Below are positions 1 to 64,000 of a DNA stretch of 64,000 bases, in pieces (positions within the stretch are counted from its first letter, which is position 1; each line of letters opens with the position of its first letter). Where the stretch lies: assembly GCA_965219385.1 (NCBI GenBank), contig CBDCNM010000002.1, positions 3,978,305 through 4,042,304 on the forward strand, read 5' to 3'. A model generated the notes under the pieces. It was given only the letters and a program-made list of their open reading frames with translations, made no database searches and was not told where the DNA came from. Made by a program: the position numbers and the translations under genes. This stretch comes from Candidatus Latescibacterota bacterium (GTDB lineage Bacteria; Latescibacterota; UBA2968; UBA8231).

Positions 1-813
1 GGTTACGCCATAGCGTTTCACCCCCTCGTCCACGACCGCGGCATAGCCGGTTTTGCGCACCGACTCCAGCAGGGTCTTCTGGTCCAGAGGATAGAGCGTG
101 CGGGGATCCACGACCTCGGCGCTGATACCCTCCTCCGCGAGTAGATCGGCGGCCTTCAGGGCCACACCCACCATGCTGGAGGTGGCGATGAGGGTGATAT
201 CGTCGCCGGTGCGTTTGATCTCTGCCTGGCCAAAGGGGATGGTGTACTCGTCCTCGGCCACGGGTCCGGTTTCGGTGTACATCATCTTGTCTTCGAAGAA
301 GAGCACGGGGTTGTCGTCGCGAATCGCGGTCTTCAACAAGCCCTTGGCATCGTGCGGGCAGGAAGGTATGGCCACCTTGAGGCCGGGAATATGGGAGAAG
401 AGCGCGTGCAGGCTCTGGGAGTGCTGGGCGGCCGAGGAGCGGCCGGCCCCCATGCTCAGACGGATGGTCAGGGGCACTTTGCATTGCCCGCCCGACATGT
501 AGCGGATCTTGGCGGCCTGGTTGACGATCTGTTCCATGGTGAGGAGGGAAAAATCACCAAACATCAGCTCGGTGATGGGGCGCATCCCGGTCATGGCGGC
601 GCCCACGCCCAGACCTATGTACCCAGCCTCGGCAATGGGGGAATCAATAACGCGCTCCGGGCCGAATTCCTCCAATAAACCCTCGCTGCACTTGAAGATG
701 CCGCCGGAGGCACCCACGTCTTCGCCGATGAGGAATACGGTCTCATCGCGTTGCATTTCTTCTCGCATGGCCTGGGCGATGGCCTCTCTGAAGCTTAGTT
801 CCTGATCAGGCAT
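1..813 (-). CDS. Pyruvate/acetoin dehydrogenase E1 beta subunit (3' end runs off the window)
   Basis: Manual translation from ATG at 813 gives MPDQELSFREAIAQAMREEMQRDETVFLIGEDVG...DSPIAEAG..., typical of E1-beta. It overlaps the alpha-subunit stop codon. Confidence 0.9.
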   Translation of the reverse strand, partial: MPDQELSFREAIAQAMREEMQRDETVFLIGEDVGASGGIFKCSEGLLEEFGPERVIDSPIAEAGYIGLGVGAAMTGMRPITELMFGDFSLLTMEQIVNQAAKIRYMSGGQCKVPLTIRLSMGAGRSSAAQHSQSLHALFSHIPGLKVAIPSCPHDAKGLLKTAIRDDNPVLFFEDKMMYTETGPVAEDEYTIPFGQAEIKRTGDDITLIATSSMVGVALKAADLLAEEGISAEVVDPRTLYPLDQKTLLESVRKTGYAAVVDEGVKRYGVT

Positions 814-1813
814 ATAGATCCTCGTAGGCTTGTTCGGGTGGAGGCAGGGGGGAGTTCCGACCAAATTCGATGGCATCCAGGACCTCCTGCTCAATCTGCT
901 CATACAGGGCATCGAGCTGGTCCTGTTCGGTTACCTGGTGCTGGCACATATAATCTCCCAGAAGCCTGATCGGATCCTTGTTCTCCATCCACCACTTTAC
1001 CTCGTCATCGGTGCGGTAGGCGCCGCCGTCACCTACGTGGTGTCCGCGGTAACGGTAGGTGAGGGCCTCGATAAGGGTGGGCCCCTTTCCCTGGCGGGCT
1101 TTTTCCACAGCGGCGGAAACCACCTGGTGGACCTGGAGTACATCCGACCCTTCGACCGTGATCCCCTCGAGTCCCATGCCGGCGGCGCGGTCGGCGATGC
1201 GCTCGATTCCGGTCACGCTCCGGTAGGGAGTATGCTCGCCGTACTGGTTGTTCTCGCACAGGTATATGGCCGGGAGATCCCAGATGACGGCCATGTTGAT
1301 GGTTTCGAGCATAATGCCCTGATTGGCGGCCCCATCGCCAAAGAAACAGACCGCTACCTGGCCGCTTTTGCGCATCTTGGCGGACAGAGCCGCTCCGGTG
1401 GCAATGCCAAAGCCGCCGCCTACAATGCCGTTGGCGCCGAGAATTCCCACGGATATATCGGCAATGTGCATGGAGCCACCCTTACCGCGACAATACCCTT
1501 CTTCCTTGCCCATGATCTCGGCCATCATGCGGTCGAGCTTGCCGCCTTTGGCAATGCAGTGGCCGTGGCCGCGGTGGGTGCTGGTGATGTAGTCGTCGCG
1601 ACCGAGGGCGGCGCAGGTCCCCACGGCTACGGCTTCTTCTCCTATATAAAGGTGGGCCAGACCTGGCATGAGCCCGCGGGTGTACACATCCCATACATGC
1701 TCCTCGAACAGACGGATTTCGGCCATTTTACGGTACATGAACCAGAGTTTATCCGCGTCTGGTCGAACCGCTTCTTTTGGTTGAACCGCTTCTTTTTTCT
1801 TCTTTTTTGCCAT
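806..1813 (-). CDS. Thiamine-diphosphate-dependent dehydrogenase E1 alpha subunit (pyruvate/acetoin type)
   Basis: Motifs HLYIGEEA, STHRGHGH, GKGGSMH, GDGA...ENNQY (TPP motif) and TYRYRGH. Confidence 0.93.
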   Translation of the reverse strand: MAKKKKKEAVQPKEAVRPDADKLWFMYRKMAEIRLFEEHVWDVYTRGLMPGLAHLYIGEEAVAVGTCAALGRDDYITSTHRGHGHCIAKGGKLDRMMAEIMGKEEGYCRGKGGSMHIADISVGILGANGIVGGGFGIATGAALSAKMRKSGQVAVCFFGDGAANQGIMLETINMAVIWDLPAIYLCENNQYGEHTPYRSVTGIERIADRAAGMGLEGITVEGSDVLQVHQVVSAAVEKARQGKGPTLIEALTYRYRGHHVGDGGAYRTDDEVKWWMENKDPIRLLGDYMCQHQVTEQDQLDALYEQIEQEVLDAIEFGRNSPLPPPEQAYEDLYA

Positions 1814-1902
1814 GATCTACTCGGTTTGTAATAATGGGTTACAGGCAATGGGTAAAATTAAAATTAAAAAAGTAGTGATTGGATTGGAAGATAGTCAAGC
1901 AT

Positions 1903-1935
1903 AAAAGAGCCGGGACATCAAACGATGTCCCGGCT
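1903..1935 (-). terminator. Intrinsic terminator downstream of the ferredoxin gene
   Basis: 12-bp perfect stem AGCCGGGACATC/GATGTCCCGGCT with a 4-nt loop, followed by a short T run on the minus strand. Confidence 0.7.
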
Positions 1936-1962
1936 GTCAGCTGATTGGTAAGAGCTTGATAA

Positions 1963-2274
1963 CTAACTGGTTTTGAGGTGCTCGGCGTTCTCCTCTTTGT
2001 AGGCGTTCCACTCACCGGGAGAGTCCCTCAACTCGAAGTACTTGGTATTGATCTCGGCGAAATGGCTCCACTCTTCGGGTAGATCTTCTTCGGCGAAAAT
2101 GGCCTCTACCGGGCATTCCGGCTCGCAGGCGCCGCAATCGATGCATTCATCCGGGTCGATGTAGAGCATGGGCTCCCCTTCCCCGTCTGTTGGATGGATG
2201 CAGTCGACAGGACAAACCTCGACGCAGGCTTTGTCCTTTACATCAATGCAAGGTTCTGCGATGAAGTAGGCCAT
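1963..2274 (-). CDS. Ferredoxin (7Fe/FdxA-like dicluster)
   Basis: MAYFIAEPCIDVKDKACVEVCPVDCIH...IDPDECIDCGACEPECPVEAIF. Confidence 0.93.
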   Translation of the reverse strand: MAYFIAEPCIDVKDKACVEVCPVDCIHPTDGEGEPMLYIDPDECIDCGACEPECPVEAIFAEEDLPEEWSHFAEINTKYFELRDSPGEWNAYKEENAEHLKTS

Positions 2275-2389
2275 GGTTTCCTCCAGGGTAGATAAATGAG
2301 CAGGTTGTAAGTATCGGTTGTAATAGTTGGGAAGTTGCTGTTGCTAAAAGTAAGAAACTTCGATGAAGTGTCAAGCCTGTGAAAGGCTA

Positions 2390-3314
2390 GGCTGTGTACG
2401 ATAATTGCTTGAAATAGTATTGGGACGTGGTATACTCTCTTTCAACCATTGAATCGAAGGAGGGGATACCGATGGCCCGCTACGACTTAACCGATGAAGA
2501 ATTTGCCCTGCTAAAGCCGTTGTTACCTGCCGAACGGTCGGGCAAACCGGGCTGCCCTTATCGGAGTCATCGCCAAGTGCTCAACGGCATTTTCTGGATT
2601 TTACGCACCGGCGCGCCTTGGCGCGATTTGCCCCCCCGGTACGGCCCTTGGAGCACGGGGGCCGACCGGTTTCGTCGTTGGGAACAAAAAGGCTTATGGC
2701 AACAGATCCTGGATGCGTTAGAAGCCCAAGCGCGCCATATGGATCAGATCGATTTTACGTTCGCCGCCCTCGATGGGAGCATCGTTCGGGCGCATAAAGC
2801 AGCCGCCGGGGCAAAAAAAACATAAATGGTGTTTCCATAAGCCGTGAAGAAAGCCTTCAAAAACAGGGGCTTGGGCAAAGCCGTGGCGGCTATACCACCA
2901 AAATTCATGTCCTTTGTGAAGGGGCGGGCAAGCCCATCACGGTTACCATAACCCCGGGTCAGCAGCATGAATCCACCCAGGTAGACGCCTTGCTCGATTC
3001 AGTGGCCATTGGAGGCAAACCCGGTCCCAAGCGCACCCGGTTTGAAGCCCTGGCCGGTGATAAAGCCTATGATAGTCAATCCATCCGCGAGAAACTGCGC
3101 CAACGGCGAACCAAGCCCGTGATCGCCCATCGAAAAAATCGGATTCGACAAGGACTTATATCGGCAGCGCAATGTGGTGGAACGACTCATCGGACGGCTC
3201 AAAGAAAACCGACGCATTGCCACCCGATATGAAAAACACGCCGACAGGTATCAGGCGATGATCATACTCGCTTTCATCCGTATTTGGCTCAAAAACCTTT
3301 TATCGTACACAGCC
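2390..3314 (+). mobile_element. IS5-family insertion sequence (two-ORF, IS427-like), probably degenerate
   Basis: Perfect inverted repeats GGCTGTGTACGATAA / TTATCGTACACAGCC, each flanked by TA in a CTAG context. OrfA reads MARYDLTDEEF...LRTGAPWRDLP..YGPW with an A8 run at its end. OrfB has GDKAYDS and RNVVERLIGRLKENRRIATRYEK but carries an extra frameshift near 3135. Confidence 0.9.
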
Positions 3315-3889
3315 TAGTTAACCTCCAAGTTTTTCAGCAGGGTGGTCACGTCGAATTCAGTGCTGGATTTTATCCTTATAGCAGGGCGTGGTGCCGGGAC
3401 CGGAGTTGATTCAAGCGCAAATTCAGTTCCTCCATAAAGTGCTTGCAGGAAGCCTTCGAGGTCGGCTTTGAGCGCATTCTGGGTCTCCTGGGTACCGGGG
3501 GCGTGCAAGCGGTCATTGGCCACCAGGAGGACTTCCCCCCCCCGGAATTCTACCTTGCCCTTCAACTCGGGCTCCTGTTCCAGGCGTTGACAGGCCCTGA
3601 GGGCGGCGGTAAAAACCCGGCGGAACCGGTCGGACATACCGCCGTCGAGAGACTGCTTGCGCGTATAGAGCAACCCGATTTTCTCATCGGTGTTGTCGAT
3701 ACAATAATTCGCCTCGTGACCTACCAGGAGGGTGATGGGGCCCGCGTGGACGTGGCTGTAGTCGGCTACATCCACGAGAACTTCATCAGTGGTGGTGGAT
3801 ATCCAGGTATTGAAAATCCTGAAAATCTCTTCGGGTAATACCTCCCACTCGTCGAGGAAGAATTTGAGGTTGATGCGCGATAGGTCCAT
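3314..3889 (-). CDS. Hypothetical protein downstream of the sulfite/nitrite reductase
   Basis: 191-aa ORF with protein-like composition, co-oriented and 25 bp downstream of the reductase. Its TAG coincides with the IS5 target site. Confidence 0.75.
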   Translation of the reverse strand: MDLSRINLKFFLDEWEVLPEEIFRIFNTWISTTTDEVLVDVADYSHVHAGPITLLVGHEANYCIDNTDEKIGLLYTRKQSLDGGMSDRFRRVFTAALRACQRLEQEPELKGKVEFRGGEVLLVANDRLHAPGTQETQNALKADLEGFLQALYGGTEFALESTPVPAPRPAIRIKSSTEFDVTTLLKNLEVN

Positions 3890-3914
3890 TGACTGGCGTC
3901 TCTGTTACAGGTTT

Positions 3915-6173
3915 TTAAGTAGAGGTCGACATGCCGTCGAAGCAGCGGTAGGCCGCTTCGATAAAGAGTCCGGCCTCCTCGGTCAGGCGGTGTGCCAGGT
4001 CCCGGGTATACTCACCGACCTCGGTCTCGTGGGCCCGGAACAGGTAGCGAGCGAACTTGTCCTTGGCATAAGTGTCGAAGAAGAGTTCGGTATCCAAAAA
4101 GCGCGTGCGGAATTGGGCCACAATCACATCCGGTTCCTCCGGGATGTCCAGAAACTGGGTCTTGACAAGGGCCTTGGCCGCATGCAGCATGGCGCTGTAG
4201 GCGGCCTTGTAGGCATTCTCGAAGTCGCCTTCATCCAGGAGGACCTGGGCTTCAAACGCCTCGCGCTCGCAGGCCGAAAGCTCGAAATGGACCAGGGGTA
4301 CGACCTCGCCGGCGCACTCGCCCTTGCCCATGTCTCCAGTGGTAAATTCCCGTGGATCTCCCCAGTCGCTGTAGAAGGAAGGATCCGCATCGTGCGATGG
4401 GATGCTGGTAAATTCTTCCAAAAGCGCCTTTACCTCCCTCTTGCCGATGCGCTGGACATAGGCCTGGAAGCTCTCGTTCTTGTCGCGGCTCTGGATATAG
4501 CTTTCGGTGAGGCGGCTCACCACATCCGGGATCCGCCTGGAGGGGATCGCCGCCATGGGCAGACCGAAGGAACCGGCGTTTTCGGACCACTGACCGCCCA
4601 GGACGACCTGGAAATGGGGGACGGTGTAGCCACTGGCTTTGCGGCTGATCCCGTAAAATCCCAGGTCGGCGACGTGGTGCTGCCCGCAGGAGTTGAAGCA
4701 GCCGCTGATCTTGATGCGCAAATCCTTGACGGCCTGGTCGAACTGCATGCTCTTTTCGGCCAGGCGGGTGCGGAGTTCGGCGGCCAGGCCCCGGGAAGAG
4801 GCGATACCCAGCTTGCAGGTATCCGTGCCCGGGCAAGCGGTTACGTCCACGATGGTGCCGGCCCCGGATTGGTGCAGGCCCAGTTTTTTGAGCTCCTCGT
4901 AGAGCTGGGGCAGATCGCTCTCTCGCACCCAGCGCAGCACGATGTTCTGTTCGACCGTGGTGCGGGCCGTGTCTTTGACATAGCGTCGGCACAACGCCGC
5001 CAAAGAGCGCAACTGGCCAGAGGTAAGGTCGCCCAACGGCAGGGCGATCGTGGCCACCACGTAACCGGGCTGGATCTGGTGGTACACATTGGTTTTGTAC
5101 CAATCCTCGAACCCCTCGGTTAGGGCCTGGCCGTTGAGGGCTTGGCCTGGTTTCAGGGCTTCCTCATCGTGGGCGTGGAGGTCCTTGAGGTACCCGATCC
5201 AGGCGGGATCCTCGGGTAGTTCGGCCCGCTCTTTTAGGACCAGGTTGCGGAATTCTTCAATCCCTAGCTTGACCACCAGAAACTTGATGCGGGCCCGGGC
5301 GCGGTTCTGCTTTTCGCCCAGCCGGGCGAACACCCGGGCGATGGCCTGTGCCGTGGGCAGGAGTTCCTCTGCGGAGATAAATTCGTCGAAGAGCTTGGCT
5401 TGGTGGGGCACGGCGCCCAGGCCCCCTCCCACGTAGAGTTCGAATCCGCGTTTTTCCTGGCCGTCGACCACGCGCACGGCTGCAATGGCCCCCATGTCGT
5501 GCATGTTGGTCAGGCCGCAGGCTTGGTGTTTGCAGCCGGAAAAGGCGATCTTGAACTTGCGCCCAAAGTCCTGGGCATCTGGATGGCCGAGCAGGAATTG
5601 AGCGCAGGCGTGAGCATAAGGGGTCACGTCGAAGATCTCGGTCTGGCAAACCCCGGAAAGGGGGCAGGCCGTGACATTGCGGACGGAGTTGCCACAGGCT
5701 TCGCGGGTGGTGATGCCCACGGCCGCCAGGCGGCGCATCAGATCGGGTGTATCCTCGATGTGAATGAAGTGGAGTTGGACATCCTGGCGGGTGGTGATGT
5801 GGATGATTTCGTCGGAGTACTCCTCGCCCAGATCGGCCAGAACATCCATCTGGTCGGGCGTCAGGCCCCCAAAGGGGATCTTGATCCGCTGCATTCCGGG
5901 AGCGTCCCACGCCGTATCGGGCCCTTTGGTCAGATCCGCGGAAGGGAAGTTCAAAGGCTGGGTAACGGTGCCATCGTAGCGCTGGCCATTGTCGTAGCGC
6001 TGGCCGTAGACCCCCCGCCGCAAGCGGGTCTCCGCAAAAATTTTCTCATCGATTTTGCCCTGCTTGCGGCGGTCAATCTGGGTTTCGAATATATCGATTT
6101 CGCGTCCTAGTTCTACCGGAATCTGGTCCCCCAGTCGTTCTTTCCAGTTCATGGATTCGCTCATGCTATCCAC
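3915..6173 (-). CDS. Ferredoxin-dependent sulfite/nitrite reductase hemoprotein with a C-terminal HEPN-like extension
   Basis: RLRRGVYGQR, ITTRQDVQLH, CGNSVRNVTACP, GRKFKIAFSGC, ACPGTDTCKLG and ISGCFNSCGQH (siroheme/4Fe-4S ligands). The C-terminal AYSAMLHAAKAL is HEPN-like. The start may be the ATG at 6164. Confidence 0.9.
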   Translation of the reverse strand: MDSMSESMNWKERLGDQIPVELGREIDIFETQIDRRKQGKIDEKIFAETRLRRGVYGQRYDNGQRYDGTVTQPLNFPSADLTKGPDTAWDAPGMQRIKIPFGGLTPDQMDVLADLGEEYSDEIIHITTRQDVQLHFIHIEDTPDLMRRLAAVGITTREACGNSVRNVTACPLSGVCQTEIFDVTPYAHACAQFLLGHPDAQDFGRKFKIAFSGCKHQACGLTNMHDMGAIAAVRVVDGQEKRGFELYVGGGLGAVPHQAKLFDEFISAEELLPTAQAIARVFARLGEKQNRARARIKFLVVKLGIEEFRNLVLKERAELPEDPAWIGYLKDLHAHDEEALKPGQALNGQALTEGFEDWYKTNVYHQIQPGYVVATIALPLGDLTSGQLRSLAALCRRYVKDTARTTVEQNIVLRWVRESDLPQLYEELKKLGLHQSGAGTIVDVTACPGTDTCKLGIASSRGLAAELRTRLAEKSMQFDQAVKDLRIKISGCFNSCGQHHVADLGFYGISRKASGYTVPHFQVVLGGQWSENAGSFGLPMAAIPSRRIPDVVSRLTESYIQSRDKNESFQAYVQRIGKREVKALLEEFTSIPSHDADPSFYSDWGDPREFTTGDMGKGECAGEVVPLVHFELSACEREAFEAQVLLDEGDFENAYKAAYSAMLHAAKALVKTQFLDIPEEPDVIVAQFRTRFLDTELFFDTYAKDKFARYLFRAHETEVGEYTRDLAHRLTEEAGLFIEAAYRCFDGMSTST

Positions 6174-6283
6174 CTGTGAAATGTGTTGTCATCGGGGTAT
6201 TTCCGCCGTTACGCCGTTAACAACTTTCTAAAATAGGTATAAAAGAGCTACTGTCAAGGTGGGGTGAAACAGAAGCAAAACAG

Positions 6284-7207
6284 TTATTTCTCTTCTACAT
6301 CCGCCAGTTTGTTGCGCAGGTACGCCAGCAGTTGGCTACCGCAATCGACATCGGAGATGGCGTAGTCAATGAAGGTCTCGAAGTAGGCCTGGTGATTGCC
6401 TATATCAGCACGGTTTTCCGAAGGCCCCAGTTCCACTGCACGCACCATGTGGCCGCGCCGGATCAAGCCCCCAATGGCGTCGGTGAGATGGATCTCCCCA
6501 TTGGGAGCCGGGGGAACGGCGCGGATCTCGTCGAAGATTGCAGGACCAAAGATGTAGCGGGCACTGACGGCCAGGCGGCCCTGGGTTTGACCCGGACGAG
6601 GCTTTTCGATGATGTCCGCCAGCTGGCAGTCGCTCTGGCCGGCCTCTTCCTCCATGGGGACCACGATGCCGTAGTGATGCACCTTGTCGGGGGGAACCTG
6701 GCACACGGCTATGGAGCAGGCGGATTGGTGCCGGATGTGGGAATCGATCATGCGTTCGAGCAGCGGTTTTTCTTCTCTGGAGCGTATGATGCTGTCCCCA
6801 AAGGCCACGATAAAGGAGGTGCCCTCGGTAAAGCTTTCGGCCGCGGCCACCGCATCTCCCGTACCCAGAGGTCTGGTCTGGCCCAGGGGGACCTGCTGAC
6901 GGGTAAAAAAGAATTCGATGCCGCGCTTGCGGTAGTCGAAGTGGCTCACCTTTTTCATCTCGTGGTCATCGAGTTCCAGGTGGAGCATCAACTCGGAGTA
7001 ATCGTCGAAGTAGTTTTCAATGGCGTTTTTGCTGCGGCTGGAGACAAAGAGCGTCTGGCGGATTCCGGCGCTTAACAGCTCTTCTACCACGTGCTGGATG
7101 ATCGGATAGCGTCCAACGGGGAGCATTTCCTTGGGAATGGCTTTGGTCGTCGGTAGCAGGCGGGTGCCGAGTCCGGCCACCGGAATGATGGCTTTGGAAA
7201 TTTCCAT
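6284..7207 (-). CDS. galU: UTP--glucose-1-phosphate uridylyltransferase
   Basis: KAIIPVAGLGTRLLPTTKAIPKEMLP, LGTGDAV, IIEKP, GEIHLTDAI. Confidence 0.88.
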   Translation of the reverse strand: MEISKAIIPVAGLGTRLLPTTKAIPKEMLPVGRYPIIQHVVEELLSAGIRQTLFVSSRSKNAIENYFDDYSELMLHLELDDHEMKKVSHFDYRKRGIEFFFTRQQVPLGQTRPLGTGDAVAAAESFTEGTSFIVAFGDSIIRSREEKPLLERMIDSHIRHQSACSIAVCQVPPDKVHHYGIVVPMEEEAGQSDCQLADIIEKPRPGQTQGRLAVSARYIFGPAIFDEIRAVPPAPNGEIHLTDAIGGLIRRGHMVRAVELGPSENRADIGNHQAYFETFIDYAISDVDCGSQLLAYLRNKLADVEEK

Positions 7208-7291
7208 GTGTTGCTCCTGGTAAAAGATGATCAAATATCGTCCATCCCCCCAAGCCCGTCAATTGGATTCGGGACATTTTGCTTCTAAGGT

Positions 7292-7320
7292 TTGACAGGT
7301 CTGGATATAGGTGGTATCCT
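7292..7320 (+). promoter_or_regulatory. Sigma70-type promoter of the NRAMP-family gene
   Basis: TTGACA-N17-TATCCT, ending 28 bp upstream of the ATG at 7349. Confidence 0.6.
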
Positions 7321-7348
7321 AGGAAAAACCAAGGGGGAGAGTAGAGCC

Positions 7349-8764
7349 ATGAGTGAAAAGCAGCGCTATCCTGATCTCACGGAAGAACTCAGAGCTCGTG
7401 GAGTGGTGTCCCTGTTGCGCTTTTTTGGTCCTGGGGCCATCATTGCCTCGGTGACCATTGGCAGCGGCGAAACTGTATTTGCATCGCGCGGAGGCGCCCT
7501 CTTCGGCTATGCCCTGTTGTGGTGTTTTGTGGGAGGGGGATTGATGAAGTTTGTCCAGGTGTACACGGCTGCTCGCTACATCACTCTGACCGGTGAGCAT
7601 CCCATGGAGCGCTGGAGTTACCTGCCAGGGCCTCGGGGGTGGGCCGTATGGGTATTGGCCGCCATGACGCTTCTGTGTTTTCCGCTGTGGCTGTCGGGAT
7701 TGCCCAAGATGTTGGGGGGATTGACGGTGTGGGTCTTTGGCCTCGAGGGGGGGGGGCTTTGGGGAGATGCGCGGGTCTGGGGCACGGCCTTTGTGGTCTT
7801 TGCCATCGGTTTGACCATGATCCAGAGCTACGGGGCCCTGGAGCGTACCCAGACCATAATTGTGGGATTCCTGCTGGTGAGTATCCTGGTGGCCACCCTG
7901 GCGGCAAAACCGGACTGGCTGGCTGCGCTTATCGGCACGGTGATTCCTACCATTCCGGCGTACCAGCCCTGGGTGTTCAGCAAATATCCCGCCATTGGTT
8001 CGCGTTCTCCCTGGGTTGAGCTGGGCACGTACCTGGGGGCGATCGGGGGAGGCACGCAGGACTACTTCGGCTATATCGGCATGCTGCGGGAAAAGGCCTG
8101 GGGACTGTTGGGCCGCAAGGTAGAGGCGGGCCCCGAAGGAGTACAGCTGGAGGCCTCGGAACAAAACTACGCCTTGGGACGGAGCTGGTTGCGCGCCCCC
8201 TTCATCGATGGGGCGGTCTCCTTTGGCTGTATAGTTGTGTTTACCCTGGCTTTTATGATGCTGGGTGCGGCGCTGTTGTATCCCAAGCAAGTCGTCCCGG
8301 CCGGCATGCAGCTGCTTTCCGTTCAGGCCGAGTTTTTGACCCTGTTGCACCCCAGCCTGCTCTACCTCTACCAGCTCGGAGTATTCACGGCGTTTTTGGG
8401 CACGATTCTGGGCGCATATGAACTCTATGTGCGGACCACGCACGAGTGTTTGCGACCCATCGTGCCCCAGGTGCGCAGAAAATCCGTGGCCGCGTTGCGT
8501 CCCTGGGTGGTGGCCTACTGTGGGGTGGGAGGGGTAGCGATTATGTGGCTGGGGGGCAACCCGGTGCAAATCGTCACCCCGGCCGCCATTTTCGGAGGGG
8601 TGCTGACGTGTGGTCTGTGGTGTTTGTTGATGATCTGGACGGATCGCTGCTACCTGCCCAAACCCCTGCAGATGGGCCCCGTATTGGTGGTACTCAATCT
8701 GATCAGCGGCTTGTTCCTGACCGGGTGGGGCCTGAAGGGGGTGCACGATTTCTTGTTAGCTTGA
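7349..8764 (+). CDS. NRAMP/MntH-like (APC superfamily) membrane transporter
   Basis: FGPGAIIASVTIGSGE...GALFGYALLW N-terminal motif and many hydrophobic segments. Confidence 0.8.
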   Translation: MSEKQRYPDLTEELRARGVVSLLRFFGPGAIIASVTIGSGETVFASRGGALFGYALLWCFVGGGLMKFVQVYTAARYITLTGEHPMERWSYLPGPRGWAVWVLAAMTLLCFPLWLSGLPKMLGGLTVWVFGLEGGGLWGDARVWGTAFVVFAIGLTMIQSYGALERTQTIIVGFLLVSILVATLAAKPDWLAALIGTVIPTIPAYQPWVFSKYPAIGSRSPWVELGTYLGAIGGGTQDYFGYIGMLREKAWGLLGRKVEAGPEGVQLEASEQNYALGRSWLRAPFIDGAVSFGCIVVFTLAFMMLGAALLYPKQVVPAGMQLLSVQAEFLTLLHPSLLYLYQLGVFTAFLGTILGAYELYVRTTHECLRPIVPQVRRKSVAALRPWVVAYCGVGGVAIMWLGGNPVQIVTPAAIFGGVLTCGLWCLLMIWTDRCYLPKPLQMGPVLVVLNLISGLFLTGWGLKGVHDFLLA

Positions 8765-8782
8765 TCCTTTATAAGAGCGGAG

Positions 8783-9937
8783 TTGCGGCGTGTGGAACAG
8801 CCGATCTGGAGCCGAGTCGAGGCCATCTTGGACAGTGGTATCAGTCTGGGAGTAGGGCTTACCGGAGGGGGGAGTGAACTGGCCTCCTGGCTACTAAATC
8901 ACCCCGGGGCCTCGCGGGCGGTGGTGGAAATCCAGATGCCCTACCACCCGCGCGCCTTGCAGGAGTACCTGGGTACGCCCGGTCCCCATCGAGTAGAAGA
9001 GGAGACGGGCAGGGCCATGGCAGCCCAGGCCTTTGCCCGAACCCGCGCTTTTACGGGTGGAGAAGGCTGGAGCATTGGGCTGGGATGCACCGCCGCCCTG
9101 GCCACCAGGCGGGTGCGGCGGGGTGAGGATCGCGCCTGGGTGGTCGTGCGCACACCGGAGACCTACCGGTTTTATTGGGTCCACTACGAGAAGGACGCCG
9201 CCGACCGGTTGGAGCAAGAAGAACTGCTCAGCCTCTTTGCCCTGCACGCACTCTCGGAAGCTTGTGGGACTGGCCAGGTGCACACAAGGCAATGGCCGGG
9301 CTTTATGAAAATGTCCGCGCGCGTCGTTCCGGCGGTGGAGCCGCTTGAGCGGCTTTTGCGCAATGAGATTCAATCTGTGGAGATGGATCGGGATGGGCAC
9401 ATCGCTTGCGAAATACAGCACCGGGACGGGCTGTTGTTCCCCGGATCTTTCAATCCACTGCACCAGGGGCATCTGGAACTGGTCCTGGCTGTACAGGGTT
9501 TGACAGAGCGGCCCATCTACCTGGAGATCTCGGTAGAAAATGTGGACAAGCCGCCGCTTGCTTACGGGGAGGTAGTGCGCCGTCTGGAGCAGCTCAAAGG
9601 ACACTACCCGGTGATTTTGAGCCGGGCGGCTACCTTTTTGGAAAAGGTTCGCCTGTTCCCGGGGAGCTGGTTCGTGATTGGCTACGACACGGCGGTGCGA
9701 CTGCTCGACCCGAAATACTATGACGGGACTGGGGAGGGATTGGAAAAAGTCCTGGGCGAACTGGCCGCTACAGATTGTCGATTCCTGGTGGCTGGGCGTT
9801 TGCACGGAGGGAGATACCGGACCCTGAAAGACATTGATTTGCCGGAGCATTACCGGCATATATTCGAGATGATACCCGAGGAAATTTTCCGCAAAGACAT
9901 CAGTTCCACCGCAATACGCGCCGGGATCTGGGAGTGA
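8783..9937 (+). CDS. CinA-like N-terminal domain fused to a nucleotidyltransferase (NMN/NaMN adenylyltransferase-like)
   Basis: TGGG...PGASR and GLGCTAALAT in the N-terminal half. FPGSFNPLHQGH (HxGH) and DISST in the C-terminal half. Confidence 0.75.
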   Translation: MRRVEQPIWSRVEAILDSGISLGVGLTGGGSELASWLLNHPGASRAVVEIQMPYHPRALQEYLGTPGPHRVEEETGRAMAAQAFARTRAFTGGEGWSIGLGCTAALATRRVRRGEDRAWVVVRTPETYRFYWVHYEKDAADRLEQEELLSLFALHALSEACGTGQVHTRQWPGFMKMSARVVPAVEPLERLLRNEIQSVEMDRDGHIACEIQHRDGLLFPGSFNPLHQGHLELVLAVQGLTERPIYLEISVENVDKPPLAYGEVVRRLEQLKGHYPVILSRAATFLEKVRLFPGSWFVIGYDTAVRLLDPKYYDGTGEGLEKVLGELAATDCRFLVAGRLHGGRYRTLKDIDLPEHYRHIFEMIPEEIFRKDISSTAIRAGIWE

Positions 9938-10016
9938 ACGGATTCGGAAGCTACAGGGAAATAATACCGACTTGAGCAGATTGTCTGCTCGAAGGTTAAA
10001 AAAGAGAGGGTTGACT

Positions 10017-11165
10017 ATGGACAGCCCCAAATTGAAAATCGTGCTGGTCGATGACGACGAAGACGACCATGTCTTGATTCAGGCGTTGCTCGACGATGTC
10101 AGGGCGGACGGATTCGAACTGGAGTGTCTGGCGAACTACGACGCGGGCCTGGAGACGATAGGGCGCCAGGAACACGATGTCTATCTGATCGATTATCGCC
10201 TGGGGGAGCGCAATGGCCTGGAACTGCTGCGCGAAGCCATAGCGAAGGGCTGCAAAAAGCCGATCATCTTACTAACGGGTCAAGGAGAGTACGAGATCGA
10301 CATGGAAGCCATGCGCATCGGGGCGGCGGACTACCTGGAGAAGGAGTGGATCGACGGGCATATACTGGAACGTTCCATCCGCTATGCCATAGAGGGCAAA
10401 CAAGCAGAAGAGGCCCTGCGTCAGGCACACGACGAGTTGGAAAGGCGGGTGGGGGAAAGGACGGCTGCTTTGCATGGAGCCCACACCGAACTAGAGCAGT
10501 TGACCTACGTGGCCTCGCACGACTTGCAGGAGCCACTGCGGGCGATTGAAGGTTTTTTGCGGTTTTTGGCGCAGCACTACGAGGGAAGATTGGACGCCGG
10601 GGCGAACAGGCTTCTTGGGCGCGCCTTTGATGGGGTGAAAATAATACAGAGGTTGAGCAAGCGCTTGCTGGCATACGCCGGGGTGAGCACTCAAGGAAAG
10701 CCCTTTGAGACGACGGATTGTTCCGCGATTTTAAACCGGGTAATCGAAGGGCTGGAAGATGTGATCAAAGAAAGTGGGACTGTGGTGAGTTATGGCACTT
10801 TGCCCCAGGTAGTGGCCGACTCCACCCAGCTCGAGCAAGTGTTTATGCACCTGATCGGCAATGCCATCAACCATCGCGACGACGAGCCCCCCAGAATCCA
10901 CATCGGGTCTGAGCACCTGGAGGATGCGTGGTTATTTTCGGTTCGGGATAACGGCCTGGGCATAAATCCCAAGGAGAGCGAGCAGATATTCTACCTGTTT
11001 TCGCCGGTACACACCCGAAGGGGATATGGCGGCACGGGCATCAGCCTGGCTGTTTGCAAGAAAGTCGTGGAGCGCCATGGGGGGCGCATCTGGGTAGAAT
11101 CAGAGCCAGGGAAGGGCTCGATCTTCTACTTTGTCCTTCCGGAGAGAGAAGAGCCCCCGGCATGA
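10017..11165 (+). CDS. Hybrid receiver-domain / sensor histidine kinase
   Basis: Receiver (IVLVDDD, LIDYRL, LLTG), H-box SHDLQEPLR, G-boxes DNGLGI and GTGISL, ERHGGRIWVESEPGKGS. Confidence 0.9.
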   Translation: MDSPKLKIVLVDDDEDDHVLIQALLDDVRADGFELECLANYDAGLETIGRQEHDVYLIDYRLGERNGLELLREAIAKGCKKPIILLTGQGEYEIDMEAMRIGAADYLEKEWIDGHILERSIRYAIEGKQAEEALRQAHDELERRVGERTAALHGAHTELEQLTYVASHDLQEPLRAIEGFLRFLAQHYEGRLDAGANRLLGRAFDGVKIIQRLSKRLLAYAGVSTQGKPFETTDCSAILNRVIEGLEDVIKESGTVVSYGTLPQVVADSTQLEQVFMHLIGNAINHRDDEPPRIHIGSEHLEDAWLFSVRDNGLGINPKESEQIFYLFSPVHTRRGYGGTGISLAVCKKVVERHGGRIWVESEPGKGSIFYFVLPEREEPPA

Positions 11166-12424
11166 TAAAATCCATGATACCGCACGAGTACATTGAGAAA
11201 AATCAGCAAAGCTTGATTCGTCACCTGCAGGACATGGTCCGCTGTCAAACCGTCAATCCGCCGGGACGCCTTTATCGAGAGATGGTAGACCTGCTCGAGT
11301 GCCGTTGCCGGAAGCTGGGAATGCACGTGGAGGTCCATCGCGTTCCGGATGGAGCCAGAGAAAAGGTCGCTGCGGTATGCCCAGACTTCCCGCGTTACAA
11401 CTTAATCGCTCGCTGGGATGTGGGAAGAACAAAAACCGTGCACTTCAACGCCCACTACGATGTGGTTCCGGCGACGGATAACTGGAAGTTTGGCAGTCCA
11501 TTCGAGCCGGCGGTTCACAAAGGCATGATTTACGGGCGGGGCTCGGGGGATATGAAGGGCTCTATTGCAGCCTTGCTCATGGCCGTCGAAGCCCTGCAGC
11601 GCACCGGGCGCAGGCCGGCGTTCAATGTGGAGTGTTCGTTTACGGCGGATGAGGAAACCGGTGGAGAGTTGGGCGCCGGTTATGTGGTCAGACAAGGACT
11701 GGTTAATGCAGACTACGCCGTGGTCTGCGAAGGAGCGGCTGGAACACGGGTGGGTTGCGGGCACAATGGAGTGTTGTGGCTCGAGGTTGCGATCCAGGGC
11801 AAGTCCGGCCATGCCGCAAATCCAACCGAAGGTGAAAATGCATTCGAGGCTATGGCCGAGCTGGTTGCCAACCTCCAGGGCTTCAAGAAGAAGCTGCAAG
11901 CCCCCGGGCGTCGCTACCTGGATTTTACCGGAGTGGAACGCAGTCCCACCATCAGCATCGGCGGGGTATTCGCCGGCAGCGCAGGGGACAAGGTGAACAC
12001 AGTACCGGCCAGGGCCTCCTTTTCAATTGACCGCCGCATTGTGCCCAACGAGACCGTGGAGCAGGTAGAAAAGGAGTTGCGCCAGGCGATTGCCCTGGCG
12101 GCGAGAAAGCAAAGCCGGCTCAAGTACAGGGTTGCGCCTGCCCTGCGGATCAAACCGTGTGTCGTGGACCCCGAACACATCTTGTCAAGGTCTTTTGCCG
12201 GGGCGGTTCAGACCGTGCGTCGGCACGCTGTCGGATTCAGGTCGATATCCGGTTTTACGGATCTGCACTATTTTGTCGAGGATGGGGGCATACCGGGAAT
12301 CGGCTACGGGGTCAATGGCCAAAACGGGCATGGAGTGGATGAGCGGGTAAGAGTGTGGGACGTGATCCAGACCTCCAGGGTCTATGCTGAATTCATGCAG
12401 CGGGGGGTCCGGACAGGTTGCTAG
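11162..12424 (+). CDS. M20 family metallo-hydrolase (ArgE/DapE-like)
   Basis: HFNAHYDVVP, GRGSGDMKG, ADEETGG, GKSGHA, HGVDE. The ATG overlaps the upstream TGA. Confidence 0.88.
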   Translation: MIKSMIPHEYIEKNQQSLIRHLQDMVRCQTVNPPGRLYREMVDLLECRCRKLGMHVEVHRVPDGAREKVAAVCPDFPRYNLIARWDVGRTKTVHFNAHYDVVPATDNWKFGSPFEPAVHKGMIYGRGSGDMKGSIAALLMAVEALQRTGRRPAFNVECSFTADEETGGELGAGYVVRQGLVNADYAVVCEGAAGTRVGCGHNGVLWLEVAIQGKSGHAANPTEGENAFEAMAELVANLQGFKKKLQAPGRRYLDFTGVERSPTISIGGVFAGSAGDKVNTVPARASFSIDRRIVPNETVEQVEKELRQAIALAARKQSRLKYRVAPALRIKPCVVDPEHILSRSFAGAVQTVRRHAVGFRSISGFTDLHYFVEDGGIPGIGYGVNGQNGHGVDERVRVWDVIQTSRVYAEFMQRGVRTGC

Positions 12425-13158
12425 CGACCTCCAAGAAATTCTTCTGGACGACCTATGATCACCTGGGCGGACTGATTGTCCTCAACCTGGTCTGGAGCAC
12501 GCTGAGTTTGCCCTGGATTCTGGTGGGGTATGGTTTGGTCGGCCTAGGAGCGAATATGTCGGGTTGGGGCGTATTTGTAACTACCTTTCTGGCGGTGGAA
12601 ATGGTGGTATTTGCTCCGCCCACCATGCTGTTGTTCGCGGCCGGGGTACGCTGGGCTCGCGGTGAAGACATCCGCTTCGAGACGCTGTTCAAGGAGATGC
12701 GGCTATTTGCAGCACGGGTGCAATTGCTTGGACTAGCAGTGGTTTTTTTGACTCTGTTGTTGTTCCTGAACATCGGTTTCTACCTGCACCTAAAGGGCTG
12801 GCCAGGGCTGATACTCAGCAGCATCATGATCGGGCTCCAGGTCGCCGTATTGTTGATGAGTACGTATTTGTTCCCCTTGCTGTTACTGCAAAACGGACGG
12901 GTGTGGTACACCTTGCGCCAGAGCTTCCTGGTAGCGCTCGACAATATCAAGCTTTCCTTGGTTTTATTGCTGGTGGTTCTACTTGTCTTCGTCCTGGGAT
13001 TTTTTTCCGTGGTTGGCCTGTTTAGCGGTCTGCTGGCTGCCGTAGCCTTGTTGTTGTGCATCTGCTTTCGCGAACTCCAGCCAAAATACACGGGGGAATC
13101 CCTTCCCGAAGAAGTGCCTCGCACATGGCGCGAGCTGATACGTCCCTGGGAGGTGTAG
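12418..13158 (+). CDS. Integral membrane protein (DUF624/YesL-like)
   Basis: About 6 hydrophobic helices and an LNLVW..LSLP motif. Overlaps the upstream stop. Confidence 0.6.
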   Translation: MLATSKKFFWTTYDHLGGLIVLNLVWSTLSLPWILVGYGLVGLGANMSGWGVFVTTFLAVEMVVFAPPTMLLFAAGVRWARGEDIRFETLFKEMRLFAARVQLLGLAVVFLTLLLFLNIGFYLHLKGWPGLILSSIMIGLQVAVLLMSTYLFPLLLLQNGRVWYTLRQSFLVALDNIKLSLVLLLVVLLVFVLGFFSVVGLFSGLLAAVALLLCICFRELQPKYTGESLPEEVPRTWRELIRPWEV

Positions 13159-13163
13159 GCGCT

Positions 13164-14735
13164 ATGGTGGAATTTGTCAAACTGGTCGGCGGGCGCGAGA
13201 TGGCTGAAATTGACCGGCGGACTATCCGTGAAAAGGGGATCGCCGGAGCCGATCTGATGGAGCGTGCGGGCCGTGCTGTCTACAAGGCTATAGAAGCTCA
13301 GTGGGAAGGGCTTGATGGCCTGAGCGTCGTCGTGGTTTGCGGCAGGGGGAACAACGGGGGCGATGGGTTTGTGGTCGCCCGACTGCTCTGCCAGGCAGGG
13401 GTGCCGGTGCGGATTTTTCTAATAGCGGAACGCGCTGCAGTAGAAGGGGATGCCGCTGTGCACCTGGAGCGGCTTGAAAAAGCCGGCGGCGAGCCTGAAT
13501 CACTCCTTGATGAGGCGGGCTTGAACGGGCTGGACGCAGCCTTGAAAAAAGCCGATCTGGTAGTCGATGCCCTGCTGGGAACGGGCATTCGGGGAGCCCC
13601 CAAGCCGGCCGTGGGAAAGATCATAGAGTGTATAGTTCAAAGTCAGCGACCTGTTGTTGCAGTAGATCTTCCCTCGGGTCTGGACGCCGAAACAGGGAAG
13701 GTACATGGAGCCTGCACTCGGGCTGTTTTAACCGTTACATTCGGGTTGCCCAAGCTTGGGCATATGTTCTATCCCGGGCGCTCGTTTTGTGGCTTATTGG
13801 ATCTGGTTGATATTGGTTTCCCCCCTGAGATCATAGCCGAGAGTCCATCCGCGAACTATCTGCTGACCACCGAGAGTATGACCCAGTTGATCCCCCGGCG
13901 GTCGGGAGATGCGCACAAGGGCACCTGTGGCAGCGTGACCGTCGTCGCCGGTTCGGTCGGCATGACCGGAGCAGCGGCCCTGACGGCTGATACGGCACTT
14001 ATGGCCGGGGCCGGCAGGGTGACGCTGGGAACCCCCGGCAGCCTCAACGGTATCCTTGAAGTCAAGCTGACCGAGGTCATGACCCGTCCCTTGCCAGAGC
14101 TTAAAAAGCGTCGCTGCCTGTCTTTGCGGGCTCTGGGAGAGATCTTGAATCTGTGTGAAAATACCAGCTGTCTCGCCCTGGGGCCGGGGCTGGGAAGACA
14201 TGCGGAAACCGCAGAATTGGTGCGGCGTCTGGTGAACCAAGTGGAACAATCCATGGTTGTGGATGCGGATGGACTCAACGCCCTGGCCGGTTATACCGAT
14301 ATATTGAAGGAAAGGACACAGGCTCTGGTTCTGACCCCCCATGTCGGGGAGTTCGTCCGGCTCACGGGGCTGGACAAACGGGAAATTCTGGAAAATCCCC
14401 ATGAGCAGGCGCGGCTTTTTGCCCAGAGCCATGGGGTCACACTGGTTCTGAAAGGGGCGCCGACCCTGATCGCCACGGCCGCGGGAGAGGTGTTGGTAAA
14501 CTCCACCGGCAATGCCGGTATGGCCACGGCCGGTTCGGGGGATGTGCTGACCGGACTCATAGCCGGTCTGATCGCCCAGGGATTGAAAAGCGTAGAGGCC
14601 GCCTGTCTGGGGGTGTTTCTCCATGGTCGCGCCGGAGATCTGGTGCGCGACCAACTCGGCGAATGGGGCATGAAAGCCAGCGATATCAGCCGGGCCGTTC
14701 CACAGGCCATTCTGGATGTATATCGAAGCACTTGA
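13164..14735 (+). CDS. nnr: Bifunctional NAD(P)H-hydrate epimerase/dehydratase
   Basis: LMERAG, CGRGNNGGDG, VDALLGTG, DLPSG, HKGTCG, LTPHVGEF, GMATAGSGDVLTG. Confidence 0.93.
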   Translation: MVEFVKLVGGREMAEIDRRTIREKGIAGADLMERAGRAVYKAIEAQWEGLDGLSVVVVCGRGNNGGDGFVVARLLCQAGVPVRIFLIAERAAVEGDAAVHLERLEKAGGEPESLLDEAGLNGLDAALKKADLVVDALLGTGIRGAPKPAVGKIIECIVQSQRPVVAVDLPSGLDAETGKVHGACTRAVLTVTFGLPKLGHMFYPGRSFCGLLDLVDIGFPPEIIAESPSANYLLTTESMTQLIPRRSGDAHKGTCGSVTVVAGSVGMTGAAALTADTALMAGAGRVTLGTPGSLNGILEVKLTEVMTRPLPELKKRRCLSLRALGEILNLCENTSCLALGPGLGRHAETAELVRRLVNQVEQSMVVDADGLNALAGYTDILKERTQALVLTPHVGEFVRLTGLDKREILENPHEQARLFAQSHGVTLVLKGAPTLIATAAGEVLVNSTGNAGMATAGSGDVLTGLIAGLIAQGLKSVEAACLGVFLHGRAGDLVRDQLGEWGMKASDISRAVPQAILDVYRST

Positions 14736-14873
14736 CATCCCTGGTTGGATGGTGTAATGTATGAAGGATTCGCTGCCTGCGAGTCGCCCCTTTGCCGAGC
14801 GATGAAGCCGAGCCGGGTATATAATATAACCTCTTGTTTTTTTATAGGTTTATTTTAACTAAGACGAAAAGAG

Positions 14874-15395
14874 ATGACCAACGTCAAAGAAGCAATCAAT
14901 GAGTTGATTGAAGAGTCTTATCTCATGGGGTTGTCCGAGCAGGAAATCCGTCGGGACTTCGAGCACTTTATCGAGACCTGCTTTGCGGTTATTCACGACA
15001 ACGTCAAGGACCGAGAAGCCATCAATGGACTGACTGAAAATTTGGCGCGCGAGAAGACCTGCATTCTGATTGCCGATCACTCCGCAACCACTGCACAGCC
15101 AGAGATTCGGGAAGAGGATGCCGCCAAAGATCCCAATGAGGTTTTTGTCGAAAAGGTGGCTCGGCGCAAGCGGCTGATTCTGAAGATCATAGCCCAGCAC
15201 GACCCTGAACTAGTGCGACTGATCGATGAGCAGCGCTTCCAGGGCAAAATCGAAGACGAGGTAGTTCGGCCGAAGTTCAAGATCAAGGAACGACCTAACT
15301 GGGAGCACGTGCGGGTAATGTTGCTCAAGGTCGGATACGCTGCTACCATTGTGCTTATCATCCTGCTGATCCTGGGCTATATCCAGGAATTCTGA
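14874..15395 (+). CDS. Hypothetical protein with a C-terminal membrane anchor
   Basis: 173-aa ORF with a charged helical N-terminus and a hydrophobic C-terminal segment. A TTGACA-type promoter candidate lies upstream at 14733. Confidence 0.65.
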   Translation: MTNVKEAINELIEESYLMGLSEQEIRRDFEHFIETCFAVIHDNVKDREAINGLTENLAREKTCILIADHSATTAQPEIREEDAAKDPNEVFVEKVARRKRLILKIIAQHDPELVRLIDEQRFQGKIEDEVVRPKFKIKERPNWEHVRVMLLKVGYAATIVLIILLILGYIQEF

Positions 15396-15541
15396 GGAGT
15401 ACATGAAGTATTCTTCAGGGAAGCCGCATGGTTCGTTGAATTTATTATCCTCTTTACAATCCCCTTTCGCGTTTTTCAGGTTTCCACTTTCAAGTTCCCA
15501 GGTACACGGAGATTCGCCCCTGCGCATCTCCGCTTTTATAT

Positions 15542-18500
15542 ATGCCTAAACGCACAGATATCCGGAAGATAATGCTGATTGGCTCGGGTCCTATTGTCAT
15601 TGGCCAGGCCTGTGAATTCGACTATTCCGGGACCCAGGCCTGCAAGGCCCTCAAAGAAGAGGGGTATGAGATCGTCTTGGTCAACAGCAATCCCGCCACT
15701 ATCATGACCGATCCCGAAATGGCGGATCGAACCTATATCGAGCCCATTACAGTCGAGATTTGCGCGAAGATCATCGCCCGAGAACGCCCTCAGGCACTGC
15801 TGCCCACTCTGGGAGGCCAGACGGCTCTCAATACCGCGGTGGGACTGGGCCGAACAGGGGTTCTGGAGCGCTATGGAGTGGAGATGATCGGCGCCAAACT
15901 GGAGGCGATCAACACTGCCGAGGACCGCGAATTGTTCAAGGCGGCCATGGACCGCGCCGGTCTGGAGATGCCGCGGGGGCATTTTGTCAAGACCTTCGAG
16001 GAGGCCAAACAACTCCAGGCGGAATTGGGATTCCCCTGTATTGTGCGGCCGTCCTTTACCCTGGGAGGGTCCGGAGGGGGCATTGCTTATAATATCGAAG
16101 AATTCGAACGCGTGGTCCGGCACGGGCTCGATCTCAGTCCGATCACCGAGGTGCTCATGGAGGAATCCGTGATCGGTTGGAAAGAGTTTGAGCTGGAGGT
16201 CATGCGCGACCACAACGATAATGTGGTGATCATCTGCTCGATAGAGAATTTCGATCCCATGGGGGTACACACCGGCGACAGCATTACCGTAGCGCCCGCC
16301 CAGACGCTCAGCGACAAGGAGTACCAGATTATGCGGGATGCCGCCATTGGGGTGATGCGCACGATTGGAGTGGATACCGGCGGGTCGAATATACAGTTTG
16401 CGGTGCATCCGGATACGGGTCGCCTGGTGGTGATCGAGATGAATCCGCGGGTGTCCCGCAGTTCGGCTCTGGCCTCCAAGGCCACGGGTTTTCCAATTGC
16501 CAAAATCGCCGCCAAGCTGGCCGTGGGGTATACCCTGGACGAAATCTCCAACGATATCACCCGGGAGACGCCGGCTTCGTTCGAGCCCACCATCGACTAT
16601 GTGGTGACCAAGATCCCGCGCTGGACGTTTGAGAAATTTCCCGATACACCGGATGTCCTGGATACCCAGATGCGTTCGGTGGGAGAGACCATGGCGGTCG
16701 GCCGCACCTTCAAGGAATCCTTGCAGAAGGGGCTGCGTTCGCTGGAGATTGGTCGAGCCGGCTGGGGCGCGGACGGCAAGGATTTTGAAGCTGACAAGAT
16801 CACCAAAAAAGAATTGAGTGAGCACCTGGCCATCCCTAATTCACAGCGTCTCTTCTATCTAAAGCTAGCCATTGAAAAAGGGTATACCATCGAGCAACTC
16901 TACAAGCTGACCAGCATTGATCCGTGGTTCCTGGACAATCTCTACCAGATTGCCGAGCTGGAGGAGCGCCTCTCTCAGGCAGATGTGTTTGAGGAGGAAG
17001 GGCTGCTGCGGCAGGCCAAGGAATACGGTTTCAGTGACCGTCAGCTGGCTTTTTTGCAGGGTGGTGACGAGAAGACGGTGAGGCGCCAGCGGCTGGAACA
17101 GGGAGTAAAGCCGGTATATAAGACCGTAGACACCTGTGCCGCCGAGTTCGAGGCTTATACCCCCTATCACTATTCCACCTACGAGCGGGAAGACGAATCC
17201 ACTCGTTCCTCCCAAAAAAAGATCATGATACTGGGAGGCGGTCCCAATCGCATAGGTCAGGGAATCGAGTTTGACTATTGCTGTGTGCACGCGTGCTTTG
17301 CCCTGCGCGAGGACGGTTTCGAAACCATTATGGTCAACAGCAATCCCGAGACCGTGAGCACGGATTACGACACGGCGGATAAGCTCTACTTCGAGCCTCT
17401 GACAGTGGAAGATGTGCTGGGAGTAGTCGAGCGCGAGCAGCCGGATGGGGTCATTGCCCAGTTTGGCGGGCAGACTCCTCTCAACCTGGCCGCCGAGCTG
17501 GAAGAGGCCGGTGTCCGGATCATCGGTACCTCTCCCGGCAGCATCGATCTGGCCGAAGATCGTGAGCGCTTTGGCAACTTGTTGCGCCAGCTGGGCATAC
17601 GCCAGTCGGAAAACGGTATGGCGCGCAGTGTGGAGGAAGCCGTGGCCGTGGCCGAACGCATTGGCTATCCCCTGTTGGTACGGCCTTCTTACGTACTGGG
17701 TGGGCGCGCCATGGTGATCGTATACGAAATCAGTGCTCTCGAGACCTACATGAAGGAGGCCATCGAGGTTTCTCCGGAACATCCCGTGCTGATCGATCGT
17801 TTTTTAGAAGGCGCGCAGGAGTTTGATGTGGATGCTGTATCCGATGGCCAGGAGGTGGTGATCGGAGGTATTATGCAGCACATTGAACAGGCCGGCATCC
17901 ACTCGGGGGACAGTGCGTGCGTCTTGCCGCCGTACAGCATCAGTGCTGAAAACCTCCGGCTTCTGCGGGAATACACCCATGCCCTGGCACGGGCCCTCGA
18001 CGTCGTGGGGCTGATGAATGTGCAGTACGCCATACATGCGGGCACGGTTTACGTACTCGAGGTAAATCCGCGCGCTTCGCGCACCGTGCCTTTTGTGAGC
18101 AAGGCGATTGGTTTCCCTCTGGCCAAGATCGCCGCCCGGGCCATGACCGGAAAGAGCTTGCGGGAACAGGGCTTGACGGAAGAGATCGTGCCGGACCACA
18201 TTTCCGTAAAAGAAGCCGTGCTGCCCTTCATCAAGTTCGAGGGGGCGGATAGTTTGCTGGGACCTGAGATGAAGTCCACGGGCGAGGTGATGGGAATCGG
18301 CAACGGATTTGGCATGGCTTTTTACAAGGCTCAGATGGGGGCCGGTTCGGTATTGCCGACCAGCGGGACCATTTTTATCAGCGTGGCCGACTGCGACAAG
18401 GAGGCGGTGGTAGAGGTAGCCCGGCAATTGCGCCAGGCGGGTCTTGATTTGTTGGCTACACAGGGAACCAGGAATTTTCTACAAAGCCATGGAGTTGAGG

Positions 18501-18763
18501 CAAAGGAGATCCGCAAGGTCCAGGAAGGTCGGCCTCATATCGAGGATGCCATCCGCAGTAATGTGGTGGCTCTGGTCATCAATTCTCCCCAGGATGATTC
18601 GTCTCAGTACGACGGCTACGTGGTGCGCCGTGCTGCCATCATGCACAATATCCCCTACACCACGACTATGGCCGGCGCGCACGCTGCGGCTGCCGGTATC
18701 GAGGCTCTGCAAAAAGAAGAAATCGCGGTTCATGCCCTCCAGGATTACCACCGTACGGTTTGA
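15542..18763 (+). CDS. carB: Carbamoyl-phosphate synthase large subunit
   Basis: [25 protein letters not shown], duplicated ATP-grasp halves, MGS C-terminus, 1073 aa. Confidence 0.98.
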
Positions 18764-18830
18764 GCATCGCTTGGCGCCAGGGTCGCATCGGCTCGGGTGA
18801 TTTAAGTCGTGAAGCACTCCAAGGGATTCT

Positions 18831-21749
18831 ATGATAGTCTTACGTTGCCTCCTGATAATCTCCTTACTGGACTTTTCCGCCTGCGTTTATTTCAATACCT
18901 ACTACAATGCTCAGAAGTATTTCCGCCAGGCTGAGGAAGCTCGCAAGAAACAGGAATCCGAGCATCTCGAACTAGGGGACTCTCGCACCAGCACCAAGCG
19001 GGGATCCAGGGGAGGATCCAGAGGGCCTCATGGGCTGTACGAACAGGCGGCAGAAAAGGCCTGGAGCGTGATGGAAAAGTATCCCGAAAGCGATTTGGTG
19101 GATGATGCCGCCTTTCTCATGGGCAGGGCTTTTTACTGGCAGGGAAACTACCTTTACGCCATTCGCACCTTCAAAGATCTGGAGGACAAATTTCCCGCAA
19201 GCGAGTTTTACGACCGCGCCCGTTACTGGCGTGCGCTGTGCTACGAAGCCCAGGGGGACCCCCAGGCCAAGGAATTGTATCACTCTCTGCTCAGCGCCGG
19301 CCAGGGGAGAGTGGCCTACCAATCAGGATACAGGTTGGGTGAAATAGCCTTTGAGGAGGAAGACTTCCCAGCGGCTATTCAGGAGTACCAGAACACCCTG
19401 GAAGCCTTCCCCAAGGCCGACCTGCGAGCCGAACTCTACCTGCGTCTGGGAGAAGCCCTTGTCGCCCTGGAGGATTCAAGCCGCTACGATGAGAGCCTGA
19501 AAGCATTTGCCCAGGTTCGCAAAGAGTCTCCTTCTACCGAGGTGGAATATAAAGCTCGCCTGAACAAAGGGCGCGTGTTCTATGCCAAGAGGGATGTGGA
19601 AAGCGCCCTGGAAACCTACACCAGATTGCTGAAGGAATCGCGATTCCGGCCCTTTGAAGGACAGACGCGCCTGGCCATTGGCCAGTACTATCAGGATCGC
19701 CACCTCCTGGATGAAGCGCTCGGCGAATACGAGCAGGTGCGCGACGATTTTCCTCAGAGTGAAGCCTCGGCTATGGCGCTGTATCGCACTGGTCTGCTCT
19801 GCCTGCAGGAGTACGGCGATACCGAGCGGGCCGAGGAGTACTTCAAAGAGATTCAGGCGGAAAAGTCCGGCTCCGAGGCCTCCGTACTGGGGCAACGGAT
19901 TCTCAAGGATATGGCGGAGCTTGAGCGACTTCGCGTCCGCATTCATAAGGCAGACTCGCTGGCCATGGTTTCGGGCGTGGGAGCAGACTCGCTGGCGGCT
20001 CTGCAGGCAGGATCGGCGGATTCGCTGGCCGTCGTCGCCCCGGTGGATTCTCTGCAGGTTGGGAGCCGGCTGGATTCTCTGCAGGTTGGGAGCCGGCTGG
20101 ATTCTCTGCAGGTTGGGAGCCGGCTGGATTCGAATCAGAGCGGGGAGGAGCCGGCTGCCTGGTTTTTCGAACAGCCTCAAAAAGAGGCTGGAGAAACCGC
20201 CCTCAGCCAGGACAAAGAAGTGCTGGAGGATCTCTCTTCCATGGCTGAAATCTACCGTCACAAAATTGAACAACCCGACTCTGCTGCCCATTACTACCAG
20301 GAGATCATACGCCGTTTCCCGAATTCCGACCAGGTCCTCAGGGCGCTCTATGCGGTTGCCTGGATCCACCAAGAGATGAAGGAGGATCCCGAGGCGGCCA
20401 GACCCCATCTGGAACACATTGTCGAAGCCTATCCCGCCTCGGAACACGCCAATGCGGCCCGCCGCTACCTGGGCGGGGAAGTCCAGATCACAGCCGAGGA
20501 ACTGGCCGCCGCTGAATTCGTCCGCATTGAACAGGTATGGGTGGATGATACAAACGCTATCGAAGCCTATGTGCCTCTACTCGACAGCCTGAGCCAAGAC
20601 TATCCCGGCACCCGAGTGGGAGCACAGGCCGCTTTCCGGGCCGCCTGGAGCTACGAAAATATCCGGGGGGATACCCTCGAGGCCCAGAAGCGCTACGAGC
20701 GCCTTTTGGAAGAATTCCCCGGTTCGCATTTCGCTCAGCTGGTTGAAGATCGTCGCGCCAATCAAGATGCCGGGGTACTGACCAAGCTCGAACGCGGGAT
20801 CAAAGCCATTAGCGGCGGCTTCAGGCCAGGAGAGCGGATTGAGATCATTGCGGTAGAGCCGGATTCGGCCGATTCTGTGGTACTGGCCCGCAAGCACTTC
20901 CGCTTTGCCCTCAGGGCCTTTCTGCGCGGTGAGCTTGATAGCGCCCGCGAGCAGTGTGAATTAAGTCTCGAGCAAAGGGAGAGAAATCCCAATGTGCACT
21001 ACTACTTGGGCAACATCCTCTTGGAGGGAGGTTATATCCAGGATGCGATAGACCAGTACCACCAGGTACTGCACTTCGAAAGCAACCATCTCGGGGCCCA
21101 CTACCGTCTTTTTGCCGCTTATGTCACCGAAGGGGTGGCCGATTCGGCCAACCATTATCTGCACTGGATCATCAATAAAGACTCGCGCAATTTTCAGATT
21201 CAGTACCTGGTTGAGGAGCATCCTGAGTTGAGGCCCTCTGAGAGGGAGGAGGTGGATATATACACTTTGGAGAGCCTGAATTTGGTGCCTCCGGAGGACA
21301 ATTTGTTTCTGCGGCGAAGCGAACTCGGTCTGGAGGAATTGCCCTTGGTGCGAAAAATGGTACTGCCGGTTTACCCCGGAGAAGCGGGAGGGGATTCAGC
21401 TGAGGTTATACTGGATATTCTGGTGGGCAGGGACGGCAGACCTGAGACTGTCGAGGTTTTCAAAGGAGAGGAACCTTTCAGACAAGCTGCCGTGGCTGCT
21501 GCTCGGGATTACGTATTTTATCCTGCATCCAGACGTGCGAGGAGGGATGAAGAAAAAGAGGCGAGGGTTTGGGTCGAGCTGGTCCTGTGGGTAAAGCCTG
21601 GTGAGGCCCTGGCATCCGAGGAGGGCCACTCTGTTATTACCGGGAATATGGGTGCCGAAGCTGCCCCCGACAGCGTTTTCCAGGACACGATTTCGGTGCT
21701 TTCTGAAACGCCGAATAAGACAGAGGATCTCCAGGTCCAGCAAAAATGA
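18831..21749 (+). CDS. Exported tetratricopeptide-repeat protein with a TonB C-terminal-like domain
   Basis: Signal-like N-terminus followed by CVYFNTYYNA, many BamD/YfiO-like TPRs (FP.SE..A), and a C-terminal PVYP...VILDILVGRDG...AAVAAAR.YVF.PA segment. Confidence 0.8.
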   Translation: MIVLRCLLIISLLDFSACVYFNTYYNAQKYFRQAEEARKKQESEHLELGDSRTSTKRGSRGGSRGPHGLYEQAAEKAWSVMEKYPESDLVDDAAFLMGRAFYWQGNYLYAIRTFKDLEDKFPASEFYDRARYWRALCYEAQGDPQAKELYHSLLSAGQGRVAYQSGYRLGEIAFEEEDFPAAIQEYQNTLEAFPKADLRAELYLRLGEALVALEDSSRYDESLKAFAQVRKESPSTEVEYKARLNKGRVFYAKRDVESALETYTRLLKESRFRPFEGQTRLAIGQYYQDRHLLDEALGEYEQVRDDFPQSEASAMALYRTGLLCLQEYGDTERAEEYFKEIQAEKSGSEASVLGQRILKDMAELERLRVRIHKADSLAMVSGVGADSLAALQAGSADSLAVVAPVDSLQVGSRLDSLQVGSRLDSLQVGSRLDSNQSGEEPAAWFFEQPQKEAGETALSQDKEVLEDLSSMAEIYRHKIEQPDSAAHYYQEIIRRFPNSDQVLRALYAVAWIHQEMKEDPEAARPHLEHIVEAYPASEHANAARRYLGGEVQITAEELAAAEFVRIEQVWVDDTNAIEAYVPLLDSLSQDYPGTRVGAQAAFRAAWSYENIRGDTLEAQKRYERLLEEFPGSHFAQLVEDRRANQDAGVLTKLERGIKAISGGFRPGERIEIIAVEPDSADSVVLARKHFRFALRAFLRGELDSAREQCELSLEQRERNPNVHYYLGNILLEGGYIQDAIDQYHQVLHFESNHLGAHYRLFAAYVTEGVADSANHYLHWIINKDSRNFQIQYLVEEHPELRPSEREEVDIYTLESLNLVPPEDNLFLRRSELGLEELPLVRKMVLPVYPGEAGGDSAEVILDILVGRDGRPETVEVFKGEEPFRQAAVAAARDYVFYPASRRARRDEEKEARVWVELVLWVKPGEALASEEGHSVITGNMGAEAAPDSVFQDTISVLSETPNKTEDLQVQQK
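20044..20131 (+). repeat. 27-bp perfect tandem repeat x3.3 (encodes LDSLQVGSR)
   Basis: TGGATTCTCTGCAGGTTGGGAGCCGGC at 20044, 20071 and 20098, plus a partial copy. Confidence 0.95.
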
Positions 21750-22564
21750 GCGAATCCTGTATGAAAGATGAGCAGGCACGCGTGGTTTTCAACCTTGAAG
21801 TTGCCCAGGATTTTTATCAGGCTCGTCTGTTGGCTCCCCACATTGCAGCGGAGGTGGTGCCCGGTCAATTTGTAGAGGTGCAGGTTGGCAGGCAAGTTTC
21901 ACCCTTTCTGCGCCTTCCCCTCAGTATCTGCAACCGCGACCTGGATCAGGGCATGGTGGATCTGCTGTACGAAGACATGGGGCCCAAGAGCCATGTCCTG
22001 AGCCGGCTGCAGCCGGGCAGTGAGATAGCCTGTTTGGGTCCTCTGGGGCATGGGTTCAAGGGGCCGACAATAGACCATAATGTGTTGATGGTGGGGGGCG
22101 GAATTGGCACACCGCCCCTGCTTTTCCTGGGAGAAGAGCTGCGTCGTTCCGGCCATCAGGTCCGTCTGTTGGTTGGGGCCCGAGCAGCGGCGAAACACCT
22201 GCCGGACACCCTTTTGAATCCAGCGGCTCAGGTGGTGTTAAAAGCTACCGACGACGGCAGTCTTGGACACTGTGGTCTGGTCACGGATTTATTGCGGCAG
22301 GAATTGGAAAAGACAGAAAGGTGCTCGATCTATACTTGTGGCCCCCATGCCATGATGGCTGCAGTTGCAGGGGTATGTCAAGATTTCGATGTCCCCTGTC
22401 AGGCTTCTCTCGAAGAGTACATGGCCTGTGGTTTCGGTGTTTGCGTGGGTTGTGTAGTTGAGGTAATGCCTGCCGCTGACGGGACTCTGGCATCCCCCTA
22501 TACGCAGTACAGTCGGGTTTGTGTAGATGGTCCCGTTTTTGACGCCCGCCGGGTGTGCTGGTGA
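21746..22564 (+). CDS. pyrK: Dihydroorotate dehydrogenase electron transfer subunit
   Basis: PGQFV, GPLGHGF, GGGIG, CGPHAM, MACGFGVCVGC...VCVDGPVF. Confidence 0.93.
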   Translation: MSESCMKDEQARVVFNLEVAQDFYQARLLAPHIAAEVVPGQFVEVQVGRQVSPFLRLPLSICNRDLDQGMVDLLYEDMGPKSHVLSRLQPGSEIACLGPLGHGFKGPTIDHNVLMVGGGIGTPPLLFLGEELRRSGHQVRLLVGARAAAKHLPDTLLNPAAQVVLKATDDGSLGHCGLVTDLLRQELEKTERCSIYTCGPHAMMAAVAGVCQDFDVPCQASLEEYMACGFGVCVGCVVEVMPAADGTLASPYTQYSRVCVDGPVFDARRVCW

Positions 22565-23481
22565 GTAGAATGGTGGATTTAGGGATTGATTTTGCCGGGG
22601 TCAAGTTCAGGAATCCGGTTATGCTGGCTTCAGGTACCTGCGGCTATGGCCGGGAGTTTTCGCCTCTGACCGACCTGTCGCGCATCGGGGGATTGGTGAG
22701 CAAAACAATCACGCCCGAACCGCGTGCGGGGAACCCACCGCCGCGGATTGTCGAAACCCCGGCCGGTATGTTGAATTCGATCGGCCTGCAAAATCCGGGG
22801 TTGGAAGGTTTCATCCAGGAAAAGTGGCCATTCCTGTCCGAGCTCGATACCCAGGTGGTGGTCAATATTGCAGCACCCACGGCGGAACAGCATGGAGAAA
22901 TGGCCGCGCGCCTGGACGAGTTGGAGGGCATCGCCGCCCTTGAGATCAATATTTCCTCCCCCAACATGAAGGACGGGGGCATGCTCTTTGGCTGTAACCC
23001 TCAGGCTTCGGTAGCGGTGATCTCGGCAGTGCGTCGGGCGACCGATTTACCGGTGATTGCCAAGTTGACGCCGAATGTGACGGATATTGTGGAAATCGCT
23101 CGGGCGGTAGCAGGCGCCGGTGCAGACGGCATTTCGCTGATCAATACCCTCCTGGGCATGGCGATTAATACTTCGACACGGCGTCCTGTCCTGAGTAATA
23201 TCACCGGCGGGCTTTCGGGCCCGGCGATCAAGCCTGTTGCCTTGGCCATGGTCTGGAAGGTGAAACAGGCGGTTCAGATTCCCTTGATGGGAATGGGGGG
23301 CATTGCGACCATGGAAGACGCCCTGGAGTTTATGATTGCCGGCGCCGCTATGGTACAGGTGGGTACGGCCGGTTTTGTCAACCCCAATGCCGGGGTTGAA
23401 ATCGTCCAAGGCATTCACGATTACTGTGCCGAACGCGATATTGAACATATTGCTTCGCTCATAGGAAGCCTGGAAATATAG
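22561..23481 (+). CDS. pyrD: Dihydroorotate dehydrogenase family 1B catalytic subunit
   Basis: NPVMLASGT, GNPPPRI, MLNSIGLQNPG, KLTPNVTDI, GGLSGPAIKP. Confidence 0.95.
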   Translation: MSRMVDLGIDFAGVKFRNPVMLASGTCGYGREFSPLTDLSRIGGLVSKTITPEPRAGNPPPRIVETPAGMLNSIGLQNPGLEGFIQEKWPFLSELDTQVVVNIAAPTAEQHGEMAARLDELEGIAALEINISSPNMKDGGMLFGCNPQASVAVISAVRRATDLPVIAKLTPNVTDIVEIARAVAGAGADGISLINTLLGMAINTSTRRPVLSNITGGLSGPAIKPVALAMVWKVKQAVQIPLMGMGGIATMEDALEFMIAGAAMVQVGTAGFVNPNAGVEIVQGIHDYCAERDIEHIASLIGSLEI

Positions 23482-23531
23482 CACGGTTTTAATTTTACTC
23501 CCCCTCTTCCATTTCACCTGCACGGATCGAA

Positions 23532-24053
23532 ATGGTGCACAGGATCTGCAACTGGATCTGCGGCGCGCTATGTGTCATTGCACTGGTAAGTTGTGTGCCT
23601 CATCCCATATACCACTCCGGCGATGGCAAACAAAGGTCAACCGGGTCGCGGTCAACATTCAGGACTAAAAAGCCCCCCAAGACTCCGCCGATAATCACCC
23701 CTCCGGCTTCGACCGCTCATCCAGTGGATCCGGCCAAGATTTCCACTAAAGAGGCCTACCAGATCGGGATAGCTTCTTATTACGGTAAGAAATTTCATGG
23801 CCGCAAGACCGCCAATGGCGAAATCTTCAATATGTACAAACTCACGGCCGCACATCGGGTTTTGCCTCTGGGTACCTTCATTCGAGTGACCCATCTGGAA
23901 AATGGTCGTTGGGTGGAGGTCAAGGTTAACGACAGGGGGCCCTTTATCGAGGGGAGGATACTGGATTTGTCCTTTGCTGCAGCCCTTGAATTGGAGATGG
24001 TCCGGGCGGGCAAGGCAAAGGTGATGATCGAAATCGTCAAGCCGGTGGATTGA
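23532..24053 (+). CDS. rlpA: Septal ring lytic transglycosylase RlpA family lipoprotein
   Basis: Lipobox-like LVSC, GIASYYGKKFHGRKTANGE, AAHRVLP, VNDRGPF..GRILDLS. Confidence 0.92.
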   Translation: MVHRICNWICGALCVIALVSCVPHPIYHSGDGKQRSTGSRSTFRTKKPPKTPPIITPPASTAHPVDPAKISTKEAYQIGIASYYGKKFHGRKTANGEIFNMYKLTAAHRVLPLGTFIRVTHLENGRWVEVKVNDRGPFIEGRILDLSFAAALELEMVRAGKAKVMIEIVKPVD

Positions 24054-24342
24054 ATGCTTCGAGCGCATACTCGATCCACCCCATTCCCGCCCCCGTCCTG
24101 CTGCCACGCCCGCTCCCAGCCCCCACCGCCCTGCCGGCAATATTCCCTTCCAGCCTCGAGCCCAGTATGTTCACGCGGTTTCGTTATGGAGTGATTCTTC
24201 TTATCCAGAGTGGTGTGAAGGAAACGACACAGGATTGTTACGTGAACTACACACTTTTGGTACTCCCTCCATTTTGGTAAACTGCTTTTCGAAGGTTTCT
24301 CACAGGAGAGAGCTAAGGTGCCGAGTGCTTATCTGGGCTAAC

Positions 24343-24357
24343 TGGCACGGATTTTGC
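24343..24357 (+). promoter_or_regulatory. Candidate sigma54 (-24/-12) promoter
   Basis: TGGCACG-GATT-TTGC matches the TGGCACG-N4-TTGC consensus exactly. Confidence 0.5.
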
Positions 24358-24896
24358 GTTGCATTGGCGGCAGGTATGGGAGATCGTCGTTTGGATCATG
24401 ACGCACTCCAACAGATAGAGAACAAAAAGATAGAATCGAGATCGAACAACAAGACGACTAGGGCAAGAAAATCATGTATAAAACTGCCATTACCCAATTA
24501 TGAATTTACTGAACAGCCTATGAGGCAGGACAACAGCCACCTTTTCTCCTCGATTATGAAGTGACCCCATAGCGCTGGACACATTTAGTGGTGTTTGATC
24601 TAACGCCCGGCATGAAACGTAACCAGCACCAATCCTCATTTAATATTACTTTGTTGATTAGGAGTGCTGGTCCCATAAGTCCCTATTTTTCAGCAGATTA
24701 CCGAAAGGCTTGAAAGCGATCTGTTTGGGGTAATGCGCTGTTTCTTCGGACCTTACAGCACAAATCCTGATCGGTATTGGCCGAAAGATTGCGACCAAAA
24801 TAGGCAAAAATAGTGGACCAATGAGCACGTTATCCGCCAATTAACAAAGTAGTATTAATCGCTTGGGCAAAGGCCACCGCTCTTTCCGGGTATTTA

Positions 24897-25099
24897 CTGG
24901 ACTTTTGCAAATTTGACTTTTTGCGCGCTTTGCTGATATTGCTACAGCAATCGGCATGGAGTCCGCTAGCGACGTATTAAATGTCCAATATGTTGATTTT
25001 AAATTACTTATAGATGAAATAGGTCAAAGCGGTTCAATGGGCTGTCTTTTCGTGAAACGATGATTTTCTACAAATTTTCCGATTTTTGCAAAAGTCCAG
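24897..25099. mobile_element. 203-bp MITE-like non-autonomous element
   Basis: 15-bp perfect terminal inverted repeats CTGGACTTTTGCAAA / TTTGCAAAAGTCCAG, flanked by the direct repeat TATTTA (24891-24896 and 25100-25105). No coding capacity. Confidence 0.8.
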
Positions 25100-25348
25100 T
25101 ATTTATCTATAAAGGATGTCTTAAGGTCGGTTGCTGTCTTATCCAGCTAAACACACGATACAATCTGAAAAACATCGGTTTTTCAACGGCCTGCTAGACC
25201 CGAGGCCGAGTAGGTGGTACGCACATAGCGTTTAACCTGGACTTGGAGCCCTTCCTCCTGCATGATCCGTTGGACGCGTTTATGGTTGACCGCCACTCCG
25301 CTGGACTCTAAATGGTGAGTCAGCTTCCCATCCGAGTTTAATGTAGTA

Positions 25349-26857
25349 TTGAGGGCGGAGAGGGGAGCACGAAATGAGGATTCGTCAGTAAAATCTCACG
25401 CGAGGTGTCTCATTCCTATTGACACGGTCCGTTTTGCGCATATTCACCTCCCGGATGACGGCCAGGAGTTTCTGAAGGCACAGTTGGAGATGCTTGTTCA
25501 AGAACTGGAAGGAGCATCAGAGCCGGCACAGAAGGAGGCCGCGGCCAGTTTTCGGTCGGGGGAAGTGAGGTTCAAGAACTCCCAATATCGGGACGCTGCG
25601 AGGTTCTATCAGGCCTCCTTTGAAGCATTCGAGAGTCTGTCGGCCCTTCTAGCCCGAGGTGTGGCTCTGATGATGGTGTCGGAACTGACGGAAGCAGCTG
25701 AAGTATTTGAAGTGGGGCAAAAACTATCACAGACGCGAAAGGCCGCCAGCATGGAAGCGGCATTCGGAATCAATAGGGGACAGACATGCAACGATTTGGG
25801 TGAGCCAGTTCGGTCCCAAGAAGCCCTTGAAGAAGCACGGGATCTCTGCGAGGGGATTAAGGACCATGCGCTGGAAGTGATGGCGCTTCGGCATCTGGGG
25901 ACGGTTTTTCTGACGCAGGCTTTATATGATGAAGCACTGGAATGTTGTGAAGAGGCAATTCAGATTTCTAAGGACAAACGGGATAAGATAAGCCTTGGTC
26001 GTATCTTGTGTAATAAGGCTGTTATCCTTGCTTCTAAAGGAAATCTTAATGACGCTGAAGAAATTTTTCAGCAAGGACTTATGCTGGGGGAGGAATTGGA
26101 GGATCCATATATACGGGGACGAATCTACACGAATTTGGCAAGCCTTGACTTGACTCGTGGCAAGGCACAGAAGGCTACTTCTGCCTTAGAAAGAGCACTA
26201 GAAATTCATCGCAGCATCAGCTATCACCAAGGTGAAGCGAGAAACCTTGGAGAGCTTGCGTTTATTCAGATCGCCGAGGGTAATCTGGATATGGGACATC
26301 GTACATTTGAAAGTGCTATTAAAATTGATCGCAAGTTCGGGTACCGTCGAGGGGAAATAAGAGAACTATTGACGATGGCAAAGGTCGGACTTCGAGATAG
26401 TCAAATTGATAAGACACTACAGCTACTTCAGGCTGGTTATGACCTCGCCAAAGGGACATATCTTCGACACATTCAAGTTGGGACTTCCGTGATATTGGTC
26501 TCATTGATGACCGACATTTTGACGGAGGAGCGAATTTCTATGTTGGAAGATAATATGGAGCTTAGTAGGTCCATAAATAGCCCGGTGTTACAGATAGGAA
26601 TCTTCAACGCTCTTAGTGATCTCTATATAGTTTCGGGGCTGTTCGAAAAAGCGATAACTTGCTGTCAGAAAGCTGTTAAGGAAAGTCGAAAGATTGGTAA
26701 CTTGCTCGAGGAAGCAAAGTCACTTGTGATTCTTTCCCACATCCATGAGCAGATGGGAGAAAGAGAACTCGCAGAAGAGAATATGAGCTTCGCTCAAGCA
26801 TTGTTTCAAAGTCAGGCTATCATATTAGATCAACCGAGTGGATACTACGCGTACTAG
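25349..26857 (+). CDS. Tetratricopeptide-repeat protein (about 40-aa helical repeats); start uncertain
   Basis: Repeated patterns of the type LG..Y/F...G...A...Y/F..AL.I along the ORF. No catalytic motif recognised. Confidence 0.8.
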   Translation: MRAERGARNEDSSVKSHARCLIPIDTVRFAHIHLPDDGQEFLKAQLEMLVQELEGASEPAQKEAAASFRSGEVRFKNSQYRDAARFYQASFEAFESLSALLARGVALMMVSELTEAAEVFEVGQKLSQTRKAASMEAAFGINRGQTCNDLGEPVRSQEALEEARDLCEGIKDHALEVMALRHLGTVFLTQALYDEALECCEEAIQISKDKRDKISLGRILCNKAVILASKGNLNDAEEIFQQGLMLGEELEDPYIRGRIYTNLASLDLTRGKAQKATSALERALEIHRSISYHQGEARNLGELAFIQIAEGNLDMGHRTFESAIKIDRKFGYRRGEIRELLTMAKVGLRDSQIDKTLQLLQAGYDLAKGTYLRHIQVGTSVILVSLMTDILTEERISMLEDNMELSRSINSPVLQIGIFNALSDLYIVSGLFEKAITCCQKAVKESRKIGNLLEEAKSLVILSHIHEQMGERELAEENMSFAQALFQSQAIILDQPSGYYAY

Positions 26858-26990
26858 GTAAGATCCTGATCTATTCGTTTGTTCTGCCGGCTTGTGCATT
26901 AGGAGTTTGTTAAAACTCCCTAGGAAACCCGATTTGCTGCAGCGCTACCATCCGAACACACTTTCCTAATTTAGGAGAAAGGATGATTCT

Positions 26991-27260
26991 ATGGACCCGA
27001 AAAAGATAGCTTTGGTCAAACCTGCTCGCGGTAGTTATGATGTGGCTGCCTCTGCCGTGGCAACCTATGCCTACCTCCCTGAGTGGTTGCAATGTGTCGC
27101 TGGTGTATTAGGTGGCGCTATGGCGGCTGGCGGTCCAGCAGGGCTCGCCCTCAGGGTCGCTGTCGTTGCTAGTGGCTTGACAATGGGACCTGCACTCTGG
27201 CTGATGCTCGCTGCAACCGCTGCTGGAGGAGCCCTATTGGGCGCCACCAACTTCTGTTAA
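26991..27260 (+). CDS. Candidate bacteriocin/RiPP precursor (Gly/Ala-rich, Cys35 and C-terminal Cys89)
   Basis: Strong RBS (AGGAGAAAGGA). Core reads WLQCVAGVLGGA...AAGGALLGATNFC. First small gene ahead of transport and maturation genes. Confidence 0.75.
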   Translation: MDPKKIALVKPARGSYDVAASAVATYAYLPEWLQCVAGVLGGAMAAGGPAGLALRVAVVASGLTMGPALWLMLAATAAGGALLGATNFC

Positions 27261-27325
27261 AAACTTTAGCAGAAGTTGGTGCGTAGTACAGCAGTTCGCA
27301 TGCTTTTCCTTGTAGGTAGCGCTGC

Positions 27326-27357
27326 AGCACTTTCATCCCTCCACGGATGAAAGTGCT
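27326..27357 (+). terminator. Strong stem-loop downstream of the precursor gene
   Basis: 13-bp perfect stem AGCACTTTCATCC / GGATGAAAGTGCT with a 6-nt loop and no long U tail. Confidence 0.6.
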
Positions 27358-27522
27358 TGGAAAAGGGTGCAGTTGGCGGCACAGGAAGCCAAGAAAATTC
27401 ACCGGATATAATTCTCCCAACGAGTGATCACTCGACACTGCGCTGGCCATTGAAGCCAAGCTCCCGAAGGGGCTTCAAGAAACTTTTCGATCCAAAAGGG
27501 AAGCATCATTCATGCTGACTAA

Positions 27523-28203
27523 ATGATCATGCTGACTAAGCTTGCGCCCATACTTTCAGTAAATTTAACTATTGGAAAACGCCTTGGTATCCAGCGAAAA
27601 GCACGTTTTTTAACACCGAGTCTTTACTTCTTAATGGCATTTACTCCACTCATTATAGGAATTACGCAAGACACAAATTTTGGGCAAGGTTCTCTTATTG
27701 TTGCTTTCTCTTCTTACAATTTCGTTGTTGCGGGTCTACTTAGAGGGATTGGCAAGAAAAACATCCAGTTACATCAGATCAGGATATATCCTTTGCCAGA
27801 CAGATCGATTTTCCGCCTTCTTTGGGTCATCGAACTTTTAGACTACACCCTCTTAATGCTCATCGTTTCGGCTATAGGGGTTATTCTGATGTTATATCCA
27901 GACTTCTTCATGATTACGCTTTGTTTGGTCTGCTTGGGTTTGGGCTATGCTTTGATGACTCTACTCGTTTCGGAAGCCAAACTTCTAATTTCGTTTTTCC
28001 CACCGTCGATTTATGTCATTGTTCTGGGAATCGCGGCATTAAATATTGCCTGTTTTTGGCTGTGGGCGTTTGTGACTAAGGGGGATCCTAACATCTACGA
28101 ATTTGTGTCGAATTGGGGGCTTCGGGTTTTTGTTTTTTGGACTTTTTTGCTGATTTCTCTTTACAAGATAGGTATCTTTTTTGTCTCGAAAATATTCAAA
28201 TGA
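27523..28203 (+). CDS. Polytopic membrane protein (probable ABC-2-type permease or immunity subunit)
   Basis: About 6 hydrophobic segments, AT-rich codons, translationally coupled to the next gene (ATGA). Confidence 0.65.
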   Translation: MIMLTKLAPILSVNLTIGKRLGIQRKARFLTPSLYFLMAFTPLIIGITQDTNFGQGSLIVAFSSYNFVVAGLLRGIGKKNIQLHQIRIYPLPDRSIFRLLWVIELLDYTLLMLIVSAIGVILMLYPDFFMITLCLVCLGLGYALMTLLVSEAKLLISFFPPSIYVIVLGIAALNIACFWLWAFVTKGDPNIYEFVSNWGLRVFVFWTFLLISLYKIGIFFVSKIFK

Positions 28204-28871
28204 TCCACTTTAGCCTTCCTCGCATCATCCCTCTGTGTTTGAACGATATGCGTTTGAGATTACGCATACTAGGTGGTCGTTCTGCCTGGGTGATTCTTAT
28301 AGGTGCAGGGTATTATCTTCTATTGTTGTCCCTCAAACTTTCCTTTATAGCTCCTTTCTTGATTTTTCTGCTCATATTAGGGACAGGGTTTAGTTCTATA
28401 CTGATATATCCCAAGGATTTTAAATTTTATGTAATTTCCGGTGTCAATCTCAGGGACGTCTTTTTGGGCAAAAATCTTAGCTTATTTTTGTTAGGTACCT
28501 TTGGTGCAATAGCATGTGGGTTTGGTTTTCAATGGAAGCCTTCGATTACGATCCGGCATAGTATTTCAGTTTTAATGTATTTCTGTATGATCATATTCCC
28601 TTTTCTCATTACTTTTAATTATGTTGCCGTATTCCGGCGTTTCTTCCGCGCTGTTCTCCTTCAATATCTTGTATTTCTTGTTGTATTATGTCTCTCTTCT
28701 ATTCCATACCTGATCTGTTGGATACATTTTGAATCCTCTATACTGTGTTTGTTGATAATTCTCATAGAGTTCATCTTGTATTATTTCACACTATTGAGCC
28801 ACATCGCCCCACTTGCTCATCATAAGGCCACTGAAATTGTCGAGATCAGCAATGAAATGTATTCAACTTGA
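28200..28871 (+). CDS. Polytopic membrane protein (probable ABC-2-type permease or immunity subunit)
   Basis: About 6 hydrophobic segments. Overlaps the upstream stop and the downstream ABC ATPase. Confidence 0.65.
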   Translation: MIHFSLPRIIPLCLNDMRLRLRILGGRSAWVILIGAGYYLLLLSLKLSFIAPFLIFLLILGTGFSSILIYPKDFKFYVISGVNLRDVFLGKNLSLFLLGTFGAIACGFGFQWKPSITIRHSISVLMYFCMIIFPFLITFNYVAVFRRFFRAVLLQYLVFLVVLCLSSIPYLICWIHFESSILCLLIILIEFILYYFTLLSHIAPLAHHKATEIVEISNEMYST

Positions 28872-29634
28872 TAACTTGCACTTAGAATATCAACGGGGAA
28901 AAATAAAAGCTTTAGATGGTCTGAATCTGCAGGTAGATCACGGTAGCTTCTTGGGGCTTTTAGGTCAAAATGGAGCTGGCAAGACTACCTTAATCCATAT
29001 ACTCGCAGGGCTCATTGCACAAAACTGCGGACAGATTCGTTTATTCAACCAGGAGATCCGATCTGATTCGTTCGCTCATAGGCAGCGAATAGGGTTCGTA
29101 CTTGACCAACCTACTTATTTTGACAGATTAACCTGTAGGGAGTTCCTGAAATTTGCCGGAGTGATGTACGACGTTCCTAAACATGAGTTAGACAATAAGG
29201 TTGAGGAACTACTGCGATTTTTCGATCTTACGGATGCCGAAGATAGATGGATTCATACATATTCAAAGGGTATGAAACAGAAGGTATCCCTGGCCGCGGC
29301 CATTATTCACGAGCCTGATTTATTGATTTTAGACGAACCATTTGACGGCATCGACACAACATCAACGGAAGAGATCAAGCAGATTCTGTTGCGGATGAAT
29401 CAAAAAGGGGTGACGATTGTTCTTACCTCGCATATCCTGGAATGGATTGAATCTTTGTGTACGGAGTGTGCGATCCTTCATAAAGGACAGGTGGTATTCC
29501 ACAGCAGGATAGATCAGTTGGAGTTGCAGTTGAAGAGATTAAACGACAGCAAGACAAAAGCTTCTTTGAGAGATGTTTTTCTTCAGGTTACATCGGGTGA
29601 CCGTACCCACAAGTCATTATCCTGGCTGGATTGA
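28852..29634 (+). CDS. ABC transporter ATP-binding protein (ABC-2/CcmA-like)
   Basis: Walker A GQNGAGKTT, signature YSKGMKQK, Walker B LLILDEP, H-loop TSH. Confidence 0.93.
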   Translation: MKCIQLDNLHLEYQRGKIKALDGLNLQVDHGSFLGLLGQNGAGKTTLIHILAGLIAQNCGQIRLFNQEIRSDSFAHRQRIGFVLDQPTYFDRLTCREFLKFAGVMYDVPKHELDNKVEELLRFFDLTDAEDRWIHTYSKGMKQKVSLAAAIIHEPDLLILDEPFDGIDTTSTEEIKQILLRMNQKGVTIVLTSHILEWIESLCTECAILHKGQVVFHSRIDQLELQLKRLNDSKTKASLRDVFLQVTSGDRTHKSLSWLD

Positions 29635-29656
29635 AGTCAACCGGTAATACTATACT

Positions 29657-31405
29657 GTGAAAAAAGAGAAAAAAGAGCAGTATCGTTTCCTGGTACGTTT
29701 TTTTGCCTTTCTACAGCCCTATTGGCTCCGTGCCCTCGAGGCAGGGTTTTGTATGGTGTTTACGACCATTCTGGTTCTGCCGATGCCGCTGCTCTCCATT
29801 TACATAATCGATCAAGTCATTTCCAACAGGCAAGTGGAGGTGCTACACTTGGTGTGCGCGGCGTTGTCGCTGGCAACGGTACTAGGGCTTGGGTTGGGCT
29901 TCCTGCAGCGTTACCTGCTACTGGTGTTTGCGCGACGGGTGTTTTTCGATCTGGAGGTGCGGCTGTTCGAGAAGGTGCATGCGCTGCCGATCGCTTTTTT
30001 TAAAAAGCACGGATCGGGTTATATTGCAACGAGGGTCAGCGATGATGTCCGGCAGCTTGGGTCGCTAATGGCCGGGGCCTATATGGATGGCTTGAGCAGC
30101 TTGACGCTGCTGGCTGTGGGGCTAGGGATTATGTTCGCGATACACCCCGGGCTCTCTGCCGCCGTGCTGGTGGTGCTGCCAGGATTTGTGTGGGTAAACC
30201 TGCATTTCGGACGCAAGGTGCGGGAGCAGAGTGAGGAGGTGCAGGAGCGAAAGGGGATTGTAAACGCGTTGCGGTTGGAATCCCTGGATGCGGCGCACGT
30301 GGCGCGGGCGTTCGAGCGGGGGAGACTGGAAACGCGGCGTTTAGCCAAGGTTCTGCACACGGAGATAGATGTTGAGCTGAACCGGAATGTAACCATGGTG
30401 GGAGCCGGGGTGTTGCAGATACTCCTGTTCAGTGTGGGGGGCGTTTTTTTGCTATGGTACGGCGCGTACGAGATTATGGTGGGTGGTTTGACCCTTGGGC
30501 AGTTTGTGGCGTTCAATACACTGATGGCCTACGTCTACGGTCCCACGGGACAGCTTTCAGATCTGTACGTCAATTTCCAGCGTGGGATGGGAATTTTGAG
30601 GAGGGTACTGGACGTGCTTGACATGCCCGCCGAGGGTGGTCGGGGCATCGGAGCTCGACGCGTTCCCGCAGGCGAGCTTGCCTTTGAGGAGGTCCGGTTC
30701 GGGTACGTGCCCCACCGGCCGGTGTTGAACGGAGTGAATCTCACCCTAGAGCCCGGTCGGATCGCTGCGGTTGTGGGACCGACCGGGGCGGGGAAGACAA
30801 CACTGGTGAATCTGCTGCTTCGATTTTATGAGCCGCTTTCAGGGCGCATTCTGTTGGATGGAGAGGACCTTTCGACCTTCGGCGTGCAGGCACTGCGCAG
30901 GAGGGTCGCGCTGGTCGAGCAAGACCTCCGGCTATTTTCGGGGACGATTTGGGAGAATATTGCGTACGGCAAGCCGGGGGCGACGGAGGCAGAGGTAGAG
31001 GCTGCGGCTGAGGCGATGAATTGCATGGAGTTTGTGGAGCGGTTTCCGGCCGGACTGAAGGCGCGTATCGGATCGGGTGGCGTGCAGCTTTCCGGGGGGC
31101 AGAAGCAGCGGGTGGCTCTGGCGCGGGCGGTGGTCCGCGATCCGAAAGTCTTGGTGCTGGACGAGGCGACATCCTCCCTGGATGCTCGCTCAGAAGGCTT
31201 GGTCCAAGAGGCGTTGAAGCGGGCATCGGAGGGGCGCATGACCCTGGTGATTGCCCACCGGATTTCCACAGTGTCCATTGCAGACAAAATTTTTGTCCTG
31301 GCCAGCGGGCGGATTGTGGAAGAGGGGACATTAGAGGAACTTCTCGAGCGGGACGGTCATTTTAATGAATATTACCAGAAGGATCTGGTGATAGTGGCGG
31401 TATGA
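29657..31405 (+). CDS. ABC exporter, fused TMD-NBD, with no N-terminal C39 peptidase domain
   Basis: The TMD begins at the N-terminus. GPTGAGKT, LSGGQKQR, VLVLDEATSSLD, IAHR. 582 aa. Confidence 0.93.
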   Translation: MKKEKKEQYRFLVRFFAFLQPYWLRALEAGFCMVFTTILVLPMPLLSIYIIDQVISNRQVEVLHLVCAALSLATVLGLGLGFLQRYLLLVFARRVFFDLEVRLFEKVHALPIAFFKKHGSGYIATRVSDDVRQLGSLMAGAYMDGLSSLTLLAVGLGIMFAIHPGLSAAVLVVLPGFVWVNLHFGRKVREQSEEVQERKGIVNALRLESLDAAHVARAFERGRLETRRLAKVLHTEIDVELNRNVTMVGAGVLQILLFSVGGVFLLWYGAYEIMVGGLTLGQFVAFNTLMAYVYGPTGQLSDLYVNFQRGMGILRRVLDVLDMPAEGGRGIGARRVPAGELAFEEVRFGYVPHRPVLNGVNLTLEPGRIAAVVGPTGAGKTTLVNLLLRFYEPLSGRILLDGEDLSTFGVQALRRRVALVEQDLRLFSGTIWENIAYGKPGATEAEVEAAAEAMNCMEFVERFPAGLKARIGSGGVQLSGGQKQRVALARAVVRDPKVLVLDEATSSLDARSEGLVQEALKRASEGRMTLVIAHRISTVSIADKIFVLASGRIVEEGTLEELLERDGHFNEYYQKDLVIVAV

Positions 31406-31881
31406 GAATACCTCGGAATATCGAATGGCGGGCCGGCATAATTTTGGTCGGCGTATCAGCGTTTTTCTTGGGCCTGTTGATCGTTCTGGCACTTGCGGAT
31501 ATGGACGTGGGAATGGAGGTGGAGGGGGTGATGGGCAGGACACAGGCAGGATGGACGCTGGCTGTAGAGGTTCCCGGAGAGCGGCTGCGTTTGCTGCGAA
31601 CTTGCAGGTATGTGCGCATCGGATCCGGGAAAGGAAGGGTATGGTACGGTAAAATCTCCAGGATTGAAGGGCACTTGGTGGAAGACAGCCCGTTGGTACT
31701 GGCGGAGATCGAGATCCAGGCCGTGGATGCGACCGGCGTACAGGTCGATTCCTCTCAGATTGTGCGGGCTAATCTTCTTGAAGAGGTGAAAGCGCCAGTA
31801 TTGAGGGTGTTGTTCGACAGCATTTTCAGGCTCAATCTGGATTCTTCAACGCCGAAACGTGAGTACATGACAAGGCCATAG
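31402..31881 (+). CDS. Small membrane-anchored accessory protein (possible reduced HlyD-like adaptor)
   Basis: One N-terminal TM segment, then beta-rich sequence (YGKISRI). Coupled to the ABC exporter by an ATGA overlap. Confidence 0.55.
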   Translation: MRIPRNIEWRAGIILVGVSAFFLGLLIVLALADMDVGMEVEGVMGRTQAGWTLAVEVPGERLRLLRTCRYVRIGSGKGRVWYGKISRIEGHLVEDSPLVLAEIEIQAVDATGVQVDSSQIVRANLLEEVKAPVLRVLFDSIFRLNLDSSTPKREYMTRP

Positions 31882-31956
31882 GTCGTTCCCTATGCTTGGT
31901 GTATCCCCAACAAGCACTCCCCAAAGAGGGAACAGGGACAACGGCCTATTACCACT

Positions 31957-33003
31957 ATGAAGATAGTCTCCAAGCTGTTGAAATTCAAGGGCTTCCGTGC
32001 TGTTGGCTTGTGGTTCGAAGGACCGGGAGGTGGCGACATCGTGGTCGCCGTCAAGCCGCACAAGACCGGCTGTCGCTGTCCGCTGCGCGGCCGCCGGGGC
32101 CCGATCGTGCATACCCTGCAACCCCGGCGCTGGCGTGACGTGCGCGTCTGTGGCCGGACCGTCTGGCTGCAGCACAGTCCCCGAGAGATCCGCTGCCCCA
32201 CCCATGGACGCCGCGTCGAAGATCCCCCATGGGCCGAACCGACGGCTCGCACCTCGTACCCCTTCGAGTATCTGCTGGTGCGCTCCTGTCAGGCCATGCC
32301 CCAAGTCACCGCGGCGCGCTTGTTGGGCATGGCTTCCTCGACTTTGTCTGACCTCCTGCACCGCCTCATCGGCCGAGTTCGCCCAAACCACAAGATACGC
32401 GGACTCCGAACCCTCGGCATCGACGAGATTTCCTACGTCCGAGGTCATAAATACGCCACCGTGGTCTATGATCTGGAACGCTCCTGCGTGGTCTGGGTCA
32501 GTCGCCGCAAGGCGCGCCAAACCATTGACCAACTCTTCGGGACTCTCAGCGACTACCAGCAGGCCCGCATCCGCTGGGCCTGCTGCGACCTGAGTGAGGC
32601 TTTCATGGGGGCCGTTCAACAGCACCGCCCCCATGCCCGGCTGGTGCTGGACCGGTTTCACGTCGTCAAGGCCATCAACGAGGCGGTCGATGAGGTCCGC
32701 AAGCAACAGTGGCGTGAGGGCTCGCCCCAGGATCGGGCCTCCTTGAAGGGGCTGCGCTGGCTCCTGTATCGCCACTCCTCCAGCCGTTCACGCCAGAACA
32801 CCGCCACCCTCAAAGCGCTGGAGAAAGGCAACCGGTGCATCTACCGAGCTTGGCGGCTCAAAGAAGACGAGTTCGAGCCGTTCTGGGAGTACCAAGCCCG
32901 GTGGGCGGCCGAGCGCTTCCTCAAGTGCTGGACGACGACGGCGCTCAAGAGCCGGTTGGAGCCCTTGCACAGGTACGTGGGCACGGTGCGCAAACACGCC
33001 GAC
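31957..33003 (+). mobile_element. ISL3-family transposase, 3'-truncated
   Basis: RRWRD, LGIDEISYVRGHKYATVVYDL, CDLS..F, LVLDRFHVVKAINEAVDEVRK, YRAWRLKE. The C-terminal catalytic Glu region is missing. Confidence 0.85.
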
Positions 33004-33230
33004 TGGTGTGCCTCCTGCGATACGATCCACCCCGCGCCCTTTCCTGCCACCATGTCCCGAGGTGGTCTGGTTGGGCCTCGATTGACCGGCTTAATCGGCT
33101 CTCTGAAAGGGGGCGGCCATCTATCCTATACGACGTTGCAAGCCCTGCTCGACCAAGGGCTGGGGGCGTTCCTTTCAACGGGGCTTTGGGCCAAAGTCGT
33201 CCATAAGGCCAGCCAAGCCCTGGCACCGAA
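33004..33230 (+). pseudogene. IS66-family transposase (TnpC) internal fragment fused in frame to the ISL3 remnant
   Basis: WCASC...GPRLTGLIGSL...HLSYTTLQALL...G.FLSTG resembles the IS66 zinc-finger/core junction. Confidence 0.65.
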
Positions 33231-33285
33231 CCATACTACTTTGGTGTGTTACCATGTACGGAAAAGTCGGAGTTGAGTCGGATTG

Positions 33286-33822
33286 ATGCGAAACCACCCC
33301 AAAGTTATTGCTCTGGTAGTGTTGTTGGCCCTCGTTGCGGGTACGGCCGGAGGCCTACTGTGGATTCACAGCAATTATAAGATTGAGAGCGTCGTACAGA
33401 TAGGTCAACCTCTGCCTACTTTAAGCTTTGCTGACCTCGACGGACAGGCTGTCGACTTTAACCACTTTCTCGGCCAGAAACTGCTGGTGGTGTTTGTAGA
33501 ACTCGAATGTGGCTTTTGCCAGGAGCAATTCGAAGTCCTGGAAGCCATCTACGGACAGGCAGAAGGTAGATTGGTTATAGTGGTTGTTGCGACATATGAC
33601 TCTTTTCTGTCATTTGATTCACTCCCAGAGAACTTCTCTCCTTTTCAGCTTTGGATTGATTCACAACGTCAGCTGCGGAGGAAACTCGGGGTTGTTGGTG
33701 TGCCGACTCTTTTTCTACTAGACGAGTATGGTATCTTGCAGTATAAGAAAGTAGGATATCAGGCTCTGGACGAAGTACAGAAAGTCATTGCTAGTATGGA
33801 AGGACACCTACCGATTCAATAA
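33286..33822 (+). CDS. Membrane-anchored TlpA/ResA-like thiol-disulfide oxidoreductase
   Basis: N-terminal TM segment, IGQPLP.LSFADLDG, CGFC (CxxC), GVPTLFLLD..G. Confidence 0.85.
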   Translation: MRNHPKVIALVVLLALVAGTAGGLLWIHSNYKIESVVQIGQPLPTLSFADLDGQAVDFNHFLGQKLLVVFVELECGFCQEQFEVLEAIYGQAEGRLVIVVVATYDSFLSFDSLPENFSPFQLWIDSQRQLRRKLGVVGVPTLFLLDEYGILQYKKVGYQALDEVQKVIASMEGHLPIQ

Positions 33823-33861
33823 GGTCCTCATGGAGCACAAAAACCTCCCTCCCTCACACCA

Positions 33862-34575
33862 ATGATCGCTCTTTCAAGCCTACGGCGTTTGACCTGGATG
33901 ATCTGGTCGCCCTCGCGGACCTTCGCTGAGATCTCCGAAAACCCAACATGGCTAGGCGTATACCTAGCGATTAGTCTTGGATCGGCCTTCGTTGCCTGGC
34001 TAAGTGCTCCTGTTTTTCAAAAAATATCCCTCTTGGCTTTGCCCGAGGCACTTTCCGACAGTCAGATAGAGCGCATTTCATGGATCAATCAGATAGTTCG
34101 GTATGCTTCTACAGCTACTGCTTTTCTGGTAACACTCCTTTCCTGGTTTGTTTCTTCGTTTCTGCTCTGGTTGATTGTTCAGATCTTTGAAGGACTGGCA
34201 AGCTTCAAGGCAATCTTTTCGGTAGTTGCACATTCAAGTGTGGTCACTTTGATTTCCGGCGCGACAGTGATAACTGTTCTTCTGATTGAAGTTCAAGACA
34301 ATGAAATTGAAGCGCAGGACTTGGAGATTAGAATGGGTCTTGACCTGTTCCTGGATGAGCAAGCGCATCCTGCGTTGATGGTCGTCTTGGCGAATCTCAA
34401 TCCATTCAATCTGTGGTACTACGGCCTCTTGTCCCTGGGTATTAGAACTATCTGTAAGTTCAATTGGTTGCGCTCTGTAGGTGTGGTCGTTCTTTTCTGG
34501 GTGCTCTGTATGGCGTTTGGGGCCGGGATCGCCTGGGTCCTGAGTGCCCTCAGTCCTCCAACACCTCAACCTTGA
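33862..34575 (+). CDS. YIP1-family membrane protein
   Basis: SPSRTFAEI...PTW motif, about 5 TM segments, LNPFNLW. Confidence 0.82.
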   Translation: MIALSSLRRLTWMIWSPSRTFAEISENPTWLGVYLAISLGSAFVAWLSAPVFQKISLLALPEALSDSQIERISWINQIVRYASTATAFLVTLLSWFVSSFLLWLIVQIFEGLASFKAIFSVVAHSSVVTLISGATVITVLLIEVQDNEIEAQDLEIRMGLDLFLDEQAHPALMVVLANLNPFNLWYYGLLSLGIRTICKFNWLRSVGVVVLFWVLCMAFGAGIAWVLSALSPPTPQP

Positions 34576-34587
34576 TAAGAGACTCCT

Positions 34588-36561
34588 ATGCTACAAGAAG
34601 AGCTTACAAACAAAGTTGCGTTCTCGGAGCTCAAGGGCCGGGGCGTCAAGGTCGCGGTTGTCGATAGCGGCATCGATTCGACACACCCGAAGATCAAGCT
34701 CCTTGCCGGTGGTGTCGACCTCTCCATAGGTCCGGATGGCCAGGTCGTGTCCACGACCGACTGTGCGGACCGGGCCGGCCATGGCACGGCCTGTGCCGGC
34801 ATCATCCTGAGAAAAGCCCCGGAGGTTGCGCTCTACAGCATTCGAATCTTCGATGAGTCGTTGGGGACAGACGGACGAACCCTGGTGGCCGCTCTTCGGT
34901 GGGCTATAGAGCACGAAATGGACGTGGTCAACCTGAGCCTGGGAACCACCGACGTGGCCTTTCGGGATGACCTGACCGCCGTGTGTCGCCAGGCGCACGA
35001 GGCCGGGACCATTCTGGTGGCGGCAGAGCACAACGAAGGATTGGAGAGCTACCCGGCCGTGCTGCCCCAGGTAATCGGCGTTACCGCAGGTAAGGTATAT
35101 GGACGCTATGGCTATTTTTTCCGGGCTGGAGAAACCATCGAATGCGTCGCCCGGGGGGATGCGCAGCGGCTCTGCTGGCTTGAACCACGGGAGGTCATGG
35201 CTGGCGGCACGAGCTTTGCAGCGCCGCATATTAGCGGAATAGTGGCCTTGATCAAGGAGGCTTGTCCCCAGGCAAGCTTGGGGGAGGTGTGCGAGATCCT
35301 GCAGGCGAACGCCACCGACGGTCAGCCCGAGCTCGTGCGGGGCGCGGACTACTTCACGCCTCCGGCATCGAGAAAAGCGCCTCCCAGCCCGCCCACGGCT
35401 TTTGCTACCGCTGAAGGAGCCAGGCCCTACGACTGGATTGGCAAAGCCGCTCTCTATCCTTACAACAAGGAGATGCATGGGTTTGTTCGCTACCTCGAAG
35501 GGCTCGCGTTCGAGATCGTCGGCATTGCCGATCCTGTGGGCAAGGGGCTGGTGGGCAAGGACGCCGGCGAGGCGATCGGCCTTCCTCCTGCGGGAATTCG
35601 CATCGCTCCTCGTCTTGTCGCGGCCCTCGAAGGGGCGGATACCCTGATTCTGGGTTACGTCGATGAACTGGCTCGCATCGCCAAACGCGATGTACTCCGC
35701 GAATCGATCCAGACCGCGCTGGACAAGGGACTCCATGTCTTCAGCTTCCTGCCGGTTCCACCTACCACGTATGGCGACCTGTACGCCAAGGCCCGCGACA
35801 AGAAACTCAAGATTGCCTACCCCGACATTGCGGTGGGGGAAGTGCAGCGCCTGCTGCAAAAGCCGCCCAATCACGGCGCAGTGGATGTTCCCGTGGTCGG
35901 CGTGTTCGGCACCAGTTCGCAACAGGGGAAATTCACGGTCCAGCTCGCTCTGAGAAAGAAACTGCTTGAGATGGGCTACAAGGTCGGGCAGATCGGCACC
36001 GAACACCAGTCAGAGCTTTTCGGTATGGACTTGGCCTTTCCCATGGGCTACGCCTCACCTTTGGTCCTGCCCGTGCAAGCCTATGTACCCTACCTGGACA
36101 TCAAAATGCGGGAAATATGCCGGCGGAAGCAGCCGGACATCCTCCTCGTCGGCTCCCAGTCAGGGACCATACCGTACGACATCGAGGAGCATGGCACCCA
36201 CGCTTTGCCTACCATCGCCTTCTTGCTGGGAACGAAACCCGATGTCTGCATTCTGGTGGTCAACAGCATTGATTCGGACGAGTACATCCAGGACACCATG
36301 AATGCCATTCGCGCCCTGGGAAAGGCGCCCACGATCCTTTTGGCGATGAGCGACAAGGAGAAGCACATCCGGGCCGCCTACGGGCGGAACTGGGTGACGC
36401 CGCGTCAGCTGTCGCGGGAGGAGATCAACGAGAAACTGCGCTACCTGGAGGACAAATTCGATTTGCCGGCTGTGGAGATCGCCTCGGAGGAAGGCCAGCA
36501 GAGGATAATGGAGACGGTGATTCAACACTTTGCGGCAGGGGGCCGGCAGGAGAAGGCATGA
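34588..36561 (+). CDS. S8 (subtilisin-like) peptidase fused to a DUF1611-like Rossmann + P-loop module
   Basis: Triad motifs VAVVDSG, GHGTACAG and GTSFAAP. C-terminal PVVGVFGTSSQQGKFT...GYKVGQIGTE...DILLVGSQSG...GTKPDVCIL. No signal peptide. Confidence 0.85.
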   Translation: MLQEELTNKVAFSELKGRGVKVAVVDSGIDSTHPKIKLLAGGVDLSIGPDGQVVSTTDCADRAGHGTACAGIILRKAPEVALYSIRIFDESLGTDGRTLVAALRWAIEHEMDVVNLSLGTTDVAFRDDLTAVCRQAHEAGTILVAAEHNEGLESYPAVLPQVIGVTAGKVYGRYGYFFRAGETIECVARGDAQRLCWLEPREVMAGGTSFAAPHISGIVALIKEACPQASLGEVCEILQANATDGQPELVRGADYFTPPASRKAPPSPPTAFATAEGARPYDWIGKAALYPYNKEMHGFVRYLEGLAFEIVGIADPVGKGLVGKDAGEAIGLPPAGIRIAPRLVAALEGADTLILGYVDELARIAKRDVLRESIQTALDKGLHVFSFLPVPPTTYGDLYAKARDKKLKIAYPDIAVGEVQRLLQKPPNHGAVDVPVVGVFGTSSQQGKFTVQLALRKKLLEMGYKVGQIGTEHQSELFGMDLAFPMGYASPLVLPVQAYVPYLDIKMREICRRKQPDILLVGSQSGTIPYDIEEHGTHALPTIAFLLGTKPDVCILVVNSIDSDEYIQDTMNAIRALGKAPTILLAMSDKEKHIRAAYGRNWVTPRQLSREEINEKLRYLEDKFDLPAVEIASEEGQQRIMETVIQHFAAGGRQEKA

Positions 36562-36833
36562 CCGATCGCGATGAGATACACCTGCGCGTAAAGCAGGTCC
36601 TTGTCAGCACACTGCAGATCGATGTAGATCCCGAGGACCTGCCGGATGACGAAGTGCTTTTCGGCGAGGGTCTGGGCGCATCCTCCATTGCCACGCTCGA
36701 AGTAGTCGCTGCCCTGGAGGAGGAATTCGGGTTCGGAGTGAATGATGATGATCTGCGCGTTGAACTATTTGAATCGGTCAACTCTCTGGTCGAGTATGTG
36801 GAGAGCAAGCTGGCAAAACCCGCGGAAGTTTGA
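36558..36833 (+). CDS. Acyl carrier protein (atypical LGASSI motif)
   Basis: 91 aa, acidic. LFGEGLGASSIATLEVVAALEEEFGFGVNDDD...FESVNSLVEYV follows the ACP helix pattern. Coupled to the S8 fusion. Confidence 0.85.
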   Translation: MTDRDEIHLRVKQVLVSTLQIDVDPEDLPDDEVLFGEGLGASSIATLEVVAALEEEFGFGVNDDDLRVELFESVNSLVEYVESKLAKPAEV

Positions 36834-36879
36834 TATATCTGGCCATACAAACCCCTAAACCCTGTTCAAGGAGATAGCC

Positions 36880-37650
36880 ATGGAACAAAGTACGTCGGAG
36901 AACCTGGGCATTGGCCTAGTTGGACGGATGATCCGCACCTTCTCCGCTCCGAGTGAGACCTTCGCGTCGGTCCGGGAGCGGCAGACCTGGCTGGACTGGT
37001 TCGTGCCAGTGCTCATCGTCGCGCTGGTGAGCCTGGTCGTTGGCTTTATGACCATGCCCATCATCATGCAGGCCGGATCGGAGATGGTGCAGGAGCAGCT
37101 GCGGAACATGCCCGAAGAACAGCGAGCCATGATAGAGCAAGCCATGATAGAGCAAGCCATGATAGAGCAAGCCATGATGGAGAAGATGCAGGGAGCTACT
37201 CAGACGACGGGCCTGGTGATGATTCCCATCATGTCCTTTGTGTGGCTGTTCGTCGCCGGGGCTGTGCTGCTCGTAGTCGGCAACTTCATCCTGGGAGGCG
37301 AGGCCACCTATGGTCAAATGCTGGCGGTGAACGCCTACGCCTCCCTGGTGAGCCTAGTCAAGCTGGTCGTAACCACGCCACTGATGCTGGCGCAGAAGAC
37401 GGCCGTGATTCACACCGGCTTGGGCCTCTTCCTCTCGGAGGAGATGGGCAACACCTTTCTGGGTAGAGCACTCGCGGGAGTGGAGGTCTTCATGCTGTGG
37501 CAGGTTCTCGTCACGGCGATCGGGATGGGCGTGATGGCTGGCTGTTCCACCAAAAAAGCGCTGATCCCCCTGCTGATTATCTGGGCCATTTGGATCGTCG
37601 TTCAGGCGGTCCTGGGAGGCCTTGGCGCTATGTTCGGCCAGGGAGGGTGA
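36880..37650 (+). CDS. YIP1-family membrane protein (YknW/As-48E-like)
   Basis: APSETFASV....W motif, about 5 TM segments, EVFMLW. Confidence 0.82.
   Translation: MEQSTSENLGIGLVGRMIRTFSAPSETFASVRERQTWLDWFVPVLIVALVSLVVGFMTMPIIMQAGSEMVQEQLRNMPEEQRAMIEQAMIEQAMIEQAMMEKMQGATQTTGLVMIPIMSFVWLFVAGAVLLVVGNFILGGEATYGQMLAVNAYASLVSLVKLVVTTPLMLAQKTAVIHTGLGLFLSEEMGNTFLGRALAGVEVFMLWQVLVTAIGMGVMAGCSTKKALIPLLIIWAIWIVVQAVLGGLGAMFGQGG
37126..37178 (+). repeat. 15-bp tandem repeat x3.5 (encodes AMIEQ)
   Basis: GCCATGATAGAGCAA at 37126, 37141 and 37156, plus a partial copy. Confidence 0.95.
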
Positions 37651-37653
37651 TCG

Positions 37654-39039
37654 GTGCCGCCGGCGCAGCGTCCCAAACGCAGGAAGCGGACCGCTTCCCA
37701 CAAATTTCTAGTTCTGATTCTGGTGTTAGCTGTCATCGGCGTTATGGTCTATTTCAACTTGAAGAAGGAAAAGCCGCCGGAAATCTTCTCAACGACAGCC
37801 GTCGAACGTGGCGCTCTGGTAGACAAACTGGCGGAAACCGGTACGATTGAACTGGTGCGGACCGTGGAAGTGAAGTCCACGGTTTCCGGCGAGATCCTTG
37901 AACTCCCGGTAGAAACGGGAGATTGGGTCGTTGACGACCAGATCATGGCCGTAATCGAACCCGATCCCACCCAGTCTCTGCAGCTCTACCAAAAACGTTC
38001 CGCCGTGGAGCAGGCGCAGATCAACCTGGAAGAGCAGGAAAGGGATTTTGCCCGCCAGAAGACCCTCATCGAGAGTAAGATGCTCGCACCGACGGAGTTC
38101 GAGAAAGCAGAGACGAGGCTCATTAGAGCGAGAAACAACCTGCGTCTTGCGCAGTTGGAACTCCAGATTCTTGAGACCAAAGCGAATCTGGACCCCATCG
38201 AGGAGCAGGACGGTGTCCTGGCGCTCGACGAGGTCCGGGTGTTAGCCCCTATTGACGGCATTGTTATCCGACGAGACGTTGAAATCGGCGAGGTCGTGGT
38301 CTCGGGTCTCTCCTCCCTATCGGGCGGCGTGGTCCTGTTCGAGATCGGCGACCCCAGTCAGATGATTGTGCGCGCCAATATCGCCGAGATCGACATAGGT
38401 CAGCTGCAGACTGGCCAGGTAGTCGAGATCGTAGTAGATGCCTTCCCCGATACCACCTACCGGGGCCAAGTGCGCTGGATCGCTCCGGTGGGCAAGAAGA
38501 AGCAGGGCAACACCATAGTAACCTTTGAGGTGGAGATCGACATACTGGACCGCGAGCCCCGGCTCAGGCAGGGAATGTCCTGCGACCTGGACGTCATTTT
38601 TTCACGCCGGGACAGTACGCTCTATTTGCCGGTGGAAGCGGTGCTGGAGGTTTTTGATGAAGACGAAACCAGCGAAGAGAAGCTCAAGGGTCGACGAGGG
38701 CGAATCCTGGCCTACGTCGTGCGTCCAGTGCTTGGCGACTCCGCGGCAGTGGATTCCCTCGCTACGCCCGATAACGCCGCCGAGGTGACTGCCGATACGA
38801 CGGAGAGCGCAACTCTGGATAGTGCCCTTTACGGGCAAGATCAGGAACCGCCGAAGCACGTTTTGGACGAATTCGTCGAGGTAGAACTGCAGATAGGCCT
38901 GGAAACTTCCACCCGGATCGAGATCCTTGCCGGGTTAGAGGGGGGAGACCGGGTTGCAGAAGATCCCGGGTTGATACAACGGAAACTGGAGGAGAAGAAC
39001 AAAGCGCCGGAACCACAGGCACTCCAGACTTGGTTCTGA
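37654..39039 (+). CDS. Periplasmic adaptor / membrane fusion protein (MacA/YknX-like)
   Basis: N-terminal TM segment, VEVKSTVSGEI, coiled coil, APIDGIV, EIDIG.L..GQ, LRQGMS, EILAGLEGGD. Confidence 0.9.
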   Translation: MPPAQRPKRRKRTASHKFLVLILVLAVIGVMVYFNLKKEKPPEIFSTTAVERGALVDKLAETGTIELVRTVEVKSTVSGEILELPVETGDWVVDDQIMAVIEPDPTQSLQLYQKRSAVEQAQINLEEQERDFARQKTLIESKMLAPTEFEKAETRLIRARNNLRLAQLELQILETKANLDPIEEQDGVLALDEVRVLAPIDGIVIRRDVEIGEVVVSGLSSLSGGVVLFEIGDPSQMIVRANIAEIDIGQLQTGQVVEIVVDAFPDTTYRGQVRWIAPVGKKKQGNTIVTFEVEIDILDREPRLRQGMSCDLDVIFSRRDSTLYLPVEAVLEVFDEDETSEEKLKGRRGRILAYVVRPVLGDSAAVDSLATPDNAAEVTADTTESATLDSALYGQDQEPPKHVLDEFVEVELQIGLETSTRIEILAGLEGGDRVAEDPGLIQRKLEEKNKAPEPQALQTWF

Positions 39040-39181
39040 CGATGGTCCTTCATCGGTCACGTTTCCGGGTCCCATCCTAACGATCCCGCCTATGCCGGGA
39101 TAGGGGCGAGATGAAAAAAACCGCTCTACCGGACCAACCTGCCATCGGCCAGATTCTGGCCGCTTATGGGCCAATCTTCGA

Positions 39182-40411
39182 ATGGTATTCCATGAACCGA
39201 TAGCCGTGGGGCTGGCTCAGCTTAGAGCCAACAAGCTGCGTTCCTTTCTTACTCTCCTGGGCATTGTAATCGGCGTATCAGCGGTGATCGGGATCGTCTC
39301 CCTTGGCGAGGGCCTGCGGCGCACCGTGATGGGAGAGTTCGTCCAGAGGGGCGGTGCGGCCACAATTGAGGTAAACTCTCCAGCCGAGTGGGAAAGGAAG
39401 GATGGGCGATGGGTCAGACGTGCCTGGCAAGAGCATCTGACGAGCGATGACCTGGAGGACGTGAACCGCGAGACGGATCAAATACGGTCTGCCGTGCCTC
39501 TCGTTGGGGGGCAAGCGCAGCTTCAGCGTGGGAAAACCACGATGAGCGCCGGGTTCACCGGTACGTCGCCCCAGTACAACGAAGGATTCAGCTGGCCGGT
39601 AGACATTGGTCGCACGCTGACGGCAGAAGATGTGCGCTATGCCCGGCGGGTCTGCTTGATCGGCCGGAAGATTCTCCAGGATCTTTTTCAGAACGAAGAT
39701 CCCATCGGCAACGAACTCAAGCTGAACGGCGAACGCTATACCGTCGTGGGCGTACTCGAGGAGCGCGTTCGCTTTGGTCGGGAAGAGGGCAACCAAGTCC
39801 TTGTACCCTTCACGACGGTGCAGAAGCGAGTCACGGGCAACAAACAGTTGCTGGGAATTACGCTCTTCGTCAAGGAATTAGAGGCCGTGAACCGAGTGGC
39901 CCGAGCAGTGCGCCGCGTTCTGCAACGACGCCACCGGCACGGCGATGAGTTTCGCGTGGAGACAAGCCAGAAGCAGATAGAAGAAGCCAACAGAATTATC
40001 CGGGTTATGCAGCAAGTCGCCGGAGGGGTTGCCGGGATATCCCTGCTCGTAGGGGGTATCGGGATCATGAACATCATGCTGGTATCGGTGACAGAGCGCA
40101 CCCGCGAGATCGGCATCCGCAAGGCGGTGGGGGCTAAGCCGCGGCACATCCTTTTTCAGTTCCTGGCAGAGGCCGTCATCCTGACTCTGGCCGGTGGGGC
40201 CTTGGGCGCGGGGCTAGGAATGGGGTTTGGTCTTGGCCTCGAGCGGATCATCGAGCACTTCGCGCCCGGCTCTCCGTTTGCCAGCGTGGTTTCCTTCGAG
40301 TCCGTTCTCTGGGCCATGGGATTTGCCACCGTCGTCGGGGTGTTATTCGGGGTCTATCCGGCGTTCCGCGCCGCTCGTCTGGATCCGGTGGAAGCCCTGT
40401 ACTACGAATGA
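39182..40411 (+). CDS. MacB/FtsX-like ABC permease
   Basis: NKLRSFLTLLGIVIGV, GGIGIMNIMLVSVTERTREIGIRKAVGA, PAFRAARLDPVEAL. Confidence 0.93.
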   Translation: MVFHEPIAVGLAQLRANKLRSFLTLLGIVIGVSAVIGIVSLGEGLRRTVMGEFVQRGGAATIEVNSPAEWERKDGRWVRRAWQEHLTSDDLEDVNRETDQIRSAVPLVGGQAQLQRGKTTMSAGFTGTSPQYNEGFSWPVDIGRTLTAEDVRYARRVCLIGRKILQDLFQNEDPIGNELKLNGERYTVVGVLEERVRFGREEGNQVLVPFTTVQKRVTGNKQLLGITLFVKELEAVNRVARAVRRVLQRRHRHGDEFRVETSQKQIEEANRIIRVMQQVAGGVAGISLLVGGIGIMNIMLVSVTERTREIGIRKAVGAKPRHILFQFLAEAVILTLAGGALGAGLGMGFGLGLERIIEHFAPGSPFASVVSFESVLWAMGFATVVGVLFGVYPAFRAARLDPVEALYYE

Positions 40412-41631
40412 AGCTCCTCGAAGCCATACAGATCGCGCTGAGTCAACTCTGGGCCAACAAGCTGCGGTCTACGCTTACCCTGCTGGGAATGTTGATCGGG
40501 GTCGGCTCGGTAGTCGGCATTGTCTCCATCGGCGAGGGGATGCGCCGGACCATCGTTGACGAGTTCGGAAAACTGGGAGGAGGCAACCTGATCGTAGTCG
40601 CGCCGCAGCAGTGGATCATCAGAGATGGCCGGTGGGTCAAGGCCACCCACTTCGAGCCACTGACCCTGAAGGACATTGCCTATGTCGAAGCGGCGTCTGA
40701 GCGCATTGCCTCCGTGGTACCTCGCCTCCCAACCGAAGGACAGATCCGTCACGGGAAAACGACAAGTGCCGGACTGGTGATCGGGACGATGCCTCTGTAC
40801 ACGCGCGCCCTTGACTGGGAAGTGGATGTGGGACGCTTCCTTACCCCAGTTGACGTCGAGGACAATCGCACCGTCTGCGTTCTTGGGCAAAATCTCAGTA
40901 CGGATCTCTTTCCCGTTCTGTCCCCAATAGGACGTGAAGTGAAACTGAACGGTCGACGCTACACGGTGGTGGGGGTGATGGAGGAGAGGAGAATGTTCGG
41001 CCAGGATTGGGGCAATCAGGTCATCGTGCCGGTGACGACCGCACAGAAACGGATGCTCGGCAGCAAGCGGATCGGCGAGCTGATTGTGCACACGACTGAG
41101 CCGACCGATGTGCCGCTGGTCATTCCAGCGATCGAAAAGGAGCTGAGAAGGTACCATGGAACGAACGCGACCTACCGCATCGACAGTGGTAAGGGCATCC
41201 TGGAACAGGTCGAGCAGACGATTCTGATCATGAAGCTCGTGGCCGGCGGCATAGCCGGAATTTCCTTGCTGGTCGGCGGAGTCGGAATCATGAATATCAT
41301 GCTCGTCTCGGTGACCGAACGCACCCGTGAGATCGGCATTCGCAAGGCCCTAGGCGCCAAGCCGACTACCTTGCTGCTGCAGTTCACGGTGGAGGCGATA
41401 ACCCTCAGTCTGGCGGGAGGAGTGCTCGGGGTGGGGGTGGGGATTGGACTGGGTCTGGGCATCTCTCACGTCATCGAGCACTACACTGAACTCCCCTTCC
41501 CGAGCGTTGTTGCACCTGAGTCAATCGCTCTCTCTTTGATTGTTTCCATGGCTGTGGGTTTGTTCTTCGGCATTTTTCCCGCGGCACGCGCGTCACGCAT
41601 GGATCCTGTGGATGCGCTTCGTTCCGAATGA
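40408..41631 (+). CDS. MacB/FtsX-like ABC permease (paralog of the preceding gene)
   Basis: NKLRSTLTLLGMLIGV, MNIMLVSVTERTREIGIRKALGA, PAARASRMDPVDALR. Confidence 0.93.
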   Translation: MKLLEAIQIALSQLWANKLRSTLTLLGMLIGVGSVVGIVSIGEGMRRTIVDEFGKLGGGNLIVVAPQQWIIRDGRWVKATHFEPLTLKDIAYVEAASERIASVVPRLPTEGQIRHGKTTSAGLVIGTMPLYTRALDWEVDVGRFLTPVDVEDNRTVCVLGQNLSTDLFPVLSPIGREVKLNGRRYTVVGVMEERRMFGQDWGNQVIVPVTTAQKRMLGSKRIGELIVHTTEPTDVPLVIPAIEKELRRYHGTNATYRIDSGKGILEQVEQTILIMKLVAGGIAGISLLVGGVGIMNIMLVSVTERTREIGIRKALGAKPTTLLLQFTVEAITLSLAGGVLGVGVGIGLGLGISHVIEHYTELPFPSVVAPESIALSLIVSMAVGLFFGIFPAARASRMDPVDALRSE

Positions 41632-41634
41632 GTC

Positions 41635-42318
41635 GTGCTCATAGAACTCGAACACATTGAGAAGGTCTACAGACGGGGAGCAGAGGAGGTCTATGCTCTC
41701 CGCGATGTGGACCTCGGTCTAAAACAGAATGAGTACGCCGCTATCATGGGGCCATCCGGCTCTGGGAAATCCACCTTGATGAATATCCTGGGTTGCCTGG
41801 ACACCCCTACTGCTGGGCTGTACCGCCTTGCGGGCATTGACGTCTCGAAAATGAATCCAAACGAACTCGCCGAGGTACGCAGCGAACAGATCGGGTTTGT
41901 GTTCCAGACCTTCAATCTGTTGCCACGGGCCTCGGCCCTGCACAATGTTGAGGTACCGTTGATCTATGCAGGTACAAGACGGAGAGTTCGACGCGAGAGG
42001 GCGGAGGAAGCGTTGGAGCGGGTCGGTCTTGCCGACCGGATGGAGCACCGACCTTCCGAACTATCGGGAGGACAGTGTCAGCGTGTGGCGATCGCGCGAG
42101 CACTGGTCAACCAACCATCAATCCTGCTGGCCGATGAGCCCACGGGCAATCTGGACAGCCGCATCGGGGAGGAAATCATGTCCCTCTTTGACGCTCTCCA
42201 CGACGAAGGGAATACCGTGATTCTGGTGACCCACGAAGTGAATATCGCCCGGCACGCCCAGCGCACGATTCAGATCCTGGACGGGGGCATTACCGCGGAT
42301 GAGCGGAACCCCCCTTGA
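41635..42318 (+). CDS. ABC ATP-binding protein (MacB/LolD-like)
   Basis: [38 protein letters not shown]. Confidence 0.95.
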
Positions 42319-42513
42319 GTACCATGCAAGAGCGGTGAATCCACTGTCGATTTTTGGGAAGTCGCCGGTTGTTATGGCTGCAAATCGGGAGAAGCCGGCT
42401 AGTGCTCGAGATTAGACTCCTGTACGACCGAAGTCCGATAGCGTCCGCTCCATGGCCGCTTATGTCGAGTCGGCGCAGGCCGCGACACCAGCCATTGGTG
42501 CGCCTGGCAGTCA

Positions 42514-43179
42514 CTAGGGCGTTCCTTCTTGCATGGGGACAAAGCGGACGGGAAGAAGGGATTTCCGCTGGACGCCTGCAGAGGTCCGGACTACCAGGAT
42601 CAGGTGCTGGTGATCCACGCCTACTGGCAGAATAAGCCGGCCATCCACTCCCAGCTGCTCGACCAGGGCCGGGGGAATCTCCGCGGCCGCGGCCGATCCG
42701 ATGATGGCATTGAAAGGTCCCATTTCAGACCAGCCCAAGGTTCCATCGGCGGTTTGCAATTCGATATTGGTATAATTCAGATCGTTCAGGACCTGCCGGG
42801 CTGTCGTGGCCAGTTCGGGAAAAAACTCGATGGTGTAGACCTTTTTTACCAGTTCGGCCAGCAGGGCAGTTTGGTATCCCGACCCCGCGCCGATTTCGAG
42901 AATTATATCGGTGGTGGTGAGTTGAAGAGCCTGGAGCATGTAGGCAACCACATAGGGTTGGGAAATGGTCTGTCCCGTCCCGATGGGCAGGGGATGGTCG
43001 GCATAGGCCTGGGGACGCACTTTTTCGGGCACAAAGCAATGTCGCGGTACTCGGCCAAAAGCTTTCAGGACGGCCCGGTCGCGTATACCCCGGGCATATA
43101 ACTGTCCCTGTACCATGCGCTGGCGCTGCTGAACATAAGCTTTGGAGTCCAGCTCACCCAAGGCGCTGTTTCCATCCAT
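42514..43179 (-). CDS. pcm: Protein-L-isoaspartate O-methyltransferase
   Basis: VPRHCFV, AYADHPLPIG.GQTISQP, LEIGAGSGYQTA, VRFVPM. Confidence 0.95.
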   Translation of the reverse strand: MDGNSALGELDSKAYVQQRQRMVQGQLYARGIRDRAVLKAFGRVPRHCFVPEKVRPQAYADHPLPIGTGQTISQPYVVAYMLQALQLTTTDIILEIGAGSGYQTALLAELVKKVYTIEFFPELATTARQVLNDLNYTNIELQTADGTLGWSEMGPFNAIIGSAAAAEIPPALVEQLGVDGRLILPVGVDHQHLILVVRTSAGVQRKSLLPVRFVPMQEGTP

Positions 43180-44131
43180 CTTCGTGCCCCTTCCTGACCA
43201 GGTGCTCGAAGGCAGCTTCCAGTACTGAATCTAGGTCAAGGGCGTTCAAGTCGCCAGCAGGGGCCTGGATAATGTGGACCCGGCCGCCGCGAGGACCCCA
43301 GATCCGAGGATCGGTCGGGCCAAACAGGGCGATGGTTGGAGTGCCCAAAGCGGCGGCTATGTGGGTTGGACCGGAATCGTTGCCAATGAACAGATCGGCT
43401 CCTTCGAGGAGTCCGGCTAACTCCGGCAGACCAGGGGGGTGCAAAATAGCACAGGAAGGAGGGATCTGGTTCTTTAGCTCCAGGATAAGTGCTTCTTCGG
43501 CTGGACCGTACAACAGAGCAACCTGGTTGCCGCATTGGTGCAGGCGATGAATGAGTTTGGCAAAATGGGGCAGAGGCCAGCATTTATAGCGGCCACCGCT
43601 GCCGGGGTGTAAAACGACCAGGGGAGGGATGAGCTGATGGACTTGCTGGCAGTGCGCGGCATAGGTGCGGTCTATGGCCCTCGGATGTATACGGGGGGTT
43701 GGATCTGGGGCTAAAAAACCCCACTGGTGCAGGGGGGCTAGCAGGTGTTCGATTATATGGCTTGAGTAGGTGGAAGCGGGACGGGGATCGTGGATGATCG
43801 GCTTGAATCTGATCAGTGGGTTAAGATGTTCTGCCAGGACTCCCCGGGGATCTATCGAATAGGCGAGCAGCAAATCTGTTTCTTCAAAAAAGTGACGGGT
43901 GGTTGGAGGCAGAGGTTTCAGGTCGGAGTAGAGGGGAGCGAAGCGAGCATTGTTGTGATTCAGGATTCGATCTCCCCCGGCCAGGCAGAGAATATCTGGA
44001 TTGCCGATCAAGCTCAAGCAGGCCTGGGGGAAGGCCCGTCGCAAAGCATGTATGGCCGGCAGGGTCAATACCAAGTCGCCAATGGCCCCGCCGCGCATCA
44101 CCGCCAGGTGGCGTACATCTTCAAAGCCCAT
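43154..44131 (-). CDS. Glycosyltransferase family 9 (heptosyltransferase-like)
   Basis: GAIGDLVL.LP, HPGSG..KCWP, IGNDSGPTHIAAALG.PTIALFGPT. Confidence 0.9.
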   Translation of the reverse strand: MGFEDVRHLAVMRGGAIGDLVLTLPAIHALRRAFPQACLSLIGNPDILCLAGGDRILNHNNARFAPLYSDLKPLPPTTRHFFEETDLLLAYSIDPRGVLAEHLNPLIRFKPIIHDPRPASTYSSHIIEHLLAPLHQWGFLAPDPTPRIHPRAIDRTYAAHCQQVHQLIPPLVVLHPGSGGRYKCWPLPHFAKLIHRLHQCGNQVALLYGPAEEALILELKNQIPPSCAILHPPGLPELAGLLEGADLFIGNDSGPTHIAAALGTPTIALFGPTDPRIWGPRGGRVHIIQAPAGDLNALDLDSVLEAAFEHLVRKGHEDGWKQRLG

Positions 44132-44231
44132 GGTCTCTAGTTGGTGGTAGCTCTTGCTGAAAAACTAAGATTTCGCTATCTTTTCTATTCTCTTATAAAA
44201 AGTAAATGCTGTTCCTGCAAGGAGTTGGTTT

Positions 44232-44852
44232 ATGGGTACCCTGATTGGCAAGAAACTGGGGATGACGCAGTTATACAATGAAAAAGAAGATCTAATTCCT
44301 GTTACCGTAGTGGAAGCAGGCCCCTGTCCTATCGTCCAGGTGCGGACTTCAGAGAAAAACGGGTATGCAGCTGTGCAATTAGCCTTCGAAAAAATTCCAG
44401 CGCGCAAGGTGAACAAACCGAAAGCAGGGCAGTTCGCCAAAGCCGGGATTGAACCACATCGCATCATGCGGGAATTCCGTCTGCAAGAGGAAGGTGATTT
44501 CGAGGTTGGACAGGTACTCGACGTAAGCCAGTTCGAGATCGGAGACGGAGTCAGGGTAACCGGCAAGTCCAAAGGAAAGGGCTTTGCGGGTGTGGTGCGC
44601 CGGCACAATTTTCGCGGCCACAACACCACCCATGGGACCCCCGATCGGGTACGCCATGGCGGTGCCATTGGCCAGGGCACAACCCCCGGCAAGGTGTGGA
44701 AGGGCAAAAAGATGCCCGGGCATTTGGGGGATGACAAAGTGACGGTAAAAGGACTGACCGTGATCCGGGTGGATGCCGAACGCAATCTACTCTTCCTCAA
44801 GGGGGCTGTGCCGGGCGGTACCAATGGATACCTGGCCATTCAGAAAGCCTGA
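44232..44852 (+). CDS. rplC: 50S ribosomal protein L3
   Basis: IGKKLGMTQ, PVTVVEAGPC, GYAAVQL, SKGKGFAG, KGKKMPGHLG, KGAVPG. Confidence 0.96.
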   Translation: MGTLIGKKLGMTQLYNEKEDLIPVTVVEAGPCPIVQVRTSEKNGYAAVQLAFEKIPARKVNKPKAGQFAKAGIEPHRIMREFRLQEEGDFEVGQVLDVSQFEIGDGVRVTGKSKGKGFAGVVRRHNFRGHNTTHGTPDRVRHGGAIGQGTTPGKVWKGKKMPGHLGDDKVTVKGLTVIRVDAERNLLFLKGAVPGGTNGYLAIQKA

Positions 44853-44882
44853 GCGCTCGTTGCGGTTCAGCAAGTCCTGGCG

Positions 44883-44909
44883 AGGCGGTCTTTCAGACCG
44901 CCTTTTTTT
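44883..44909 (+). terminator. Intrinsic terminator after rplC
   Basis: AGGCGGTCT-TTC-AGACCGCCT followed by a T run. Confidence 0.8.
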
Positions 44910-44922
44910 GCCGTCCGTACCC

Positions 44923-45273
<351 letters not shown>

Positions 45274-45282
45274 TTATTCTCC

Positions 45283-46326
45283 TCAGAGGGTTGCCCCACA
45301 GGCTCTCCCGAGGGTGCGCAACATCTCCACAGTCGACAAAGCCAGAGGAATGCCGTTCTGGAGGCGTTCTTTTCGGTACCTGGCTTCTATTTCGCCGGGC
45401 ATGAGAATTTCATCCACACCATCCAGTCTTGGAGATGCCTTGGTCTGCTCCACCATACTGGCAATGGTTGCCTTGAAACCTTCAAGGGGCATAAAGCGGC
45501 TGGGATCAATGGCCATGAAGAAGTGTCCGATGCCCTTTTCGCGCACGTGCTCACCAACCTGGTCGCGTTCTATGCCGAAGTAGGGAGAACCGCTCAGAAG
45601 GCCTGCCAGTATTTCGATGAGCAGGGTAAGGCCATAGCCTTTGTGGTTTCCTATGGGCAATATACTTCCCTGAAGAGCGACCTTGGGGTCCGTGGTCGGC
45701 TGTCCTGTGCGGTCACGGGCCAGACCTTCTGGGATGGGGGTGCCGCTGGCCGCCGCCAATTCCAGCTTGCCGGCAGCCAGCTGACCCATGGCAAAGTCGA
45801 TGAGGAGGGGAAATTCCTGGTTGCCGGGCACGGCCATGGCAATGGGGTTGTTGCCCAAGAGTGGCTGGATGCCTCCGCTCGGCGCCAGCCTTGGGCTTGC
45901 AACGGTCATGGCTAGACCAATGAGGTCGTGCCCGACCGCCTGCAGGCAGTAATAGCCGGCAGCCCCAAAATGACGCGAACGGCAGGCTGTGACCGTGGCC
46001 GATCCGGATGCCTTGGCCTTGTCGATGCATATTTCCATGGCAAAACGCCCGACCAGCGGCCCCAGAGCGCCATCGCCATCGATCCGGGCAAAGGTCGGGC
46101 CCTCTGTCAAGGTCCGGATCCTGGGGTGCGGATTGGTTATGTGGGCCTGCAACTCCTTTGAGTAGCGGCCCAGGCGCATGCTCCCATGGCTGTGGATGCC
46201 GCGCAGATCGGCCTCGACCAAGGTCTCAGCCACGAAGTTTGCATCTTCAGCTGGAATACCCTCATGCTGGAGGATGGCAGAATCTGCCTCTTTGAGTTTT
46301 TGAGCATCTATTATACAGGTAGTCAC
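45283..46326 (-). CDS. Ldh_2 family oxidoreductase (type 2 malate/L-lactate dehydrogenase-like)
   Basis: ADLRGIHSHG, HFGAAGYY, LGNNPIA, HKGYGL, PGEIE. Confidence 0.9.
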   Translation of the reverse strand: MTTCIIDAQKLKEADSAILQHEGIPAEDANFVAETLVEADLRGIHSHGSMRLGRYSKELQAHITNPHPRIRTLTEGPTFARIDGDGALGPLVGRFAMEICIDKAKASGSATVTACRSRHFGAAGYYCLQAVGHDLIGLAMTVASPRLAPSGGIQPLLGNNPIAMAVPGNQEFPLLIDFAMGQLAAGKLELAAASGTPIPEGLARDRTGQPTTDPKVALQGSILPIGNHKGYGLTLLIEILAGLLSGSPYFGIERDQVGEHVREKGIGHFFMAIDPSRFMPLEGFKATIASMVEQTKASPRLDGVDEILMPGEIEARYRKERLQNGIPLALSTVEMLRTLGRACGATL

Positions 46327-46472
46327 GATTTCGTTACATCCGGGACAAACGCCAATATATGCGGCTCTAGGACCATGTCAAGGTTGCTACCGACTTGGTC
46401 GGCTGCAGAATATTGGCAAGACAGGAGCGTGATTGACCTGACCCCGCGGGAGGGGTATGTTCGATGTATTGT

Positions 46473-47180
46473 ATGGATATAAGTATAATCATACCAGCCT
46501 ACAACGAGGAGAGGCGGATTGGGCTGACCCTGGAAAAATCGGTCGGTTTTCTGGCCGCCCGTCCCTGGACCTATGAACTGCTAGTGGTCGACGATGGCAG
46601 TGGTGATGGAACCGTACCCCAGATCAAAGCATTTGCCCGACGAAATCCGGCCATCAAGTGCCTCCAGAACGGTCACAACCGGGGCAAGGGGTATTCCATC
46701 CGTCACGGAGTCAGACAGGCCCAGGGGCGGTTTATCGGTTTTATGGACGCGGATTACAAGACCGATATTTCCACCCTGGATGGGGTTATGGAGTTCCTCC
46801 AGGAGGGCTACGATGGGGTTGTCGGGGATCGGACCTTGGCCGCATCGAATATAGCCCGCCCGCGCCGGCGCTACCGCCAGTGGGGGACGGATTTATTCAG
46901 GGGCTTGCTCCATTGTTTAATCGGGCTGCGGGAGTTCGGAGATACCCAGTGTGGCTTTAAGTTTTTCCAAGCGGATGTAATCAGGGATTTATTCTGTCGC
47001 CAGCGAGTGGACGGATATATGTTCGATGTAGAAATCTTGTTGCTGGCAACAATCTCGGGGTACCGCATCCGCACAGCTCCCGTGGAGTGGCAGGATGATT
47101 CGGATAGCCGTTTTAACCCCATAACAGGCATGATAAAAAACCTGGGCGAACTGGCTCGCATACGCTGGATGCATCGTTGA
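46473..47180 (+). CDS. Glycosyltransferase family 2 (dolichyl-phosphate glucosyltransferase-like)
   Basis: ISIIIPAYNE, VVDDGS.D, NRGKG, FMDAD, DTQCGFK, FDVEIL. Confidence 0.9.
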   Translation: MDISIIIPAYNEERRIGLTLEKSVGFLAARPWTYELLVVDDGSGDGTVPQIKAFARRNPAIKCLQNGHNRGKGYSIRHGVRQAQGRFIGFMDADYKTDISTLDGVMEFLQEGYDGVVGDRTLAASNIARPRRRYRQWGTDLFRGLLHCLIGLREFGDTQCGFKFFQADVIRDLFCRQRVDGYMFDVEILLLATISGYRIRTAPVEWQDDSDSRFNPITGMIKNLGELARIRWMHR

Positions 47181-47188
47181 GGGGTGAA

Positions 47189-48355
47189 TTACTCTTTTTG
47201 TTGTCCGGTGCTTTCCTCCTCATGGGGCACGATAGTGGCCTTGACACAGTGCATATTCATGGCACTTTGTGTCGCTTGCATTACACCTTCTTCGGTAAAA
47301 GGAAATTGGCTTTGCATGCGGGGCCATGGGTAACACTCGGCGATGCGGTCGAGCATATTGATGGCCAGGGGTATATCATTGGCGGTAAAAGCCCAGCTTC
47401 CCAGGAGATTGATGTCCTTGAGACAGATGCGGTGCCAGTTGGTGTCGATGGAGCCGGCGTCGGTGAATTGGCCCATCTCGACATAGGTACCACCGTCGCG
47501 CAACATTTCGATACCCTCGGGACCGGCCTCAGGATGGCCGCTGCAATCCACCACGAGATCGGCTCCAAAGCCGCCCACTTCCTGGCGCACTGCTTCGATC
47601 CGGGCCTGGGCAGTCTGATGCAGATCGATGGATACGGTAGCATCCGCACCAAAAAGGCGACACAGGGCCAGCCGTGGCTCTTCGGGGGCACCAATCACGA
47701 CTAGGCGTCCGGCGCCCATCTCTCGCGCTGCGACCACCGTCAGTACGCCGATGGGTCCGGAACCCTGGATAACCACGGTATCGCCCGCGCGGAAGCCATT
47801 GACCGCCACCGCTCGGTTCAGGGCGCGGATACAGGAGGTCAGGGGTTCCGACAGGGAGCCCAGTATCAACGGCATGGTGGCCGGCAAGCGGTAGATCTTG
47901 GTGGCCGGCAGCATCTCCAGGTCCACGTAAACCATCTCCGCCCACCCGCCCCACAAGTGCGGGGGCTTTGCAAAGGGAAGGTAGCGGCCATAGTAGGTCG
48001 GATTGAGACAGCGGTTGGCGTTGGCGGGATAGTGGAGACAATAATAACACGCACCGCACGGCATCAGGGGCGGGAGCATGACCTTGCTGCCCACACTCAG
48101 GGGCTGATCCATGAAATCCGTTTCCAGGGCGGGACCTTTTTCCACGATGATGCCGGCCAGCTCGTGACCCAGAGTAAAGGGCCAGGGGAGGGGGTGAGGC
48201 CAGTGGCCTTTGAGGATGTGGAGGTCGGTGCCGCACACCCCGCAGGCGTGGATCCGGATGAGGGCTGCCTTGTCGGGTACCTGAGGTCGCGGCACGGTTC
48301 GGATCCGCGGAGGGGCGCCGGGGCTATCAAAGGTTGCTACGCGTACAGTCTGCAT
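47189..48355 (-). CDS. Zinc-dependent alcohol dehydrogenase (MDR family)
   Basis: CGVCGTDLH, LGHE, CGACYYC...C, GSGPIG. Confidence 0.92.
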   Translation of the reverse strand: MQTVRVATFDSPGAPPRIRTVPRPQVPDKAALIRIHACGVCGTDLHILKGHWPHPLPWPFTLGHELAGIIVEKGPALETDFMDQPLSVGSKVMLPPLMPCGACYYCLHYPANANRCLNPTYYGRYLPFAKPPHLWGGWAEMVYVDLEMLPATKIYRLPATMPLILGSLSEPLTSCIRALNRAVAVNGFRAGDTVVIQGSGPIGVLTVVAAREMGAGRLVVIGAPEEPRLALCRLFGADATVSIDLHQTAQARIEAVRQEVGGFGADLVVDCSGHPEAGPEGIEMLRDGGTYVEMGQFTDAGSIDTNWHRICLKDINLLGSWAFTANDIPLAINMLDRIAECYPWPRMQSQFPFTEEGVMQATQSAMNMHCVKATIVPHEEESTGQQKE

Positions 48356-48367
48356 GCAAAACAGCTT

Positions 48368-49171
48368 TCAGCCATAAGCCCCATGTTCCAGGAAGCCCAG
48401 AAGCCGACGCAACCTCAGGGAGGCGTTTTCGTATACGTGAGCGGGCATGGTGTAGTTCATAAAGGGATAGTATTTATGGCCGATAAGGCGGCGGCCGTAG
48501 GTGATCTGGGTGATGTACCGGGTTCGGTCGCTCTGGTTGGGACCACCACGGTGCCACACCTGGTTGTTGAACATGATGACACTGCCGGCTTTGCCCAGGT
48601 TGTAGTGGACCTGATTTTCCCATTGTGTAGCTTCCAGTACAGGGGGTGCCGGGGCACCAAACAGGTGGGAACCGGGAACGGTTTCGGTGCCTCCATGTTC
48701 TTTCTCGGTAACGTCTGTCAAGTAGTAGTTCGCTGTAAAAACCAGTACGGGCAGGCGGATATTGGTGGGGGGCTCGCCATGGGTGACCAGGAAGTGGGGG
48801 GGGTCGTCCTGGTGCCATTTGATGATACCTCCCCCCGGCGGGGTGCGGAACGAATTGTTGTGAATCACGTGGCAGTTCTCGGCCACGAGAGCCTCGGCAA
48901 AACTGACAATGGGCTCCAGGTCGAAAAGCCGGAGGTTGGCCTGGCTGTGCTCGAACAAGCGATGGGCCAGTGTCTTGGAGTTGAGCCTGTGGGGATTGTC
49001 GACCAGTTGCCGGTCCAGGTCGGTGCGCAATTCGGCACACCATTCGGGGGGCAGCACGTTTTGCAAAAATAAAAAGCCCTGGCGATGGAACTGCTTGACC
49101 CAGTCCCGAATCTGATCTTCGCCTACCTTCCGACCAGCCAGGTACAGCTTGGGGTCTAGCGGCACACTCAT
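48368..49171 (-). CDS. Phytanoyl-CoA dioxygenase family Fe(II)/2OG oxygenase
   Basis: WHQD, YYLTD, GGTETVPGSH, GKAGSV...WHRG.PN.S...R. Confidence 0.88.
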   Translation of the reverse strand: MSVPLDPKLYLAGRKVGEDQIRDWVKQFHRQGFLFLQNVLPPEWCAELRTDLDRQLVDNPHRLNSKTLAHRLFEHSQANLRLFDLEPIVSFAEALVAENCHVIHNNSFRTPPGGGIIKWHQDDPPHFLVTHGEPPTNIRLPVLVFTANYYLTDVTEKEHGGTETVPGSHLFGAPAPPVLEATQWENQVHYNLGKAGSVIMFNNQVWHRGGPNQSDRTRYITQITYGRRLIGHKYYPFMNYTMPAHVYENASLRLRRLLGFLEHGAYG

Positions 49172-49191
49172 GGGAGATTCCCTCCAAGGCT

Positions 49192-49220
49192 ATGATATAA
49201 CTGAGCCGAGCGGGTGTCAA
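49192..49220 (-). promoter_or_regulatory. Sigma70-type promoter of the dioxygenase/ADH pair
   Basis: Minus-strand TTGACA-N17-TATCAT. Confidence 0.6.
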
Positions 49221-49249
49221 GAGAGCCAGAGCAGATGAGGTGGTCAGGC

Positions 49250-49925
49250 CGCCATTGAGCGGACCAGAACGGCCAGTCTATTCATACATACCGTCAAAAA
49301 GATATCCATGGCTTCGGGCAGGTCGTTATGAGCCTGGCTATTCAGGAAGTTATTGACGGCCACGATAACCACAAAGAGGGACAGAACCTTGTAGGCGGGT
49401 TGTCCCCCCTGGGGGGAGAGTCCATCGCAAAACCAGCGACCATGGCCACCAGGGTGCTGATGATGGTCTGCCGGCTGGTAAAGCGGGCGCGGTTATGGGC
49501 GGGGATGGTATTGGCCATCCAGGTACTGAAGAAGGGGGACGCGGCATATCCAGCCAGCAAGCCCAGGCCGATCAGGGCGAGAAGGGCGCCCAGGTAGAGG
49601 GAAGGGGCTAGCAAAAAGGGTATGAGAATGATGGAGCCGAGAAGGAGTATCTCGGTCAATCCGACTCCAATGATAAACCGTTTCTTATTTTTGAGATACG
49701 AACCCAGAAGCGGGAAAACGACCTGGGTTACCGCCATGAGATAGGCCACGGCGGTGCAAAGGGCGATGAATGATGCATCGGCCCCCAGGGAAAGGGCAAA
49801 ACCAGTGAATACAGCGGTGCCTAAGCCGGTGGCCTGACCCCTACACCCCACAGGCCGCTAGCTGTGATGAAAGCGCGCAAACCTCGTGTAACCTGGCCGC
49901 GCGTGAGCGAGGGCCTTTCGTCCAT
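49250..49925 (-). pseudogene. Truncated, frameshifted MFS-type transporter
   Basis: ATG at 49925 (MDERPSLTRGQVTRGLRAFITASGLWG) shifts frame near 49845 into TGFALSLGA...WMANTIP..RARF..R. It covers only the N-terminal part of an MFS protein. Confidence 0.6.
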
Positions 49926-49967
49926 GTGCAAATTTTTCAGATACTTATTAAAACATGAGGAGCGGGG

Positions 49968-50924
49968 TTAAAAACCGCGTTTTTTCCCTACGAGATTCAC
50001 CAATTCTTCCCCCTTGAGATAACGCTCCAGATTTTCCAGGAAGAATTCAAAAACCACGCGGGGTCGATGTTGTGAAGAGCCGGCGTGATGAGCCGTGACG
50101 ATCAGATTGGGGGCATCCCAGAGTGGGTCCTCCGGGGGGAGCGGTTCCCGTTCGCACACATCCAGGCCGGCGCCGGCGATCTGGTTGTTTGTGAGGGCCT
50201 GGAGCAGGGCCGATTCGTCTATGATGCCGCCACGGGTGACGTTGACCAAGTAGGCAGAATCTTTCATGGTCGCGAACTCTTCGGCCCCGATCAGGTGATA
50301 GGTCTCCCGGGTTCTGGGACAGGCTATCATAACCGCATCCGAACGCCTGAGGAGACTGTGCAGGTTTTCCCGGGTGGCCGGTCTTAATTCGGCCACATCA
50401 TCGGGTTTGTTCTGGCGCACCGAGTCCACCGCCAGGATGGTCATCTCGTAACCGCGGGCGCGCTTGGCTATCTCCATACCAAAACCGCCCAGGCCAATGA
50501 TGCCAAGGGTGGCTCTGGCCAGCACAATACCCCGGCCTCCGGTCCATTCCCTGCGTTCCTGGCCGCGCACGGACAGGTCGATACCACGGGCCAGGGCCAG
50601 GAGCAGGGCCCAGGCTTGTTCGGCTCCCTGGGGGGCGTAGAGGCCGGCCATATTGGTGACCGCCACCTCCTCGCGCTCGACAATCTCCGGAAAGAGAAAG
50701 CTGTCCAGGCCGGCGCTATGGGACTGAATCCAGCGGAGCTTGGGGGCAACGGCACACACCGGGGGCGTAAATTGCCCCAGCAAAACCTCGGCTTCCGGAG
50801 CCAGGGGCAGGGCTTCCGCATCGCTGCCGACATGGTGGACCTGGTGGCCCCCAAGTTCCCGGGCAAGCCGTCGAAAGGCTTCGATCTGTTCGGGCTCAAA
50901 GGGGTAGTGGATGAGAATGTTCAT
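49968..50924 (-). CDS. D-2-hydroxyacid dehydrogenase
   Basis: LRWIQSHSAGLD, GIIGLGGFG, VNVTRGGIIDE, AGLDV.E.EPLP, TAHHAG. Confidence 0.92.
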   Translation of the reverse strand: MNILIHYPFEPEQIEAFRRLARELGGHQVHHVGSDAEALPLAPEAEVLLGQFTPPVCAVAPKLRWIQSHSAGLDSFLFPEIVEREEVAVTNMAGLYAPQGAEQAWALLLALARGIDLSVRGQERREWTGGRGIVLARATLGIIGLGGFGMEIAKRARGYEMTILAVDSVRQNKPDDVAELRPATRENLHSLLRRSDAVMIACPRTRETYHLIGAEEFATMKDSAYLVNVTRGGIIDESALLQALTNNQIAGAGLDVCEREPLPPEDPLWDAPNLIVTAHHAGSSQHRPRVVFEFFLENLERYLKGEELVNLVGKKRGF

Positions 50925-50989
50925 GGTAAACTCCTGTACGGTTGCGGAACTCTCGGTCACGAGCCTGGTATGTCCGCGCTGTCTGGGCT

Positions 50990-51997
50990 CTATGGACTCT
51001 GGTCAAAGTGGGCGAGTATGGTGGAGATCTCATCGTGCAAATCCCGTCCCAGTCGCGGCCCGTACTGGGAGACAACCTGGGCGGCTGCATAAGAGCCCAG
51101 CTTGCCGGCGTCTGCTAGACTGAGACCATTGGTGAGGCCAAACAGGACACCACCTGCGAATATGTCGCCCGCCCCGGTTGTGTCCGCGGCCTCGACCTGG
51201 ACTCCGGGGATTTCGCAGCGTTGTCCATCGGCATAGAGGATGGCGCCGTCCGCGCCGCAGGTGATACACGCCGTTGCCACGCTACCGGCCAGGGTGCGAC
51301 AGGCCTGTTCGCGCTCGGAGGCACCGGTGAAGGCTCGGGCTTCTTCTTCGTTACAGAAGAGCAGGTCCACGCCAGTTTGGATCAATTGATCGAAGCGCTC
51401 CTTGCACAATCCAACCATGGCGGGATCGCTCAAGGTCAGGGATACGGCAGTCCGATGCTGTTGGGCCAGCTTTTGAGCCTTGCAGCAAGCCGCGAAACCA
51501 CTGGCGGAACCGAGCAGGTATCCCTCTAGATAGATGTACTGGCTGTCTGCAATAACAGGACTCTCGATTTGCGCCGGCCCCAGGTTGCTGCTCACGCCCA
51601 GAAAGGTATTCAGGGTGCGGTCCGCATCCGGGGTAATGAAGACCAGGCACTGGCCTGTAGGGCCCTGGCTGCGGTTGGCTGGATTGCTCTGGACCCCGGC
51701 CTTTTCCAGATCCTCCTGATAGAAGTCGCCCCATTCGTCCACGCCCAGTTGATAAGCGCAATAAGCCCGCCCTCCGAAGCGGGCAATGGCGATCATGGTA
51801 TTGGCGGCCGAACCACCGGACGCGCGGGTCACGGGCGCCTCTTTGACGGCCTCGATAAGTTGCTTTTGACGCTCTTCATCAACGAGGGTCATGATGCCTT
51901 TTTCAATGTCGAACTGTTCTAAAAAAGCCGGTGATACTGTGTATTGAATATCCACCAGTGCATGGCCGACGCCGTATACATCGTAGGTGGGGGACAT
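50990..51997 (-). CDS. PfkB-family kinase (adenosine kinase-like)
   Basis: GGSAANT, ITPDADRT, FCNEEEA, DTTGAGDIFAGG. Confidence 0.9.
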   Translation of the reverse strand: MSPTYDVYGVGHALVDIQYTVSPAFLEQFDIEKGIMTLVDEERQKQLIEAVKEAPVTRASGGSAANTMIAIARFGGRAYCAYQLGVDEWGDFYQEDLEKAGVQSNPANRSQGPTGQCLVFITPDADRTLNTFLGVSSNLGPAQIESPVIADSQYIYLEGYLLGSASGFAACCKAQKLAQQHRTAVSLTLSDPAMVGLCKERFDQLIQTGVDLLFCNEEEARAFTGASEREQACRTLAGSVATACITCGADGAILYADGQRCEIPGVQVEAADTTGAGDIFAGGVLFGLTNGLSLADAGKLGSYAAAQVVSQYGPRLGRDLHDEISTILAHFDQSP

Positions 51998-52251
51998 ACG
52001 ATTCCTTTCTGCCCAGCTGAAATCAGCGGATCAGAAGGAAGAAAATAAGTCAAAGACGAAATTGTGTAAAAGGTTTTCTAAGTGGATATTTATTGAATTT
52101 ATCATATATTATTGATTAATGAATATATTATTGAGTACTGAGAATTCGGTGGAGATACCGACCATTGGGCTTTCCCGTTTCCCTGCGGGTCAGGGAGGTA
52201 TAAATACTTGAATTCTCACTCCTACCCCGAACCCTTTCCAGGAGGTTGACT

Positions 52252-52776
52252 ATCGCAGCAAAGCAAAGGCAATCGTTTACCAGGGTGAATCAGGACATTC
52301 GCGTGTCTCAGATCCGGCTGATCGGAGCGGATGGCACCCAAATCGGGATCACCGATACCAGCAAGGCCATGGAAATGGCCGAGGAGGAAGGGCTGGACCT
52401 CGTCGAGATAGCTCCCGATGCCAAACCCCCGGTTTGCCGTATCATTGATTATGGCAAGTACCGCTACGAGAAGGAAAAGAAGGCCAAGGAAGCGCGCAAA
52501 AAGCAGCACAGCGTGCAGATGAAGGAGATCTTATTCAAATCTTCCGTCATCTCTGACCACGATATCGAGTACCGCATGGCCCATATACGCGAGTTTATCG
52601 CCAAGGGCAATCGGGTCAAGGTCCGGATGCGTTTTCCGGGTCGCCAGATGGCGTACCGGGACCGGGGGCGCGAAGTCCTTGTAAAGGCCGCTCAGAATCT
52701 GGAGGACGTGGCCGTATTGGACCAGGATCCCAAGATGGAAGGCCGCGAAATGTCCATGATCCTGCGGCCCCTTTAA
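52252..52776 (+). CDS. infC: Translation initiation factor IF-3 (probable ATC start)
   Basis: RVNQDIR...RLI, GLDLVEIAPDAKPPVCRIIDYGKYRYE. AGGAGG at 52240-52245 lies 6 nt before an in-frame ATC. Confidence 0.95.
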   Translation: MAAKQRQSFTRVNQDIRVSQIRLIGADGTQIGITDTSKAMEMAEEEGLDLVEIAPDAKPPVCRIIDYGKYRYEKEKKAKEARKKQHSVQMKEILFKSSVISDHDIEYRMAHIREFIAKGNRVKVRMRFPGRQMAYRDRGREVLVKAAQNLEDVAVLDQDPKMEGREMSMILRPL

Positions 52777-53229
52777 GAGCCGATTAGCGATCCATAAAAA
52801 GACCTGTACCCGAGGATCTGGATACAGAGTGATTGCGCCGCTCGGAAGGGCGGTACGCATCGTCGCCGGCAGCATTGATGAAGATACCCAAGTTCAAGGC
52901 TCCGCGTCCCTCCAGTAGGTGATGCTGCCTCCCTGGCCCTGACCGGATCAACTTGGTAGTGATCCTGGCCTTTCCAGTCGAATATCAGTCTCACGCCATT
53001 CATGGCGGCTGCACTCAGAGATAGATCCTGGGCCAAGTAGCGAGCGATCCCCGCCGCCAAGGTCTTCCAGAATTCCAATAGCCGCATCCCAGGCCGCACC
53101 CTGGGATGCGGCTATTTTGCCTTGATAGCAAATCCTCTGGAAGTTTCTGGTAGATATCAGGGGCAACTGCTTCCTGGCCGGCAAATACGCAAAACGCCAT
53201 TCTGACAAGAACAAAAAGGGACGTTTTCT

Positions 53230-54060
53230 TCAAGTCCGGCCAACCACCGGGGCGACGAGGGTATGTTCTCGACGGCCTCTCATTCCAGCGATCACCGGGA
53301 AGGTCCTTTCTCTGGGCGCGCCTTCTTCAGGGATATAGTGCACCTGGGGTGAGAAATAAGCATAGAGAGCGGTATTCCTGGATTGGGGGGAGGTATTGGG
53401 GCCCGAACCATGTACCATGAGGCTGTGAAAAAGAAGGGTCGAGCCGGCTTTCAGAGGTACGTCGATCTGGCCGGAAAGGTCGATATCCTTGCGGCTGGTC
53501 AGAGTTCCATCCTGCTGCTGCTGAATCCGGCCCCATTCTGGCAGCCCCCATTTGTGGCTGCCAGGCACTACCTTGAAACAGCCGTTTTCAAGGGTGGCGT
53601 GATTCAGGGCAATGCTTGCGGTCACCAGGGCAGGAGGATCCATGGGCCAGTACGCCGAGTCCTGGTGCAGGGCATGGATAGAGCCGTGCAGTGCGGGTTT
53701 GAGCATCAGGGTACTTCTGAAGAGCAGCAGATCCTCGCCGATCAGGTTTTGTACGGCCTGGACCAGCTGGGGATGACCTGCCAGCTGGCGAAAGAGATTT
53801 GAGTGGGCGCCCGTGTTTTCGATTTTTCGCAATATCGGCAGGCCATCCAGATGCTGGTCCAGGGCATAAGGTTCGCGCTGGAAATCGCGCTGTGTCGGAG
53901 CAGCTTGAGACTCCAGTTCAGCGGCCAACTTGTGCAGACGAACCACTTCGGCTTGGCACGCTGATACTTCTTCGGCAGTCAAGACCTCTTCGATTACGAG
54001 ATAGCCCTGTTCTGCGAAAAAGCTCTTTTGTTCCTGTGGAATCACGGCTGGAAGGGTCAA
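53230..54060 (-). CDS. Phytanoyl-CoA dioxygenase family Fe(II)/2OG oxygenase
   Basis: EQGYLVIE, LHQDSAYW, ENGCFKVVPGSH, LKAGS..FHS..VHGS.PN.S...R. Confidence 0.88.
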   Translation of the reverse strand: MTLPAVIPQEQKSFFAEQGYLVIEEVLTAEEVSACQAEVVRLHKLAAELESQAAPTQRDFQREPYALDQHLDGLPILRKIENTGAHSNLFRQLAGHPQLVQAVQNLIGEDLLLFRSTLMLKPALHGSIHALHQDSAYWPMDPPALVTASIALNHATLENGCFKVVPGSHKWGLPEWGRIQQQQDGTLTSRKDIDLSGQIDVPLKAGSTLLFHSLMVHGSGPNTSPQSRNTALYAYFSPQVHYIPEEGAPRERTFPVIAGMRGRREHTLVAPVVGRT

Positions 54061-54395
54061 AAACGCGGGGCAGGGGGATCGGAGCCAACCTCTTCCGAAG
54101 GGGGGGGGGACCCGGTCTGATCTTCGAGGAAACGGGTAAAATTGCTGATGCGTTGATCGGCCTCGTTCAACAAGCCTTGGGTGTTTTGGCGCGCCTCGAG
54201 GACTTCCTCGGCAATGTTCATAGCTGCCAGAATAGCTATATCCAGAGGCCTGTGTGCGCCACCCGCAGCCGCTTCTCGCATCTTCTGATCGAGATACGCA
54301 GCGGCTTTTTCGATGTACTGGGGATCTTCTTTTTCGCTGCTGACTCGAAAGGTCTGATTGAAAATCTGGACAGTAATGGGGTTGTCCTGCGGCAT
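54057..54395 (-). CDS. zapA: Cell division protein ZapA
   Basis: ITVQIFNQTF, YIEKAAAYLDQKM, IAILAAMNIAEE. Confidence 0.88.
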   Translation of the reverse strand: MPQDNPITVQIFNQTFRVSSEKEDPQYIEKAAAYLDQKMREAAAGGAHRPLDIAILAAMNIAEEVLEARQNTQGLLNEADQRISNFTRFLEDQTGSPPPSEEVGSDPPAPRF

Positions 54396-54430
54396 GGATC
54401 GGGTCTGGGCGGATCCAGAAGGATGAGAAT

Positions 54431-54477
54431 AAAAAATATGGGGACTTCCGCGATCTCCCCTACTCCCGGAAGCCCCC
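54431..54477 (-). terminator. Terminator-like hairpin in the zapA leader
   Basis: Minus-strand GGGGGCTTCCG-N16-CGGAAGTCCCC followed by ATATTTTTT. Confidence 0.6.
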
Positions 54478-54512
54478 TGCTTACGCGCGCGCTGACCACG
54501 TAGTTGACTATC

Positions 54513-54541
54513 AATATATTGTGTAGGAGATTATTTGTCAA
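54513..54541 (-). promoter_or_regulatory. Near-consensus sigma70 promoter upstream of zapA
   Basis: Minus-strand TTGACA-N17-TATATT. Confidence 0.7.
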
Positions 54542-54565
54542 CGATATATTGGTGTATTTTTCAAT

Positions 54566-54617
54566 TTTAAGCGGAAAAAACTTAGCGTCAATTTAAGCGG
54601 AAAAAACTTAGCGTCAA
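54566..54617 (+). repeat. 26-bp perfect tandem duplication
   Basis: TTTAAGCGGAAAAAACTTAGCGTCAA x2. Confidence 0.95.
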
Positions 54618-55014
54618 AAGATTGCCTGATTTACACGAGAGGCCAGGCTAAGTCTCGATGCTTAAAGGATTCTGCCAGTGAGATTCACGCCGTTGATTTT
54701 TACAGGAAAAAACAGCATTGTCACCACCTATTGCCGCTTGGGACAGGGAAATGGAAGGGAAATTGACAGAAATACAACCATGGGTAGTGTCCCTGTCCGC
54801 TATGGGATTCGCTGTAAGGACCTCGGAGAGAATCCCTTAGGAGCATATTCTGAATTTCCGATAGTTTATTGTCGCCCAATGAGTTACCGACTTTTCACAT
54901 GCCCAGTAGGGACACTACCCAACCATGAAGATGGGCATTTGACGCCTTTTCATAGGATCCTTAGATTCTATAATTCGTCAATTCGTCCAAAATTTTACCT
55001 ACAGGACCTGCTTC

Positions 55015-57888
55015 ATGCAACCGAACGATCTAAAGAAGGACTTACAGCCGAAAGTCAAAGGAGAGGTGCGGTTTGATCCGGTCTCCAGGATGCTCTACCG
55101 CACGGATGCCAGTATCTACGAGATGGAACCGGAAGGGGTGGTTATTCCAAGGGATACTGAGGATATCGTCCATACAGTGGAAGTCGCCGGCCAGTACGGG
55201 GTGCCCATCCTGGCGCGTGGCGGCGGCACCAGTCTGGCCGGTCAGTCTGTAGGAGAGGCCATCCATCTGGATCTGTCCAAGTACATGAACCGTATAATTG
55301 AATTGAATCCCTCCGAAAAATGGGTCCGGGTAGAACCAGGCGTGGTCCTGGACGAACTCAACGCCTACCTGAGTCCCCACGGGCTGTTGTTCGGTCCAGA
55401 TGTAGCGACCAGTAGCCGTGCAAATTTAGGAGGTATGATCGGCAATAACTCCTGTGGTGCCCACTCCTTGATCCATGGCAAGACCATAGACCACGTCCTG
55501 GAGTTAGAGGTGGTCCTGGCCGATGGCACTCAGACGACGTTTAAACCCGTGGAAGAAGCAGAATACCGGCACAAGGCCGCCCAGAAGGATCTCGAGGGGC
55601 GGATTTATTGCCAAGTACAGCGCCTTACTCGAGAGAACCGCGAGGAGATACAACAGCGCTTTCCCAGGGTGATGAGACGGGTCTCTGGGTACAACCTGGA
55701 TGAATTCATCCATCCCGATCGGCCTTTTGACCTGTCCAAAATCGTGGTCGGTTCTGAAGGAACCCTTTGCGTGGTGGTGGAAGCCAAGCTGAATCTGGTA
55801 GAGCTTCCGCGGCAGACGGCGCTGGTTGCCTGTCATTTCGAGGATCTGATCGAAGCCATGGAAGCCAATATCGAAATTCTGGAAACCGGTCCGGCTGCCA
55901 TAGAAATGGTCGACAAGATCCTGCTCGACCAGACCAAAGGGTCCATCGAACACGCCGGAAATCGCAGCTTCTTGCAGGGGGATCCCGGGGCCCTCCTCTT
56001 CGTGGAGTACTACGGGGAGACCGAGGAGGAGTTATGGGAAAGAATGGATCACCTTGAAGCTCGATTGCTGCAGAAAAACCTGGGCTACGCCTTTTTCAAG
56101 GCCTGTGAAAGCGAAGATCAAAAGAAAATATGGGACCTGCGCAAGGCGGGATTGGGCTTGCTGATGGGTATGAAAGGGGACGCCAAACCCAATCCCGGGG
56201 TGGAAGATACCTGTGTGCCGGCGGTTCATTTACCTGAGTACGTGGAAAGGGTCCAGGAGTTGATGAGCGAGTGTGGAGTGCTGGCCGAATACTATGGACA
56301 TGCCAGCGTGGGGGTTTTGCACATACGGCCGATACTCAATTTGAAGTCCCCGGAAGGTATAGCAACCCTGCGCATTCTCGAGGATCGAATGAGCGACCTG
56401 GTGGCGAAATATGGTGGCTCCATGTCCGCCGAGCACGGAGACGGACTGGCGCGCAGTGAGTGGATCCCCAAAATGTTCGGGGCCCGGTTGGTCCGCGCTT
56501 TCGAGGAGGTCAAGGATGTGTTCGATCCGCATAATCTGATGAATCCGGGCAAGATTGTACGGGCTCCCAAAATGGATGAGAATCTGCGTTATGGGCCGGA
56601 TTACCATACTGGAGAGCTGGAAACATTCTTCGACTTTTCCGCGGAAGGCGGGTTCGAACAGGCTACCGAGATGTGTTCGGGGGTGGGCCATTGTCGCAAG
56701 AAGTTGGTGGGTACTATGTGTCCATCCTATATGGCTACCCTGGAAGAGGAACACTCTACTCGCGGGCGGGCCAATGCATTGCGGGCCGCTCTGGCCGGGC
56801 GTATGCCCGGGGAGGGACTGGCGAATTCCGAACTCTTTGAGGTGATGGATCTGTGTTTGGAATGTAAGGCCTGTAAGGCCGAGTGTCCTTCGAATGTAGA
56901 CATGGCCAAGCTCAAATACGAGTTCCTGGCCCATTACTACGAGAAGCACGGCTACCCTCTGCGCTCTCACCTCTTCGCTAAAATTCACAAACTCAGCCGT
57001 TGGGCTACGGCTTTGACCCCCGTGTCCAACTGGATCGCAGGTAGTGTCCTGAACCGTTGGGTATTGGACCGATTTTTGGGCATCGCCCAGCAGCGCCGCT
57101 TGCCTCGTTTTGCCAGTCAGCGTTTTTCGACCTGGTTCGACAAGCGCAACTACAGGAAAGAAGGAGACAAGGGTACCGTGGTGTTGTTCAATGATACCTT
57201 TGTGGAATACAACGAACCACAGATTGCCATGGCCGCTACCATCATTCTGGAAGCCGCAGGTTTCAACGTGGTACTGGCGAAGAACAAGGTGTGTTGTGGC
57301 CGGCCCTTGATCTCCAAAGGGTTCCTGCGCCAGGCCAGGGCCCATGCCCAAAAGAATGTGGATGTGCTGGCGCCTTATGTGGAAAAGGGCTGGCCCATCA
57401 TCGGCCTTGAACCCAGTTGTGTTCTGAGTTTCAGAGACGATTACCTGGACCTGGTGGACGATCCTCGGGCAAGGCTGGTAGCGGATCAAGTTTACATGCT
57501 GGAGGAATATCTGGTCAAACTGGCCAGGGAAAACAGGCTGGATCTCAAGTTTACCCGCACCCCCCGTAGGATTTTAGTCCATGGTCATTGCCACCAGAAA
57601 GCCCTGGTGGGCACGGCGGCGACCCTTGAGGTAATTAATATGCCCCCCTTTTTCGAAGCTACGGAGATCGCCTCGGGATGTTGTGGTATGGCCGGTAGCT
57701 TCGGATACGAAAAGGAACACTACCAGGTATCCATGAAGGTAGGCGAGGAACGGCTTTTCAAGGTTCTGCGGGCCGCCGACCCGGAGGTGGAGATCGCGGC
57801 GGTGGGCACCTCGTGTCGGCATCAGATTGCCGACGCCACGGGACGCCGGGCCCGCCACTGGGCCGAGATCCTGGTGGAGGCTATATAG
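55015..57888 (+). CDS. FAD-binding / Fe-S oxidoreductase (GlcD-GlcF fusion, YdiJ-like 2-hydroxyacid dehydrogenase)
   Basis: RGGGTSLAGQ, GSEGTL, AEHGDG, CSGVGHC...MCPS, CLECKACKAECP, CCG motifs. Confidence 0.9.
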   Translation: MQPNDLKKDLQPKVKGEVRFDPVSRMLYRTDASIYEMEPEGVVIPRDTEDIVHTVEVAGQYGVPILARGGGTSLAGQSVGEAIHLDLSKYMNRIIELNPSEKWVRVEPGVVLDELNAYLSPHGLLFGPDVATSSRANLGGMIGNNSCGAHSLIHGKTIDHVLELEVVLADGTQTTFKPVEEAEYRHKAAQKDLEGRIYCQVQRLTRENREEIQQRFPRVMRRVSGYNLDEFIHPDRPFDLSKIVVGSEGTLCVVVEAKLNLVELPRQTALVACHFEDLIEAMEANIEILETGPAAIEMVDKILLDQTKGSIEHAGNRSFLQGDPGALLFVEYYGETEEELWERMDHLEARLLQKNLGYAFFKACESEDQKKIWDLRKAGLGLLMGMKGDAKPNPGVEDTCVPAVHLPEYVERVQELMSECGVLAEYYGHASVGVLHIRPILNLKSPEGIATLRILEDRMSDLVAKYGGSMSAEHGDGLARSEWIPKMFGARLVRAFEEVKDVFDPHNLMNPGKIVRAPKMDENLRYGPDYHTGELETFFDFSAEGGFEQATEMCSGVGHCRKKLVGTMCPSYMATLEEEHSTRGRANALRAALAGRMPGEGLANSELFEVMDLCLECKACKAECPSNVDMAKLKYEFLAHYYEKHGYPLRSHLFAKIHKLSRWATALTPVSNWIAGSVLNRWVLDRFLGIAQQRRLPRFASQRFSTWFDKRNYRKEGDKGTVVLFNDTFVEYNEPQIAMAATIILEAAGFNVVLAKNKVCCGRPLISKGFLRQARAHAQKNVDVLAPYVEKGWPIIGLEPSCVLSFRDDYLDLVDDPRARLVADQVYMLEEYLVKLARENRLDLKFTRTPRRILVHGHCHQKALVGTAATLEVINMPPFFEATEIASGCCGMAGSFGYEKEHYQVSMKVGEERLFKVLRAADPEVEIAAVGTSCRHQIADATGRRARHWAEILVEAI

Positions 57889-59145
57889 ATGGACTGCACC
57901 GAACTCCACCTTCCGTTCGGCTACTCCGATTTGAGCATCGAGGTGCCCAGGTCCAACCTCCTGGGAGTTTTCGCCCCTCGGGAAGACGCAGTCGAGACGG
58001 ACGAAACGAACCTGCTGGCGCATGCACTTGCCCACCCGATCGGCACCCTGCCTTTGCGCCGGCTGGGCCACCCTGGACAAAAGGTCGCGCTCGTAACCAG
58101 CGATTTGACGCGGCCTTGCCCTTCTGAACGATTATTGCCACCGGTGCTGGAAGAACTGGCCATAGCCGGAGTCGCCGATGGGGATATAACCATTGTCATT
58201 GCCCTGGGGTTGCATCGCCCGATGAGTGCCTCCGAACTCGAGGCAGCGGTGGGATCCGAAGTCTACAAGCGGGTCCGGGTGATCAACCACGATCCCACGG
58301 ATACGGTCTCCCTGGGGTATACCTCGGCCGCTACTCCGGTCGAGATTTTTCGCCCCGTGGTCGAAGCCGACCTGAAGGTTTGTCTGGGCAACCTGGAGTT
58401 TCACTATTTTGCTGGCTATTCGGGTGGGGCCAAGGCGATTCTGCCTGGCTGTGCTTCCAGGGCCACCCTGAATGCCAACCATGCTATGATGGTGCGCCCC
58501 GACGCGTGTGCTGGACGGCTGGAGGACAATCCGGTCCGCACCGACATTGAGGAAGGGGCGGCCATGGTAGGGGTGGATTTCATCCTCAATGTACTGGTAG
58601 ACGGTCACCATCGCATTGATGGCGCTGTGGCCGGCCATGTGCAAGCCGCTCACCGCCGGGGATGCGAACTGGTGGCACAGCGCGGCACGGTCCCAATTCC
58701 TGGAAGAGCCGATATCGTGGTGGTGAGCGCAGGAGGTTATCCAGCGGATTTAAACATGTACCAGGCGCAGAAAGCCCTCGACAATGCATCACATGCCGTA
58801 CGGGAGGGAGGGATTGTCATCTGGGTAGCCGAGTGCAGCGAAAGTCTGGGCAATCAGACCTTTGAAAGCTGGTTGTTGGATGCGGACACCCCCGATCAGA
58901 TCCTGGAACGCATCCAGCGCGAGTTTGTGCTGGGCGGGCACAAGGCAGCTGCAATGGCTTCGGTGATGCAACGGGCCAGGATCTATCTGGTCTCGGGGTT
59001 ACCCGATGATTTGGTGCGGGATTGCGGACTGGTTCCCCACGGCGATTTGCCTACGGCCTTTGACGCGGCGCGCGAGGAATTGGGGTCAGGGGCCAGTGTG
59101 CTTGCACTGCCCCAGGGGGGCTCGGTCATGCCGGTGGTCGGCTAG
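57889..59145 (+). CDS. larA: Nickel-pincer-dependent lactate racemase family protein
   Basis: SDLTRP, ALGLHR, HYFAGYSGGAKAILPG, NMYQAQKAL. Confidence 0.88.
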   Translation: MDCTELHLPFGYSDLSIEVPRSNLLGVFAPREDAVETDETNLLAHALAHPIGTLPLRRLGHPGQKVALVTSDLTRPCPSERLLPPVLEELAIAGVADGDITIVIALGLHRPMSASELEAAVGSEVYKRVRVINHDPTDTVSLGYTSAATPVEIFRPVVEADLKVCLGNLEFHYFAGYSGGAKAILPGCASRATLNANHAMMVRPDACAGRLEDNPVRTDIEEGAAMVGVDFILNVLVDGHHRIDGAVAGHVQAAHRRGCELVAQRGTVPIPGRADIVVVSAGGYPADLNMYQAQKALDNASHAVREGGIVIWVAECSESLGNQTFESWLLDADTPDQILERIQREFVLGGHKAAAMASVMQRARIYLVSGLPDDLVRDCGLVPHGDLPTAFDAAREELGSGASVLALPQGGSVMPVVG

Positions 59146-59362
59146 CTAGGTCTTTTCAGTTGCGGCAAACAGACCTAGTTGTTCGGTCTTTTCTTCTTCA
59201 AAGCCTGCCAGACCAATCCCGAGAAGGCGCACCCCGCGTTCGTGGGCCTCGGTGCGCTCGAGCAGGTCCAGGGCTTGTTAGCAGGATATCGGTCTGCCCG
59301 TTGATTGGCAAGGATAGGGAATGGGAGCGGGTGAGGGTCTGGAAATTTGGATAACGCACCTT
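59146..59362 (-). pseudogene. dinB: 3' fragment of DNA polymerase IV (little finger and clamp-binding motif)
   Basis: Translates KVRYPNFQTLTRS... then, after a 1-nt frameshift, ...GVRLLGIGLAGF...QLGLF...stop. Confidence 0.85.
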
Positions 59363-59364
59363 AG

Positions 59365-60811
59365 CTCGACTTTATCCATTTATGTAGCGTACGAGACGGT
59401 GTGTATCAAGCGGTTGAGTAGGCTTCGAGGGATTTTTATCAGGTCGTGTTGGTTGGGCAGGTTGGAAAAAGCCTGCCAGAGCCGTTGTCGGACCCAGGCC
59501 ACGGCATCGGAAAAGGTGGGTTTTCGTTTGCCATACCAGGCCGTGGCATGGCAGGGGGAGGCGCTTTTGGGGGCCAGCCGATTGGCGATGAGGGCGACCA
59601 GACTAAACAAGGCCAAGATGACCGGCGTGGTCCGGGCAATGGCCCGCTCATTCCATTGGCGTTGGGTTTCCATGCCCAGATGGGCGCGGGCTTCCTCAAA
59701 GGTAGTTTCTACCGACCAGCGTTGGAGAAAATAGGTCAGCATTTGCCGAGGGGACAGACGCACATCGGTCGAGAGCAAGGCTTGGGGCGCGAAGCGGCCG
59801 GCCGGGTCTCGGATCAGCAGCCAGCGGAGGGGCACGGCGGGCAAGCCAGTGTGATACCACAGCGCCGTTTGGCTGTAGGTTTCCACTGTATAGGGGCCGG
59901 CGGCATACCACCGGTCCAGGGTGAGGGGGTGCCAAGGGGTAGTCGGATCGTTCAGGTGCTGCTGGAGGGTGGGCTGCCGGGCGCCTTTGCCGCGGGGGCG
60001 TCCCCGCGTGTGCGGCGTGCGGGTTGGTGGTGGGTCATACAGGGCCGCATCCAACCGCAAGCGGGTAATCAGCCCCACGTGGGGCCGAACCGCGTCGAGA
60101 AAGGCCAAGGCGGAGAAGGTGCTATCGGCGACCACGACCAGCCGGCGGGTGGGCAGCCAGCGCGCTACCAGCTTGAGCATAGTCTGCCCCCGTTGCAACA
60201 GGGTGAGGGGGGTGCGCTGGCGCTGAGTATAGTAGCGGGCCGACGGACACAGCACACTCATAAAGGGTAAGGCCCAACTTCGATCCGCCCAAGGGATAGG
60301 CGCTACCAGCATCAACGACAGCCAGCGCAAGCCGCTAGCCTTGACCAGGTGGGGCCCACTCGAGCGGACGGGATCCCGGTAGATGCCTCGGGCCCCAATC
60401 TGGGCGCCCCGGCGCCGCTCGATGGTCTCATCCAGGCCCAGGACCAGGGGCCCGTGGGGGGCAAAGGCGGCCACCAACGCCTGGAGGAGTAGCTTACTGC
60501 CGGCCAGGGGCGACCACACACAGCGGTTGAGGATCCGGTGGTAGGTTTGAAAGGTAGGCTGTTGGCTCAAGCCCAACACCTCCAACACGGCGCTGACCGT
60601 GCGTTTACCCGGGGCTAACAGCGCCCCGACCAACAGCGTCTGAGCCTGCGGCCAAACGCGGCTCGAAAAAAGGGGGGCAAAGGGCGACAAAATCGTTATT
60701 ATATCTTTCGGCAGGGGGCTCATCGGTTTCTCCTGGGCTGTCGATGCTTGGATACCATCAACAGTACGGAGGATACCGGCCTCCTGCCATGCGCGTTTGG
60801 ATAAAATCGAG
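59365..60811 (-). mobile_element. IS701-like (DDE) insertion sequence; transposase 59380-60723
   Basis: Ends CTCGACTTTATCCA / TGGATAAAATCGAG (1 mismatch), flanked by CTTAG direct repeats. Motifs GLDET, VADS.F and RWSVETTFEE...LG. The ORF is uninterrupted. Confidence 0.88.
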
Positions 60812-60815
60812 CTTA

Positions 60816-61747
60816 GAGGCCGTCTGAAAACCATGTTTATTCTAAGCGAGTCGTTTGAGTAGCAAGTAAATCATGGCGATCTGAATCAACGCTTCGCTGT
60901 GGCGGGTCAACACTTCATAATCTCGGGCATGCCGACGAAAGTTCATCAACCACGCAAAGGTTCGTTCGACCACCCACCGTCGTTTGAGCGGTGTAAATCC
61001 ATTTCCTTGTTTAGCGACGACTTCCAAGTCGATCTTATGCGTCTTTTTTAAGTCGGCTACCCACCCTTTGAGATCGGCTCCCGCAGAGCCGCCATTGACC
61101 CACAGCTTACGTAGCCTAGGTAGGCCGGGCGCAACATAGCGGGTCAACACCCGCTTCAAGCCGTCCCGATCGCCCACATCGGCGGCGGTGACTTCCACCG
61201 GCCGGATCCATCCCAAGGTATCTACCCACAGGTGACGTTTGCGTCCTTTGATCTTTTTGCCGGCGTCATAACCGATTGTTTCTCCTTGGGTTGCCGTCTT
61301 GATGGTCTGGCTATCGACCCCGCCGGCCGACGGGGTCGATAGCCGACCCTGCCGGCGGCGTTCCCGCTGGGTGAGTCGATCCAATATCGGCGGCCAGACC
61401 CCTTGTAGGCTCCAGCGGCGAAAGTAGTCATACACCGTTTTCCACGGCCCCAAACTCGCGGGTAACAAAGCCCAAGGACAGCCGGTCTTGGTCAGATACA
61501 AAAGACCATTGATGATCTGGCGTGGATCCCGCCGCGGGCGGCCCGGCCCGCCAGGAGGCCACGTCGAGGCGGGTAGTAACGGCTTGATTAGACGCCATTG
61601 CGCATCGGTTAGATCGGTGGCATATTCGTCGGCAGGCGTACTCATCATCGGGGCCTTTCTATTCAGATTTTGTGGTGAAACCTGAATATGGCCCGATGAG
61701 TACGCCGATTCAAATACGGGCTACATCAAGAGTTTTCAGACGGCCTC
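60816..61747 (-). mobile_element. IS5-family insertion sequence; single-ORF transposase 60842-61648
   Basis: Perfect 16-bp inverted repeats GAGGCCGTCTGAAAAC / GTTTTCAGACGGCCTC with a TA duplication. Motifs YATDLTDAQW, DSQTIK, GYDAGKKIKGRKRH, RRWVVERTFAWL. LWVNGG replaces the usual LWxDGG. Confidence 0.92.
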
Positions 61748-62639
61748 TAAGGGTCACAACCCGGCCCTTCAGGTTGCGGAGTCGCAGGCGGCCACTGAGT
61801 TCCTCGGCCAATTCATTTAAGGCCGCGTGCATTTCCCGGGTATCGTATACATCGGCCGGAAAAGTGGTTTCCTGGCCGAGCTGTTTGGGCGCGCGCTCGG
61901 TGGTGACTGGGTCATCGTCCCGGCCATTGGCCAGATCCCACAAATGGGCTCCGCGCTTGCCGAACCGCCCCACCAGGGTTTGCCGTGGCAGGTTCCCCAG
62001 TTGCCCTATAGTAAAAACCCTCATCTCTTCCAACCTGGTTCGGGTGACCTGGCCAACACCCGGGATCTTAGATACGGGCAAATTCCGCAAAAACTTCTCC
62101 ACTTGATCGGGCATGATCACGAACAGGCCATCGGGCTTTTCATGGTCGGAGGCGATTTTGGCCAGGAATTTGCAGGGAGCCACTCCGGCGGATGCCGTCA
62201 GGTGTAGTTGCCGGCGTATATCCGCCTTAATCATCTTGGCGACCCGCGAGCCAAAGGGTATATCCAGCTTGTTATAGGTTACATCCAGATAGGCCTCGTC
62301 CAGGGCTACAGGTTCGATCAGGTCGGTGTACTCCCGGAAGATGGCGTGGAACTGGGCGGAAACGCGGCGGTACTTGGCGAAGTCGGCCTGGACGCGGATG
62401 AGGTGCGGACATAACCGCAGAGCGGTTTTCATGGGCATGGCCGAATGGATGCCAGAGGCCCGGGCCTCGTAGGAGGCCGCCGCAACCACGCCGCGCGCCC
62501 CGGGGTCGCCTCCAACCACCACAGGTTGCCCGACCAACTCGGGATTGTCGCGCTGTTCGACCGAGGCGTAAAAGGCATCCATGTCGATGTGGATTATCTT
62601 GCGTTGGGTGGAAGGTTTATAGGTGGAGGGCCGGCTCAT
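61748..62639 (-). pseudogene. dinB: 5' part of DNA polymerase IV, interrupted by IS insertion
   Basis: IIHIDMDAFYASVEQRD, AASYEAR, ALDEAYLD, KFLAKIASD..KPDG. Homology ends at VVTL, where the IS5 inverted repeat begins. Confidence 0.93.
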
Positions 62640-63703
62640 GTTCGGGAAATAAATGGCAGGGCGATGATCTCGGCTCTACAGGTCGTGCCATTCAGCGAAA
62701 AATCGACCGCGGTACCCGGGTTGCAGTGGGCGCTGCGGACATAGGCCAGGGCGATGTTGTGCCGCAGGCGAGGAGAGTATGTGGCCGAGGTAATTTTGCC
62801 CACTGCCCTTCCTCCTACTTCGAGAGGCGTTGCAAAAGTGGGCAAGGCGCCTTGCGGTAATTTGAGCCCCATGAGGTGTTGCTTCACCTTGTCGTAGGTA
62901 TTCAGACGGGCGATCACTTCCTGGCCGATATAGCAGCCTTTGTCCATGTGAATGACGTGATTCAAGCCGGCCTCCCAGGGGTTGTGGTCTTCGGTCAACT
63001 CGCGCTCGTACAAAGGTATTCCGACCTCGATGCGCAGGATTTCAAAGGCTTCTTCGCCCATGGGTCGGGCGCCACTGGCCCGTAGCTTTAGCCAGATATT
63101 CCGCGCTTCCTGGATGGGGCCTATCACCCTCAGGCCGGCGTGGCCGGAAAAATCTAGGCGCATTAACCAGGGCTCGTCCTGTTGGGGACGGCTCAGTAGA
63201 TGGTGGTTGGCAGCCTTGCGCAGGTCTATGTCCAGGGCTGTCGAGGCAATATCCACCGCCCGCGGACCGGACAGATCGATCATGGCGGTTGTGGGGGTGA
63301 TGTCCTCCAGGGTGATATCTTCGCTGAAGATATAGCGGTCGAGCCATGCGGGAACCTGCTCGCGGCCCGGTGGACTGAGGATGGCGAGAGTAGATGCTGC
63401 GTCCCGGTAAAAGATGCCCAACTCCAGGATGCGGCCCCGGTTGTCGGGTAAAACCGCCTCGAAACCACTGCCGGATTGCAGGGTGGCGAAATCATTGGTG
63501 CTCATGCGGTGCAGGAGATCCAGGTGGTCCTTGCCGCTGATACAGATGCGGCCCCAGTGCGAAGTGTCCCGCAGCACTGCCGCCGAATGTGCAGCCTGGT
63601 GTTCGACCTGGATATCGCCGTAGTGGGCGGGCATTTCCCAGCTGGAATAGGTCGAGTACTCGGCACCTTGTTCCTGGGTTAGATCGAACAGGGGACTCTG
63701 CAA
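62636..63703 (-). CDS. GcvT/YgfZ-like folate-binding (aminomethyltransferase family) protein
   Basis: PAHYG, LRIEVGIP, KGCYIGQEVIAR (YgfZ motif), SPRL...IALAYV. Confidence 0.88.
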   Translation of the reverse strand: MQSPLFDLTQEQGAEYSTYSSWEMPAHYGDIQVEHQAAHSAAVLRDTSHWGRICISGKDHLDLLHRMSTNDFATLQSGSGFEAVLPDNRGRILELGIFYRDAASTLAILSPPGREQVPAWLDRYIFSEDITLEDITPTTAMIDLSGPRAVDIASTALDIDLRKAANHHLLSRPQQDEPWLMRLDFSGHAGLRVIGPIQEARNIWLKLRASGARPMGEEAFEILRIEVGIPLYERELTEDHNPWEAGLNHVIHMDKGCYIGQEVIARLNTYDKVKQHLMGLKLPQGALPTFATPLEVGGRAVGKITSATYSPRLRHNIALAYVRSAHCNPGTAVDFSLNGTTCRAEIIALPFISRT

Positions 63704-64000
63704 ATTTATTTTCCTAGCTCTGAGTTTTGCTCCTAAGAAGGCTCCTAATATTCAGTACTTCACGGAATCGGCGGGCGGGGCTGGGTGGGGATGGTGCCTC
63801 TGGGGTTTTATGAGGCCCAGGGCGCTCTTGCCCCGCTCCCCCTTCCCGCTGCTACGCCTGCTGGCAGCCCACCCTCCCAGCCTTGAGGTCCAAATAGTTA
63901 CGGGTATTTCGTGCAGTAGTGAATATTGCCAAGATACTCGAAACCTGGTGCCCGGGCAAGGTCTAGGTTTCAAGTGTTCTCGATAATCTCGAAACGGGAG

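Follow-up and report, generated by a model that had tools for sequence, protein, structure and literature searches.

A predicted bacteriocin-like precursor and a fused subtilase-DUF1611 protein in Candidatus Latescibacterota: a candidate variant of the CLI_3235/SacP23 maturation system

The closest described relatives of the gene cluster considered here belong to the TIGR04065-TIGR04069 maturation system, represented by CLI_3235 and by SacP23 of Paenibacillus polymyxa; freyrasin is presumably linked to the same system. The SacP23 cluster encodes a precursor, a radical SAM protein, a TIGR04066 protein, a TIGR04069 acyl carrier protein (ACP), a subtilase, and an ABC transporter; SacP23 has heterologous antibacterial activity, and the TIGR04066 protein was guessed to provide immunity (PMC10731318). 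In the literature searched, no demonstrated function was found for the TIGR04066 protein or the ACP of the CLI_3235/SacP23 clusters. The core of the precursor invites comparison with the Blp/lactacin and lactobin A/cerein 7B peptides (PF10439). Blp peptides are described as 44-61 aa long, with even numbers of Cys residues and a thioredoxin in their cassette, and the lactobin A/cerein 7B family is defined by double-glycine cleavage (PMC12943804). No description of the precursors analyzed below or of the chemistry of their fused enzyme was found in the literature searched, most subscription papers and supplements lying outside that search; supplements of sponge biosynthetic gene cluster surveys may list these clusters.

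Gene cluster and proposed pathway

The window is the whole 64-kb stretch of DNA that was analyzed. All genes of the precursor cluster lie on the same strand, and their order is common to four other loci (L001, L002, L004, and L005). The cluster comprises the following features:

25349..26857, + strand: TPR-only protein (Pfam TPR), also conserved immediately before the precursor gene of related loci; homologues in L001, L002, L004, L005, L071-L073, and L100
26991..27260, + strand: precursor peptide of 89 aa, leader M1-Y28 plus hydrophobic 61-aa core L29-C89 (ORF, alignment, RNA contigs)
26991..27074, + strand: leader, K-x-x-L-x-K-P-x-R ... T-Y-A-Y, CLI_3235-type, with a predicted cut between Y28 and L29 (alignment, leader rule)
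27075..27257, + strand: core with two Cys, C35 and C89, and a putative disulfide (sequence)
27523..28203, + strand: membrane protein 1, likely an ABC permease or self-protection subunit (no Pfam match; homologues in L002 and L005)
28113..28871, + strand: membrane protein 2, likely an ABC permease or self-protection subunit (no Pfam match; homologues in L002 and L005)
28813..29634, + strand: ABC ATPase, DrrA/lantibiotic-protection-like (profile match)
29657..31405, + strand: ABC exporter (ABC_membrane and ABC_tran) without a C39 peptidase domain (Pfam)
31402..31881, + strand: conserved 159-aa protein with an N-terminal hydrophobic stretch (homologues in related loci)
31957..33276, + strand: ISL3 transposase inserted in the operon, absent from relatives at this position (Pfam, locus comparison)
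33283..33822, + strand: membrane-anchored thioredoxin (ResA/TlpA-like), CxxC = CGFC, candidate for forming the core disulfide (profile match)
33862..34575, + strand: Yip1/YknW-like membrane protein (profile match)
34588..36561, + strand: S8 subtilase (D26/H65/S209) fused to a TIGR04066-like DUF1611 domain with a DgcN-like fold (profiles, alignment, model)
36558..36833, + strand: acyl carrier protein that keeps Ser43 (GLGASSI), its gene overlapping the S8 stop codon (profile match, alignment)
36880..37650, + strand: second Yip1/YknW-like protein (profile match)
37654..42318, + strand: membrane-fusion protein, two MacB permeases, and ATPase, export or protection module (profile match)

Several features are shared with the CLI_3235/SacP23 system (PMC10731318): (i) a basic leader ending in x-x-A-Y, (ii) a subtilase, (iii) an acyl-carrier-like protein, and (iv) an ABC exporter lacking C39; a TIGR04066-like domain is present as well, scoring below the cut-off of that profile. 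Unlike that system, the window cluster has no radical SAM gene (CcpM, TIGR04068), and its S8 and TIGR04066-like domains are fused; its core is long and hydrophobic with two Cys, whereas the CLI_3235 core is Cys-rich, and it adds thioredoxin and Yip1/MacB modules. The radical SAM motif CxxxCxxC occurs in no long ORF of the window, and radical SAM genes were seen in 6 of 60 related loci. The TIGR04065 profile matches none of the 22 members of the precursor family and nothing in the window's own genome, and the ACP matches PP-binding, TIGR04069 not being among its matches. By its gene content, the cluster is apparently a radical-SAM-free, protease-fused variant of the TIGR04065-TIGR04069 maturation system. 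Lacking a radical SAM enzyme, it would represent a minimal two-protein system, the S8-DUF1611 fusion and the ACP, for which the substrate is defined and the cut predicted, and this pair bears on the unexplained roles of TIGR04066 and the ACP in CLI_3235/SacP23.

The reading that we favor, and consider fairly probable as a whole, is that the gene encodes a ribosomal precursor of a membrane-active, bacteriocin-like antibacterial peptide. The S8 protease of the cluster, probably cytoplasmic, would cut the basic leader after Tyr28 and free the 61-residue core, which the C39-less ABC transporter would export. A Cys35-Cys89 disulfide, with the CxxC thioredoxin as its candidate maker, would close the core, and the mature peptide would act on membranes; the two ABC modules may serve for self-protection, and the N-terminus is possibly capped by an acyl group from the ACP. 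All six thioredoxin homologues examined retain the CxxC, and we take the module at 37654..42318 to resemble YknWXYZ/As-48EFGH. There is a single precursor gene in the cluster and thus no two-peptide partner.

The last residues of the 159-aa protein differ from those of its homologues where the ISL3 element begins. This element is present in a single copy in the genome, and its insertion upstream of the thioredoxin, protease, and ACP genes may be polar on them, which counts against the favored reading. The second Yip1 gene contains a threefold tandem IEQAM repeat, and a large protein at 18831-21749 of the window combines tetratricopeptide-like repeats with a threefold tandem repeat of LQVGSRLDS.

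Precursor gene and family

The ORF at 26991-27260 is preceded by a purine-rich ribosome-binding stretch; no terminator or convincing promoter was found near it. As the sequence-only reading had stated, the 89-aa peptide contains exactly two Cys residues (C35 and the terminal C89) and GxxxG motifs, of which there are four, all in the core, which has a net charge of 0, a GRAVY of 1.22, and 43% Gly+Ala. The peptide has no match in Pfam or NCBIfam even at E<=10, and single-sequence searches recovered only the precursor itself and one homologue. A family profile, seeded with small ORFs from the four loci of the same gene order, returned 23 proteins; after removal of a near-duplicate (P0002) and a fragment (P0023), the family alignment holds 22 sequences including the window's precursor, a lower bound for the family size. 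Of the homologues, P0007 comes closest, with 54% identity along the whole sequence.

Residues M1, K10, Y28, E31, C35, and C89 are invariant in the 22-sequence alignment, and all 22 cores have exactly two Cys, a GRAVY of 0.69-1.26, and a length of 52-74 residues. As 21 further homologues share the invariant positions and the Cys pair, the ORF is, on the strength of the alignment, real and more than a product of chance. Leaders are better conserved than cores: identity is 0.83 versus 0.53 among the 12 closest sequences and 0.50 versus 0.38 among all 22, which by sequence comparison is the usual pattern of a precursor.

Of 168 genomes of the phylum, nine carry members of the precursor family. All nine encode an S8-DUF1611 fusion, five in cis and four in trans; in one genome (G102) the unlinked protease is split in two. 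That genome and another (G103) have divergent cores without the terminal Cys, so that core C-termini in the family end in Cys, in Cys-Ser, or in a longer tail (G102/G103). In G040 (L100 and L006) and G041 (L071 and L003), the cluster is split between two distant loci, one with the precursor, TPR, and BtrH genes and the other with the S8-DUF1611 and ACP genes. A scan of JGI metagenomes with P0007 confirmed none of 599 candidates; the same scan with the protease gave 14 loci, and the sole precursor found in the 12 examined was that of L005. The core had no tblastn match in plasmids, and the three matches of the family profile to PDB were all at chance level.

These data bear on the view that the ORF has nothing to do with the protease cluster and is a commonplace small membrane protein or a degenerate reading frame. 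The hydrophobic core, the absence of a family match, and the IS insertion in the cluster fit such a view; conservation of leader over core, the invariant Cys pair, the constant gene neighborhood, and the presence of the protease in all nine genomes speak against it, and we regard it as hardly credible. The first assignment of the ORF as a leader-core precursor is upheld by the identities of the 12 closest sequences.

Contigs from all three sponge RNA libraries compared, which belong to one study, are identical to the precursor gene over 26954-27291 (0 differences), and the four RNA runs with the gene are sponge metatranscriptomes of one study. The contigs show presence in these libraries, neither strand nor level being readable from them. 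For the rest of the 18-kb cluster, no full-length matching contig was found in the three runs; as these runs were selected with the precursor gene, expression cannot be ranked within the cluster. GC content is 38-46% over most of 24500-29500, which covers the TPR and membrane genes, compared with about 60% in the genome and 59% in the precursor gene; cassette exchange is a possible origin of this low-GC stretch.

Leader, cut site, and candidate processing enzyme

The leader is of neither the double-glycine nor the secretory type. The first GG/GA of the peptide is at residues 41-42, within the core, and hydropathy is at most 0.55 in 19-residue windows starting at residues 1-17, so that there is no Sec core; both properties had been read correctly from the letters. 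The cut had been placed within ATYAY, before its last Tyr (ATYA/Y, the slash marking the cut). The family boundary lies one residue later, between Y28 and L29 (ATYAY/LPE), as the conserved Tyr that ends the leader is Y28. In the nearest homologues, TTYAY/HSEW aligns with ATYAY/LPEW of the window. Two other sites were discarded: a cut after Y26 (VATY/AYL), since the alignment of the closest homologues and the invariant Glu fit only Y28, and an internal cut at GG 41-42, since no C39 peptidase was found and the invariant C35 would be removed.

Conservation marks the boundary and not the scissile bond. A cut one residue beyond the Tyr is possible, given that the 19-aa leader of SacP23 is itself only a prediction (PMC10731318). 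Processing of the leader by the S8 enzyme near Y28 is quite probable in our judgment. Subtilisins favor an aromatic residue at P1 and a small one at P2, consistent with a cut after A-Y. The early proposal of the S8 fusion as the likely processing enzyme agrees with its presence in all nine family-bearing genomes and with the C39 search: PF03412 was not found in the window's own genome, which is 94% complete (the control was positive in 7 of 14).

The resemblance to CLI_3235 leader ends, noted loosely at first, holds for genuine members of that family. Two TIGR04065 members (L085 and L086) were found among 401 Bacillota genomes; their leaders end in LEAY and VQAY. At both loci an ABC exporter, a radical SAM gene, and an adjoining TIGR04066-like gene are present, and one has a separate S8 gene. 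When the leader HMM was applied to these CLI_3235 leaders, L086 scored above all 500 shuffles, and the score of L085 was reached by 46 of 500. We further formulated a leader rule (ribosome site, basic start, and [VITL]x[ATL]Y at 15-30), which is post hoc, written from seen examples, and includes some evident false matches. On the protease strand it picks out 53 of 1550 small ORFs, on the opposite strand 5 of 1256; matches occur in 40 of 60 S8-DUF1611 loci, and Glu is found at Tyr+3 in 38 of the 53 matches.

The protein at 34588-36561 has the catalytic triad D26/H65/S209, invariant in 35 aligned proteases. Its similarity to subtilisin begins at about residue 10, and it has neither a signal nor a pro-region, so that the S8-DUF1611 enzyme is probably cytoplasmic. 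Complex prediction for precursor residues 1-40 with the protease gave a score of 0.33, with 0.00 for the best control, which is weak support: in calibration, 116 of 157 solved pairs scored at least this high, as did 2 of 215 mismatches, and the range up to 0.60 contains only 18 solved pairs plus both mismatches. The prediction runs share at least 38% of contacts, with a partner pLDDT of at least 42. We also compared 60 loci with relatives of the protease, mostly from Candidatus Latescibacterota. In a tree limited to a quick run of 52 rows, ten partial protease rows being left out, a branch (support 84, not starred) sets the seven proteases associated with hydrophobic cores apart from the others; because the labelled loci are also those closest to the query, this clustering is weak evidence.

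Relation of the core to bacteriocins

The core had been described as a cerein 7B/Blp-type class II core grafted onto an S8-processed leader. Likeness at the level of motifs stands. The window core shares with the Blp/lactacin and lactobin A/cerein 7B peptides a Gly/Ala-rich sequence with GxxxG motifs that starts with W-x-x-C and has an even number of Cys residues placed towards its two ends, as well as a nearby thioredoxin. Unlike these systems, the present cluster has neither a double-glycine leader nor a C39 transporter and encodes a single precursor; its core is neutral, family cores are mostly anionic, and there is no profile match. Membership in the family does not hold, as PF10439 gives no match for the peptide at E<=10 and matches 1 of 22 family members, at E 0.32. 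Atlas matches for the precursor are all at or below 0.85 (BlpM 0.81) and serve as leads only.

For a closer comparison, 10 double-glycine cores were scored against the family core, with 500 shuffles each. The Lactobacillus comparator among them was picked beforehand for its likeness, cerein 7B itself is not among the comparators, and the Bacillota PF10439 sample contains no W-x-x-C subtype. The core matches the L. salivarius Blp peptide LSL_RS10550 better than all 500 shuffles, by both HMM and pairwise comparison; for RS10555, shuffles were as good in 4 of 500 cases (pairwise) and 12 of 500 (HMM). The Cys-free double-glycine peptide L079 scores 29.5 bits on the core HMM, versus 22.4 for the Blp peptide, so that composition drives much of the core-HMM signal.

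These scores bear on the proposal of a Blp/lactacin-type class II gene that exchanged its double-glycine leader for one of the CLI_3235 type by recombination. The pattern W-x-x-C..G-G-A..G-P-W..G-x-x-x-x-C aligns with LSL_RS10550 above all 500 shuffles and with RS10555 closely, and thioredoxins are likewise found in Blp cassettes (PMC12943804). Set against this are the single PF10439 match in the family, the failure to find a PF10439 gene in the window's own genome, the higher score of L079, and the way in which the comparator was picked; we consider a leader swap improbable. The pattern likeness behind the grafting claim is retained; grafting is unproven, there being no profile match and most cores being anionic; as judged from the sequences, a graft and convergence on a Gly/Ala-rich two-Cys hairpin are indistinguishable. 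In its action the peptide may resemble a class II bacteriocin, but it does not belong to that class.

Class II bacteriocins are typically cationic, and charge counts against an antibacterial role, as the window core has a net charge of 0 and 19 of the 22 cores are negative, the remaining two carrying +1. Antibacterial membrane activity seems to us somewhat likelier than its absence. The cores being neutral or anionic would equally suit a product of the same S8 processing and export that acts as a signal or host-interaction peptide, with the upstream TPR protein as its receptor or chaperone. The same leader stands before acidic, Cys-rich, and 110-120-aa cores unlike bacteriocins, each such locus examined has a TPR gene before or beside the precursor, and the precursor gene is present in sponge RNA libraries. 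By Pfam, however, the TPR protein has no DNA-binding domain; the two additional ABC modules, one lantibiotic-protection-like and the other Yip1/MacB, point to self-protection, and long glycine-zipper cores such as this one resemble pore formers. We therefore rate a signal or host-interaction role as rather unlikely.

The length and hydrophobicity of the core, together with the Yip1, membrane-fusion protein, MacB, and ATPase module, also suggested a circular bacteriocin-like product, the S8 enzyme joining the two ends of the 61-aa core. PatG is an example of an S8 macrocyclase, and Atlas leads point to circular bacteriocin clusters, at 0.79, under the 0.9 lead level. Neither the membrane proteins nor four homologues have a DUF95/SpoIIM match at E<=10, the two invariant Cys and the conserved CxxC thioredoxin point to a disulfide instead, and C-termini vary among family members. 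Head-to-tail cyclization is, in our estimate, very unlikely. The disulfide-closed, bacteriocin-like peptide is the reading retained below.

DUF1611 domain, ACP, and other cargoes

The C-terminal part of the fusion is a full-length homologue of TIGR04066 (E 1.2e-34; 119.9 bits, the cut-off being 200). In a model built from 85 sequences (pLDDT 86.1; an alignment-free fold with a pLDDT of 37.9 was discarded), the C-terminal domain (residues ~280-647) matches as a whole the DUF1611 structures 2g0t (Z 29.7, rmsd 3.0, 315 aligned) and 2obn (Z 28.5, rmsd 2.9, 313 aligned) and the D-glutamate N-acetyltransferase DgcN, 7xrj (Z 24.2, rmsd 4.1, 306 aligned, 19% identity). According to this model the domain folds like DgcN. 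It differs from DgcN in being joined to a protease and in having an ACP as its partner; a shared fold does not establish function.

ACP genes are present in 45 of the 60 loci; the ACP of the window has Ser-Ser where its relatives have Asp-Ser or Asn-Ser. A BtrH_N protein is encoded in 13 loci and a distant BtrH-like protein in 24 (Atlas 0.97-0.98, hhalign 31%), 37 of 60 in total and never both. BtrH takes an acyl group from a carrier protein and transfers it to an amine, which makes two candidate acyltransferases, the DUF1611 domain and the BtrH-like enzyme. The window's cluster lacks BtrH-like and acyl-loading genes; the sole candidate in the genome, a homologue of the distant type with 40% identity, is located about 1.7 Mb from it. 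It is conceivable, if somewhat short of an even chance, that the DUF1611 domain, the BtrH-like enzyme, or both put an ACP-borne acyl group on the freed N-terminus. The distant BtrH-like gene at L061:9732-10766 (G000:C2:2265731) adjoins two glycosyltransferase-like genes, a two-component pair, and an efflux-pump fragment. The distant BtrH-like subfamily appears to lack the N-terminal Cys of the BtrH_N group, and in L019 (8018-8662) and 10 other loci a 214-aa protein without a Pfam match is encoded between the ACP and BtrH genes.

The cargoes behind the leader are of four kinds: short Cys-rich, acidic Trp/Cys-rich, 110-120-aa acidic, and hydrophobic two-Cys. The leader was observed before unrelated, unannotated cores (25-aa Cys-rich, acidic Trp/Cys-rich, or 110-120-aa acidic) in L007, L008, L010, L013-L020, L022, and L023, and likewise in L026, L027, L029-L033, L036-L039, L041-L047, L049, L050, L054, L056, and L057. 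TIGR04066-like domains are encoded in 84 of the 168 genomes of the phylum, with up to 7 matches per genome. Neither Pfam nor NCBIfam recognizes the precursors tested, so that the leader rule gives access to a large and hidden repertoire of peptides; a short leader tolerant of varied cargo could also serve as a processing tag. The phylum has already been flagged as biosynthetically rich in sponges (PMC9426513).

A more speculative proposal, which we hold to be doubtful, is that the fusion is a bifunctional subtilase and DgcN-fold acyltransferase that would cut the shared leader and cap the new N-terminus with an ACP-borne acyl group. The leader would then be a plug-in tag for cargoes ranging from 25-residue Cys-rich to 120-residue peptides, and the product of this locus would be lipidated, disulfide-closed, and bacteriocin-like. 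If true, this would define a new class of N-acylated ribosomal peptides within reach of about half of the genomes of a largely uncultured phylum.

Elsewhere in the genome, a broken DUF1611/TIGR04066-like fragment (G000:C2:3080290-3080965, L062) adjoins a response-regulator fragment and IS remnants, and is probably what is left of a decayed second cluster.
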